This document shows, one piece after another, positions 1 to 64,000 of a DNA stretch of 64,000 nucleotides. The stretch's first letter is position 1. Every line of letters begins with the position of its first letter. The position numbers and the translations under genes are program-made. Origin of the DNA: Marsupella aquatica (Eukaryota > Plantae > Marchantiophyta); assembly GCA_973895155.1 (NCBI GenBank), contig OZ316894.1, positions 12,502,828-12,566,827 on the forward strand. Reading direction: 5' to 3'. The notes under the pieces are model-generated. The model worked only from the letters and a program-made list of their open reading frames with translations, had not been told where the DNA came from and made no database searches.

Positions 1-1289
1 CAAAGGAAGTGTTGCATCTTATCATGAGAGGAGTTTAATGGCAAATATTTTACATAATCAAGAAAACCCACATTAACTACGTATGGTCTGATTATGCACT
101 ATGCCAATTCCTATTGGAAGGCTGCAATTGAGGAAGGTATGGTAGTCTTTGGAAAAACATTCATGCCATCCTTGATTAGCTCCTTCAATTGTTCATGCAC
201 ATTGTAGCATAGTGTAGATATTTAGGACTTCGCTTAAAAGTGCCACTGTCCATGACAAAACCTGGATCCACCATCATTTTCAGTACCTTTTTTTTTTAAT
301 TGTGAAGCAAAGTCGGAGAAGAATGTGAAAAAGAAAGAATTCTTGGACACTTGCCACTGGTGTTTACACTATCTACAACTTGTAAATAGATAAGGGGTAA
401 GACCAGGGATCCCTATACCGACAAATTTGAGCTAAAACAGCAGCCATGGAGGGTCTCTGCGAACCGTACAAAGGAAGGTTTTAACATTTTCAAACATAGG
501 CTACATAGACACAGGATTAGTACCAACAGCACAAAATCAAGAATACAAGGACCTTTTTCTCGACTTCACTCGAGGATTCTCAAAGCCTCACCCTAACAGT
601 CAATTGTTCTTAGGCATACTGTTTGCCAGAACTTCTTTCATAAGCTTGGGTGAATTGTTCTTGAAATCTTATCATTTTAGCCTGGTATGTTTTTTGCTCA
701 ATCACTACTGGCCATTCACACTATGCCCATCAACTCTAGATATTAGGAGCCCTCCACTGCGCACCCACTGCATTGAATTGATGTTGTAGCCGTATCTTAG
801 CTTCACAATGGGACCTGAAGGACTTATGATTTGCTCCACTAAAACAAGTCATGTGACGGGGTCCCCGTCTCGAAAAGTCACCGTTAGGTGTTATTGGCAA
901 GATGCATGTAAATAAATAAGCCAATATATACAAGGGTTTTTAATTTCTTAAAAGTTATTCATCCCGGTGTGTGTTCATGTTGCTCTGGAGGGCCGGAGCC
1001 ATTTGAACCCGGGAGGAACTAATTTTTTGTAATTGACCCTTTGCTCTCTTGGGTCTTGTCGTTGTGGGAGAATAAAATAGGGATTCTTATCGTGGGGTAC
1101 CACCAAGTAATATTTGGAGACCCCGGCAGTTGTTCCAGGCCCTGGGTAATATTGAAAGGGGGCTGTATGCGGAAGAGTAGGTAAGGGGGTGACTGTGCAA
1201 GCCTTTGTAGAAGTTTTTTTTGTCCCTTGGGAGGCTTTAGAGAGGTTTAAAACCTCTCGTTTTAAAGCAGCCGGGGGAGGGCGAGGAAG

Positions 1290-1535
1290 CAGCCGAGTGG
1301 GGGCGAGGCCAGGATGAGGCGAGGCCAGGATGAGGCGAGCCTCCGTTAAAAGGGCTGTCGGGGCCATAGGAAGGCTGCCGAGGATGAAAAGAAAAGGCTG
1401 CCGAGGATGAAAAGGCACCCCGGGAGCATGCGAGCCCCCCTGCATAGGGAGGAGAGCCGGGGAGTACAGGCTGCCAGCGCGAGGTGGCACCCCGGGTGCG
1501 AGCCCCCTGCATAGGGAGGAGAGTCGGGGAGTTAA
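1290..1535. repeat. GC-rich local duplications inside LTR A
   Basis: GGCGAGGCCAGGATGA x2, AGGCTGCCGAGGATGAAAA x2, and GCGAGCCCCCTGCATAGGGAGGAGAG-like x2. Confidence 0.7.
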
Positions 1536-2393
1536 GGAGGCAGCCGCAAGGTGCTGCCGGGGCGCAAGACTGCCCAGGCGCGCGGGGAGAAAATGACAAG
1601 GGAAAAGGGGGGATTAAATCCCCCAAAAACGAGCACGAGCCCTGCGTAGGGAGGTTTGGCCGGGGCGCCGAGCGAAGCTGCCGGGATGAGGAGGGCTTCC
1701 AGGGCAAAGGAGTCACGGCCGCGAACCCTCCATAGGGCCACGTGCCGCCCGCAGAACTTGGGCACAGCCGCGAAGCGCTTCGCGCGGAGGAGGAGCCGGG
1801 AAGCTTCGGGAGGCAGGTGAAGGGGCAAATTAAGCCCCGACTCACGGCGGGGGGCAGGTACGCAAACGGCAAGGGGGGAAGTAGATACTCCCCGATACTC
1901 GGGTGAGTAAGTAGCCGGGAGAGGGCAGCGGACGGCACCTGGCGCCCCGGGCACACACAAAAGAGGGCTTACGCCCTTAAGGAAGCCACACCCTTTTTTC
2001 TTTTCCCTTGAATTTTTTTCGCTTCCCTTGAGATGCCGAAAGCTTCCCTCAAAACTAATTCCTTTGTAAACTGTATCCTGGTTCTCCAATTTTCCCAGAG
2101 TTTTTTCTCTCTAGTTCTTTTACTAGTTCTTTTCTCTGAGCTCGGCATTGAGTTGTGTTGGAGGATTGAATGCTTGCTTCGGAAACATTTGTGACGGCAG
2201 CGTCGGGGGGCCCTGGTGATAGGGGTGGAGCCAATCGTGACATGGGAGCCGAGCTAGGGGGAAACAAGGATTGGGGGATAATTGTTGGATAATTGCCGAG
2301 TACGTGAAACTTTTTGCGGTTTGTCTTGGGTGGTTTGGCTGTGGGCATTTGATCGTGTTAGTGAAGGAAGGAACTCGTGTGAGCCGAATGTGA

Positions 2394-4321
2394 ATGAGCT
2401 CGTCATTGGAAAGACCAGAGTTCAGTAGGGCCCGTATCCGTAGATACAAGGCCGCTTACCGGGACTGCGTTGTGTCGCGGATTGCTAAAGAAAGGGAAGA
2501 GAGACATACAGCCATGAGTACCGGACCAGACCCCCGTGATGCATCCATTGAGAGGAGGGTTTTCCAAAGAGTCTACCCCCGGACTTCTGCCAAGATGATG
2601 GAGGAATACAAAGAAATTTTTCAGGCCACGGGTCTCACCAATTTCATGCGGGTAGAGATCAGGATTCCCCAAGGTAGGACTTGGAACGTGGAGGCAGGAT
2701 TAGAATTCCGTACGGAGGGGATATACTTTCATTGCACACAAAAATTGATTCCCAATACGGAGCTAGCCAAGCTATTGTTCCTGGACAACCAAGATTTTAC
2801 TTTTCAGCCAACGAAGCCACCGGGGATACTTTCGTTGGAGCAGCTAGCTGGGGTTGTGAGAGATCTCACCTCTGTGACCAACATTCCCTTGTCATCATTC
2901 AAGGAACCAGCTTTCAAGGGGTTGGTGGCCAAGATACACCAACGGGTGCTTGGCCGGGGGCAATCTGTGAGTGGAGATCAATTGGCTATTGCCAATGACA
3001 TCAAAGCTCACCCAAATCACACTTACGAATGGTGGTACTTTGGGCTGAAGAAAACGTTGGCCATGGATCCTAAAAGTGTGAAGTCTGGAGGAAGCGTTCA
3101 TTTGATGGTGTCATTCCTCTTGGCCAGGTCAGAAGGGCTCCTCCCCTCTCCGGAGACTGAAGAAGCGGTGCCACCCTTCACCACAGAAATACGGAGGATT
3201 GCAACTACCATCTTGGGTAGTCTCGCGAAGGAATCACCGTCTGAACCGACAGCCAAAATCACTACAAAAGAGGACCCGAATGAGGATAGCACGGTGGAGT
3301 GGATGGAGTTGCTTGTGAGAAATCCGAAGGAGCCCCTTGATTACGATGTGCCCGAGGTATATTTGGCTGAATTACTTGATTTCCGCGAGGGGGTGCATGA
3401 GGGACTGAAGTTGTGCCAAACCTTGAGAGAGGCTCTCAACCAAGCCAACGCCAAGGTGAAAACCTTGCAGACAAGCAGCCATGCCTTGAAGGAAGTGATA
3501 AAGGCTAAGGAGGTGATAATCCAAGAGCAAGGTGGACAACTTACGGAGGCACACGTTCAGATTTCTCAGTTACACGGAGCCTTGTCCACCAAGGCTAAGG
3601 AAGCGTTAGAGGTGGGAGCTTTGAGGGAAGAATTGGCCAAGCTCAAGCAGAGCACCGGTGAGATAGAGAGACTGAAGCGACAAGTTGTGGAGTTACGGGG
3701 TCAGGTTGGACTCCTTGAGACCAGGGCCAAGAGAAACGACATGTTGAGGTTGGGGAAGAGGAAAAGCCCATCCTCGCCTAGCCCTACTCTCCCCCTGACT
3801 TGGTCTCTAAGGCTATAGATATGGTGGTAACAGAGGTGACTCAGAAGTACCAACCCATGTTGGATTCAGCAAGGACAAATAAGGAGAAGTGTAAGATATT
3901 GGAGAAGAAGTTACGGGAGTCCCGTAAATCATAACGGGAGACCCAAGGGAGTCACGGGGCCACCGTGTCCCCGTCATTAATGGTAGAGATCTCACCTAGT
4001 CATGGAATAGCGGGAATGTTGAATATGCCACCTAGGACCGCAAATGCAGGAATCCCTTTGGCTACCGGTCAGGTCTTACCCTTGGAATTGCAGGGAGGGG
4101 AGGAGGCCGCTCTATGGAAGGACACGATCACCCAGGGCTATGTTAGGGCCTGGCAAGCTTTGGCGGCCTTGAGGAGACGGGGGACCTCTGGCCAAACCCC
4201 GGGAAGGACTCCCCCGGTACGGAGGATAGTGGGTGTTACACCCACATCAGTGGGAGGCACTGGTAGTGAGGATTCTAGGGGGTGGAGTCCCGGTTCCGTG
4301 AGTGAGTCGGGGGAAGACTAG
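2394..4321 (+). pseudogene. LTR-encoded accessory protein (globular N-terminal domain + coiled coil), disrupted
   Basis: ORFs 2394-3818 and 3965-4321 align with 20142-21784 (RRYKAAYRD, IFQATG, KIHQRVLG, GGxVHLM, ATGQVLPLEL, LWKDTI). There is a frameshift in the C-run near 3790 and a stop near 3880. Confidence 0.75.
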
Positions 4322-5414
4322 TGAGGCGTACGGACGTTGGTCGTACGGATTTTGAATTATGAAACACCTTGGATGAGGAGAATCACGGGCTTGTTGGAAG
4401 GAGCTCGAGGAGCTGATTCCGACAAGGTGTGGCACGCCCAGAACGGAGTCAGAATGAAGAAGTTATGAGCTCGGGCGTGTTACGGATTCAAACATCCGTA
4501 ACTTGGTCGTCCGGGATCCGTTTTGAGTGCCGCTTACGGATTTGTGATATGGAGGAGCAGAGCTATCCAGGGCTCCCCTCAAGGGATAGTTCAAAATGGT
4601 TGAGGGTTTTGACCTTGAGTGGCCCCCTTCCTTCCCCATAACTACCAAATACGGTTGACACCGTCAAAGGCACCGGCGGTTAGATTAGGGTTTTTTTTAG
4701 AAACATGTGTGTGCTGCATGTTTTAGGTTAAGGATTTCTTTGTGAAGGGCTTTAGCGGCACCGCTAGGGTAACCGCCATCTGTGTGACCCCGTGAGGGGT
4801 GCTTTGGTGTGTTTTTTCAGTATTTAGGGGGAGAGCCCCAGAGTAGTAGGGGGAACTCAGTCTAGAGTTGGTTTTAGGGAAGTTAGCTCATAGCCAGCAG
4901 GGGGAATCAAGCCAGAGTAGTGAGGTAGAGGTGTAGCACTTGCCCCAGTGAGGCAGGAGTTGGGCAGACGGCAGGAGGCCAGGTTGTCCTTGCAATGTGT
5001 TACGACGTTTTGCCAAAAGATATGGATTTGGTTTGATTCCTCAAGTTTTGGTGTGGCGTTATCTTTTCTAGTTCTCAATTGTGTTCTTTCCCCAAGAAGT
5101 GTCTAAGGAATCCTTTGCACGGTTTGGTCAACCCTATGAGGAGGGGTGGTGACAACACTCCACCAACGACCAGTAGGAGTGTGTGGTGTAGTCCATGGGA
5201 CTTGATCAAAAGCAGAGAGGCTAGTCGGTAGACTTGATCAAAAATTACACTTCCGGGAGCGGAATCAAACATACTCATCCTACATGCAATAGAGTCCGAA
5301 TAGCGTTCCTCCACGTTCCCATCATACGATAACAAACGATTTTAGTAGGAGGAAATACGTATTTGTTGTGTAAATCGTTTGATAAGCAGGTGACATAAGT
5401 GTGGTCCTTGTTTT

Positions 5415-5432
5415 TGGCGCCGCTACCGGGGA
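5415..5432 (+). promoter_or_regulatory. Putative tRNA primer-binding site TGGCGCCGCTACCGGGGA (Athila-like)
   Basis: Resembles the TGGCGCCGTTGCCGGGGA PBS of Athila-type plant gypsy elements, is preceded by a T-run, and lies 19 nt after the LTR end. Confidence 0.65.
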
Positions 5433-5583
5433 AAACCTTCTCCTTGTTTGGTTGCAGGAGGAGGGGAGCTACGTCTCTTTGGATTTCAAGCGTATCAACC
5501 ACAACGCAACTTGCGACGGTTGATGCGTGAGAAGTTGTGTTGGTGATATTTTTCTGTGAGCTTGGCATGCAGGTCTCAATGGG

Positions 5584-8047
5584 ATGCCGAGAGGAAGAAA
5601 GGGAGGTAGAGCAAGCCCCCAACACTCACATACGCTTGAGCTAGACCGAGTGCCCTCGGGGATTGGTGTCGAAGAACGATTACGGATTGCAGAAGAGTCA
5701 AATGTAGATCACGTGCTTGAAGAAGGGGAGTCCATTGTGTTGGTGCAGTCGGAGTCACGGCAGAGCCCGATCCCAGAGCTCACTACATTGCTGGTGGCCC
5801 AACGTACGCCATTACCACCTGTGTTGATATGGGGACCAGTTGCACCAATGGCAGCTGCTCAACGTACCCGTGTTCAGTACGTACCCTTCAAGGGGAGACC
5901 AAAAGATGATCCAGACGAATAGATTGAGGAGTTTGAAGGGATTGCTGAAGCTAATGGGGAGTCTGCACACAAGCTCACTATCATTCCTGGAATGATGAGA
6001 GGAGGGGCAAGCCCATGGTTCATTTCGTTGTTGCCCAACGTTAAAGCCGATTGGGATTTATTCAAGCAAGCCTTCTTGAAGGAGTTCAGATCCATTAGAG
6101 TGGAGGCGACATCACTATTGAAGGTGGGCCAACTCAGAATGAAGAAGGAGTCATTACGAAGGGTTTTACAAAGGTTCCAAAAGTTAGTACGACGGATACA
6201 AGCCCGTACCGATGACACTATGCGTCAAGCGTGGTTTGTAGCTGCTCTACCAAGCAAGATGGGGTTCTTTGTACGTCAAGCCAAGCCAACCACATTGGCT
6301 GAAGCTGTTACAGCAGCGGAGTCATACAGTGCAGCTGATGCCACAAGCAAGCGTTGTCAAAGAAAGAAGCTGAAGCCGGTTGACAGTTCCTCTAGTGATG
6401 AATCCAGTGGATCTGAGTCAGATAGTAGTGATGAATCTGAGGATTCTGAGAGTACTACGGAGTCAAACACTACGGAGTCAAAAGCCAAAAAACGGAAGAA
6501 TAAAAAGAAGAAGTTGTCCAAGAAGATCAAGAAGTCTTCTCATCGTGAAGTGGTACTACCCACGGTGGCCGTTACCCCATTGTCTACGGCAAGATGGTTG
6601 AAGGAGCAAAAGGCTAGATACGATGAGTTGACGGAGCAAATGAAAGCGTTGAAAGTACATTTTTCCGGACTCAAGCCAGAGAGGAGAAAAGTTCTGGTGG
6701 AGAGAGCCAATGTGTGGTGTACCAAGTGCATGAAGTTTAGTCATGCCCCGAAGGAATGCCCAACGGGAGAACCAGCCAAGGTTTTCCAAGTAAGGGAGGA
6801 TGACGTTGAGGGGGCAAGCTACTCAAACCCTTCTTATGTAGCAGAAGGGCCAGTAGAGTATTTCATGGAGGAGCCACTCGAGGCCAACGTGTATAGTGTA
6901 CAACCTCTCAACCCGGGACCACGGAGCATTCATGGGGTTTCAACTAACGTTGGAGCCCCCGCGTACTCCAACTATCCCAATGCAAACCCGGGAAATCGAC
7001 CACCGTATCCTGGAGTGAGGAAGATCCCTATTTGTTACAATTGTAGAGTGGCTGGCCACTACGCTAATGTGTGCCCAGAGCCCACACGTCAAGGAAATGG
7101 AGATTTTGCCCAGTTGTGTCAATTGTGCAAGGGGGAGGATCATCTTGCACCACACTGCCCAACGTTGGAAGCGTTCAAGACTCAACAACCCGGGGGACCA
7201 GAGAAGAAGGGGCCACCACCCCCTTTCAAAGAAGCGAACCTCAACTTTCTCACAACGGAAGCAGTCAACACCCCGTTGGTCACAAAACGAGAGGAGCCCG
7301 TAGTGGACGTTCCCAAGCGGAGGCTGGCCACCATCAAAGAGGAGCCGGTATCTTCAGTCATTGTAGTATCTCCAGTTGTGGAGGCACCCTTGGTTGTTGT
7401 TGTCACTTCAGAAGTTGTTGAGCACACACGGTCACCAAGTCATGAGTGGACTCACACAGACAATCTACCGGAGGTGGACAGCGACAATGAGAGGAGGCAT
7501 TACTCTTGTTACCGGGTCTCCACTAGATCCGGGAAGAAGAACGATAAATCTGTAGCGAAGCAAAAATACAAGGAGGTGCATCAAGCTTCCACGTCGGGCA
7601 CATCACGCGAACCGGCGGTGCCACCTATGGAGGATAGCGACTTTGACCGGGACAACCCCAAGTTATTTTACCCCAAGGTGGGGGAAGAAGTACGTAAGCA
7701 GCTGGAGGAGCTAGAAGCACAAGCAATGCAGACGGCCATTGACAAAGACTTGGAGGAGGCAAAGACTTGGAGAAAGCAGAGGAGAAGGTTGTTCGTTGGA
7801 AACCAAGAGAGGAGGTCATCCCACCCATACCTCCTGCAACTGCATACAACATTGTTCAAGATATTCTGGATTGCCCGATCACTGCCACGATTGGTCAACT
7901 ACTACGTGATAGCTCCCTCTACCGCCGCCAAGTCAAGGAGATTCTTATGGGGAGGAGACGTAGAAGAAGGGTTATCCAAAGTTGGGATTGACCCCATACA
8001 AGTCAATTGGGTCATAGAGGATTTGGGTGCCCCAGAACTCACAATAG
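5584..8047 (+). pseudogene. gag: Ty3/gypsy gag of outer element A (retrotransposon gag domain, CCHC knuckles)
   Basis: PFKGRPKDDPDE*IEEFE (TGG>TAG at 5920) and WDLFKQAFLKEF. Knuckles are CTKCMKFSHAPKEC, CYNCRVAGHYANVC and CQLCKGEDHLAPHC. Frameshifts occur near 7770-7980, and the gene is interrupted at 8048. Confidence 0.85.
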
Positions 8048-8377
8048 TGTCACACCATTCTAGGTAGTGTTAGAGTGTATCGTACTATCTAGATCCGTAT
8101 GTTTGGTATGTGTGTTATATGAGCCGATAAGGTTTCGTTAGGTTTGTGTGAGAGGGTACTTCTCTCTTGTGAGGCATTGAAAGGTCATCTTTCAATGTTG
8201 AGCCTTGGAGAGGGAGGAGCTTGAGTGGCTCTGGTGGCCGTGAGCTCCGCTTGTGTAACGTGGATTCCTTGAGTAGTGCAAGGTGCGTTGGCTTGACATA
8301 CGTGTGTGATCGGATCGGTGCGGGATCAATTGGGTATTGTTGACCGGGATCGCTGTGCCGATTGATTGTGGAGATTA
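8048..8377 (+). repeat. Terminal repeat A1 of DNMT element copy 1
   Basis: Direct repeat of 28005-28332 (TGTCACACCATTC...GAGATTA). Confidence 0.92.
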
Positions 8378-10175
8378 CATTGAAAGATCAGATTCAAAAT
8401 CTGTTGTACGGACTGTGCGGACAGAAGTTTGATTGATTGAGTTGTCGACGGTTTGTGGTAGCTCGGATCGTGTATTGTTACCGAACAGATCGTTGGTATC
8501 TCAATCTATAGCGATGTTGAGTTGCTATCCGATCGGTCTACTTCCCGATCGATGTACAGATTTGTGATTGGTGACAGGTTTTGAGTTCGGAGATTATCGT
8601 GGGCTGGCTATCGAAGGAAATCAGTTTGGGACGTTGAGGCTATCGTGTTGATCGTTAGCTTCTGTCGATCTGCACTGAAGGTTGGATCACAATCTGTGAA
8701 AGGCGGGTTCACAAAGCTCTGATTGGATCTGCTGTTTTTATGAAGGAAATTGCTCCTTCCAATTTCAAATATTGCCAGATCTGATAGCAGGTTGTTGATC
8801 TACAAAACCCAGTTGGAGATGTTCGACTGTGTTCCTCCACCGATCTGCTGTTTTCAGGAAGAAACATTCACAAATGTTGTTGGATTTGTAGTGGCGCCAA
8901 TGACACAGGTGCGGAAGTGAACTGTCAATGATCGTGAATCGTCGATGCTTCTGAAGCTGCGTTTTTTGTGAAGGGATTGAGGGCCGATGTTGCCAAATTG
9001 TGTATGCTGTCGGACGACGTTTTTGTGAAGGAAATCGCTACTTTCGAGTGGCAAATGTTGCCATTTCTGAGCCCGACGACTTCTGTTTTGTGTACACACA
9101 CAACTGTGCGCACATAAGGCGAATCGTGAGGTCACCCATCCCAAAACTATTCCAAGTCGTGAGCGCAAGGGCGAAGTGCGAGGTCACCCATCCCGGGACT
9201 ATTCCGAGTCATGAGCGCGAGGTCACCCATCCCAGGGCTATTCCCGGCCGCAAGTGCTTAACTAGCAAGTTCTCATCCCACCTTGTGTACACACAAGCAT
9301 TCACAACTTGTTATTTAGATTCAAGCGCCAAGGGGCTTTATACACTTCCCGGTTTATTCAAAGGCCTATTCTAGGCCAAATCAGGGGTTGCTGTAGGGTT
9401 TTTGATACTTCTGAGTCCATCTAGACTCACAGATTGAACCAATTTTGCCTTGATTCTCATCTACAACATTGGAGTGCCATTGTGAAGCCTATTATGAAGG
9501 CTCTTCCTTGAACCTTATGCACATTGTCATATTGATTTGCATTTGCTTTTGTGTGGAGAGTTGAATGGTATCCATTCTTGTTTCTAGATCCTCTTCACAC
9601 ATGCTTCCTGTTTATGCGCCATGTTAGTTTGGTGTGGGCGCTTGATTCCATAGGAATGATCCGGGTTTGCAACCGGACATTCTAGTTGTGCTGTGCATTT
9701 CTCTCCCGGTGATGTTGGAGTGATGCCCAACACACCATGGTGAGTGCTTGTGGTGCTGACACGGACAAATTGCCCTTAGGGTTAGCATATAGATTAGGTT
9801 AGGTTGGACACCACGGATTCTTCTGGTGCTGATGGGTTACCCGATGGATGACGGACCGGTTTCACTCGGAGTGGGGCACAGTTTCGGCCAGCGGCATTGG
9901 TAGCAGTCAGCAGTGCAACTTCAGACAGTGATTCCGACAAGGACTCAGTCACCAGTTCTCCTCGTCATCAGGTGGTTGCACCTTTGTTGTGGGATATGGA
10001 CGAGATGTATGGGGCTACAAAGGGCCCACGACGATACTCTGGTGCAGTTGGCATAATTGATCTGGATGACTTCATCCAGAAGTTTGATATGTGGTGCGAT
10101 ATGCAGACATTGCGTAACGCCACGTTGTTTATGTTGGGTATTTACTCTTACGTCTAGGTTAGGTATGACGTGGTT

Positions 10176-10329
10176 GGTACAACAACGTGGGTTGGTACAA
10201 CTACGTGGTTAGGTACAACTACGTGATTAGGTACAACTATGTGGTCAGGTACAACTACGTGATTAGGTACAACTATGTGGTTAGGTACAACTACGTGATT
10301 AGGTACAACTATGTGGTTAGGTACAACTA
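10176..10329 (+). repeat. 18-bp tandem array in the copia LTR (also 16287-16440)
   Basis: Nine GGTACAAC cores at 18-bp period (GGTACAACTACGTGATTA / GGTACAACTATGTGGTTA). Confidence 0.92.
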
Positions 10330-11920
10330 AGTTGCACACTATATCATAAGAGGCATGTGTGCTTGGAGAGGTAGAACCAAGACTCATTGTTATGGAGCCA
10401 CTTGAGAGATAGGGAGAGCTTACACTGTGGAGACTCGGTATAGCCGACGGGCTTAGAGTTCAGTAAAGCTCTCTTGTGTGTTCCCGTGGACGTAGCCTCA
10501 AGGAGGTGAACCACGTATCTCTTGTGTCGACTATTGTGCGTTGGATGGTTCATGGGCTTGCCGTTGCGATCGTCGTCTATGCTCAACAATTGGTATCAGA
10601 GCATGCTTGGGAGGTGACGTGTGTTCGTGACGGGATTTCATGACGGTTTTTCCAGCGTTGAGTGTTGGTGGATTTTCCAGAGTTCCATCGCATGGAACTT
10701 GGAGTTTATGGGCTCAACGGATAGATCAGGGCAAGAGCTTTCTAACGGTGTGAAGAAATCGTTGAACGGAGCTCGTGGTGCAGAGAGATCTAAGTTTTCG
10801 TCATTCTGGATTTTGTGAAGAAAGTTGGCAATCGACTCGGAGGGAGAAGCGTCAAGTGTTTTGACTCAACGGAGAGATTGAGGCAAGACGATTGTTTTTG
10901 AGTCCGGGATTGGCTCTTTGATGCAAAGAGGAAGGCTAAGCAAAATCAATTACCTTGTTGGACTTGGTGACGGCACCAAGTGCAATTGATCAACATTCGT
11001 TGTTGACAAGGTACCATTTTTTTCTCTTTGAAAAACTGATTCGAAATTGGCTATGGCAATTGAGAGAAATCTGTCATCTTTACCAATTTTTTTCTCCCTC
11101 GTTCTTTCCTCGTTTTGGGTGCTTCTTATATCGATCTTCATCGCCTCGGAGTCTAGTTTCCAAATCTGAAATCGGATCTTGATTTCGTCAAAACCCGAGT
11201 GAGATATCTTGCGTTTGGTGTCAAGGGGTACATTCTGCCGTGTGTATTTTCTGCGCGCGCGACCAGATTTCGACGACGAAGGGTGGTAGGGGGTTTTGGG
11301 GGTTCGAGGACACATGTCAGCCCCTCGATTGTTCTTCCAAAATTCCCACAGGGCCTGTACAAGGGTCATAGAATATTCCAAAAAAACCAGAGAGCTATTT
11401 TTTGACCGTCCGACAAAGATTTCATCCGCCGAACGGTAACTTTTTTGGTTATTTTTCGGCGAGGTCGTAGCCATTGAAGTTGGCAATGCAGCGCACCAAT
11501 CACATCGCAATTCCGACAACGGGTTGTACTTGGTATTTCGGTTATTCCCTGAGGTGGTCAAAACGGGGGAGTTTTCCAAGGTTTTACCCACCTCGACCGA
11601 AATTTGAATAACTTTTCCGTCAAATTTCAATTTTGATTTCGGTTTTCAGTATTGGACTCCTAGCTTTGTGGGCTACGCGGCGGTGTTGAGTTTCGAGTTT
11701 TTTGAGAAGTTGTGAAAAATAACATTTTTTGTGACTTTCTCATATGAGTGATTCGGAGAAGTTTTTCGAAGACGTGGAACTTGAAGCATGAGGATCACCG
11801 CGGAGGTTTCAGGGGCAGAGAGAGGAGCAGGAGGAAGAGCACGTGACACCAATACCATCACCGGTGCGGCGTGTGGTGGAGGAAGCAGTACTACTACTGG
11901 AGCTCACGGTAAAGAAGAAG

Positions 11921-12778
11921 ATGGGGACTTTCAAGCTTGGGGGACCCAAGTATGAAGTGACAAAGTATGATGGGCGCTCTGACTACTTGCTATGGGAGAA
12001 GCAGGTGAAGGGAGTGCTTTATGCGTCAGGGATGGGCCAACTGCTGAGCCCTCGTGAAGACGATGTTGATGAGAAACAATGGGACCGCATGCAGGAGCAG
12101 GGAGTGTGGTGTGTTACACTCTATCTCATGCCTCCCATCATCAAGCAGTTGGGTGCACATAAGGATTGCATGTCCTTGTTTGCGGAATTGCAGAGCAAGT
12201 ATCACCGCAAGGAGTTGTCGAACCGGCTCTACACTTCCTACAAACTGATGAGTTTCAGGATGAAGGAATCTGGTACGAAGTTGCAAGACCATGTGGATGC
12301 TTTCAACGACATGGTCGTTGACTTGGAAAACCTTGGGGAGACTTTGAATGATGAGACGAAGGCTCTGCAGCTTCTTAGTTCATTGCCTCCATCTTACCAG
12401 TCCCTATCACGAGTGTTGTTGCATCGTGATAGGGATAATATTTCATACAATGACGTGGTAAGTTCTCTGCTTAGTGATGATCTTCAGCAGAAGATGCACA
12501 TCACGTCACAGCCTTCATCATTTGGTGCTGCCCTCAATGTTAACCGTGGGAGGAGTATGCAGCGACCAACTGGGGACCGTAGAACCCAGTTTAGATCTAA
12601 ATCCAGATCTAAGTCCAAGGGTAAATCCCCTCAGAGGAGGCAGGTGACATGTTGGAAGTGCAACCAAGTTGGACACTTCAAGCGAGACTGTAAGGGAAAG
12701 GTAGCGGAAACTTCATCGGCAAATGTGGCTAGGACTGATGGAGAAGCTGATTTACTCAATGATGAGTATGTTTTATGA
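11921..12778 (+). CDS. gag: Copia Gag
   Basis: KYDGRSDYLLW, LLSSLPPSY and CWKCNQVGHFKRDC knuckle. First ATG at 11921. Confidence 0.9.
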   Translation: MGTFKLGGPKYEVTKYDGRSDYLLWEKQVKGVLYASGMGQLLSPREDDVDEKQWDRMQEQGVWCVTLYLMPPIIKQLGAHKDCMSLFAELQSKYHRKELSNRLYTSYKLMSFRMKESGTKLQDHVDAFNDMVVDLENLGETLNDETKALQLLSSLPPSYQSLSRVLLHRDRDNISYNDVVSSLLSDDLQQKMHITSQPSSFGAALNVNRGRSMQRPTGDRRTQFRSKSRSKSKGKSPQRRQVTCWKCNQVGHFKRDCKGKVAETSSANVARTDGEADLLNDEYVL

Positions 12779-15700
12779 AGCCGGGGGTATGCCCTGTGCA
12801 CGTCATCTAGGAGAGCAGATGATGTGTGGATTCTTGATTGTGCTTGCTCTTTTCATATTTGTTACATTCGTGAGTTTTTCAGTTCTTACTCTGTTTCAAA
12901 CGGTTCAGTTCTGATGGGAAATGATCACTCCTGTCAAATTGAGGGAATTGGGTCTGTGAAGATTCAAATGTTTGATGGCGCTGTGCGCACAGTGTCCGGA
13001 GTCAGGTATGTACCTGGCATGCGTAAGAATCTGATTTCACTCGGTGTGTTGGATTCAAATGGTCATCAATGGAGCGTTATTGATGGTGAACTTCAAGTCA
13101 GGTCGGGAGAGACAGTGATTTTGAAGGGGAGTAGACAAAAGAATTTGTATGTGTTACAGGGCAATACTGTATGTGGAGAGGCCAATGTAACCAAGTCTCA
13201 CGAGGAGATGACTCAACTGTGGCATTCACGGCTAGGCCACATGAGTGAGAAGGGTTTGGCTATCTTACGGAAGAATGGACTCATTTCTGATTTGCAATCT
13301 TGTAAATTAGAGTTTTGTGAGCATTGCATTCTTGGAAAGCAGCATCATCGTGCTTTTGGTATTGGAACTCATCGTTCCAAAGCGGTTCTTGAGTACATAC
13401 ATAGTGACGTGTGGGGTCCATCCCCGACTCCCTCACACTCTGGAAAGTTGTACTATGTATCATTTATTGATGATTACTCAAGATTTGTGTGGATTTATTT
13501 CATGACGCATAAGTCTGATGTCTTGTCCATTTTTAAGAAGTGGAAGGCCCAGGTGGAGAATCAGACTGGAAACACGATCAAGTGTTTGGATACAAGGGTG
13601 AAGAGTCTGAGGTCAGACAACGGCGGGGAGTACACTTCAATGGAATTTGAAGAGTACTGTTCAGAACAGGGGATAACTCGCCATCTCACCACAGTTTATA
13701 CTCCGCAGCAGAATGGTGTCGCTGAGAGGCTCAATCGGACACTGTTGGAGCGGTCACGGAGTATGTTGAGCCAATCAGGTTTACCACAAGAATTTTGGGC
13801 AGAAGCTGTCAATACCGCAGCTTATTTGGTAAATCTTTCTCCTTCTAGTGCTATCAATTTCAAAACGCCGTTTGAGATGCGCTATAAGCGGCAAGCAAAC
13901 TATCATGGCTTGGTAATTTTTGGAAGTGATGCATATGCTCTCACACCAAAGCAGAATAGGACCAAGTTGGATCCTACCTCCAGGAAATGTGTTTTTCTTG
14001 GGTACCAGAGTGGTGTGAAAGCCTATAGGCTATGGGATCCTATTGCCTGTAAGCTCGTTGTCAGTAGGGATGTTTCCTTCAATGAATCCAGATTATTGAA
14101 GGAGGGGGAGAATACTCAGGTCTCCCGTACTGACAAAGGAAAATCTCCTATCCCGGATCTCGTTGAGGGGGAGATTGGTTATGAGGTGCATGACCGGAGA
14201 GAAGGAGTTGCTCCAATTATGGAGCTGGTTCCTGTGCCAGAGGAACCAGAGGAGTTTGTTGATGCTGGTGAGCAACAAGTGGATGCTGTTGAGCTTCAAA
14301 TTGTACCAGCACACGCAGATCAACCGGAGTCATCGGCTAGAAGAACATTTGGTCGCACTGTACGCGCTCCATCAAGGTATGGACAGTGGGTTGATTCATC
14401 TCAACTGCAAGAGGATGATTTTACAGCTGATGATGAGGGTGATGCGTTAATTTTGGAAGAAGGAGAACCTTCTTCATTTCATGAGGCAAGTGCTTCAAAA
14501 GAGAAGCAGAAGTGGACTGCAGCAATGCAAACGGAGATGCAGTCACTAAAGGACAACAAAACTTGGGAGCTTGTTAAGCTGCCTAAGGGTCAGCAAGTGG
14601 TGGACAGCAAGTGGATTTACAAGCTGAAGGATAATTCCATAGGAGGTGGATCGAAGGTCTACAAGGCTAGATTAGTAGCAAAGGGATTCACACAAGAGAA
14701 AGGTGTGGATTACAATGAGGTCTTCTCACCAGTTGCTAAGTACTCTACAATACGACTATTGTGTGTACTTGTTATAATGTTTGGTCTGCTCCTAGATCAG
14801 ATGGATGTTGTCACAGCTTTCCTCTATGGCACATTGGAAGAGGTGATCTTCATGAGACAACCGCTAGGTTTTGTGAAGAGAGGACAGGAGGAATTGGTTT
14901 GCAGATTGCTAAAATCCTTGTATGGGTTGAAGCAGTCACCAAGACAGTGGAACAAGCGGTTTGACGATTGGATTCGGTCACAAGGTTTTCACAGAAGTGT
15001 ATTTGACCCTTGTGTGTATTTGAAACCGGTGAAGAATGTTGTCTTTGGGTTCATTGTTTTAGTACTTTATGTGGATGACATGCTAATTGCAGCCAAGGAT
15101 AGGTCTGAGATTGTTAAGCTCAAGGCACTGCTTAGTGCAGAGTTTAAGATGAAGGACTTAGGGCCAGCTAAGAGGATTTTGGGTATGGAGATCACTAGGG
15201 ACTTGGAGGCTGGCAAGCTATGGTTGACGCAGAGCAGTTATGCGAGGAAGGTAATTGCAAGGTTCAACATGGAGAATAGCAAGCCAGTAAGTACCCCGTT
15301 GGCTCCACACTTCAAGTTATCATCAGCGTTCTGTCCTACGGATGACACAGAGAAGGGGTTGATGTCAAAGGTTCCATATGACAAGGCAGTGGGGAGTCTC
15401 ATGTATTTGATGACTTGCACTAGACCTGATCTTGCCATGGCTATGGGCAAGGTGAGCAGGTACATGTCGAATCCAGGGAAGGTACACTGGGAAGCAGTGA
15501 AGTGGATTATCAGGTACTTGAAGGGTACCGTGGATCATGGTCTTTTATTTGATGCGAATGCAAAGAATGCTAGATCATTGATTGGCTATGTAGATTCTGA
15601 CTATGGACAAGATTTGGACCGAAGGAGATCAACAACAGGATACGTGTTCACACTTGGCGGTGGATGCATAAGTTGGAGGTCTACTTTGCAGAAGTGTATT

Positions 15701-16051
15701 GCTCAGTCTACTACAGAAGCGGAGTATGTTGCAGCTGCGGAAGCAGCAAAGGAAGCGATTTGGTTGGATAGACTTATCACTGAAATGGGATTACCACAGG
15801 GGAATGTGAAGCTCCATTGTGATAGTCAAAGTGCGCTCCACCTTGCTGTGAACCAGGTGATGGACAGCAGAGTGAAGCACATTGACGTCAGGTACCATTT
15901 TATCAGGCAGGCTGTGTCTGATAATTTGTTTGAGCTAGTCAAGATTGATGGTAAACTCAACCCGGCTGACGCATTTACCAAAGTGATTCCTTTGGAGAGT
16001 TTCTCTAGACACCGTGACGTATTGCAGGTTTTGCAATTGCATCACAAGTAG
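12779..16051 (+). CDS. pol: Copia Pol (protease-integrase-RT-RNase H), in frame with gag after one TGA
   Basis: WILDCACSFH, WHSRLGH...CEHC, HSDVWGP, SDNGGEY, QQNGVAER, KARLVAKG, LYVDDML, YVDSDY and KHIDVRYHF. The frame is uninterrupted for more than 1000 aa. Confidence 0.95.
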   Translation, partial: SRGYALCTSSRRADDVWILDCACSFHICYIREFFSSYSVSNGSVLMGNDHSCQIEGIGSVKIQMFDGAVRTVSGVRYVPGMRKNLISLGVLDSNGHQWSVIDGELQVRSGETVILKGSRQKNLYVLQGNTVCGEANVTKSHEEMTQLWHSRLGHMSEKGLAILRKNGLISDLQSCKLEFCEHCILGKQHHRAFGIGTHRSKAVLEYIHSDVWGPSPTPSHSGKLYYVSFIDDYSRFVWIYFMTHKSDVLSIFKKWKAQVENQTGNTIKCLDTRVKSLRSDNGGEYTSMEFEEYCSEQGITRHLTTVYTPQQNGVAERLNRTLLERSRSMLSQSGLPQEFWAEAVNTAAYLVNLSPSSAINFKTPFEMRYKRQANYHGLVIFGSDAYALTPKQNRTKLDPTSRKCVFLGYQSGVKAYRLWDPIACKLVVSRDVSFNESRLLKEGENTQVSRTDKGKSPIPDLVEGEIGYEVHDRREGVAPIMELVPVPEEPEEFVDAGEQQVDAVELQIVPAHADQPESSARRTFGRTVRAPSRYGQWVDSSQLQEDDFTADDEGDALILEEGEPSSFHEASASKEKQKWTAAMQTEMQSLKDNKTWELVKLPKGQQVVDSKWIYKLKDNSIGGGSKVYKARLVAKGFTQEKGVDYNEVFSPVAKYSTIRLLCVLVIMFGLLLDQMDVVTAFLYGTLEEVIFMRQPLGFVKRGQEELVCRLLKSLYGLKQSPRQWNKRFDDWIRSQGFHRSVFDPCVYLKPVKNVVFGFIVLVLYVDDMLIAAKDRSEIVKLKALLSAEFKMKDLGPAKRILGMEITRDLEAGKLWLTQSSYARKVIARFNMENSKPVSTPLAPHFKLSSAFCPTDDTEKGLMSKVPYDKAVGSLMYLMTCTRPDLAMAMGKVSRYMSNPGKVHWEAVKWIIRYLKGTVDHGLLFDANAKNARSLIGYVDSDYGQDLDRRRSTTGYVFTLGGGCISWRSTLQKCIAQSTTEAEYVAAAEAAKEAIWLDRLITEMGLPQGNVKLHCDSQSALHLAVNQVMDSRVKHIDVRYHFIRQAVSDNLFELVKIDGKLNPADAFTKVIPLESFSRHRDVLQVLQLHHK

Positions 16052-18693
16052 AGTTTTCTTAAACATTCATTGTAATTACTGATATATGCTCTTCCTCATT
16101 CCTATGTATTAGGCTACGGCTTAGTTCTGGTTTGCTCTAGTTAGAGAGGGAAACCGGTTTGGTTTCTGCCCAGAACTTCCCGCTGAGGGATCATATACAT
16201 TGGCAGTATTACTCTCCCCTAGACCAGAGTCAAGGGGAAGATTGTTGGGTATTTACTCTTACGTCTAGGTTAGGTATGACGTGGTTGGTACAACAACGTG
16301 GGTTGGTACAACTACGTGGTTAGGTACAACTACGTGATTAGGTACAACTATGTGGTCAGGTACAACTACGTGATTAGGTACAACTATGTGGTTAGGTACA
16401 ACTACGTGATTAGGTACAACTATGTGGTTAGGTACAACTAAGTTGCACACTATATCATAAGAGGCATGTGTGCTTGGAGAGGTAGAACCAAGACTCATTG
16501 TTATGGAGCCACTTGAGAGATAGGGAGAGCTTACACTGTGGAGACTCGGTATAGCCGACGGGCTTAGAGTTCAGTAAAGCTCTCTTGTGTGTTCCCGTGG
16601 ACGTAGCCTCAAGGAGGTGAACCACGTATCTCTTGTGTCGACTATTGTGCGTTGGATGGTTCATGGGCTTGCCGTTGCGATCGTCGTCTATGCTCAACAG
16701 TTTACCCCTTTCATGGCATGGAAGGGATTATTTCAGCATTTGGAGGGGCCACCCATAGATGACTACCATGAGTTTTGGAAGGCTCATTTGGTTGAGATTG
16801 AGGCATGAAGGCAGCATTGGTCACCTAATTACGTGTCCATCACCTATGGCACTAGTGCGGCTGCCCAACCCATTGCCACAGCTGCTGCTTCTTCTAGCAG
16901 CACTAGCCAAAGTGGCACACCATCCACCAGCAGCACTCCAGCAGCATCCACCGCTACTCCTACTGGTGTGATTATGATAGGAATTGGAGTTACGCCAGCA
17001 TTTAACCCTGTGGTGGAATTCTTTGAGGTACTGAAGCAGAACTATCAGGGTGTAAGAACTGATAAGTTGAAGGGTCTTCAGGAGTTCCAGCGCAAGACTG
17101 GAGAGAATCTACGTGAGGCATACACTCGTATGCGCAGATTGATCACTGTCACCAAGGGAGTGACAGAGGCTCAGACAGTCCAGTTTTGGTATGCAATTTT
17201 GGACAGAGAATTGCGACGCAGAGTGAGAGATGTCACTCTGCTTAGGGATGCAGATCCCATATTAGCAGTTGTTTTTACCCTTTCTGAGTGCATTGAGCTC
17301 AATATGGTGAATGAGAAGGTGGTGACTTCCGGATTTGCCAAGGAAGCACCAAAGGCTGCATCTACATCCACACCACATCCTACTGCACGAAAGAGCCAGA
17401 GGGAGAAGCCTACTGTACAAGAGTCTACCAGCCAGAGACCTGTGCCCTCTTATGCTGGACAGCAGTCAAGATGTTGGACCTGTGGTGGGGATCATGCACA
17501 GAGATATTTCCCAGATCATAGAGGATCAGGGGGAGCATCAGCGCCTGATCAGCGACAATGTAATCATTGTGAAGCTCCTGGACACACCAAAGATAGGTGT
17601 TTCTCACTCCACCCTGAGTTACAGAGAGGAGGATCCCGTACACATGATCAGGGAAGAGGAGGAGGAGGAGGTAGAGGTGGTGGATGTGGTCGTGGCATGC
17701 CACATGGAGGGAGACAGGGAGGTGACGTTGCCCCTGCTGTAACCATAGATCCAAAGGATGCTAAGATTGCTCAATTGGAGCAACAACTAGCTGCCATGGC
17801 TAGTTCCCAGGTGAGACCTAATTCTGGTGATGGGGCATCTACATCCTATGGACCTTCCACATCCCATGGTCCTTCCACATCTTATGGAGCTAATGGAGAC
17901 CTTGCCACCATGGGATTCATGTGTGGCAGTGCATATATTGATGCATCAGCAGCTTTGACACGTGGGGCAGCTAAAGCTCTTGAGCCCCGAGGAGCAATAG
18001 TGGAGCTAGATCCACAGAGGGGGGATGCACGTCGGCAGACAAAGCTTCCTCAATCTTTTACATTATCAAAGATAGTTCAGATTGCCTCTATGAACCCGGT
18101 TCGGACAAACCCTGGCATGGGTAAGTTGGTAGAATCAGGTAGTGATGCAGCAGGGATGATAGGTACCCTGTTGGGGGTGACTACTGCCATAGTACGCACC
18201 CCATTATTTTCAGCGACAGACATGCTGAACTTGGGAGTTGGTCCGGCATAAGTGTTCAGATTGGCAGCTACACTTTGTGAGGACACTCCAGTGGGTAAGT
18301 GGGTAAGCAGCTTGCAGTGTTGAAGCAGTGAAGACCATGCCACCTACTGCTAGTAGTGAGACATGGCATGCAGTAGCAGCGAGGTTGGTGGATTTACCAG
18401 CACGCCCTACATTTGAGATGACTAGGTTTAAACCTAGTGTTGTGTTATTGGATAATCGGAGTGGTATCTTTCGATTAGTTGGGCCTTCTAGGGCAGTATA
18501 CCAGCCAGAGAGAGTGTTACTAGATATTGGTGCTCAGCCCTTGATGTTGGGTAAGTCTGCCATACGTGGATTGGGCTTGCGTCCAGTGGATTTGGAGGAT
18601 TGTCCCTTTCCCATTCAGACTTCATTGGGGGGACCTACACCTACACAACACATTACCAGGAGACCTCTTGATTTGAGGATTTAGGAAGGTCAT

Positions 18694-21600
18694 TGTGACG
18701 GGGTCCCGCCACGGTAAGTCACCATTAGTGTCACCAGCAAGACACCTGTAAATAAATAAGCCCATAGACCGCGAGTTTTTTTAATGTTCTTTAAGTTTGT
18801 AAAGTTTTTTAAGCATCTCGGGATAGTCGGAGACCCCAACAGTTTTGTCTAGACCCGGGTTAATTATGGGGCAAAACTTGGGGGGTTTAAAATCGTGACC
18901 TTTCGGGAAGATAAGGAAGTCCGGGAAATAAGCATTTTTAATTTTTTTGGTAACACCCCTTCTAAAGCAACACTCAGGCAGGACTGGGGGAGTATGGGGG
19001 GTTTAATTAAACCCCCATTAAATCCTTCCGCGAGTGGGCAGCTAGGGAGCCGGGCCTTAAAGAGTATGAGGGGATCCATAAGAGGCAGCCCTGGAGCTGC
19101 CATGTGGAATCCCCATAAGGGGCAACCCAGGTGGGCGCCACCTGGCGTCTCCATAAGGGCAGGCGGGGCGCATGGCAAGGGGGGCGATTAAGCCCTCTCA
19201 AGGAGCCCCTCTAACGGAGACCTCTTACCGAGCCCCGCGAGTGGGCAACCGGACGCACACAGGAGGAGGCCGAAAAGAAAAAAAAACATAAGGGGAGGTT
19301 TTAATTAAAACCCTCCCTTAAGGAGGGCTTCGTAGGCAAGCCCATAGGGCTGCGTGCCCAAAACCTTAAGGGGCACCGCGAGTACTAAGTAGGGAGGCCG
19401 CGAGTGGGAGAGGGCGAGCACTTGGGGGCCCATAAGGGGCAGCCCTAGAGCCGCCACGTGGAATCCCCAGGCTGAGAGAGGGCAGCCGGGGCGTGGGCAG
19501 CCGGGCCGCGGAGGAGGAGTAAGAGGAGTAAAGGAGGGGGGGTATTAAACCCTCCCGTGAGCCCGCGAGCGGGGGTGGCCGCAAGTGGGAGAGGGCAGTC
19601 GGGGGAGGGGGCAATTAAGCTCCCGCGAGCGAGGCGCAGGGGGCATCGGGGCCTGGGGAGGGCCATTAACGGGGAGCAGCCGGGACCCGCGAGCAAGCTG
19701 GGGCCGTGGCGCCCCAATGGCAACGCGCCCTGCATAGGGCCGCGCACCATTAAACGCCCCGCGAGGCAAGGCAAGAGAGGGCACCGGGGCGCATGGCAAA
19801 AGGAGGTGTCGGAGGCATTTTTTTGCCTTTTTGGTTCTTCTTTCCTCCCTCTTTTGCACGATCCTCTCCTTGCCGAAAGCAAAACTCGAGCTCTCTCCCA
19901 ACACCTTGCCGAAAGCTCTCTCCACATTCTAATTATTTTTGAAGCTCTCTCTCTCATGGTGGATTGGTGGGGCTTGGTGGCGTGATTCTTCCGGGCATGA
20001 GCGGCAGCAGCACGGAGTGGATTCGGAGAGGATTGAGAGAAATAAATTAATCGGGCTACGGGGGCTGTTTCAGGCCAGGGAATTGACATTGCTACGGGTG
20101 ACGGGATTTGGTGATTGAGGATTTGATTTCGAGATGCATGAATGCTAGATCAACCGGAGTTTAGTGTGGCATGCATTCGGAGATACAAGGCTGCTTACCG
20201 TGACTACGTGGAGACTTTGATTGCAAGGGAGAGAGAAGAGAGAGAAGCTACGATGAGCACGGGATTGGCAGCAGGTTCCACACCGGTGGGTAGGAGGATT
20301 TTTCGTCGAATTTATCCCAAGACCTCCGCCAAGGTGATGGAGGATTGTCAGAATATTTTCCAAGCCACCGGGGTTACAGAATTCATGAAGGTGGAGATTA
20401 CCATCCCTCCGGAGAAGAGCTGGGACATTGAGGCCGGGATGGAGTTACGAACGGAGGGAATCTACTTTGAATGTCTCAAACGTGTAGTGCCCCATGTGGA
20501 GTTGGCTAGGCTGCTGTTTCTGGAGAATCAGAAATTCTCATTCACACCTCGGCACATTAGGGGAGAACTCACGTTGAAGATGGTGGCCACTTGGGTGATT
20601 AATCCCACCTCCACCACTGCCATCCCTCTTTCCGCTGTCAAGGATGTTGAGTATAAGGGATTCCCGGCCAAGATTCATCAACGGGTCCTTGGCAACGTGC
20701 AATCCGGGGTGGTGAATGAAGAGCATTTCGTGGTAGCTATGGACATCAAAAACCACCCAGCCCATGTGTACGGATGGTGGTACTACAGGTTGAAGAAGCT
20801 GTTGGCCGCTGATCCCGGGAGTGTGAAACCAGGTGGGGCTGTACATTTGATGGGGTCATTTGTATTGGCCAGGGCATAAGGGTTGATTGGTTCCCCGGGA
20901 CAGGAAGACACGGGATCATCTCTCACCACGGAGATCCAGAGTATTGCCACTACCGTTTTAGGGAAGCTCACGGAGGAATCATCGTCGACTGGTGGGGATG
21001 ACGATAGAGGAGAAGAAAACCAGGATGAGGACTACACGTTGGAGTGGCTTGAATCACTCGTGGGAGATCCGAAAAAGCCCCTGATCCGAAAAAGCCCTTG
21101 CTTCCTTGGCCTTGGTGGTCCACCAAGGCCAAAGAAGCAGAAGAGGTGGGAGCGTTGAGACAAGCATTGGCCAAAGAGAAGCAGAATTCTGGAGAAGTGG
21201 TGGAGTGGAGAAACCAGGTGGGAGCACTACGGAGTCAGGTGGCCGCCTTTGAGACACGAGCAAAGAGGAGTGAGGCCTTGAGTCTGGGGAAACGTAAGAG
21301 CCCCGGCACACCTAGCTCCACACTTTCCCCGGATTTGATCTCCCAGGCTATTGAGATGGTGGTGAAGGAGGTTAGTGGGAAGTATGGGCCCTTGTTGGAT
21401 GGAGCCAAGAAGAGTCAGGAGAAGAGCAAGGGCTTGGAGAAGAAGCTCCGGGAGGTACAGAAATCGTTACGGGAGGCTCAGGTCAGTACGGGGATGCCAC
21501 CCAGGTCTGTCACCCCCGGGACTCCCATGGCCACAGGGCAAGTTCTACCGTTGGAGTTGCGGTTCGGAGAAGAGGCTACCCTATGGAAGGACACCATTGG

Positions 21601-22886
21601 TGAGGGGTACATCAAGGCGTGGTAGGCCTTGGCCACTTTGAGGAAGCAAGGGAGCGGCAGCACGAAGAGTACCCCGGTAAAGAAGAAGAAAAGTGACATG
21701 GCACTCACTCCCGTGAGTGATGAAGAGGAGGCCCACTCACGGGGCACAAGCCAGGGCACCGAGAGTGAAGAAGAGGAGGAGTAGATAGTCGTACGGATGT
21801 GGTTGTACGGCCTCTGGATTTCCAACTTTTTTTTGAGGGGTCACTCACGGGCTTGTTGGAAAGAGCTCGCGGAGCTGATTCCCACAAGAGGCGGCGCTCC
21901 TCAAACGGAGCCAGGATGAGCAAGTTATGGCCCGGCGAAATTGTGTTTTCGCGATACGGAAACGACCATAACTCAGGCGCCCGATGTCCGTTGCAAGGGT
22001 GGCTGAGTAATTCGGGATCAGGAGGAGAAGGGCTATCCAAGGGTGAGCTCAAAAGTACAATTGATAGGGCACCTATTTTCGGCCATTGTGGGGTGCCTTG
22101 CACTTTCGGGGTTCACGGAGTACAGTTGGGGCGTCGTCGAAGGCACCGTTGGCCCCTTGTTTAGGGTTTAGGGTTTTAGCAGCATGTGTGTGCCGCATGC
22201 TTTTTAGTTTAGGGATTTCTTAGTGCAGGGTTTTAGCGGCGCCGCTAGGATAGCCGCCATCGTTGTGACCCCACGAGGGGTGCTTTGGTGTGGTTTTTCG
22301 GTATTTAGGGGGAGAGCCCCGAAGTTGTTTGGGGGGGAACTCAGTCTAGTGTTTGTTTGAGGGAAGTTGTCTAGCAGGCCGAAGAGGGAATTCAGCCAGA
22401 GTAGTGAGGTGACAGCACAGTATTGTCCCAGGGAGGCAGGAGTTGGGCAGACGGCAGGAGGCCGTGTTGTCCTTGCAATGTATACGATTGTTCACCAAAA
22501 GATATGGATTTGGTTGGATTCCTGAATTCTGGGTGTGGTGTTCTCTCTCTTGTTGCACGGTTGTGTTCTTCCCCTAGCATGAATGTTTAGAGAAACTCAT
22601 ATGGTTTGGTCGACCCTGTGAGTGGGAGAGTGGTGACAGCACTTTGCCAAAGACTAGGAGGAGTAGGAATAGGACAGTCCACGGGACTTGATCAAAAGCG
22701 GAGTGCACGTATAGTCGGTAGACTTGATCAAAAAATACATTTCCAGGAGCGGAAACGAATCTACTCATCCTTAGTAAGAAGTTACTCTGTATAGCATCCC
22801 TCCACGTCCCCGTCATACGATACAAACGATTATTAGTAGAAACTCAACGGTATTTGATGTGTTAATCGTTTGATAAGCAGGTGACA
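18694..22886 (+). mobile_element. Solo LTR (~4.2 kb) of family A inserted in the DNMT element
   Basis: TG...CA termini and a 5-bp TSD GTCAT (18689-18693 / 22887-22891). The empty site GGAAGGTCATACCACAG is seen in copy 2 at ~53151-53167. Homologous to 852-5395. Confidence 0.92.
20142..21784 (+). pseudogene. LTR-encoded accessory protein, second copy, disrupted
   Basis: Homologous to 2394-4321. Stops at 20879 and 21625, and an internal deletion near 21090. Confidence 0.75.
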
Positions 22887-24565
22887 GTCATACCACAGAT
22901 AGCTCACAGATACAGGCGCGAGCTATACTGACTAAGGCAGAGTCATATGATGTGTTGGTGGGATGTACAATGCTCTACCCCATGGGATTTATTCTTGATT
23001 TTTGGGAGGAATCAGTGTCATATAGACCTGATTGGCAGTCAGGAGATGCTCGATTGAGCAAATTGCCAGTGAGATTTAGTGGACCTGTGAGAGGCCCTAA
23101 ATCCACACCATTGTCTTTGGCAGCATTCAATGGTGTAATTGCTGGACCTGATGATTTGATTGAGGGTATTGCGCATGCAGCAGATGTTCCACCATTGGAG
23201 GAGTCTCATGAGGAGCACATCATGCAAGGATTACCTGTTGGCAGTGTTGTGCCACCAGTGTGGGGCACTGCACAAGCCTTGCCACAGACAGCAACACAAT
23301 TGGTACATGATGCATGGCGTCATGCTTTTACACCATAGTCAGGAGCAGAGCAGTCTCTTGCAGATGGACCTGTGACTCTTTCACCATTGGATACCACTCC
23401 TATTGCTTGGCAATATCCACTAGAGGGTATTTGTTTGTTAGATCTTTTTGGTGGGATTAGCACTGGATTGGCTGTTGTTCTTCAGGCAGGAATTCCTGTG
23501 CGTTGTTATTTGTACGTAGAGACAGATGAGACAGCACAGAGGGTCTCATTACGACATGTGGCTATGTTGGTGGATAGATATCCACAGTTGCTGCTAGTGG
23601 ATGCTGTTCATGGTTATCAACATGCACTACCTACTGATATTTCATTGTTGGGGGCGGATCATCTGCATTGGGTTGGCCCCATTGATTTGGTGATTGTTGG
23701 TTGGCCATGTCAGGGCCAATCTAGAGCTGGCGCTGGGCATGGACTTCATGATCCACGCTCTGCATTGTTTTGGGAGATGTTACGGGTGCTGCGGCATCTC
23801 CAGCTACATCAGACACAGTCTCCAACATACATTTTGGAGAATGTGCCATTGTTAGGTGATGATCGTAGTCGGATTGTTACCAGTGTTCACCAGGTGAGGT
23901 CTTGGATTGGACCTGTTGTGTTATTGGATGTTGCACGTGTGGGTTCTCGTGCACATCATCCACGCTTGTAGTGGACTAATTTGATCCCATGTGAGGTGTT
24001 GAAGCGTGCATTTGACAGCATTCCACGCTCACTAGCCTTAGTGGTGGATGATATTTTGGATCCAGGGCGTCGTGCACAGGGTATGACCCAACCTGATAGA
24101 CCTCCATTGGCAGTGGTCAATGCAGTTGGGCGCCCACGTTGTGCATTCCCCACTCTTGTAAGCCACTCTACTTCATATGCATTTAGAGCAGGTGGCCCTG
24201 GACTTGTGTGGGACACAGCTCTCCAGCAGTTAGTGGAGCCTACTGTTGATGAGAGAGAGCGTGCTATGGGATTTTTGACTAGCACCACTGTAGTTGCCTC
24301 TGTGTCAGAGGGTTTGGGGCGCCAGGTTCTTGGTCAAGCAATGGATCTGAATTGTTTGACTTGGATTATCAGCTTGGGAGTAGCTGAACAGTTGCGGATA
24401 CGCTCTGCTGGAATTACTGATTGTCCCTTGGTGAGCTTGCGATCCATTGAGACAGTACTGACCACAACTGGGGGCGAGCAGACGGTCCATGGACCTATGG
24501 CAGGATTGGCCAAGGCTGGACAGATTGTTGAGCAGGAAGGGACTGCTCAATCTACTGCTAAATAG

Positions 24566-27500
24566 CAATCATCGACTATCTCTTCTACCCTACAAAGAGA
24601 TATTAGGGATTTGGTGGAGAGTTGGGAACCACAGCTTGGCCCTAAGTTGACAGGGGAGGAGAGACGTTGCTTGCATCGATTCCTGAAGAGTTACTTGAAT
24701 TGTTTTGCATTTAGCATGAAGAATTTGGGGATATTAAAGGGTCCTGGTATTCAGATTGAATTGGCTAGTGTTGCGCCAATCTTTCGTAGGCCATACCGTT
24801 ACAGTGACATGGAGAGAGCTCTGATTCAAAGTAGAACTCAAGATTTTTTGGAGGCTGGATTGGTGGATATTTCATATGGGGAGTATGCATCTGCCACAGT
24901 GATGCCAGCCAAGAAGGATGTGCATGGCAATTACACAGATAGTTGCATGTGTGGTGATTACAGACCCATTAATCGCCAGACAAAATCTGATAGATATGCC
25001 ATGCCCACACCTGAGGAGATCTTTGATGCTATGGGGCATGCAAAGGTTTTCAGTTCATTGGATCTGAGGGCAGGATACCATCAGCTTCCAATTAGGCATG
25101 CTGACAGGTCCAAGACAACATTCTGGGGGATTGATTCTTATGGCAAAGATCGTTTGTATCAGTGGTTATTCTTACCATTTGGGTTGAAGAATGCACCAGC
25201 TGAGTTCCAGAGAATCATGGATTGAATCCTTGCAGGTTTGGATTTTGTCAGATGTTATATTGATGATATTTTGGTCTATTCTTCTACTATGGAAGAACAT
25301 CAGCAGCACTTGCAGATTGTGTCACTTGGAGAGATTGAGAGCACATGGGTTGAAGCTCCATCCTAGCAAGTGTAAGTTCTTCCAAGACCAGATTGAGTAT
25401 TTGGGCCACACTATATACCCAGGGGGATTGGGTGTACAACGGACTAAAGTGGAGGCCATTACACAGATTCCTTGTCCTACTGATGTGAGTAGAGTTTGTG
25501 CATTCTTGGGATTGGCGAGCTACTACAGGAGGTATGTTAAAGGATTTAGCCAGCTTGCTAAACCTTTGACCATACTCACTAAGTTGGATCAGGAATGGAT
25601 TTGGGGTGATGACCAGGAGCATGCCTTTCAGGAGTTGAAGCAAAGGTTGGCATCATCCCTATTTTGAGAAGACCCATTTCTGGCAGACCATTTCAGCTAC
25701 ACACTAATTGGAGTGGAGTAGGACTTGGAGTAGTGCTGACTCAGAAAGATGATGAAGGGCATGAGTTTGTTGTGGCATATGCCAGTAGATCAAATAATTC
25801 AGCAGAGGCTAAGTATAGCTCTTATGAGGAAGAGTGTTTGGCAGCAGTGTGAGCTGTGGCACACTTCCGCTATTACTTGTTTGGTAATCCTTTCACTTTG
25901 ATCACTGATCATCAGCCTCTCAAGTGGTTAATGGAGTCTGACAAGCTTACGGGGAAGCTTGCAAGATGGGCATTGTTGTTACAGGAATATGATTTCCAGG
26001 TTGTACATAGACCTGGAAAGGTGAACTTGGATGTAGATGGGTTGAGCCGCAACCCATGTACCAGTCAGCAGGATGAGACTGGAGCCAGATGGCATGATGA
26101 GTCAGATAAGGAGATGATGCCAGGATGGCATGCATCTGCCTTTCTTTGTTGGGTGCCAGCATACAGTGGATTTGTGGACTCTACCTCATTGGATGGAGTG
26201 GATGATGAGTCTTCAGATGTGGATGTTGGTGAGATAACTTATGGACAGCAAGATATTCACAATGATGTGAGAGTGTTGGAATATTTGCGCAGTGGTTCTA
26301 TTGTTGGCAGTGTTGATGCCAAGGAGCGTCACAGGGTTCTGCAAAGAGCCAAGAGATTTCGATGGGAAGGAAACCATCTTCTGAGAGTATTGCATGATGG
26401 TAGGGTGTTGGTGGTACCAAAACCATCACAACGAGTACATTTGGTGCGACATGCGCACGAGGAGTTGGGTCACTTTGGTGTGAAGCGCACTTATAGCTTG
26501 CTGCAGACCCAGTATTGGTGGCGTGGTATGCACACTCATGTCCAGCAGTTGATAGCTAAGTGTGTGGTATGTGATAGAGTGAGAGCATCATTTAATGCTC
26601 CCACTCCCCAGTTGCACCCGTTGCCGATCATGGGTTTGGGATATTGTTGGAATTTGGATTTTGCTGGTCCATTACCTCTTACCCAACGTCATAATTGATA
26701 TGTTTTGGTCATGGTGGAGCACTTCTCCAAGTGGATTGAGCTAGTGGCGTTGCCCGATAAAGCTAGCGGAGGAGTTGCTGCTACATTTTTGGATCATGTA
26801 CTCAGTCATTTTGGAGCACCAGCTGAGGTGTTGACTGATCAGGGAACTGAGTTCCGTGGAGAGTTTGAGAGTTTGTATGAACAAGCTCTGATTGATCATC
26901 GTACTACCTCTCGTGATCATCTTGAGCAGATGGATTAGCTGAGAGAGTTGTGCAAACTGTGAAGAGAGGATTGCGTAAGGGCTTGCAGGTTGGTCATCTG
27001 GGAGATTGGGATCTCCAGCTACCTTGGTTAGCTATGGGCTACCGTTTCAGTCGGCCCTAAACCCTAAACCCTAAACATCACTTGCATCCTTCTCACCTTA
27101 CTTTTTGCTCTATGGTAGAGAGCCAGATTTGCCAGCAGCTATTCGTCGTGATGCTGCACTAGTTGTGAACTTGGATGATCCTGATGTTTGGGTCAAGGTG
27201 TGTTCAGAGAGAGCACAGGTATTTCAGAGAGTGATGCCCATGGCTTTTGACAACCTTGTCATTGCCCAACATCGTGATACTTTGAGGTATGCCACTATTC
27301 GTGGAGGAGGTACCGTGCAAGCATTCGACGATTTCATCCTGGTGATTATGTTTATTTGCAGCAGACAGCACCCACAACACTTGATGTGACCGCAGGCCGG
27401 ACAATCTTACGTGTGCGTGAAGTATTGCCTTCTAGTGTCCTGATGTTGGAGGGAGGCGATGGTATGGTTTGGAAGGATCATGTGCGCAACTGTGCACCAT

Positions 27501-27702
27501 GTCACCTTCCATTGATGATATAGTAGATCCAAGCTTGGCACATGTTCGTGCTGGCTTGAAATGTATGTTGTGTGGATTTGCTCAGGGAACAGCTACTATG
27601 TTGATTTGTGATAAGTGTTCTAAAGGATGGCACATGTCATGTTTGACACCACCATTGCAAGTGATTACTAGTGGATCATGGTTGTGTCCTCAGTGTCGGT
27701 GA
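24566..27702 (+). pseudogene. pol: RT-RNaseH-integrase-PHD of DNMT element copy 1
   Basis: CGDYRPIN, LDLRAGYHQ, PFGLKNAP, YIDD, TDHQPL, HEELGH..C..C and DQGTEF. C-terminal PHD finger at 27562-27702. Multiple stops and frameshifts. Confidence 0.92.
27055..27075 (-). repeat. Interstitial telomeric repeat (CCCTAAA)3
   Basis: Three perfect plant telomere units, absent from the homologous site in copy 2 (TCGGCAAGCATCA, ~57284). Confidence 0.9.
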
Positions 27703-27865
27703 AGCCGACTAGTTATCATTTGTGTTCTCTTGGCAGAGGTAGGTGATCGATGGGGCTCACTTGCACCCGGCCTCCTGATCTTCACACCTGAAAAAGTGTA
27801 TATCAACCTTGTAGAATTCATGGCTAGCTAGAGTTAGGGGACCTTACTCCCAGCTAGGGGGGCGA

Positions 27866-28469
27866 TTGTGGATTTTGGGCATGTGTGGACATGAGTTCCA
27901 CTTGTATTCCATTCTCTTGTGTTTGTGATGTGGCAGTGTGACTATGTCTGGATGTATGTGATAAGCGATGTATGTTGTGTAGCGATGTGTATGCGCACGA
28001 CAGCTGTCACACCATTCTAGGTAGTGTTAGAGTGTATCGTACTATCTAGATCCGTATGTTTGGTATGTGTGCTATATGAGCCGATAAGGTTCCGTTAGGT
28101 TTGTGTGAGAGGGTACTTCTCTCTTGTGAGGCATTGAAAGGTCATCTTTCAATGTTGAGCCTTGGAGAGGGAGGAACTTGAGTGGCTATGGTGGCCGTGA
28201 GCTCCGCTTGTGTAACGTGGATTCCTTGAGTAATGCAAGGTGCGTTGGCTTGACATACGTGTGTGATCGGATCGGTGCGGGATCGATGGGGTATTGTTGA
28301 CCGGGATCGTTGTGCCGATTGTATTGAGATTATTGTGGGTTTTGGACATGTGTGGACATGAGTTCCACTTGTATTCCATTTTCTTGTGTTTGTGATGTGG
28401 CAGTGTGACTATGTCTGGATGTATGTGACAAGCGATGTATTTTGTGTAGCGATGTGTATGCGCACGACA
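27866..28469 (+). repeat. Right-end repeats B1-A2-B2 of copy 1
   Basis: PPT AGGGGGG at 27856-27862. Then B1 27866-28002, spacer GC, A2 28005-28332 and B2 28333-28469. Confidence 0.92.
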
Positions 28470-28473
28470 ATAG

Positions 28474-29010
28474 ACATCAACGGATATGCAATACGGTTTA
28501 TACCGGTGGATGGCGGCTCGGGAGTCAACATCATGACCGAGGAAACGGCCAATCGATTGGGATATACAGAGTTGGAGCCACCAGCACGTGCCATGAGGCT
28601 AGCGGATGGAGCATGGGTCGTGCCATTGGGGTGTCTCACCAAGATTCCAACAATGATTGGGGGAAAATCCTTTCCCCTCAACTATTTGGTGATGCGACCC
28701 GTTCGGCCATACGGTTTCCCCATCTTAATTGGTAGGCCATGGTTGTATGTGGCCAAGGTCACAAGTGATTGGGGCAAACGGCAATTTCGGTTTGGTACCC
28801 CCACTATTACCATTCCTTGGTCAGCAGAGTCACCTCAAGGGGAGACTACCTCTATGGAGGAGCAATATGATTCAGAGGTCACCTCAGATGAGGACGAGGA
28901 TGAAGTATACATGGTGAAGCTGATTTCTCATCTGACAGAGTAAGATGTCTTTGGCCCACAAGCTGCTACCCCCAAGGAGAGAATTCCGGAGGTACCACTT
29001 GACCAAAGTT
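28474..29010 (+). pseudogene. Aspartic protease remnant of outer element A (pol truncated, no 3' LTR visible)
   Basis: VDGGSGVNIM...ILIGRPWL, continuing the frame interrupted at 8047. Confidence 0.85.
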
Positions 29011-29138
29011 ACGACAAAGACAAGACAAGAAAAATAGTGAAAAAAAACAAAATTTTTAAAAGATGTAAATTATAAAAAAAAAATTAAAAATCATTCTCAT
29101 TTTGTTGTACTTTGGTGATGGTTGTCACCTCTCTTTGT

Positions 29139-29798
29139 TGTTAGGATTTATTCTTAGGTCTAGAGTTGTGATTGTACTGTAGTTAAGGCTAACTTTAGTA
29201 GCGGACTTGGTTAGGTTAATCATGCTGTGCACACTCTATAACCAAACAACGTTTGCTTGGAGAGTGGGAACTCATGCTCATTGTTACGGAACTAATTGAG
29301 AGATAGAGAGAGTTTGCGTTGTGAATGCTTGGTATGGCCAGTCGGCCTAGAGTACAGTAAAGCTCGTGTGTGTTCCCGTGGACGTAGCCTCATGTGGAGG
29401 TGAACCACGTATCTCTCTGTGTCGACTCTTGTGCGTTGAATGATTCATGGGCTTGTCGTTGCGATTGTTGTCTATGCTCGGGGGCCTCAATCCAAGGGGT
29501 GTCCCATATCACGCTCAAAGTTTTGGGGGAATAAACACCCTAAAAGTTAAGTCAATAAAGTTTCTTTTAGGAATCTTTTTACCCCTAACTTAATAGAATA
29601 TTCCAAGAATATTCCCATATTTGATTTAAAAAAACCCTATGATTCTTATAATTCTCAAAATTGGATTAAAATAACCCTAATGTTCTTCAACAAAAATTTA
29701 AAAGTATTTCACTAAACCCAGTAAAAAAACCCTATACTTATTCGCGCGTGATGGGTCGGAAGAAAAGAAGTGAGGACCCCGGGTGTCTATGCTCAACA
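29139..29798 (+). mobile_element. Copia-family solo LTR carrying a MITE
   Basis: TGTTAGG...CTCAACA termini and TSD TTTGT (29134-29138 / 29799-29803). The 3' half is similar to the copia LTR (GTTCCCGTGGACGTAGCCTCA, GGTGAACCACGTATCTC). Confidence 0.88.
29477..29783. mobile_element. ~300-bp non-autonomous TIR element (hAT-like 8-bp TSD)
   Basis: TIR CTCGGGGGCCTCA / TGAGGACCCCGGG (11 of 13 match). TGTCTATG is duplicated at 29469-29476 and 29784-29791. Confidence 0.7.
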
Positions 29799-30141
29799 TT
29801 TGTGTCATGACATTTTTCACTCGACAAATTTTTTTTATGCAATGAGATCTTTGTCACAAAGATATATTTTGTACCATGATATTTTTCAACTACATCTTTT
29901 TCACAACGTCATCTATTACGCATTGACGTCTTTTGCTGAACCATATCTTTTAGTAAACTGCATCTTTCGCGCAACAACATCTTTTGAGCAACCAAATATT
30001 TTACTTAACGATATTTATTTAAAATATTGTAAATGCAACGGCATATTAGATCCCCAACAATATTTTTTGTGTAACGGAGACTTGACAACATATATGACAA
30101 CAACTTTATACTTAACCACATTTTTTTCTCTTTACGACATC

Positions 30142-33100
30142 TGTGAGATAAGGATGTTTATAAAAGAAGGGTTAACTAACCATAAATTTTAGAATTTTTA
30201 CGTTTAAGATCTTAAATAATGCTGAAGAGGGACCTGAAGACTACTTTGAAGTGTTATGAGACTTTAAAGCTGATCTGAGGTCAACCCGGATTGATATTAG
30301 AGAAGGAGGATCGACCCGGAACTTTTTGTTATAAGCCTGGAATGAGATATAAAGCTTATACCGAGACTCTACTCAACAACAGCTGTCCATTGCCAAAGTT
30401 TTTAAAACCATAAGTCAAACACAGGCACGACCACAGTCGAATCCGGATATAAGGAAGGAGAGTCGATCCGGCCTCTCACACCTCTCAAAGCCGAACTTAG
30501 TAGGTTTTGAGCTCCCGAGTGCATTAGGCTGTTTAAGCAGTAGAGTGAGAAGGCTCTAACCTTTTGGTAGAGGATCTTGGGTCCGGATTATAGGACCAAT
30601 CTTGCATTGCATGATGAGAGCCTAGATATGAGGGTACTGACTGATTCGTTGTGAGGGGAATGCCTACTCCACCGCTGGAAGTGAAGGCAGGAAGTTTGAG
30701 ATCCTGATCATGGATACATCGGTTGTGAGAAGGGCGGCCAGGTCGACCCGGACATCACCATTGCAGGCCCGATTGAGTCCAAATTTTCCCCACGTTAGAT
30801 GACCCTGCATTGTGGTTGACGAAATCTTGATGCAATTCTTCCAGAATGATTTTCAGTTGATCAGAAACGCTGCGGCCAGGTCGACCCGAACATTTCTACC
30901 AGTGGTCGGCATCGAAGAGATTGAATATTCTGAAGTTGCAACATTGTAGAGCTTGCCGTAGAGGAGGCAAAACAGTTACCAGAAATCAATTTTCTGCTTC
31001 CAGAAATCCTATGGAGCAAGGGGCGGATCCAGCCGGAATGTCCACTTCTCGCGTCTCTAAGGGGCATTCAACCTCAACATCACCTGCACCTACTCCGGTT
31101 AAAGCCCCTGTGAGACGATCGAAGAGAAAGGAGGTCCCTATTGCCATGAAAATTCTGAGGCTAGCTATTCCGGAGAGTGAAGCTGAGAAGGTCAAACTGA
31201 GGGAGTCTTTGCTCAGGATGGGCTGTGAGTCTCTGATGGAGCTACCTTGGAGTTATTAGAGCGAAGATATGATCAGAGAGATCCGATCTAAGGAGTATCC
31301 GGCTGAGTTTAAGGATACCTCCAGAGGCCGACCTGAGCGATGGACTCAGATGATGATTGCAGGAGCTTTTGTATTGGAAGATGAAGGAGAAGGTCCAGTG
31401 GGGAGAGCTGTCAACCTAATCCTTCCTTACTTCAAAGGAGCCATCAACATTAAGGATGGGTTCAATATTTCTAAGTGTTTGGATCGTGATCTGAGATGAG
31501 TCTTCAGCTTTCTGCTACCCCTGTTGTACCCTGAGAAGCCAAGAAGAGTTACTGTTGGAGTTGGCTCTACCATTGTTGCTGCTTACAAGGGAGAAAGAAA
31601 AGTCAACTGGGCTAAGCTTATCTTTGATTTGATAAGGAAGTTGGTACAGAACCTATCCAACAAGAGTCCTACTCCCCTCTCCTGCTACCTGGTACATCTA
31701 TATAGCTTTGAAGGAGTTTTGTTCAGAGAGGAGAAGAAATTACTATTGGCCAAGTACAACTTCATCAAGTATGGAGAGACAGATCCAGATATCACCCAGG
31801 CCACCTCTGATGACAGTGAGGATGAGGAGCCAGTAGAGACAAATCCTTGAAAGACCCGGTCTGCTGCCCGGAACCTCGACCCGGACTTTTCCGACCCGGC
31901 CTTCGTCGACCCGGCTGAATTTCCGGATGCACCCGGCCATGCCTCCCTAGACACCCTAGCTGATTTTCAGATCATCTCAGACACATTCCAGAAGGTGAAG
32001 AGGAAGACCACTGTGATGGAGAAGGCCATCACTGACATTTCTCAGAAGTTAGGAGTGAAACCAGGTCAGATTCTTGAGAAGATCTCCACCATGAGTGATA
32101 CCACAGATAAGAGGAAGTTAGAGAAAGAGAATGAGTTCCTCAAGAAGAAGGTATCTGAACTCAAACAGCAATTGGAAAGGAGTAAGAAAAAGAATGAGCT
32201 TGAGCATACCCTCCAACTCAGTATCACTCAATCTTTGGATCTGATTGAGCCTTTGACTAAGATAGCTTCTCTGGATCTTCTTAAGGCCCAAATTTATGAT
32301 GAGTATTTGGCCAAGAACACCACACCCATCCTTTTCTCCAAGATTAACCATTTAGTGGTAGATATGAGTACCAAGGTGGATGATGCACTTACAGGCCTCT
32401 CAAAGACCTGTGAAGCCTTAAGGGAGATGAGTGACTTGACTACAGAGGAGCTATTAGCTGATACTGAGATTCCTCCCTTTACTACCAGATCTTTCTCTCC
32501 TAGTCCTCATGAAGGAGTCTATTCCACTGGCCCCTCATCACCCCTAAACCCTCCTGGTTTCCCCACTCCCAGTACACACTTCCACTCCCATTCTTACACC
32601 TATTCTCATGACCCAAGTGCCCATCAGGAGAACATGGATATTGACCCGTCCATCCCTTTTACCACTGGCCAGCAGGGAGTTTTCCTTCGACCAGAACCCC
32701 TTGCCATGGCTAACCCTGAGGAGGTTCCTTCCCAAAAGCTAGGACCAGAATAGAGTTATATTTAGAGAGTTAGAGCCACATTAGTTTAGACTTAAAAATA
32801 GCTATATAGACTACTATATGAGTAAGTAGACTCCAGTATTTTGTTGATGTATCCATTAGAGACTCTACTCCATTTTTGACTAGGATAGTTCACTTTTATT
32901 TACATATTTCTTTAGACTTGGGTTTTGAAGAGGCATGTCTTTTCATAATCTCCACTTTTAGTACAAAAGGAGGAGAACCCAAAGTCAACCGAGAGAGAGA
33001 AAACATACATTTTGATTTCCTCATTGCCTTTAAAGGAATCTATGTCTTTCTTCCTTTCTTTTTACCATGGTTGAGTAAAAGAAAGAAGTTTAGCAACCCT

Positions 33101-33740
33101 TAAGTTGTTGTGGAATGTTCAATGAATGCTAGAGTGTGCCTTAATGATATTGAAAGATCAATGAGATTTGTGATCAATACATTTGGAAGATTCACCAAAG
33201 AGGAAATTGACATTTACACAAAACTCAAACAAGCAATCTTAAGGATTGTAGGAGAAGTAAACCAATTCGAGTATCCTAGTACCGTCTTAAGCAAGACCAG
33301 AAAAGTGTCCCGGGTTGATTTACATTGTTGTCTTCTAAATTCAAGAGATGGAGAAGAGTTGCTACGAGAAATCAAAAAGCATAGAAAATGTTGATTTCTG
33401 AATCTTAAATTAGGCCATAATCCTTATTGAAGGAGTGGTGATGGTCAGAAATTCAATTCCCTTGCACTTTGAAAACTCCTATCTACTCTCTCTCTAGTTT
33501 CAATCTTTGTTAATTCTAGTCTTTATTATTGCACTATGAATCCTAAGGATTACCCACTTGAGTTTGTGGTTAAACACTTATGTTAAGGAGATCATTAGAA
33601 ATCTCTCCAACCTAAGAATGTTGGTATAAACTTCTCAAATTGTGTTAATTCAGTCTTTTCGATCTTATCCACTCCTAACCGGAACGAAATCGAGTTGTTA
33701 AGGACTAAATAGTCATTTATCTCTTTATCACCTTACTACA
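30142..33740 (+). mobile_element. Probable giant solo LTR (~3.6 kb, family D) containing a gene
   Basis: TGT...ACA termini and a 5-bp TSD ACATC (30137-30141 / 33741-33745). No gag or pol inside. Dispersed TCGACCCGG-like motifs. Confidence 0.7.
31011..32753 (+). pseudogene. TE accessory protein (~580 codons) with three in-frame stops
   Basis: ORFs 30921-31259, 31269-31499, 31524-31850 and 31995-32753 are all in one frame. Motifs LYPEKPRRVT, KVNWAKL and YLVHLY are followed by an acidic tract and a coiled coil. Confidence 0.75.
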
Positions 33741-34960
33741 ACATCTTGGGCGTAGTGACATCTTTTCTCTTCACAACATCTTGGGCGTCATGACATATTT
33801 TTCCTTAACTACATCTTGGGTGTCACGACATCTTTTGTGCAATGCACGGGTATTGAGGTCATATCTATATATCACCCTGAAAGTAGTAAGCTGGAACTGC
33901 AATCAAGTTGAACAGACCCTCGGATTGACACATCATCAAGATGACTGAATTTAGTAATTTCATGTTCATTAATTAGTCAACCTTAGTACGAATGCTAGAG
34001 GCTCATAAATAGATTGTATGATCCCATTTTATGCCCCCATCAACGGCCTAGAGGTTTGTAGACTGTGCTTTATCATAGCTTTCGATAAATTGTCATTAGA
34101 TGGTACTAGCCCACTTGCAGTTCTGCCGGAGTAGGCTTTATATACTAGCTTTGGACATCTTGTACATAGATGGTTTTAGCTGATCTCATGTCCACCCCAG
34201 CCAGCCGGGTTTCGTGTCACTGCGTTTCATTCTAACCAAAGGGCCAATGCTTTTTATTAGAGTGTCTTTACTCAAGACAACATTATTATTAAATTTTAGC
34301 AAACTCACCAGACATTTTTGTCATCCTAGACAATGCCCATTCATCAAGATCATAAACTTAAGAAAGTGCAGTAAGTGAGGTGGCAACCTTTGAAAATATA
34401 CTGTTGTATTCAAAGACTTTTGCAAATCAAACATTGCATCTGTAAACACAAAGCCTCTCCTAGTTTCCGATTGTCTTAGTCCAGCTAATCTTAATTGCAA
34501 GTGGTCATTTATATCACGACTATGCTCGTCCATGAGTACTACAAAGCAGAAGTTATAATACAAGGTTGGGCCAAAGAATGCAGTGGTACTCATTGAAAAT
34601 TTTAATTTGATGTGCTGTTTTTGAGTGAAAATAATATAAACCTGAAAAAGTGGAAGAAATAAGCCAAAAGTAAATTATGTTTGGTGTGCATTATGTAAAA
34701 GAACTTCATCACAATATTTTCTTTTAATTTACACCATCACATTTATCCATACATTCTATCTAGAATAAATATCTACCCCAGTTTCTTATTTGACATTCTT
34801 TTTCCTGAACATATTTTTTTCTTTTCAACAATTGGTTTGACATTTGTTCCTCACCACCACATTTATTCTCACTGTACATCTTATTTTTTAATCTTGACAT
34901 CTTTTTAAATTTTTCTTTCATTTCACATTTTTTTCTCTTTGACATCTTTTGTGAACTTAA

Positions 34961-35332
34961 AGCCGGGATAGACACAAACGTTTGTAGGGACAACCGGATG
35001 GACGCAGCCTGTTGACACTGTAACACCAATCCCTAATGACACCAAAATGGATTACAGGTGTCTTATGACGGAAGCTAACCGAGATTTAGACATTACGTTA
35101 AGTACGTTTAACCTCCTCCTTTGCTCCTTCCTGGACAGACTACAGGAAGAAACAACCAAAAACCTCCTGCTCCCGATCAGACCGCTCCCGATCAGACAGC
35201 TCCTTACAGGTCACCATTGGAGCACAAGTGAAAAGTGTGTTATACAAGCACAATCTTAGGTTTGTTCTGTGTTCATCCAGGTTATGTTTGTTCATCGGGG
35301 CCTTTTCTCAAACCTTTGTGTCTATTCCGGCT
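34961..35332. mobile_element. MITE with ~25-bp TIRs at a TTAA site
   Basis: AGCCGGGATAGACACAAACGTTTG ... CAAACCTTTGTGTCTATTCCGGCT, with TTAA on both sides. Confidence 0.8.
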
Positions 35333-36770
35333 TTAAGCTCATTTTTTTTCATTTCACAATATTATTTCTTTTTATGTTTCTTTCATTTAATATCTTTTTT
35401 TTTCTTTGATATCTTTTGTTCATTTTTATAATTTTTTTCTTTTCATAATTTTTCTTCTTTTTATTTTGATGTCTTAGTTATTTTTCTTTCATTTAACATA
35501 TTTTATTCATTTTGCAATATTTTTTCTGTTTTTCACATGTTTTTCTCATTTCAACTTCTTTTTCTCAACAAAAGCTTGGATGGACTGGCACGTTTGCCCC
35601 GGTTATCCCCATGGACTGTGAGAAGGGACATACCATTTTACATCTAATCATGAGATAATTCAATTACAAACGGATGACAAATTCTCTCATTAATTGTTCA
35701 CCTACATTTATATCAGTCTAAGAACATTATGTGCTTACCTCAATGTCAAATTGAGAATGTAAATGGAATGGAGTGAAGATGCACATTTAAAATCTTCCGT
35801 AGCTTTGCAGCGGCAAAGTACTCAAGAGCAGCGCTGTATGAAAAATATGATTTTGGGTAGATTTGTTTCCAAAAATTTACTTGTAGTTTCTGTCTAAAAA
35901 ATTTCAGTAGGGCTCTCTGAAAAATTGAATTCATCAACAATACTCCCCCCAAACATTCTCAAGTAGCTCTATAGCAATAAATTAATGAAAACAATATTTA
36001 TAACAAGAACAATGATCTCTGAAAATAGTATTCCACAACAATGTTTATGAAAACTAGAATTTCCTTGACTCCATAATGAAAAAATTACTATAATCCGGGT
36101 AACAATTGGCTTTATAAAAAAACAACATTATGTAAAAACATTTTTGGAAGTCGTATAGTCATTCCGTAAAGTATCAATGCCATAGAATCTCAAGAAAATA
36201 GGTAGAACAATTATAATTTATTTATGAAAAATTGAGCTTATTTGGGCTTTAGATTTGACCCCCTAACCTCCTTGGTGTGAATTGTTTCTTTAGTTCTTGA
36301 GTTATTGTGCTACTTTCGTCCCCCTTTTTGCAGGGCTTATAAACATAAAAATATATTTTGGAGTAAACTAGATTCATTTGGTTTTTATCATTGAGCGAAT
36401 TTACTTGAGGCGGTATGAGTAAAATGTGAAACATTCAATCTACTCAAAATGTCATCTCTCATGAAGGTTAGATAAGGTATTTCTACCTAAATGTGCTTGA
36501 CATTTTATCTTTTTTTATTAAACTCTAAAAAATTGGTTAGAATAACTCTCTGGAGGGGAAAGAGTTGGAAGAATGAACCTCATCCTTCAATTAAAGTGCT
36601 TTGGCCTTTGTCAATGTATATTTAAGACAAAAATGGTGACAAAATTTGGTGACAAAGGAAAATATTGGGACAGAAGTGATGATTTGGTTACTTACAATGT
36701 GTTTTTGGGACAGAAATGTAAAAAACAATATGCAAGCATATTTGTATGTTTTAGTCAAGTCCATGCAAGT

Positions 36771-36864
36771 TTGGTTTATCCATGAGGGCTTCATGGACAA
36801 CATTGGTTTTATCCATGAGGGCTTCATGGATGTCCATTGGTTTATCCATGAGGGCTTCATGGAC
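36771..36864. repeat. Three ~33-bp tandem units with an internal palindrome
   Basis: TTTATCCATGAGGGCTTCATGGA x3 (TCCATGA-N5-TCATGGA). Confidence 0.85.
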
Positions 36865-39800
36865 AGCGTCCAGGTCTATCCTGGCTTTAAGTTCACATTT
36901 CTTTCATTTCACATTTTTTAATTCCCTTCAATATCTTTTTTTGTGCAAAGCACATGCATCATTCTTTCATTTCACATTCTTCTTCACTTAAACATCTTCT
37001 TTTGTGGGCACAAGCATCATTCTTTCACTTCACACATTTTTCTTCACTTCAACATCGTCTTCTGTGCAACGCACCTGCAATCAAGCTGATTTGTCTATAA
37101 CAACACGGTCTAAGTGTTCAGTTCTAAATTGTATCATTCGAGAACAGCATTCTCCATTCGGATGGAGAGCTTAAACATGATAAGATTTAATTCTTGCGGT
37201 TGCTTGCTGTTATAAACCGTTCGCTTTCCACGGGGTAAGCTAAAATTTCGTGACTAGACTCTACCAAGCTACAGTGGTTACACAATCTGAGAGAAGAAAG
37301 CTCTGGAAAATTTGCATTTTGGCGGACAGGGTCGTGGTGTATAGGCCGCAAAGGGGGACAAGATTATGGGAGGCGGCGCGAAAAATGAAATCGGAAGATG
37401 AATACCCAATCTCGAGCTGGTGACATACAGAGTTTATACCAAGACGGCCCCAAGGCAAGTGGGCCACTACAGTCTTAAAGTCATCAGATTCTGATGAAGC
37501 TCGATGACACTTGACAGGCAGTGCTTGCCTTCAATGGTTTCGAATTAACACTCGTCTTCAGTCTTCCTGGATAATCGGGCTTTCCAATTTTAGCTTCTTC
37601 CATGAACGTCGCTGAACCTGTCCACGACTGCCGCTTTCCTGTGCAGCCCTCCTTGCTTTGGGCATCTCCAAGAGACCCGGGAGATTCCAAATCGCTGGAG
37701 GTTGCGCTTGTAGTCCAACCCCGAAGATAGATGCACGCCTGGCATTCCCTTGGTCCATATATATACGTATATGCCCAAGGCTGGCGATGCACTAGGTCCA
37801 CCACCCTGATTTCTTGATTGCCATAAGCGCACTGACAAGGCTCATATAAGTAGGCATTGATCAATGAGCTTCAGCCTTCCAGCAGTGTCGAAAAAAGTTG
37901 TCACAATGTGAAACAAGAAATATAGATGAACTTCTGCACACTCGACATTTTAACGCATGAAGATTTATTTCATATGAGCTTCCCAAGCCTGCAACGTAAA
38001 GTTTGTACATCAGAGAATGTAGATGAACTTACGTATCCTGAACTAGCTTGGTGGTGTAATGGCTTGTCCTCGTCCGCAGTGCTAAGTCTGGCGCAGTTCC
38101 ATTGAGCTCCCCCCCCACGTACCGGAGATGGATGCAAATAAGAAAAAGCAGCTAAAGAGATACGTTGCGCTCAAGTTAAAAGTCGTTTTTAGAGGCCCAA
38201 GGACTTCTATATGAAGGCGATTCTGTTCCAAGGAGTACCCCTCGCGAGATCCTAATAATCCTCCTCACACAGCAAACTATCAAACCGCAGTGTCACCTGC
38301 TGGACTAACCTTAAAATTTATGCAAAAATCTAGCTTACAAGCTGATATTCACCCTTTAAATGACGAAGTACCATAAGTATAAAAGTAGCTCTGCGATAGA
38401 TGACATCCCGTCTCCGAAAGAAGACCACTACTGGTGACAGCATCTACTTACATCAGGTCAACCCGGCAGAACATCATGGCATAAAACTTCGTAGTCTTCA
38501 TCGGGTACAACAATCAACCAAGTAGAGGAAGAATCTACTGACCCCACCTGTCCGTAAATAACACCCCACCCATCCTTGGTCGACAGATAGGTTGCGAAGA
38601 ATTGTTCCGGAAGTAGAAGAGGATGCGTCTCCAATGATCGAAGGAGGAAACTGCGAATGGTCCATACCACGCTCGAACCGTTGCGAATATCCCTATAGAA
38701 ATGGAATTGAGGCTCCTCCTGTGAGATAGCTCAACCCCCTGATAGAACAAACCATTATATGGCCAAGATTCAAGAGAAAGGTTTGTGGTAGCTCTGGCTC
38801 ACTCAACAGGATTTGAAAAGTGTACTCGCCTCCTTACCAGCATCAACAAGGGAAGACAACAACCAGCTAGCCACTTTCTTATGCACTTGAACGTCACGGG
38901 AGCAACCACACGTGCGCACGTGCTGGAGACGAGCACTTTCATCTCGAGCCCTATTGTGTAGTCCAAGAGAGAGCCAAATGAAACTAAGATCACACCAAAC
39001 GTATTAAAACCTTGATCGGACCAAACTTATATCGGGGAAAATGCAAATTCCCATTGCAGCAGAAAATTACTCAGAAACGGAATTAGTGGGGAGAGTTAAT
39101 TCCCCAAAAAGAGCAAGATAAGGAACGTCCCTAACAAAGACAGACTTCTCACCTGCACCAGGCCATCAGGAAGGACCCATGCTAAAGTCCCCGGCCAGTT
39201 AGAAACTACTCTATAAATATGAACTTCGACTCCAGCTGACATCCAAGGGGTACCAAAGAAGAAGAACAGATACAATTAGAAATCCTTCGTGAGTGACCAA
39301 ACAAAGCTGAGGAAGACATCACATTGCTACAGAGCGAACAAGCTAGATCACCCAACATTTGAAAAGGTGTTAGGACACCTTAGATTGGCTAATGAGTACC
39401 TAAAGGTCGTCTAGAGGAAAGGACACCAAAACCAAACCAGGCTTGAAGAGAACCGGATGTTCGCAACAGTCTATCCCATTAAAATATAGGCACTAATCAA
39501 CATATACTGTGCAGTACCAGACCAAATGGCTCAACCATGCTGAGTACTGTAGAAGGCTGCCAGCAACAGAATTTAACAGGGATCAAAATATTGACTGGAA
39601 AATAAGCATGCAAAGACCGTCACTTGATATCCAGTGGTTTGACAGCATCTAGAAATAGTCAGTGCGTAAGATCCACGCGTAGAGAATTGAGGGGGAATTC
39701 AATTTCACAGCAATTAGGGTGAGCTTCCAGAATGGTTCACCTAGGGATAGGTACCTGCGCAAATGCGGAAGGTAGACCTGGGGCAAATAGAACCAGTATT

Positions 39801-40225
39801 CACAGGGATCTGAAAAGAGAGCGTCGACCTGGAACAGACTGAAACAGGATCCAGTTCATTCACAGGAATCTGAATAAAGAGCAACCAACCAAGCCATCTT
39901 CACCAGGACCCACCCAGAGGATCGGTAGTGAAATGTACACAGACTGCATTGCTGCAGCATCAGGTGTATCAAAGATTATCACAGATGTCATCGCACACAG
40001 CTACCCAACTCAAGCAAATGATGCTCTCACGGACAGTGGACCAGACATACTGGTAGTGGCCGTACTATCGACTGCTTATACCGAACGCATCCAAAACAAA
40101 CACAGGGCAATGAGATCTTCCAGGCGAACTACCGTGTGTCGATATTTCATCCTTATTCTGTAGGATGATATTGATGTGGATCCACTTGGTATCGACCCAG
40201 AGAACAGCCTTCGCAGCAGATTTTA

Positions 40226-43200
40226 TCATCCAGCTGCACTAACTACTGTCCCACCATTAGTTGATGGCAGCCCATCTCTACTACGCTGTTGCTCTAGATC
40301 CACTCGTTGGTCTTCCATCCTTGAATCATTCTGCTACATCAAGACGGTTACAACAAGTCAGTCTACTGGAGCACACCACCTGCTCAAGAATCACGCTTGA
40401 AGCAACAAAAACATCTTGCAAAGGGAAGGAGTTGGAAGGAAGACGCACAGGAGTTTGAGGAACATGTTCTCCCACTATATGCTGCAATGCAGCTATTTGC
40501 TGCTGCTGCTGCATGATTATCTGCAGAAACAAATCACCTTGCAATCTCAAAATTGTGCATCCTACAAACATGGCGGGGAAAATAGCGGAAGTGCATAAAC
40601 TGCTGACTTCTTGGCAAGAGATCTTCTTACGTCTCATTAATACTGCATTATGGCATGCATATCCAATAGCATGATATTTCGAAACTTGAACCCTGCTGGG
40701 TTTACTACATGATTAATGCGTAAACGCCAAATCAATTCCATTGCATGATTGCCTTTCATGTAACCGCATCACAGAGTACTTTCGCATAATAAACTCGCCA
40801 ACCCTCGTCATATGTTTACAAGGATTTCAAGAGAGCAGCTTCCATTTTCCCTGGAGATCTCAGACTGAAAAAAACACTTACTTGCTGCTGCTGAAGAGCA
40901 TGCGGTTGCTGAGGAGCCCCAGGCAGAGGAGGGTTTTTCGACAAGTCTCTTAAGACACCCTGCCACACGAAGTAGACGTTAGCTTCGAGCTAAGAAGGAG
41001 CATAGTCAATATCATTCAGAGAGCACTACATTCACTCGTGGTTTCAACGGCGATATAGTCGTCACTAAAGCTCATGTGGCCACGACTGAGAACGCAAGGG
41101 ATCCAGTCACAATTGACCCGACTTTGTTAAAGAATTCTCAAACTTAGAAAAGCATTAGAAAGGATTTGTGGGCCTTCCATACTGAATCAACCGGAAAGAC
41201 AGATTCGCATAGAAACAGGATGACGCTTTATATGGTGAATCAGTGCACAAGAGCTATGATCCATGAGACTCGCAACCTTCTGGCGAAAGTGACTGCGCGA
41301 AGTTTGACTATCACTTCCCACTCTGACGTGGTCTAATTTTAAGAATTAGCATATGACAGGGATATGCCAACGACTACATCAAAGAAAAAACCACTTCAAA
41401 GTAGAAATGAGCGGCAGCAAATACCACCAAAAACTTACATGCACCTCAGAAACGACCTCCCCAGATGATATCAGTCATGCACTTCAGGTAAATATAAATA
41501 CAATGGACAACTTATGATCCCGTCTAAAGGTTACTGCTGGCTTAGCAATGGTTCTAGTTGACTTGCTTTGCCCAGATTACTTCATTTCACAGTGTTTCAA
41601 GTCCAAGTCTCACCTTGTTGGCCCACATCAGTCCACATGCATTACAGAGTGTTCTAGGCCCTGATGGGCCCCGACGCATCATTGGAGTAGACCTCTCCCC
41701 AATCCCACAGTGGACACATCTGCCAGACCGCTATCCGTCAGTTCCGCCTCGCCCAGACTACCATGCAGTGTAAGGTCTTACAAAACCCATTTGCCAGGAA
41801 CAGAAGTCATTCCAATTCACGAGATCATTTGGTGCAAAACAAGCACAAATAATGCATTTACCCCTCCAATCGTCAAATTAACTGCCCGATTTCCGTACAA
41901 TGTTTTGCCATTCGGTCGACTAAACCCATCTGCTGCTGTCAGCTTTACGAATTGTGAAAGTTGCTCATCCTTTGTTCTCAAACGAGTAACTAGTAAATGG
42001 TCCCTTTCAATACTTCACACTACAAAACTAGGTTGAAGGACGTGTACAACACGATGGAAGGTACAAGAAGTACACCTTCAGGGATAAGATCATCTTTGTT
42101 CAATAGAGGGGACCGTCAAATATCCCTCCCTGTTGTCTTCTGACATCTTCAGAGAGGTACAGTTATAACCCAAATAAAACACCTAGCAATTCACCAAAAT
42201 AATCCCAACTATGAAGCCTCACAGTTCAACTTCCCTCCAGACCGGTGCTTGCTGTCTAACTTTTTGTAGTGTTTTTAGTTAAAAAGCAAAATAACACATG
42301 CACGAGACCATCCTCGTTTCGACTATACTACACTGTAGAATCTCTCGGCATAAGAATTGGACACTTACGACGTACTGGCAAGAGAACCGACTTATTACCG
42401 GCACTCAGATGGCTGCAGGACTTTTCAAACACCATCTGACCATTGCGTGGTCATCTCACAATCAATGCCCAACTTCCCAAGACATTTGATTAACGACCTG
42501 TATGGAAAGATTGAAGAAATGTAGAAAATTTTTGTTTTTCGTGAACAGTTACGGGTAGCAGAACGTACGTTACTTCCTGTTGACTCCCAGCAGCTCCAAC
42601 AAGTTGACCCGTAGCTTGAGAACTGTCCCAGTTAGAGACCGACCCTTGCTCGGTATCACTTGCCCTCGATGAAGCAAATTGACCCTTCTTTCTTTGCATC
42701 CTGGACAAATTCCATGAAATTATTAAGAAACACCCGCAAAATCGGAGCCGTGCTGCCCTGCAGATCAAAGCTGCCGAGGCGATGCTTGAAAAAGGAGTAG
42801 CTCGATCAATCGTAGCAATATGTATATTTGGAAAGTAGACAAGACAGGCCATATTGCAGCCACTAACGAAATAACCCTTTTCACTTAAAATACACACCTC
42901 TGAGCAACTTCTTTCCGAACGTTGTAGCGGATCTTCTTATCATAACAGCGCTCTTTCCGCTTCTCACGAAACCTGGTTAAGGATGCAAGGCGTTGAGGCA
43001 TATTCATACGTGCTGGTAGCTCTGAAACTCCCTGTCACGCAATCAACCCACATTTCAGAAGGCATTATACGCACTGACAGCGACTTACTGCAGAGGGTTC
43101 AATGAAACCGAAAATACACTGTAAGGTCTAATGAAAGGCGAATTTCATATGAGCAGCAGCAGTGTTAACCTTAGTAGTGTGGTGGTGACCTGTAACACTC

Positions 43201-44157
43201 ACTCCAGACATTCCCGGGGGTATTTCACGCCCCCCTAATAACAAGAGCACTGCTTGCACCTGAATTAGCAAGTAAAAAGCAATTCAGTCACTTTAACCGA
43301 TGGGCACACGAACGAAGTCAAATGAGAGAAAACAGACGAAATCGAGAGCGATAAGGACTTCTGCGGAGAATGCAAAGGACCAGACCCCAAAAAATCCAGA
43401 TAAGTGCATTCACTTGGGAGAATATTAAGCCTGCTTTTGAGTTGATGCACCGCTATTACTGAGGGTCAAACCCAAAGATGATGGGTGAAACTGCTCGTCC
43501 TAAACTGTCAAGTGCGCCTATCGTGATCTCCTACAGCTACAAAAGAGTAAATTACCTGCCCGTATCCTTTCAACCATTTTCACGTGAGAACAATTGAACT
43601 GCTCAATTTTTAAATCGTGCAAGAGCTTCCAAAACTGAGACAGACCCTAATGCTTCGAATAAACAGGAGTCCCGAGGTGAAACGATACGTACTTTCTCGG
43701 GAGGAACAGTATCGAATACATAAGCCTCTCCTTGATATGTTAAGGTCAATTGCGTGGCGCCTTGACCTCTAACGGCAAGTTGAGTCCGCGCATCACCAGG
43801 ATGGTCACCATCAGAGTGCATTTCCGCCTCGTCCAAACCTTCGTCATCCCTTGGGTCGTCATCCTGCTCTTCCATGCGGACACCATTTTCACCACTCTGC
43901 TGGAGTCCCTGATCGTGTCCATCGTGCCCATGAACATGCCCACTATGTCCATGCTCCGTGTCTACGTGTGCTTGAGCATCGCCTTGTACTTGGCCTCCTG
44001 CCTCGACTATCCCTAGAGGCTGGGGGTGATGTAAATCGGCATGATGAGGATGCGGGTGGCCAACGGACAGCCCATGCGAGTGACCGAGTGAGTGCGGATG
44101 CAAGCCATGGTGGCCATGGAGAGCCTGAGGGTGCGCGAGATGATCTGAGTCAGTCAT
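40226..44157 (-). CDS. ZML: ZIM-like GATA transcription factor (TIFY + CCT + CX2CX20CX2C GATA finger), 8 coding exons
   Basis: Exons 44157-43693 ([20 protein letters not shown]), 43259-43170 ([10 protein letters not shown]), 43031-42898 ([30 protein letters not shown]), 42700-42569, 41719-41614 ([35 protein letters not shown]), 40959-40882, 40520-40449 and 40330-40226. All introns are GT-AG. The last two exons are less certain. Confidence 0.93.
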
Positions 44158-46424
44158 CGCTCACATTACTCTGCCCCCTGACTAGTTTCGCATCCAATTG
44201 CAACACCTTGCGAACTTCGATCACACCAGCAACCTGATACCGGTCGACAGCAACATGTCAACCCTACTCCTCACCTGTCCGTCACTTGGCAGCCAACGTG
44301 CGACCCGGAAGATATCCTCAATGCCTCCTGGAATGGCAGTATTGCGAGACACCAAATCCACAACACAAGTTTCCTAGCCTTGCTCCGCCTCGCCCCGCCC
44401 AGCCCAGCCCAGCCCCGGCCCGCCCTGTGGAACCGGTTGACCGCTTCTCTGCGATAGAAACGCGACTAAACAACCTCTGTTTCTATTCTACATTCTCGGT
44501 TCGAACACAGTTCCCGAACCCAAACCGATGCGATTGGACCAAAAAGGCTTCGACTCTCACGCATGTCTGCGTCTGTACCGAGTACTAGTGTAATCCGAAG
44601 CAGCAACCAAACAACCAATCCCGGTCCCGTCGTAAAAAAGTGGAAAGAACAGGCATTACCTCTCCACAGGACCCGACCCTATACCAGTCCACTATTCCAG
44701 CACTCCCACTACTTTGAGTACTTTCCTTTCGCCACCCGAGCCCCAGAGTTCTTGCCCTCTCCAATTACACCACTCCTTCTGGCTCCAAGAACACGAGACC
44801 AGACGAGACCAGAGCAACCACCGGGGCGGAGCATCCACTGTGATGCAAAGAACGGGCACGCGACCCAACTCAACCCTAGTGATGCAAACGAGAGAGGACG
44901 ATGATGATATTCGTTTACCGTGCGAAAAGAACAACACCAAAGTAAAAGGTGTCTTTCAGAGGAATTGGTGGCAGATTTCAACGAGTACTGCTGCTGCTGC
45001 TGCTGCTGCAGAGAAGACGGAACGAAACAACAATATGTGCAAAGCAGCAAGGGTAGTTTTGTAGCACCAACTGTCGCATAGAGCGCCCCGACTCCGGAGA
45101 ACCGGCCAGCGCTTTATTAAAAGGGTCCTTAATTAGTGAAGTCAGTGCAAAATACCTGTAGATAGAGAGGACATCCTTGCCTTTGGAGAGAACCCTCATA
45201 CTTTATGAGATCACAAACAGAGTCAATCAGCTTGTGCTAACTAAATGGTGGGGTGACGTCTGTTTGTGTCAAGCAATCAATCATCAATCAATCAAATCAT
45301 AATGACACTAACAACAATTGTGAGTTTTATGCACGACTTTTCATGTTTGTGGTAATCCGTGCAAGGTAGGGCTCCTGTTTGGGACAATAATATCATTATG
45401 ACTCGAAGACCCAAAATGCCGTCAATAGTTTGAGAATATGGGCGTCTTAACATTCTTTTGTGCAAAGCTGGAAGTTGATACTAGAATGGCCCACAATGTT
45501 TGATCTCGTATTGCTATGGACCAAGCAAATTTTGACACCAGAGACGGTGAACATTTGTACAAAGGAGAGAACTTGTTGAATGACAAACAATAATAATGCT
45601 TCAAAGCAGTCCTTCGTATCTTGTCAAACATTGCTTGGGACAAGTCTAATTTTCTATATCTTTTCCTCTTTGTCATTTCTTTATTTCTTTTGCTCCGCTA
45701 GTTTATTCCCCCAGTTGTTCACTATTTTCCCAGTAAGTCCTCCATTCATATTCTTTCAGTGGTCTTCTTCTTGATTTTTTTCTCATATTTTTTGTTCCGG
45801 TTTTTCTTCACCCCCTTGTTTGTCTTACAAGCTACAAGCTTTGGATCTGCTCTCCATATAAACCTTTGAAGACTGTCAGATCTTATCCCAAAAATTTTCG
45901 TTGTAAGAAAATCAAACATCTTTATTCTAAATCCATGACATCCTAATTAAAAGCCCTTTTTATCCCCTTTGGACCAACCAAGTACTTAGAGATAAGAAAC
46001 ATAAATTTCTCCTAAAATGAAATTAATTAAAATACTTGCAAATTTAAACATCAAAATAGTTATATTTCTAGACTACAATTCACAATCAAAGGCTATCTTT
46101 CATGACCTACCCCATACAATAAAACCATATGCAGTAATTTATCAGATAACAATAAATTTTGATATTTAGCTATGCTTGTGAGTAGGAATAGGCACAGGGA
46201 GTAGGGTTTAAGGAGCCCCTTCCCTTGCACACACATTGGTCTGGTACAGATTAACTTAGATAATGGCAAAGTGCAAACTAAAATAAGGGGAAGGCTTGAA
46301 GACAACTTTTAGGGTATTTATGTAATTCCTAGTGCTAGAGGGCTTGAGATGCTACTAACCGTATGCTTACCAACTCCCTCTGTTTGTTCCTGAGGAAAGC
46401 AAACCATCTCAATACATATTATCT

Positions 46425-46768
46425 TGTAGAGCATAGACGACATTCGCAACGGCAAGCCCATGAACCATCCAACGCACAATAGTCGACACAGAGAGATACG
46501 TGGTTCACCTCCACATGAGGCTACGTCCACGGGAACACACAAGAGCTTTACTGCACTCTAGGCCGACCGGCCATACCAAGCATCCACAGCACAAGCTCTC
46601 CCTATCTCTCAACTAGCTCCGTAACAATGAGCCTAAGTTCCACCAGGGTCTGGCATCAGCCCTGGCTATATGCACAACAGCACTACCGCTAACCTTAGCT
46701 AGGTCCTAACCTGAGTTAGCATAACTGTGGTTAGCACAAGAGTCACAAGACTAGAGCAATATCTAACA
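46425..46768 (-). mobile_element. Copia-family solo LTR (344 bp)
   Basis: The reverse complement matches the copia LTR 3' half. TSD TATCT (46420-46424 / 46769-46773). Confidence 0.88.
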
Positions 46769-47499
46769 TATCTCACTATATACTTGGGATACCATTTCTC
46801 AGTACACATTATTATTATTATTATTATTAAAATTATATTCCCTCCTGCCATTTTTTACAGTGGTCATCTTACAAATTAATCCGTGGACCCCCATGTTCAT
46901 CCAATGAATGTTTGTGTGATTAAGTGAAATTAATTTTCATCAAGGCGGTAACCAACGGTTTTGAGTCTCCCGACGGTGTTGGTGTGTGCTCGTACAAAAA
47001 CAAATGCTCAAAAGATAGAGATTTATCAAATGGAAGGTTGAATGTGGAGGAATTGAGTTTTCTTATAGGTTTTGCTTACACATTGGAGAAATCATCTTTC
47101 AACCATTCTTGATTGATTGTTTGTGAGTTACATTGAGCATTACCGCCACAAGACAATCTAGAGCACAACACTCAGTTGTTGGCAAAAGAGCGCTTGTCAA
47201 TTTGGTGGGAAGAACACACAAAACGAAAGAGCCGTCACTTCAAACAAAGGATTTGTAGTTATTTTATTTAAGAAAGCTATGGTGTGAGGGGAAGACCAAC
47301 AATTGTTTCTTTGACATAGAGGCTGCATTTGGCGTTAACCTGTGTTTAGAGTGAGCTTTAGTTGAAGACCATCTAAGAGATGCGAACAATTCAAGCCGGG
47401 AAGCAAGCATTGTGGACAAGCGATGGTGACATAATCAAAGAAATCAATTTGTAGCGGCTAAGTTTGTGACGGTGATGAGATTGTGATATCTCTTAATCG

Positions 47500-47985
47500 A
47501 GAAAGGGTTTCCAATGAGCCTCAAATTGACAAATTTTGTCAAGTTCCATATGAGTTTTTGAATATCTTTGCCTTTCCAATGAGTGTTAGTATAAGAAATT
47601 TTGATTATGAGTTCATGAATTCTTTTAGCTTTCTAACATTGAGTCTGACATTTACAAATTTTATGTCAGATTTTGTCACGGTACTCAAGAGATCAGGAGA
47701 CTTTCAATCTTTTTAGCTTTCTAATGTGTGACATTGAGATTATTTGTCAAGAAATAGAGAGATCATGAGTATCTAAATTTCTCTAGCTTTCAAATGAACC
47801 TAACATTGATAGATTTTGTCAAGTACTAAGGAGATGATGAGTTTTTAATTTTACTCTAGCTTTCCAATGAGTGACATTGAGAGATTTTATCAAGACATTA
47901 CTAAAGAGATCACGAGTTTCTAAATCTTGATCTTGAATTTTCCAATGAATCAAACATTGGCAAATTTTATCAAGTACTAAGGAGA
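47500..47985. repeat. Degenerate ~60-bp tandem repeats (AGCTTTCCAATGAG...ACATTG...ATTTTGTCAAG), probably within an old DNA-TE remnant
   Basis: The motif recurs about every 60 bp. TTGGGATAC flanks the wider region (46784-46792, 48807-48815), but the TIRs are unconvincing. Confidence 0.55.
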
Positions 47986-50841
47986 TTTATTATTTAGTTT
48001 TACAATGTGAAGCCAAATGGGTTTTAATTATGTACATTTCTATTGATTGATTTTTTCAAACTTGCAAACAATTAAAAAATACAAGCATTTTGATATAAAA
48101 CACTGATATATCTTTGACAAATATCAAAATGGTAACTTTGTTTACTAAATGACATCTCTTCTTTTGTATTTTGGTCTTTTTACGTTTAATATTTACGGCA
48201 TGGCGCCCCAAAAATTACGTTGCTTTTGCCACAAACAGGTATGTGCACGTTTGTTATTGTTAAAAGTAGGATCATTCCTGTTTGTGGCTAGTTGTGATGA
48301 TGTGGCGCAACCTCATGGCAGAGAATTTGCAAGAGACCCCTAATGGAGGTCCGTAAATATAGCATTTTCTGTGCCAAAAGAAATCAGATTGTACAATGGT
48401 CATCTTACAGAATACAGCATTTTATGTGCCCAAAAAATTCAGAAAGCAAAGCTAGAAGGGGGGTATCTAAAAGCAAGCCACCACCAAATTAAAGTGGAGA
48501 GGAAAGAATACTTCTTTGTCCTCCTCATCAATGTACTTGCAAGTATAGTCTCTGCCCTACTCATTGTACTTGCAAGTTCACTAAGTGGTCCAATTCTTGG
48601 CCATTGTCTTCTTTGTATTGCCCATTGCCTAATGTACTCCCCATGTCCATGCAATGCAAGGTGGGAGTACTTGCCCCTTCCCTTGGTACTCCCATGAAAT
48701 GAATAGGTTCTATGAAAACAAATTTACTTGGCAAAATTCAATATGTATTTGATGAAACAGCAAGGGATTAGGGTACCAAAGTACTCTTGACCGGGGTGAC
48801 AGAATTTTGGGATACATATATGAGGGCACCACCACATATGACAACATCCTTTGCGCAATGTCATCTTTTATGCATGGGCATCTCTTTCAGTACATATCTT
48901 TTTCATGAATGACATGTTTTACTTAACAACATGTGTTGTGCAACAATGTATGTTACTTAACTACATTTTTTGTGTACTAATGATATATTTTACTATTTAA
49001 CTATATCTTTTGCACAATAACATTTTTGATAAGGTCTGTCTTGCATGTGCAAGAGTCCTGAAAAATGCGACCCCTAGCAACCCACAGATGTCAGGAAAAA
49101 GTGTGACCCACGATCTAAGCACAATCAAGAACAGCTTTGTCACACCATTCTGAGTAGTGTAGTAGTATATCGTGCTATTAGAGTATGTACGTTTGGTATG
49201 AGTGCTATTGGAGCCGATAAGGTTCTGTCAGGTTTGTGTGAGAGGGTACTTCTCACTTGTGAGGCATTGAAAGGTCATCTTTCAATGTTGAGCCTTGGAG
49301 AGAGAGGAGCTTGAGTGTGGCTATGGTGGCTGTGAGCTCCGCTTGTGTAACGTGGATTCCTTGAGTAGTGCAAGGTGCGTTGGCTTGACATACGTGTGTG
49401 ATCGGATCGGTGCGGGATCGATGGGGTATTGTTGACCGAGATCGTTGTGCCGATTGTATGGAGATTACATTGAAAGATCACATTCGAAATCTGTTGTACG
49501 GACTGTGCGGAGAGAAGTTTGATTGATTGAGTTGTCGACGGTTCGTGGTAGCTCAGATCGTGTGTTGTTATCGAACAGATTGTTGGTATCTTGACCTGTA
49601 TCGTTGTTGTCCAATCGGCCTGCTTCCCGATCGATGTACAGATCTGTGATTGGTGACAGGTTTTGAGTTGGAGGTCGATTGATGATTCGTGGAGGAAAGC
49701 GAATGTTGAGTAGATGTTGGACAGTGGAAGTCGATCCGTGAGGCTTCAGATCCGATTGCCGGCTACTGTGAGGCTTCAGATCTGATTGTCGGCTACTATG
49801 GGGCTTCAGATCTGATTGCCGGCTATTGTTGGACGATGTTGGCAAGGCGCAGATGAAGCGACGGCTCTTTTCCTGAAGGAACGGAGCTGCCAATGCCCCG
49901 TGCGATGGTATCATCGTTTCAGTGAAAGAAACGAGGGTCAAGGGTGTTGAATCAAGCTGCTGCCAATTCTGTGGAAGGGCTGCGTTTTTCATGAAGGAAA
50001 ACGACGGTTTTCGGGAGCTTTTCGTGAAGGAAGTAGTCATTTTTGGGGTTAGGTGTGAGGCGCACGAGGTCACCCATCCCGAAAGTGCTCGCGCGAGGCG
50101 ACGCGTGAGGTCACCCATCCCGAAAGTGCTCCCAACCGCGAGCGCGAAGTCACCCGTCGCGAGCGCAGGTGTGCAGGCAGGCGTGAGGTCGAGGTCACCC
50201 ATCCCGGGGCTATTCCGGGCCGTGAGCGCGAGGGGAGGCACAAGGTCGAGCGCGAGGAGGTCACCCATCCCGGGGCTATTCCCGGCCGCGAGAGCTTAAC
50301 TGGCAAGTTCTCATCCCACCTTGTGTACACACAAGCTTTGACAACTTGTTGTTTAGATTCAAGCGCCAGGGGGCTTTATATACTTCCCGGTTTGTTTAGA
50401 GGCCTATTCTAGGCCAAATCAGAGGCTGTTTGAGGGTTTTTGATACTTCTGAGTCCATCTAGACTCACAGATTGAACCAATTTTGCCTTGGTTCTCATCT
50501 ACAACATTGGAGTGCCATTGTGAAGCCTATTATGAAGGCTCTTCCTTGAACCTTATGCACATTGTCATATTGATTTGCATTTGCTTTTGTGTGGAGAGTT
50601 GAATGGTATCCATTCTTGTTTCTGGATCCTCTTCACACATGTTTCCTGTTTATGCGCCATGTTAGTTTCGTGTGGGCGCTTGATTCCATAGGAGTGATCC
50701 GGGTTTGCAACTGGACATTCTAGTGTGCTGTGTATTTCTCTCTTGGTGATGTTGGAGTGATGTCCAACACACCATGGTGAGTGCTTGTGGTGCTGACAGG
50801 GATAGATTGCCCTTAGGGTTAGCACATAGATTAGGTTAGGG

Positions 50842-53800
50842 TTGGTCACCACGAATTCTTCTGGTGCTGCTGGATTACCCGATGGACGACGGACCGGTTT
50901 CACTCGGAGTGGGGCACAGTTTCGGCCAGCGGCATTGGTAGCAGTCAGCAGTGCAGCTTCAGACAGTGATTCTGATGAGGACTCAGTGACCAGTTCTCCT
51001 CATCATCAGGTGGTTGCACCTTTGTTGTGGGATATGGACGAGATGTACGGGGCTACAAAGGGCCCACGACGATACTCTGGTGCAGTTGGCACAATTGATC
51101 TGGATGACTTCATCCAGGAGTTTGATACGTGGTGCGATATGCAGACATTGCATAATGTCACGTTGTTTACCCCTTTCATGGCATGGAAGGGATTATTCCA
51201 GCATTTGGAGGGGCCACCCATGGATGACTACCATGAGTTTCGGAAGGCTCATTTGGTTGAGATTGAGGCATGGAGGCAGCATTGGTCGCCTAATTACGTG
51301 TCCATCACCTATGGCACTAGTGCGGCTGCCCAACCAATTGCCACAGCTGCTGCTTCTTCTAGCAGCACTAGCCAGAGTGGCACACCATCCACCAGCAGCA
51401 CTCCAGTAGCATCCACCACTACTCCTGCCGGTGTGATTGTGACAGGAACTAGAGTTGCGCCAGCATTTAATCCTGTGGTGGAATTCTTTGAGGTACTGAA
51501 GCAGAACTATCAGGGTGTGAGAACTGATAAGTTGAAGGGTCTTCAGGAGTTCCAACGCAAGACTGGAGAAAGCCTACGTGAGGCATACACACGTATGCGC
51601 AAATTGATCACTGTCACCAAGGGAGTGACAGAGGCTCAGGCAGTCCAGTTTTGGTATGCAATTCTGGACAGAGAATTGCGACGCAGAGTGAGAGATGTCA
51701 CTCTGCTTAGGGATGCAGATCCCACATTAGCAGTTGTTTTCACCCTTTCTGAGCGCATTGAGCTCAATATGGTGAATGAGAAGGTGGTGACTTTTGGATT
51801 TGCCAAGGAAGCACCAAAGGCTGCATCTACATCCACACCACAGCCTACTGCACGGAAGAGCCAGAGGGAGAAGCCTACTGCACGAGAGTCTACCAGCCAG
51901 AGACCTGTGCCCTCTTATGCTGGACAGCAGTCAGGATGTTGGACCTGTGGTGGGGATCATGCACAGAGATATTTCCCAGATCATAGAGGATCAGGGGGAG
52001 CATCAGCGCCTGATCAGCGATAGTGTGATCACTGTGGAGCTCCTGGACACACCAAGGATAGGTGTTTCTCACTCCACCCTGAGTTACGGAGAGGAGGATC
52101 CCGTACACATGATCAGGGAAGAGGAGGAGGAGGTAGAGGTGGTGGACGTGGTCGTGGCATGCCACATGCAAGGAGACAGGGAGGTGACGCTGCCCCTGCT
52201 GTAACCATAGATCCAAAGGATGCTAAGATTGCTCAATTGGAGCAACAACTAGCTGCCATGGCTAGTTCCCAGGTGAGACCTAATTCTGGTGATGGGGCAT
52301 CTACATCCTATGGACCTTCCACATCCCATGGTCCTTCCACATCTTATGGAGCTGATGGAGACCTTGCCACCATGGGATTCATGTGTGGCACTGCACATAT
52401 TGATGCATCAGCAGCTTTGACACGTGGGGCAGCCAAAGCTCTTGAGCCCCGAGGAGCAGTAGTGGAGTTAGATCCACAAAGGGGGGATGCACGTCGGCAG
52501 ACAAAGCTTCCTCAGTCTTTTACATTGTCAGAGACAGTTCAGACTGCCTCTATGAACCCGGTTCGGACAAACCCTGATGTGGGTAAGTTGGCAGAATCAG
52601 GTAGTGATGCAGCAGGGATGACAGGTACCTTGCTGGGGGCGGCTACTGCCATAGTACGCACCCCATTATTTTTAGCGACAGACATGCTGAACTTGGGAGT
52701 TGGTCCTGCAGAAGTGTTTAGATTGGCAGCTACACTCTGTGAGGACACTCCAGTGGTTGCTTCCCATGCAGAAGCAACTTGCAGTGTTGATGCAGTGAAG
52801 ACCATGCCACCTACTGCTACTAGTGAGACATGGCATGCAGCAGCAACGAGGTTGGTGGATTTACCAGCACGCCCTGCATTTGAGAGGACTAGGTTTAAAC
52901 CTAGTGTTGTGTCATTGGATAATCAGAGTGGTATCTTCCGATTAGTTGGGCCTTCTGGAGCAGTATACCAGCCAAAGAGAGTGTTACTGGATACTGGTGC
53001 TCAGCCCTTGATGTTGGGGAAGTCTGCCATACGTGGATTGGGATTGCGTCCAGAGAATTTGGAGGATTGTCCCTTTCCCATTCAGACTTCATTGGGGAGA
53101 CCTACACCTACACAGCATATCACCAGGAGATCACTTGATTTGAGGATTCAGGAAGGTCATACCACAGATAGCTCACAGATACAGGCGCGAGCTATTCTGA
53201 CTAAGGCAGAGTCATATGATGTGTTGGTGGGATGTACAGTACTCTACCCCATGGGATTTATTCTTGATTTTTGGGAGGAATCAGTGTCATATAGACCTGA
53301 TTGGCAGTCAGGAGATGCTCGATTGAGCAAATTGCCAGTGAGATTTAGTGGACCTATGGGAGGCCCTAAATCCACACCATTGTCTTTGGCAGCATTCAGT
53401 GGTGTAATTGTTGGACCTAATGATTTGATTGAGGGTAATGCGCATGCAGCCGATGTTCCACCATTGGAGGAGTCTCATGAGGAGCACATCATGCGAGGAT
53501 TACCTGTTGGCAGTGTTGTGCCACTAGTGTGGGGCATTGCACAAGCCTTGCCACAGGCAACAGCACGATTGGTACATGATGCATGGCGTCATGCTTTTAC
53601 ACCACAGTCAGGAGCAGAGCAGTCTCTTGTAGATGGACCTGTGACTCTTTCACCATTGGATACCACTCCTATTGCTTGGCAGTATCCACCGGAGGGTATT
53701 TGTTTGTTGGATCTTTTTGGTGGGATTAGCACTGGATTGGCTGCTGTTCTTCAGGCAGAAATTCCTGTGCGTCGTTATTTGTATGTGGAGATAGATGAGA

Positions 53801-54831
53801 CAACACGGAGGGTCTCATTGCGACATGTGGCTATGTTGGTGGATAGATATCCACAGTTGCTGCCAGTGGATGCTGTTCATGGTTATCAGCATGCACTACC
53901 TGCTGATATTTCATTGTTGGGGGCGGATCATCTACATCGTGTTGGCCCCATTGATTTGGTGATTGCTGGTTGGCCATGTCAGGGCCAATCTAGAGCTGGC
54001 ATTGGGCATGGACTTCATGATCCACGCTCTGCATTGTTTTGGGAGATGTTACGGGTGCTGCGTCACCTCCAGCTACATCAGACACAGTCTCCAACATACA
54101 TTTTGGAGAATGTGCCATTGTTAGGTGATGATCGTAGTCAGATTGTTGCCAGTGTTCACCAAGTGAGGTCTTGGATTGGACCTGCTGTGTTATTGGATGC
54201 TGCACGTGTGGGTTCTCGTGCACATCGTCCACGCTTATGGTGGACTAATTTGATCCCATGTGAGGTGCTGAAGCGCGCATTTGACAGCATTCCACGCTCA
54301 CCAGCCTTAGTGGTGGATGATATTTTGGATCCAGGGCGTCGTGCACAGGGTGTGACCCAACCTGATAGACCTCCATTGGCAATGGTCAATGCAGTTGGGT
54401 GCCCACGTTGTGCATTACCCACTCTTGTAAGCCACTCTGCTTCATATGCATTCAGAGCAGGTGGCCCTGGACTTGTATGGGACACAGCTCTCCAGCAGTT
54501 AGTGGAGCCTACTGCTGATGAGAGAGAGCGTGCTATGGGATTTTTGACTGGCACCACTGCAGTTGCCTCTGTGTTAGAGGGTTTGTGGCGCCAGGTTCTT
54601 GGTCAAGCAATGGATTTGAATTGTTTGACTTGGATTATCAGCTTGGGAGTAGCTGAACAGTTGCGGATGCGCTCTGCCAGAATTACTGATTGTCCCTTGG
54701 TGAGCTTGCGGTCCATTGAGACAGTATTGACCACAGTTGGGGGCGAGCAGACAGTCCATGGACCTATGACAGGATTGGCGGTTGGACAGATTGTTGAGCA
54801 GGAAGGGACTGCTCAATCTATTGCTAAATAG
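50842..54831 (+). pseudogene. Gag-protease-C5 cytosine methyltransferase ORF (one premature TAG at 52021)
   Basis: Single frame with gag (LDDFIQEFDTW, knuckle CDHCGAPGHTKDRC), protease VLLDTGAQ and the DNMT domain at ~53698-54633. The start codon is uncertain (first ATG at 51034). Confidence 0.9.
53698..54633 (+). other. C5 DNA cytosine methyltransferase domain
   Basis: Motifs in canonical order: I LLDLFGGISTG, II YVEIDE, IV DLVIAGWPCQG, VI YILENV, VIII AHRPRLWWTN, IX ERERAMGF, X RQVLGQAM. Confidence 0.92.
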
Positions 54832-57800
54832 CAATCATCGGCTATCTCTTCTACCCTACAAAGAGATATTAGGGATTTGGTGGAGAGTTGGGAACCACAG
54901 CTTGGCCCTAAGTTAACAGGGGAGGAGAGACGTCGCATGCATCGATTCCTGAAGAGTTATTGGAATTGTTTTGCATTCAGCATGAAGGATTTAGGGACAT
55001 TGAAGGGCCCTGGTATTCAGATTGAATTGGCTAGTGATGCGCCAATCTTTCGTAGACCATACCGTTATAGTGACATGGAGAGAGCTCTGATTCAAAGCAG
55101 AACTCAAGATTTGTTGGAGGCTGGATTGGTGGAGATTTCATATGGGGAGTATGCATCTACCACAGTGATGCCAGCCAAGAAGGATGTGCATGGCAATTAC
55201 ACAGATAGGCGCATGTGTGGTGATTACAGACCTATTAATCGCCAGACAAAATCTGATCGATATGCCATGCCCACACCTGAGGAGATCTTTGATGCTGTGG
55301 GGCATGCAAAGGTTTTCAGTTCATTGGATCTGAGGGCAGGATACCATCAGCTTCCAATTAGGCATGCTGACAGGTCCAAGACAGCATTCTGGGGGATTGA
55401 TTCTTATGGCAAAGATCGTTTGTATCAATGGTTATTCTTACCATTTGGGTTGAAGAATGCACCAGCTGAGTTCCAGAGAGTCATGGATCGAATCCTTGCA
55501 GGTTTGGATTTTGTCAGATGTTATATTGATGATATTTTGGTCTATTCTTCTACTGTGGAAGAACATCAGCAGCACTTGCAGACTGTGTTGGAGAGATTGA
55601 GAGCACATGGGTTGAAGCTCCATCCTAGCAAGTGTAAGTTCTTCCAAGACCAGATTGAGTATTTGGGCCACACCATATACCCAGGGGGATTGGGTGTACA
55701 GTAGACTAAAGTGGAGGCCATTACACAGATTCCTTGTCCTACTGATGTGAGTAGAGTTCGTGCATTCTTGGGATTGGCGAGCTACTACAGGAGGTATGTT
55801 AAAGGATTTAGCCAGCTTGCTAAACCTTTGACCATACTCACTAAGTTGGATCAGGAATGGATTTGGGGTGATGACCAGGAGCATCCCCTATTTTGAGAAG
55901 ACCCATTTCAAGCAGACCATTTCAGCTACACACTGATTGGAGTGGAGTAGGACTTGGAGCAGTGCTGACTCAGAAGGATGATGAGGGGAATGAGTTTGTT
56001 GTGGCTTATGCCAGTAGATCAAACAATTCAACAGAGGCTAAGTATAGCTCTTATGAGGGAGAGTGTTTGGCAGCAGTGTGGGTTGTTGCACACTTTCGTT
56101 GCTACTTGTTTGGTAACCCCTTCACCTTGATCATTGATCATCAGCCTCTTAAGTGGTTAATGGAGTCTGACAAGCTTACAGGGAAGCTTGCACGATGGGC
56201 ATTGTTGTTACAGGAGTATGATTTCCAGGTGGTGCATAGGCCTGGAAAAGTGAACTTGGATGCAGATGAATTAAGCCGCAATCCATGTACCAGTCAGCAG
56301 GATGAGATTGGAGCCAGATGGCATGATGAGTCAAATAAGGAGATGGTGCCAGGATGGCATGCATCTGCCTTTCTTTGTTGGGTGCCAGCATACAGTGGAT
56401 CTGTGGACTCTACTTCATTGGATGGAGTGGGTGATGAGTCTTCAGATGTGGATGTTGGTGAGGTAACTTCTGGACAACAAGATATTCACAATGATGTGAG
56501 AGTGTTGGAATATCTGCGCAGTGGTTCTATTGTTGGCAGTGTTGATGCCAAGGAACGTGACAGGGTTCTACAGAGAGCCAAGAGATTTCGATGGGAGGGA
56601 AACCATCTTTTGAGAGTATTGCATGATGGTAGGATGTTGGTGGTACCAAAACCATCACAACGAGTACATTTGGTGCGACATGCGCACGAGGAGTTGGGTC
56701 ACTTTGGTGTGAAGCGCACTTACAGCTTGCTGCAGACACAATATTGGTGGCGTGGTATGCACACTCATGTCCAACAGTTGATAGCTAAGTGTGTGGTATG
56801 TGATAGAGTGAGAGCATCATTTAATGCTCCCACTCCCCAGTTGCACCCATTGCCGATCATGGGTTTGGGATATCGTTGGAGTTTGGATTTTGCTGGTCCA
56901 TTACCTCTTACCCAACGTCATAATCGGTATGTTTTGGTCATGGTGGAGCACTTCTCCAAGTGGATTGAGCTAGTGGCGTTGCCAGATAAAGCCAGTGGAG
57001 GAGTTGCTGCTACATTTTTGGATCGTGTACTCAGTCATTTTGGAGCACCAGCTGAGGTGTTGACTGATCAAGGAACTGAGTTCCGTGGAGAGTTTGAGAG
57101 TTTGTGTGAACAAGCTCTGATTGATCATTGTACTACCTCTCGTGATCATCCTGAGGCAGATGGATTAGCTGAGAGAGTTGTGCAAACTGTGAAGAGAGGA
57201 TTGCGTAAGTATGGCTTGCAGGTTGGTCATCTGGGAGATTGGGATCTCCAGCTACCTTGGTTAGCTATGGGCTACCGTTTCAGTCGGCAAGCATCACTTG
57301 CATCCTTCTCACCCTACTTTTTGCTCTATGGTAGAGAGCCAGATTTGCCAGCAACTATTCGTCGTCATGCTGCACCAGTTGTGAACTTGGATGATCCTGA
57401 TGTTTGGGTCAAGGTGTGTTCAGAGAGAGCACGGGTATTTCAGAGAGTGATGCCCATGGCTTTTGACAACCTTGCCATTGCCCAACATCGTGATACTTTG
57501 AGGTATGCCACTATTCGTGGAGGAGGTTACCGTGCAAGCATTCGACGATTTCATCCTGGTGATTATGTTTATTTGCAGCAGACAGCACCCACGACACTTG
57601 ATGTGACCGCAGGCCGGACAATCTTACGTGTGCGTGAAGTGTTGCCTTCTGGTGTCCTGATGTTGGAGGGACGCGATGGTATGGTTTGGAAGGATCATGT
57701 GCGCAACTGTGCACCATGTCACCTTCCCAACATTGATGGTACAGTAGATCCAAGCTTGGCACATGTTCGTGCTGGCTTGAAATGTATGTTGTGTGGATCT

Positions 57801-57923
57801 GCTCAGGGAGCAGCTACTATGTTGATTTGTGATAAGTGTTCTAGAGGATGACACATGTCATGTTTGACACCACCATTGCAGGTGATTCCTAGTGGATCAT
57901 GGTTGTGTCCTCAGTGTCGGTGA
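54832..57923 (+). pseudogene. pol: RT-RNaseH-DDE integrase-PHD finger of copy 2
   Basis: YIDDIL, HTDWS, HEELGH..CVVC, DFAG, DQGTEF and GLAER. PHD at 57783-57923. Lesions are a TAG at 55702, a deletion near 55885 and a TGA at 57849. Confidence 0.93.
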
Positions 57924-59359
57924 AGCCGACTAGTTATCATTTGTGTTCTCTTGGCAGAGGTAGGTGATCGATGGGGCTCACTTGCACCCGGCCTCCTGAT
58001 CTTCACACCTAAAAAGGTGTATATCAACCTTGTAGAACTCATGGCTAGCTAGAGTTAGGGGACCTTACTCCCAGCTAGGGGGGCGATTGTGGGTTTTGGA
58101 CATGTGTGGACATGAGTTCCACTTGTATTCCATTCTCTTGTATTTGTGATGTGGCAGTGTGACTATGTCTGGATGTATGTGACAAGCGATGTATGTTGTG
58201 TAGCGATATGTATGCGCACGACAATTGTCACACCATTCTGAGTAGTGTAGTAGTATATCGTGCTATTAGAATATGTACGTTTGGTATGAGTGCTATTGGA
58301 GCCGATAAGGTTCTGTCAGGTTTGTGTGAGAGGGTACTTCTCACTTGTGAGGCATTGAAAGGTCATCTTTCAATGTTGAGCCTTGGAGAGAGAGGAGCTT
58401 GAGTGTGGCTATGGTGGCTGTGAGCTCCGCTTGTGTAACATGGATTCCTTGAGTAGTGCAAGGTGCGTTGGCTTGACATACGTGTGTGATCGGATCGGTG
58501 CGGGATCGATGGGGTATTGTTGACCGAGATCGTTGTGCCGATTGTATGGAGATTATTGTGGGTTTTGGACATGTGTGGACATGAGTTCCACTTGTATTTC
58601 ATTCTCTTGTATTTGTGATGTGGCAGTGTGACTATGTCTGGATGTATGTGACAAGCGATGTATGTTGTGTAGCGATATGTATGCGCACGACAGCTTCAGT
58701 GTGAAGTGCTTATTCAGTCGGATCTACTGCCACTTTGTTTTATCCAAAGTTCAAAGTTTGGGGCCTCAAGGCCGGAAAATTTCCCGCCCTTGTCCTTGCA
58801 TATCCTCCAAAGACACCATCAGGACCGACGGCTTGTTGCTTCGTTTAGAGATGTCATGGGTTCATTTGAGGACCGAAAATCAAAGGACCTTGCACATGCA
58901 AGATGGCCCTTAATAACAGATTTGGGCAATAACTCTTTTGCTTAACACATCTTTTATACAACATCTTTTACCCTATGTGCATTGCATGGTGATAAATCCA
59001 GTTTCACTACATAAATATTTGTTTGGGAAGAGAAGCTGTGGAGTAGACTCTCTAGAAACTCATCATCAAAGGGTGTGAAATGAAATGAGAGGTCTTTGTT
59101 CTCGCGAGCCAATTATTGACGTTATTAAGGAAGGACGGGCACTAGGCTAGGCTCTCTAATCAGGACAGTGTCACCCGTTTACACTCAGTGTCAACTGTCA
59201 AAGACAAAAACAGCAGATCAACAAGAGCAGAACTTGTGCGAGAGACGCATGTCGAGGGTTTTGAGACGTCACAGTTTTGATTGGAATCGTTGTGCCTTTA
59301 CCTCAGTCTCTTGCCCTGTCTTGATTGATGGCTTGAAGTCTCGCAGGGTTTAAGCAGCG

Positions 59360-62300
59360 ATGGCGCATCGATCTGCTATCCAGCGGCTTCTGGTCAGATC
59401 TCGATGCTCTTCTCAGAAGAATACCTCGTGCACCAACTCGTCAGGTCTTCGTCCTCCAGTTGTTGCACAACAAGCAGTAAGAAGTGTGATTTTCCTACAA
59501 CGGCATGACAAATCTGATGGATCTACCCAGAGGAAAGGGTGGGAGGCAGAATCCTCCAGGCATTTCGCACAACGGAATAGTTCATCAGGTGAAATTATGC
59601 GATTGTCAAATGATTCTGAAGAGGAGGAAAGCACGGTGGCCGCCTCAATTTCTAAAATGGCAGCGCAAAGAGGATGCAGAAATTGGGACAACAGCTCAGC
59701 TGCCCAGAGCCCTATGGCGTCGGGACATTTGGGAAGAGTTTTAGGCCATAGAGTCGTACATGTTGCCTCCTCGACGACGGCAGGAGCTGCTCCGAGTGTT
59801 ACTCTAGGAATTTGGAAGGGATCATTGTACGGCAGTAGATCGTTCAGCTCGGTTCCAGCAGCTAGAGCAGAGGGTACGCAAATTGCCGTCGTCGATCGAG
59901 ACCTGCTAGACTCCTCACAAGTAGGTTTAAGTGGCGTCAGCGACGCAACAGGATCGGCGGTTGCTAGTCTTCCCATTCCAACCTCAGATTCTCTCAGTGA
60001 AGTAGCCGCAGCAGCTGCTGATTGTTCGTATCCTACGGCATTTATTCAGTATGTCATTGACGGAGTTCACACTAGCACTGGACTTCCTTGGTAAGGAATT
60101 ATCCTAACTCTGCCCGAATTATTGCGTCAGGAGGAGAATTGATAAGCGGAGAATATCATTCATCCAAAAATCTAAAGACTGACGCACTCTGAAACTACAG
60201 TCGAATCTGAGCTTAATGCAGGTGAAATCGGCAATTTGCGGGTTGTGGGCTGTATAGAGGTTGATCGATTATTGTTGTGTGACGTGCAGGTGGGCTTCTA
60301 TAGTGGCCACAACATTTGCAATCCGTATTTTAGTTTTGCCTGTTATGGTCTACCAATTGAAGTCAACCGCACGATTGACGGTCAGTCACATAGTTTTGGC
60401 TCTGTCTATCTGTATTCGAATTTGCAATAGCTAACTCGGTTTTTCATTTTTGGTAGCTCACCATCCACAATGTGGACAAGGTTTCGTCTCTACTGCGATC
60501 ATTGACTTTTGATATTTTTCTGGCAGCTTCTAAGACCAGAGTTGGAGAAGCTTACGAACCGCATAAAAGAAAGTGTAAGGCCGATGTGGTCCAACCTACT
60601 CAAGTTCTATTCCCTATTAGAATGGTCCATTTTACTCGTTCCCCTCTTTCATTTTGTTTTTCTTTTCCAACTGACGACTGAAATGAAACCACGTGATGTC
60701 GAAGGTTACAGATTCTGGACCTTGGAATAGCCATCTTATGTCTAGATGCTCAATTGTAGCCCTGGGAGTCATAAAAGTGGGGTGTCAAGGAGTAGATAGC
60801 AGTTGTTTCACTAAATTGCTAGCTTTGGACTGGTTTCTTCAGCATGTTGCCAGTAAGGAATTAATACTCATGAAGCCGTCTTGTGAAGAGACAGAATGTG
60901 GCAAGGCCACGTAGCTGCATTAGAATGGTATTCTAATGACCACCTGATTTTTCGCAGGGCTATGATCCCAAAGAAGTTGAAGATAATCAAGTACGCATGA
61001 AGGCTCTGTTTGTGAAGTACATATCTCGCTCTACTAACTTTCAGAGATGATATTTTAATCAGTAACAAATCTCCTCTATCTATTTTGTACACGAAAGTCA
61101 CAATTGGAATTTTGGCTATCGATTGGTGTTTTACGTTTGTTCCGGCTCGCTCTTGACCGAAGGCTTATCTCATCCTTTGCAGGCACAAGACGAGTCCATT
61201 TTCTCCAATTTTGGGCGCCTTTATCCAGGCCCCTCTATTTATGTGTTTCTTCTTTGCTGTAAGTTGTTCATTCAATAAGAGTCATTGTCCCTTTCTAAAT
61301 GGTATGACACCGAATGCTGATTTAGAAGAGTAATGGCTGGCGCTATGCACGTCTGACAGTTTTTATTGCACGTTTACAGATTCGCAACATGGCTGAGAAG
61401 ATGGAGTCATTCAAAGAAGGGGGAGCATTGTGGTTTACGGATCTTTCAACCCCTGACAGCTTGTTCATCATGCCTGTGCTGAGTGGAGCTTTTTTTCTCT
61501 TAACTGTTGAGGTGCTTTGCTGCAAATCGCCTCCCTCCGCATCCCAAATTCATCCGTGTCTGTTGAAGATGAAGTGAAAGCTGAGACCAGCCTGGGCACC
61601 TCTTTTGAGGATTGCCGGCAACCCTTAAATAGTAATACTGTGGAACTATGTTTAACTTTTCACTAAAGTTCATGTCTGGATACATACGTGGATAATTTTG
61701 GAGGTCCGTCGCACATGCAATGCGTGAAGACTGTGATGTTAAAGGTTTACTTACAGACCAGTTATTTGGTCATCACAAGGTAGAGAGTTGCGTTGAACCA
61801 ATAGCCCCAGGGGTCGGTATCTTCTATCTCGAATATCGCTGAATCTGCTGTTATTCATCTTTTGCCTGCAATATTGCTGAGTCTTTATAAACGGATCGAT
61901 TGTGCTAAACCTTCCGACCCCGAATAGTGAAAGGATCTTTTTATGAAGGACATGCTCTGACAGAAACAAGGCAGTTTAGGAGCCCTCTAGGTTGGGTACA
62001 ATTAAAGGGCTCTTAGTTCTGCTCGAATCTCCTTAAGAGTTCCAGATACCAGTACCCTGAAACAACATCGTCGATTTTGCATATGCATTTGAGGTGCTGG
62101 AAGTTGTAAGTAATTCAGTTGCTTGGCCCATGGCAGTTAGGTGCAACGGACGGAATGCAAGGACAGCCAATGTTGGGAAAGATGAAAATGTTCTTACGTG
62201 GCCTTGCAGTTCTTCTTGTCCCTCTGACAGCTAGTTTTCCAAAGGTGTGTTGATTCATGTTTTCCCTATTTGTCAGTACTCTGCTGCCTTAATCTCACGA

Positions 62301-63045
62301 CCGTCCCTGTTTACCCATCCTTCTCCAGTTGTTCTTTTGAAGTCTTGGATCACGAGCAATTGCTTGGATTTCGTGCAGCCTCCAGTATCAGTTGTTGTCA
62401 TAGTCCTGATGTTTGTTTCCCTCCGTGCAGGCCCTGTTTTGCTATTGGTTGACAGCAAACGTGTGCTCAATCATACAGGCTGCTGGTAGGTTTCCGTTGA
62501 ACAACTGCCTTGGCCTTTTGTTTTTTCCATTGTTTCATTTTACACATTATTGGCCACATTTTCTGGACTGATTGTACTGATAGCCACTCTTGGTTTACTC
62601 AAGATGAGCAAAGAAACGTTATAGTAAAGTATATAGTAAGTTCCTGTTGACAGGGCATTGTCTGCTATGCCCATAATGCTCTGGTAACAGGACCTTAATA
62701 CACTTTAAGGTCTAAGAGATTCTTATTTTCCACTAATTTTGGTAAAAGTCTCAGAGAATCTTCTCCATTAATACCCTGAAATTACGAGGAGAAAAATCAC
62801 GAAGGGGCATTAAGCATAGAAACATCTGTTGTTATCAACTGTACTTATCAACTGTACTGAATTTGTCCTGCCCGCCAACAGCTTTCAAACGGCCGGGAGT
62901 AAAAGCTGCGCTGGGTATACCAGATGTTTCGCATTTGGCGAAACCTACAGATGTACCAGTTTCGCCAGTTGTGACTTTCAGCCAACACCCTAGGTTGAAA
63001 GGTGAAGCAAGTGTTGCAAGCTCCAAACGGCAAAGACCGCGATGA
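59360..63045 (+). CDS. OXA1: Mitochondrial inner-membrane insertase OXA1 (YidC/Oxa1/Alb3 family), ~9 exons
   Basis: Transit-like N-terminus, then TGLPWWASIVATTFAIR, FIQAPLFMCFFFAIRNMAE, EGGALWFTDLSTPD and ALFCYWLTAN. Approximate exons: 59360-60090, 60290-60380, 60527-60574, 60958-61016, 61183-61258, 61380-61511, 62137-62244, 62431-62486, 62882-63045. Confidence 0.92.
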
Positions 63046-64000
63046 TGCAAATTTTCTCTCGTCTCTTTGCATTCAACAGCAGGGATTCTTGCAGCGTGGA
63101 TTCGAGTGCAATTCTACTGCAATATTACATTTCTCGTTACTATGAGTATTATTACAGATTGCTTTCGAATGGCAAGGTTCAATAATGATGTATGTCTCCT
63201 AGGGTTTCTTTCCTTCCTAAGAGATCACGCAGGTAATTAGCTTAGACACAATCTAGGGTTAGAAACACTGACCTTCATTATTTTTTCGGCAAACAAAATG
63301 GTACTTGATAGTTTGCTTGTATGGAAACGTTTACTCACTGAGGCCCTTTAGATAGACTGCAGAGCTCAGATGAAGGATATCCATACATGGCTTATAGAAG
63401 TGAAGTATGCAATACGGTTTCCTCCTGTCCAAGGCACGGAGACTGAAGACTAGTTCTAGTCCAATTTCAGTAGTGATGGTCCCTGGGGAGAACCCAATTC
63501 CCCTCAACACAGTTTGGAAGAACTACCCACTTCCCTTCCTAACCTTAGTGACACCTTTTAACCAACGTGGGCGAAAGTACAATTGAAAGATATGGCGAGT
63601 CCAGCAGGAGGTACCATGGGTGGACTGCACCCAAAGAAACTCTATCAGGATTCATTGGAAAATTTTGATTCATCACTTAGGCAATTGGTTTCCAAGGATG
63701 ACCTCGGTCATTTCCATGCACATGAAATTTGCCGACTATTTGTTCAGACAGGCTCTTCAAAACTTGATTGGAGGCCAGTTTAGAGTGAGTAGAAGTCTTG
63801 TTTTATCTTTGTTCAAAATCCGCTGTGTCCATGTTCCAGATTGAATGTAAGTGTCTCGAAGAAAGGAACAAAAGTCTCTACAGTAAATCTTGGAGATGCA
63901 AGAGTGGTGACCGTGATCCATGTTTATTCGGTCCCAGAGCCAATCTCATTCAAAGCAGCCTGACTTGCAGAGAGATTGGGAGACTTTGAAGGTATAAGAC

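Follow-up and report, generated by a model that had tools for sequence, protein, structure and literature searches.

The window, a 64,000-nucleotide stretch of the liverwort Marsupella aquatica, carried two copies (e1 and e2) of a retrotransposon that is a gypsy element by its proteins but not by its ends. We lean towards the reading that the ends of its cDNA are joined into a circle, and that the DDE integrase then cuts an internal palindrome and not the cDNA ends. On a broader proposal the balance seems even: that an old Ty3/gypsy clade, extending from Klebsormidium to liverworts and mosses, moved its integrase site into a fixed internal palindrome, so that circle integration would be obligate, end-joining would be required, and a D(34)E integrase would select the palindrome of the 5' LTR to open the circle.

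Copy e2 (49138..58692, + strand, as for its features below unless stated) had the arrangement A1-internal-PPT-B1-AT-A2-B2, with the termini TGTC...GACA. Its 4-bp target site duplication (TSD), GCTT, was located at 49134..49137 and again at 58693-58696. The sole repeat at the left end was A1 (49138..49467; 330 bp), the 3' portion of the inferred LTR. At the right end, B1 (58087..58223; 137 bp), the 5' portion of the inferred LTR, was separated by the 2-bp spacer AT from A2 (58226..58555), and B2 (58556..58692) terminated in GACA at the host junction. Copy e1 (8048..28469, + strand; TSD ATAG) shared this layout and contained two nested insertions. Its repeats were A1 (8048-8377), B1 (27866-28002), A2 (28005-28332) and B2 (28333-28469), with the spacer GC between B1 and A2 and the internal palindrome at 27999-28008. 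B sequence was looked for upstream of A1 in both copies, and none was found. The preliminary description had given the layout A...PPT-B-NN-A-B with 4-bp TSDs for both copies, and its coordinates and motifs were confirmed.

The identity of A1 to A2 was 99.4% in e2 and 97.0% in e1, and that of B1 to B2 was 99.3 and 96.4%, respectively. Between e1 and e2, the identities were 92-93% for A, 96.4% for B and ~94% for the interiors. Copy-specific changes at positions 56 and 122 were common to B1 and B2 in the window copies; in relatives' copies, B1/B2 identity was 93.2% within a copy vs. 91.4-91.7% between copies, and 92.1 vs. 87.2-88.1%. The different flanks and TSDs, together with interiors ~94% identical, indicated that e1 and e2 were two separate insertions, and the earlier view that one segmental duplication was an unlikely source was upheld.

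The primer-binding site (49467..49478), which would define the right end of the cDNA, had no tRNA CCA complement and was of the self-priming type. Its exact 12-nt complement, the predicted self-primer and putative transcript start, was found at 49277..49288; as a null, the longest complement over 1200 interior positions was 10 nt. Complements of 12, 17, 15, and 16 nt were present in four families, each with a different sequence, and families 3 and 4, as well as locus L016, had TATA-like boxes ~20-30 nt upstream of the self-primer. In the minimum-energy fold of the predicted window RNA (49277-49490), primer and primer site were unpaired (z -1.7), and that of the equivalent RNA of L013 paired them (z -3.3). 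The polypurine tract (PPT), AGGGGGG followed by CG (58077..58085), would define the left end of the cDNA. Self-primer and PPT would place the cDNA ends at the joint between A and B, which supports B+A as the true LTR, as proposed earlier. The reading of A-B as the LTR was ruled out, since primer site, PPT and TATA position delimit B-A. A primer site after the 5' repeat, a PPT before the 3' repeat and a short TSD were all found, as in gypsy elements.

The domain order Gag-PR-RT-RH-IN was that of Ty3/gypsy, with weak matches for gag and protease. The gag and aspartic protease region of e2 (50830..53655; stop at 52021) matched gag with E 0.043 and protease with E 0.008, both below the Pfam cut-off. 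A Dnmt3-like C5 cytosine methyltransferase domain (53656..54723, approximate bounds; PF00145, E 2.7e-10) occupied the PR-RT interval; its closest solved structure was DNMT3A (E 2.7e-10), and the domain was also found in loci of families 2, 3, and 4. Strings resembling methyltransferase motifs were readable in the e2 translation. The reverse transcriptase (54832..55704; stops at 54829 and 55702) was followed by a frame change ahead of RNase H. The region 55875..57923 contained RNase H, the integrase (HHCC, D-D(34)E core) and, at the C-terminus, a PHD finger interrupted by a stop at 57849. Pfam detected RT, RNase H, integrase zinc finger and rve core in e2, and relatives had PHD PF00628 at the C-terminus; no chromo match was obtained. 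Some relatives had one single ORF of 2200-2360 aa. The Dnmt3-like domain, the PHD finger, the self-priming site and a common A...B form had been missed in the preliminary description.

The best solved matches of the e2 integrase were Ty3-G Pol (E 2.9e-22) and PFV integrase. The D(34)E spacing occurred in all 110 proteins in which the motif was found (210 examined), vs. a spacing of 35 in the copia element of the window. Pfam detected no recombinase family over e2, where 37 stop-to-stop frames of at least 70 aa were scanned; a DDE integrase without a tyrosine recombinase (YR), as first described, was thus borne out by the rve core and these frames.

The internal palindrome of e2, GACA-AT-TGTC (58220..58229, unstranded; family form GACA-GC-TGTC), is the putative attachment site of the integrase. 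GACA-GC-TGTC was kept across four families whose integrase identity fell to ~50%, and it was the main sequence common to their repeats, families 1 and 2 also sharing the 3' part of B. The spacer was 2 bp long in 26 of 26 distinct junctions (GC 11, AC 7, GT 4, AT 3, TC 1), and 25 of them were GC or its C-to-T/G-to-A decay products, which indicated that the spacer was copied and not rejoined. The palindrome matching the outer termini was retained from the earlier account, and its free spacer (NN) was replaced by an inherited GC, at which CHG sites lie. A host-derived spacer had come into question because the spacer of each window copy matched the two bases with which the TSD of the other begins, and it was ruled out by the same 25 junctions.

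The relatives were taken from short-read metagenome assemblies, as the best 80 of 495 matches. Among these, 48 distinct loci had right ends that read GACA or differed from it by a single change, and left ends were TGTC in 9 of 10 distinct loci, with one degenerate. For the family of the window copies, three runs gave 18, 27, and 36 contigs that left the element right past 58223 and entered mixed sequence (agreement 0.37-0.38); among the 24 loose ends listed, none lay at 58226. The TSDs of 12 two-ended copies (best 80 of 495 matches plus the window) were perfect in seven, one-mismatch in two, degenerate in one and unmatched in two (L027 and L051). The 48 right flanks from the best 80 of 495 matches showed no evident preference for a target sequence. 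These observations supported that the inserted ends are always at the internal palindrome.

The joint between A2 and B2 of e2 (58549..58562) set the primer-defined end onto the PPT-defined end, as had been noted. Its position, previously given as GAGATTA/TTGTGG, could equally be read as GAGATT/ATTGTGG, since the 12-nt primer complement takes in the A before CATTG. In family 3, the joint retained primer-site bases (1, 3, 4, or 5 nt) in 15 of 18 loci. L003 had a joint with templated filler and L052 one with a deletion at a 3-nt microhomology, and most joints were within a few bases of exact. With its primer remnants, filler and microhomology, the joint looks like a fresh end-join that would be remade in each cycle.

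Among the best 80 of 495 matches, 49 distinct 3' ends comprised 24 B-A-B, 25 B only and no conventional end, and none of 10 distinct loci had a conventional 5' end. Two complete LTRs with an integrase site at the cDNA ends, as in gypsy elements, were thus not found. The reciprocal form A-B-A...B was absent from 12 left ends (one ambiguous, L027), vs. 26 B-A-B among 51 right ends (Fisher p 0.0008; p 0.009 with L027 taken as reciprocal), and from six fully visible two-LTR copies (p 0.016); all these counts, from the best 80 of 495 matches plus the window, take in both window copies, which were chosen for their form. The first suggestion, a simple 2-LTR circle opened at one or the other palindrome, predicts A-B-A...B in equal number and was not supported in that form. 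On the circle reading, the cut must favor the 5' LTR copy, and this preference is an added assumption. B-only copies had 5.6 integrase stops and B-A-B copies 5.7 (p 0.70; a weak test on selected old copies), which left the idea of B-only copies as an older recombined class unsupported. A search of IMG/VR gave no relative.

A cycle that would produce these forms can be proposed from the sequences. Transcription would start within A (position 140), and the first ~12 nt of the transcript would fold back and prime reverse transcription, as in Tf1. By standard LTR reverse transcription, self-primer and PPT would yield a linear cDNA B-GC-A...B-GC-A whose ends have no conserved integrase motif. Both ends would then be joined imprecisely in every cycle, a step supported by the joint variants. 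The integrase would nick each strand of GACA-GC-TGTC after CA; the two resulting ends, 3'-CA with a 5' overhang of 2 nt, would be inserted at a 4-bp stagger with loss of the GC. A precedent for this chemistry is foamy virus integrase, by which the LTR-LTR palindrome is cut after CA on both strands, with 2-nt 5' overhangs as the result (PMC1180852). The palindrome of the 5' LTR may be the one cut because it is double-stranded first; this would give A...B-GC-A-B, the only form in which R is still present on the 3' side when the next cycle begins. One-LTR circles cut likewise would give the equally common A...B form, a likely dead end. For HMS-Beagle of Drosophila, 2-LTR circles are described as rare compared with 1-LTR circles (bioRxiv 2022.09.25.509424); joining would therefore have to be efficient if the 2-LTR route were obligate. 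Of the earlier circularize-then-cut reading, the ends at the palindrome and the remade joint stood, and joining may precede insertion.

Here, three other explanations were considered. It is possible, though rather unlikely, that linear cDNA is cut at the internal palindrome, both halves are inserted, and the original ends are joined afterwards by host repair. End-joining would give A...B-A-B and annealing of the flanking direct repeats A...B, to which a cut in the 3' LTR would likewise collapse via the longer A repeats. The final structure and the joint variants would be identical to those of circle integration, and no preference for the 5' LTR would be needed to explain either the absence of reciprocal copies or the ~1:1 ratio of right ends (24 B-A-B and 25 B-only, best 80 of 495 matches). 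If B-only copies arise at insertion, they are also expected to have decayed no further than B-A-B copies, as was seen; however, the equal decay fits one-LTR circles equally. This course also needs a double-strand break at each insertion, and annealing would have to remove nearly all reciprocal copies; the joints, mostly near exact, resemble the ligation of close-held ends more than chromosomal break repair.

It is less probable that reverse transcriptase makes the joint, jumping from LTR start to LTR end and copying on to the palindrome, so that a linear or rolling product with an extra B has its palindrome ends processed by the integrase. Such a directional end-to-end jump could account for A...B-A-B as the only two-LTR form, and RT jumps can leave primer-site bases and microhomology, with which the joints are compatible. 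However, the internal cut would still have to be precise at both ends, the palindrome showed neither a second primer nor a stop signal, and templated filler, as in L003, is more typical of host polymerase-theta joining. That there is no transposition mode behind the layout is very improbable and largely refuted, whether the source were a duplicated rearranged ancestor, an assembly artefact or a YR acting in trans. Metagenome contigs may collapse repeats, and L005 looks collapsed; however, dozens of differing flanks with TSDs were found in three families, B1/B2 and A1/A2 date each copy alike, and the element has no YR. TG...CA ends with 4-bp TSDs, as here, are the signature of a DDE integrase. 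The layout is that of PAT/Ngaro in the part available of PMC4157794, but it has already been noted in the Klebsormidium genome (PMC5890265, in the portion available).

Whether retroelement DNA circles are true integration precursors is a long-standing question, and circle integration would be unusual for a gypsy-type element. These insertions would record the route, since cutting and end-joining mark separate positions, each of which is retained in the genome. If the circle reading is correct, a DDE integrase has converged on the layout and logic of the tyrosine-recombinase retroelements, and end-joining, a dead end elsewhere among LTR elements, is a required step. The 10-bp substrate would then be testable in vitro and might serve as a tool for inserting circular DNA. 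Search tools for paired LTRs are expected to overlook or mis-bound the clade, which extends the Dnmt3-carrying retrotransposons to land plants.

The closest known system is KnitGypsy-Dnmt3 of Klebsormidium nitens, with DIRS-like A-coding-B-A-B repeats (de Mendoza et al. 2018, PMC5890265, Fig. 4c legend), a gypsy domain set and a Dnmt3-like domain in Pol. The K. nitens protein P0192 (DNMT, RT, RNase H, integrase), probably one of those copies, had pairwise identities to the element here of 51% in RH-IN, 41% in RT and 47% in the DNMT region. The statement that such ends had not been described for a gypsy element therefore had to be withdrawn as to the layout, but the available text of PMC5890265 gives no termini, TSD, priming or integration mechanism, and the terms "circular" and "target site" do not occur in it. 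In the open-access literature searched, no paper explained how a gypsy element acquires such a layout. In contrast to KnitGypsy-Dnmt3, the clade here occurs in liverworts and mosses and has a C-terminal PHD finger.

The DDE integrase of PFV nicks a CA-NN-TG palindrome after CA with loss of 2 bp, and a circle is the proposed precursor; however, that palindrome arises from the joined cDNA ends and the provirus has full LTRs (PMC1180852, available part). In the elements here, an inherited palindrome lies internally, at a distance of 113-176 bp from the end of the cDNA, and would be the substrate in place of the joint. PAT, Toc, Kangaroo, Ngaro and Viper have split direct repeats A1...B1-A2-B2, but the PAT/Ngaro group has a tyrosine recombinase and a Dam-like methyltransferase (PMC4157794, available part), vs. 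a DDE integrase, TG...CA ends, 4-bp TSDs and a C5 methyltransferase here. Of the features of the DIRS order, e2 thus had the split direct repeats and, in 37 frames, not the tyrosine recombinase. In Tf1/Tj1/sushi and the plant Tcn1 chromoviruses, the primer site is likewise complementary to a stretch of the 5' repeat and not to a tRNA, but their LTRs are paired in the ordinary way and most of them carry a chromodomain (PMC4600332, PMC6317226). The elements here share the predicted self-priming and have a PHD finger and permuted ends in place of a chromodomain and paired LTRs. The DDE transposases of IS3/IS30 insert circles via abutted ends with a short spacer, in a DNA-only cycle where the transposase makes the junction from flanking DNA. 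The elements here differ in their inherited spacer and in a cycle that would run through RNA; the likeness would lie in a DDE enzyme inserting a circle.

Two copies of one Ty3/gypsy element, e1 and e2, were found in the window, sharing the layout A1-internal-PPT-B1-spacer-A2-B2, in which the repeats A and B were 330 and 137 bp long. Copy e2 (49138-58692) carried the spacer AT and the TSD GCTT; copy e1 (8048-28469) had the same layout with the spacer GC, the TSD ATAG and two nested insertions. No B was detected to the left of A1 in either window copy. The repeat pairs were 99.4 and 99.3% identical in e2 and 97.0 and 96.4% in e1, and the A pair and the B pair date each copy alike. Between e1 and e2, A diverged by 7-8% and B by 3.6%. 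At positions 56 and 122 of B, copy-specific changes were common to B1 and B2, which indicated a single template for both in each cycle. The split-repeat element is a real feature.

Copy e1 interrupted a second gypsy element (5923-8047 and 28474 onward) between gag (Ty3 capsid, zinc knuckle) and protease. A young Ty1/copia (10132-16699; LTRs 99.8% identical, 5-bp TSD GTTTA) was nested in the e1 gag region, and related LTR fragments lay near 29251-29479 and 46424-46644. Also inside e1, a 4193-bp insertion (18694-22886) had the ends TGTGAC...GTGACA and the 5-bp TSD GTCAT without an LTR pair; a diverged relative was located at about 852-5395. Its ORF at 20142-20879 had no Pfam match and resembled the ORF at 2394-3818. 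This insertion may be an unclassified element or an exceptionally long solo LTR. Between e1 and e2, a TIFY domain (PF06200, E 1.9e-8) at 43606-44160 on the minus strand pointed to a host JAZ/TIFY-type gene.

The domain order of the element was Gag, protease, C5 cytosine methyltransferase (PF00145; nearest solved structure, DNMT3A), RT, RNase H, integrase and PHD finger. In e2, stop codons at 52021, 54829, 55702 and 57849 and a shift of frame ahead of RNase H interrupted the reading frame; intact polyproteins of 2200-2360 aa occurred among the relatives. Named relatives came from Riccia, Calypogeia, Marchantia, Sphagnum, Klebsormidium and Closterium, which suggested a probable bryophyte host. 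The integrase core of e2 (57066-57173) was D(34)E, not D(35)E, as in 110/110 proteins with the motif found (210 examined, P0001-P0210), and this spacing is one residue shorter than in Ty3-G, PFV and the window's copia. None of the 37 e2 frames of at least 70 aa matched a recombinase family, in agreement with the preliminary description, which had seen no tyrosine recombinase (YR). The Marchantia polymorpha gene models P0138, P0139 and P0141-P0149 were 61-72% identical to the methyltransferase domain of the element, so some of the C5 methyltransferases annotated in Marchantia may in fact be pieces of retrotransposons.

Four families were compared, the window's own and three others. A metagenome scan for relatives confirmed 495 loci, of which the best 80 were retained. 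Among these 80, B-A-B was found 3′ of the integrase at 29 loci (24 distinct without re-assembled duplicates), B alone followed by unrelated DNA at 30 (25 distinct) and B plus a partial A at 2; 18 had uninformative 3′ ends, one (L005) had an apparently collapsed one, and none had B-A followed by host DNA. With 5.6 stops in the integrase against 5.7, B-only copies showed no greater decay than B-A-B ones (p 0.70). The left end was A alone in 10/10 distinct metagenome loci; that of L027 was ambiguous, with GC ahead of TGTC and a mismatched TSD. The TSDs of the 12 two-ended copies (these 10 loci and the 2 in the window) were perfect 4-bp repeats in seven, one-mismatch in two, degenerate in one and unmatched in two. 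L005 (8541-9038) represented a fourth family with its own 16-nt self-primer and the palindrome of the other families; its integrase and DNMT regions were free of stops, and its contig ran PPT-B-A-primer site-interior, as a one-LTR circle or a collapsed repeat would. An additional A-only left end at L054 (9597-9888, minus strand) was not picked through its integrase and was kept outside the counts.

The B1/A2 junction formed the palindrome GACA-NN-TGTC, whose spacer was 2 bp in 26/26 distinct junctions (GC 11, AC 7, GT 4, AT 3, TC 1). This make-up suggested that the GC is inherited and decays in the manner of methylated CHG. At the A2/B2 boundary (the A|B joint), 15 of 18 distinct family 3 loci retained 1, 3, 4 or 5 primer-site bases, and the remaining ones showed AT, AAG (one additional PPT base) or a deletion. 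The joint of L003 contained filler copied from adjacent sequence, and about three quarters of A2 in L052 were deleted at a 3-nt microhomology. Length variation was found mostly at the A|B joint; the palindrome spacer was constant in length, and B1/B2 alignments had mostly 0-1 gaps. The joint pattern is consistent with end-joining of primer-defined and PPT-defined ends in every cycle. For the window's own family, contigs from four read runs of two studies were placed on 57760-58555. In runs X2, X3 and X4, 18, 27 and 36 contigs, respectively, followed the element through 58223 and then ran on in mixed sequence, with an agreement of 0.37-0.38. Among the 24 of 517 loose ends listed, none lay at the start of A, and those ahead of B carried A-end-like letters, not random flanks. 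The joints in the reads ran from the end of A to the start of B, small variants included.

The 12 nt directly 3′ of A1 (49467-49478) were the exact complement of A positions 140-151 (49277-49288); the maximum such complement over 1200 interior positions was 10 nt. The other three families had an equivalent arrangement of differing sequence (17, 15 and 16 nt). The primer complement had decayed in older copies, and none was found in L067. The predicted RNA fold of L013 paired primer with primer site (z -3.3), and that of the window copy showed no such pairing (z -1.7). L016 and families 3 and 4 had TATA-like boxes ~20-30 nt upstream; none was evident in the window's family. A hairpin at 49265-49287, just upstream of the self-primer, had as its other arm a 9-nt primer-site copy in the window's family. 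In a transcript that began upstream of the hairpin, the primer would be sequestered, giving possible control via start-site choice. Self-priming of this kind is described for Tf1 and Tj1 (PMC4600332) and predicted for plant Tcn1 (PMC6317226). As the PPT immediately precedes B1, the standard course of reverse transcription would yield LTRs of the form B-GC-A. No terminal motif at the inferred cDNA ends was common to the four families; what their repeats have in common is the internal palindrome.

The reading that we favour, with moderate confidence, is that the cDNA would be made by self-priming, its two ends joined, and the internal palindrome opened by integrase for insertion. Integrase would nick both strands of GACA-GC-TGTC after CA and insert the resulting ends with a 4-bp stagger; one-LTR circles cut likewise would give A...B copies. 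This chemistry is reported for foamy virus integrase in vitro: acting on its LTR-LTR palindrome, it leaves 2-nt 5′ overhangs, and 2 bp are lost (PMC1180852). One-LTR circles are reported as the dominant circle of Drosophila HMS-Beagle (bioRxiv 2022.09.25.509424). The preliminary description had proposed integration of a 2-LTR circle at an internal attachment site. The internal site was supported, and the joint looks remade in each cycle; however, a symmetric circle predicts both forms equally often, and the reciprocal A-B-A...B was seen at 0/12 left ends vs B-A-B at 26/51 right ends (p 0.0008, the 2 pre-selected window copies included). With L027 counted as reciprocal p was 0.009, and in the strict set (0/6) 0.016, window copies included. 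The missing form is a difficulty for the symmetric circle. Because of this absence, it was proposed that the 5′-LTR palindrome, the first to turn double-stranded, would be bound first by integrase, producing the directional form.

The missing form is also accounted for, as is the 24:25 ratio of B-A-B to B-only copies, if the palindrome is cut on linear cDNA and host repair, through end-joining or repeat annealing, closes the break that is left once the cDNA has inserted. However, this main rival requires a chromosomal break at each insertion, and we regard it as possible but rather unlikely. That an end-to-end jump of RT creates the joint appears more doubtful still, and an artefact or a YR acting in trans is highly improbable. 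An internal attachment site with a joint remade per cycle, the core common to joined-end insertion, the linear-cDNA cut and the RT jump, is very probably correct.

Compared with Ty3/gypsy elements, the window element has gypsy proteins but lacks the paired LTRs. It has the repeat layout given for PAT/Ngaro elements (PMC4157794), but no YR. The layout has been in print once for a gypsy element, KnitGypsy-Dnmt3; no mechanism for the A...B-A-B layout in a gypsy element was found in the literature searched (outside subscription journals and Repbase). The Fig. 4c legend of de Mendoza et al. (2018) gives KnitGypsy-Dnmt3 DIRS-like repeats plus Gypsy domains, and the Fig. 1e legend defines the A-coding-B-A-B layout (PMC5890265). 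A K. nitens protein with matching domains shared 51% identity with the element across RH-IN and 41% across RT. Together, legend layout and protein identity suggested that the element works like KnitGypsy-Dnmt3 and probably belongs with that family.
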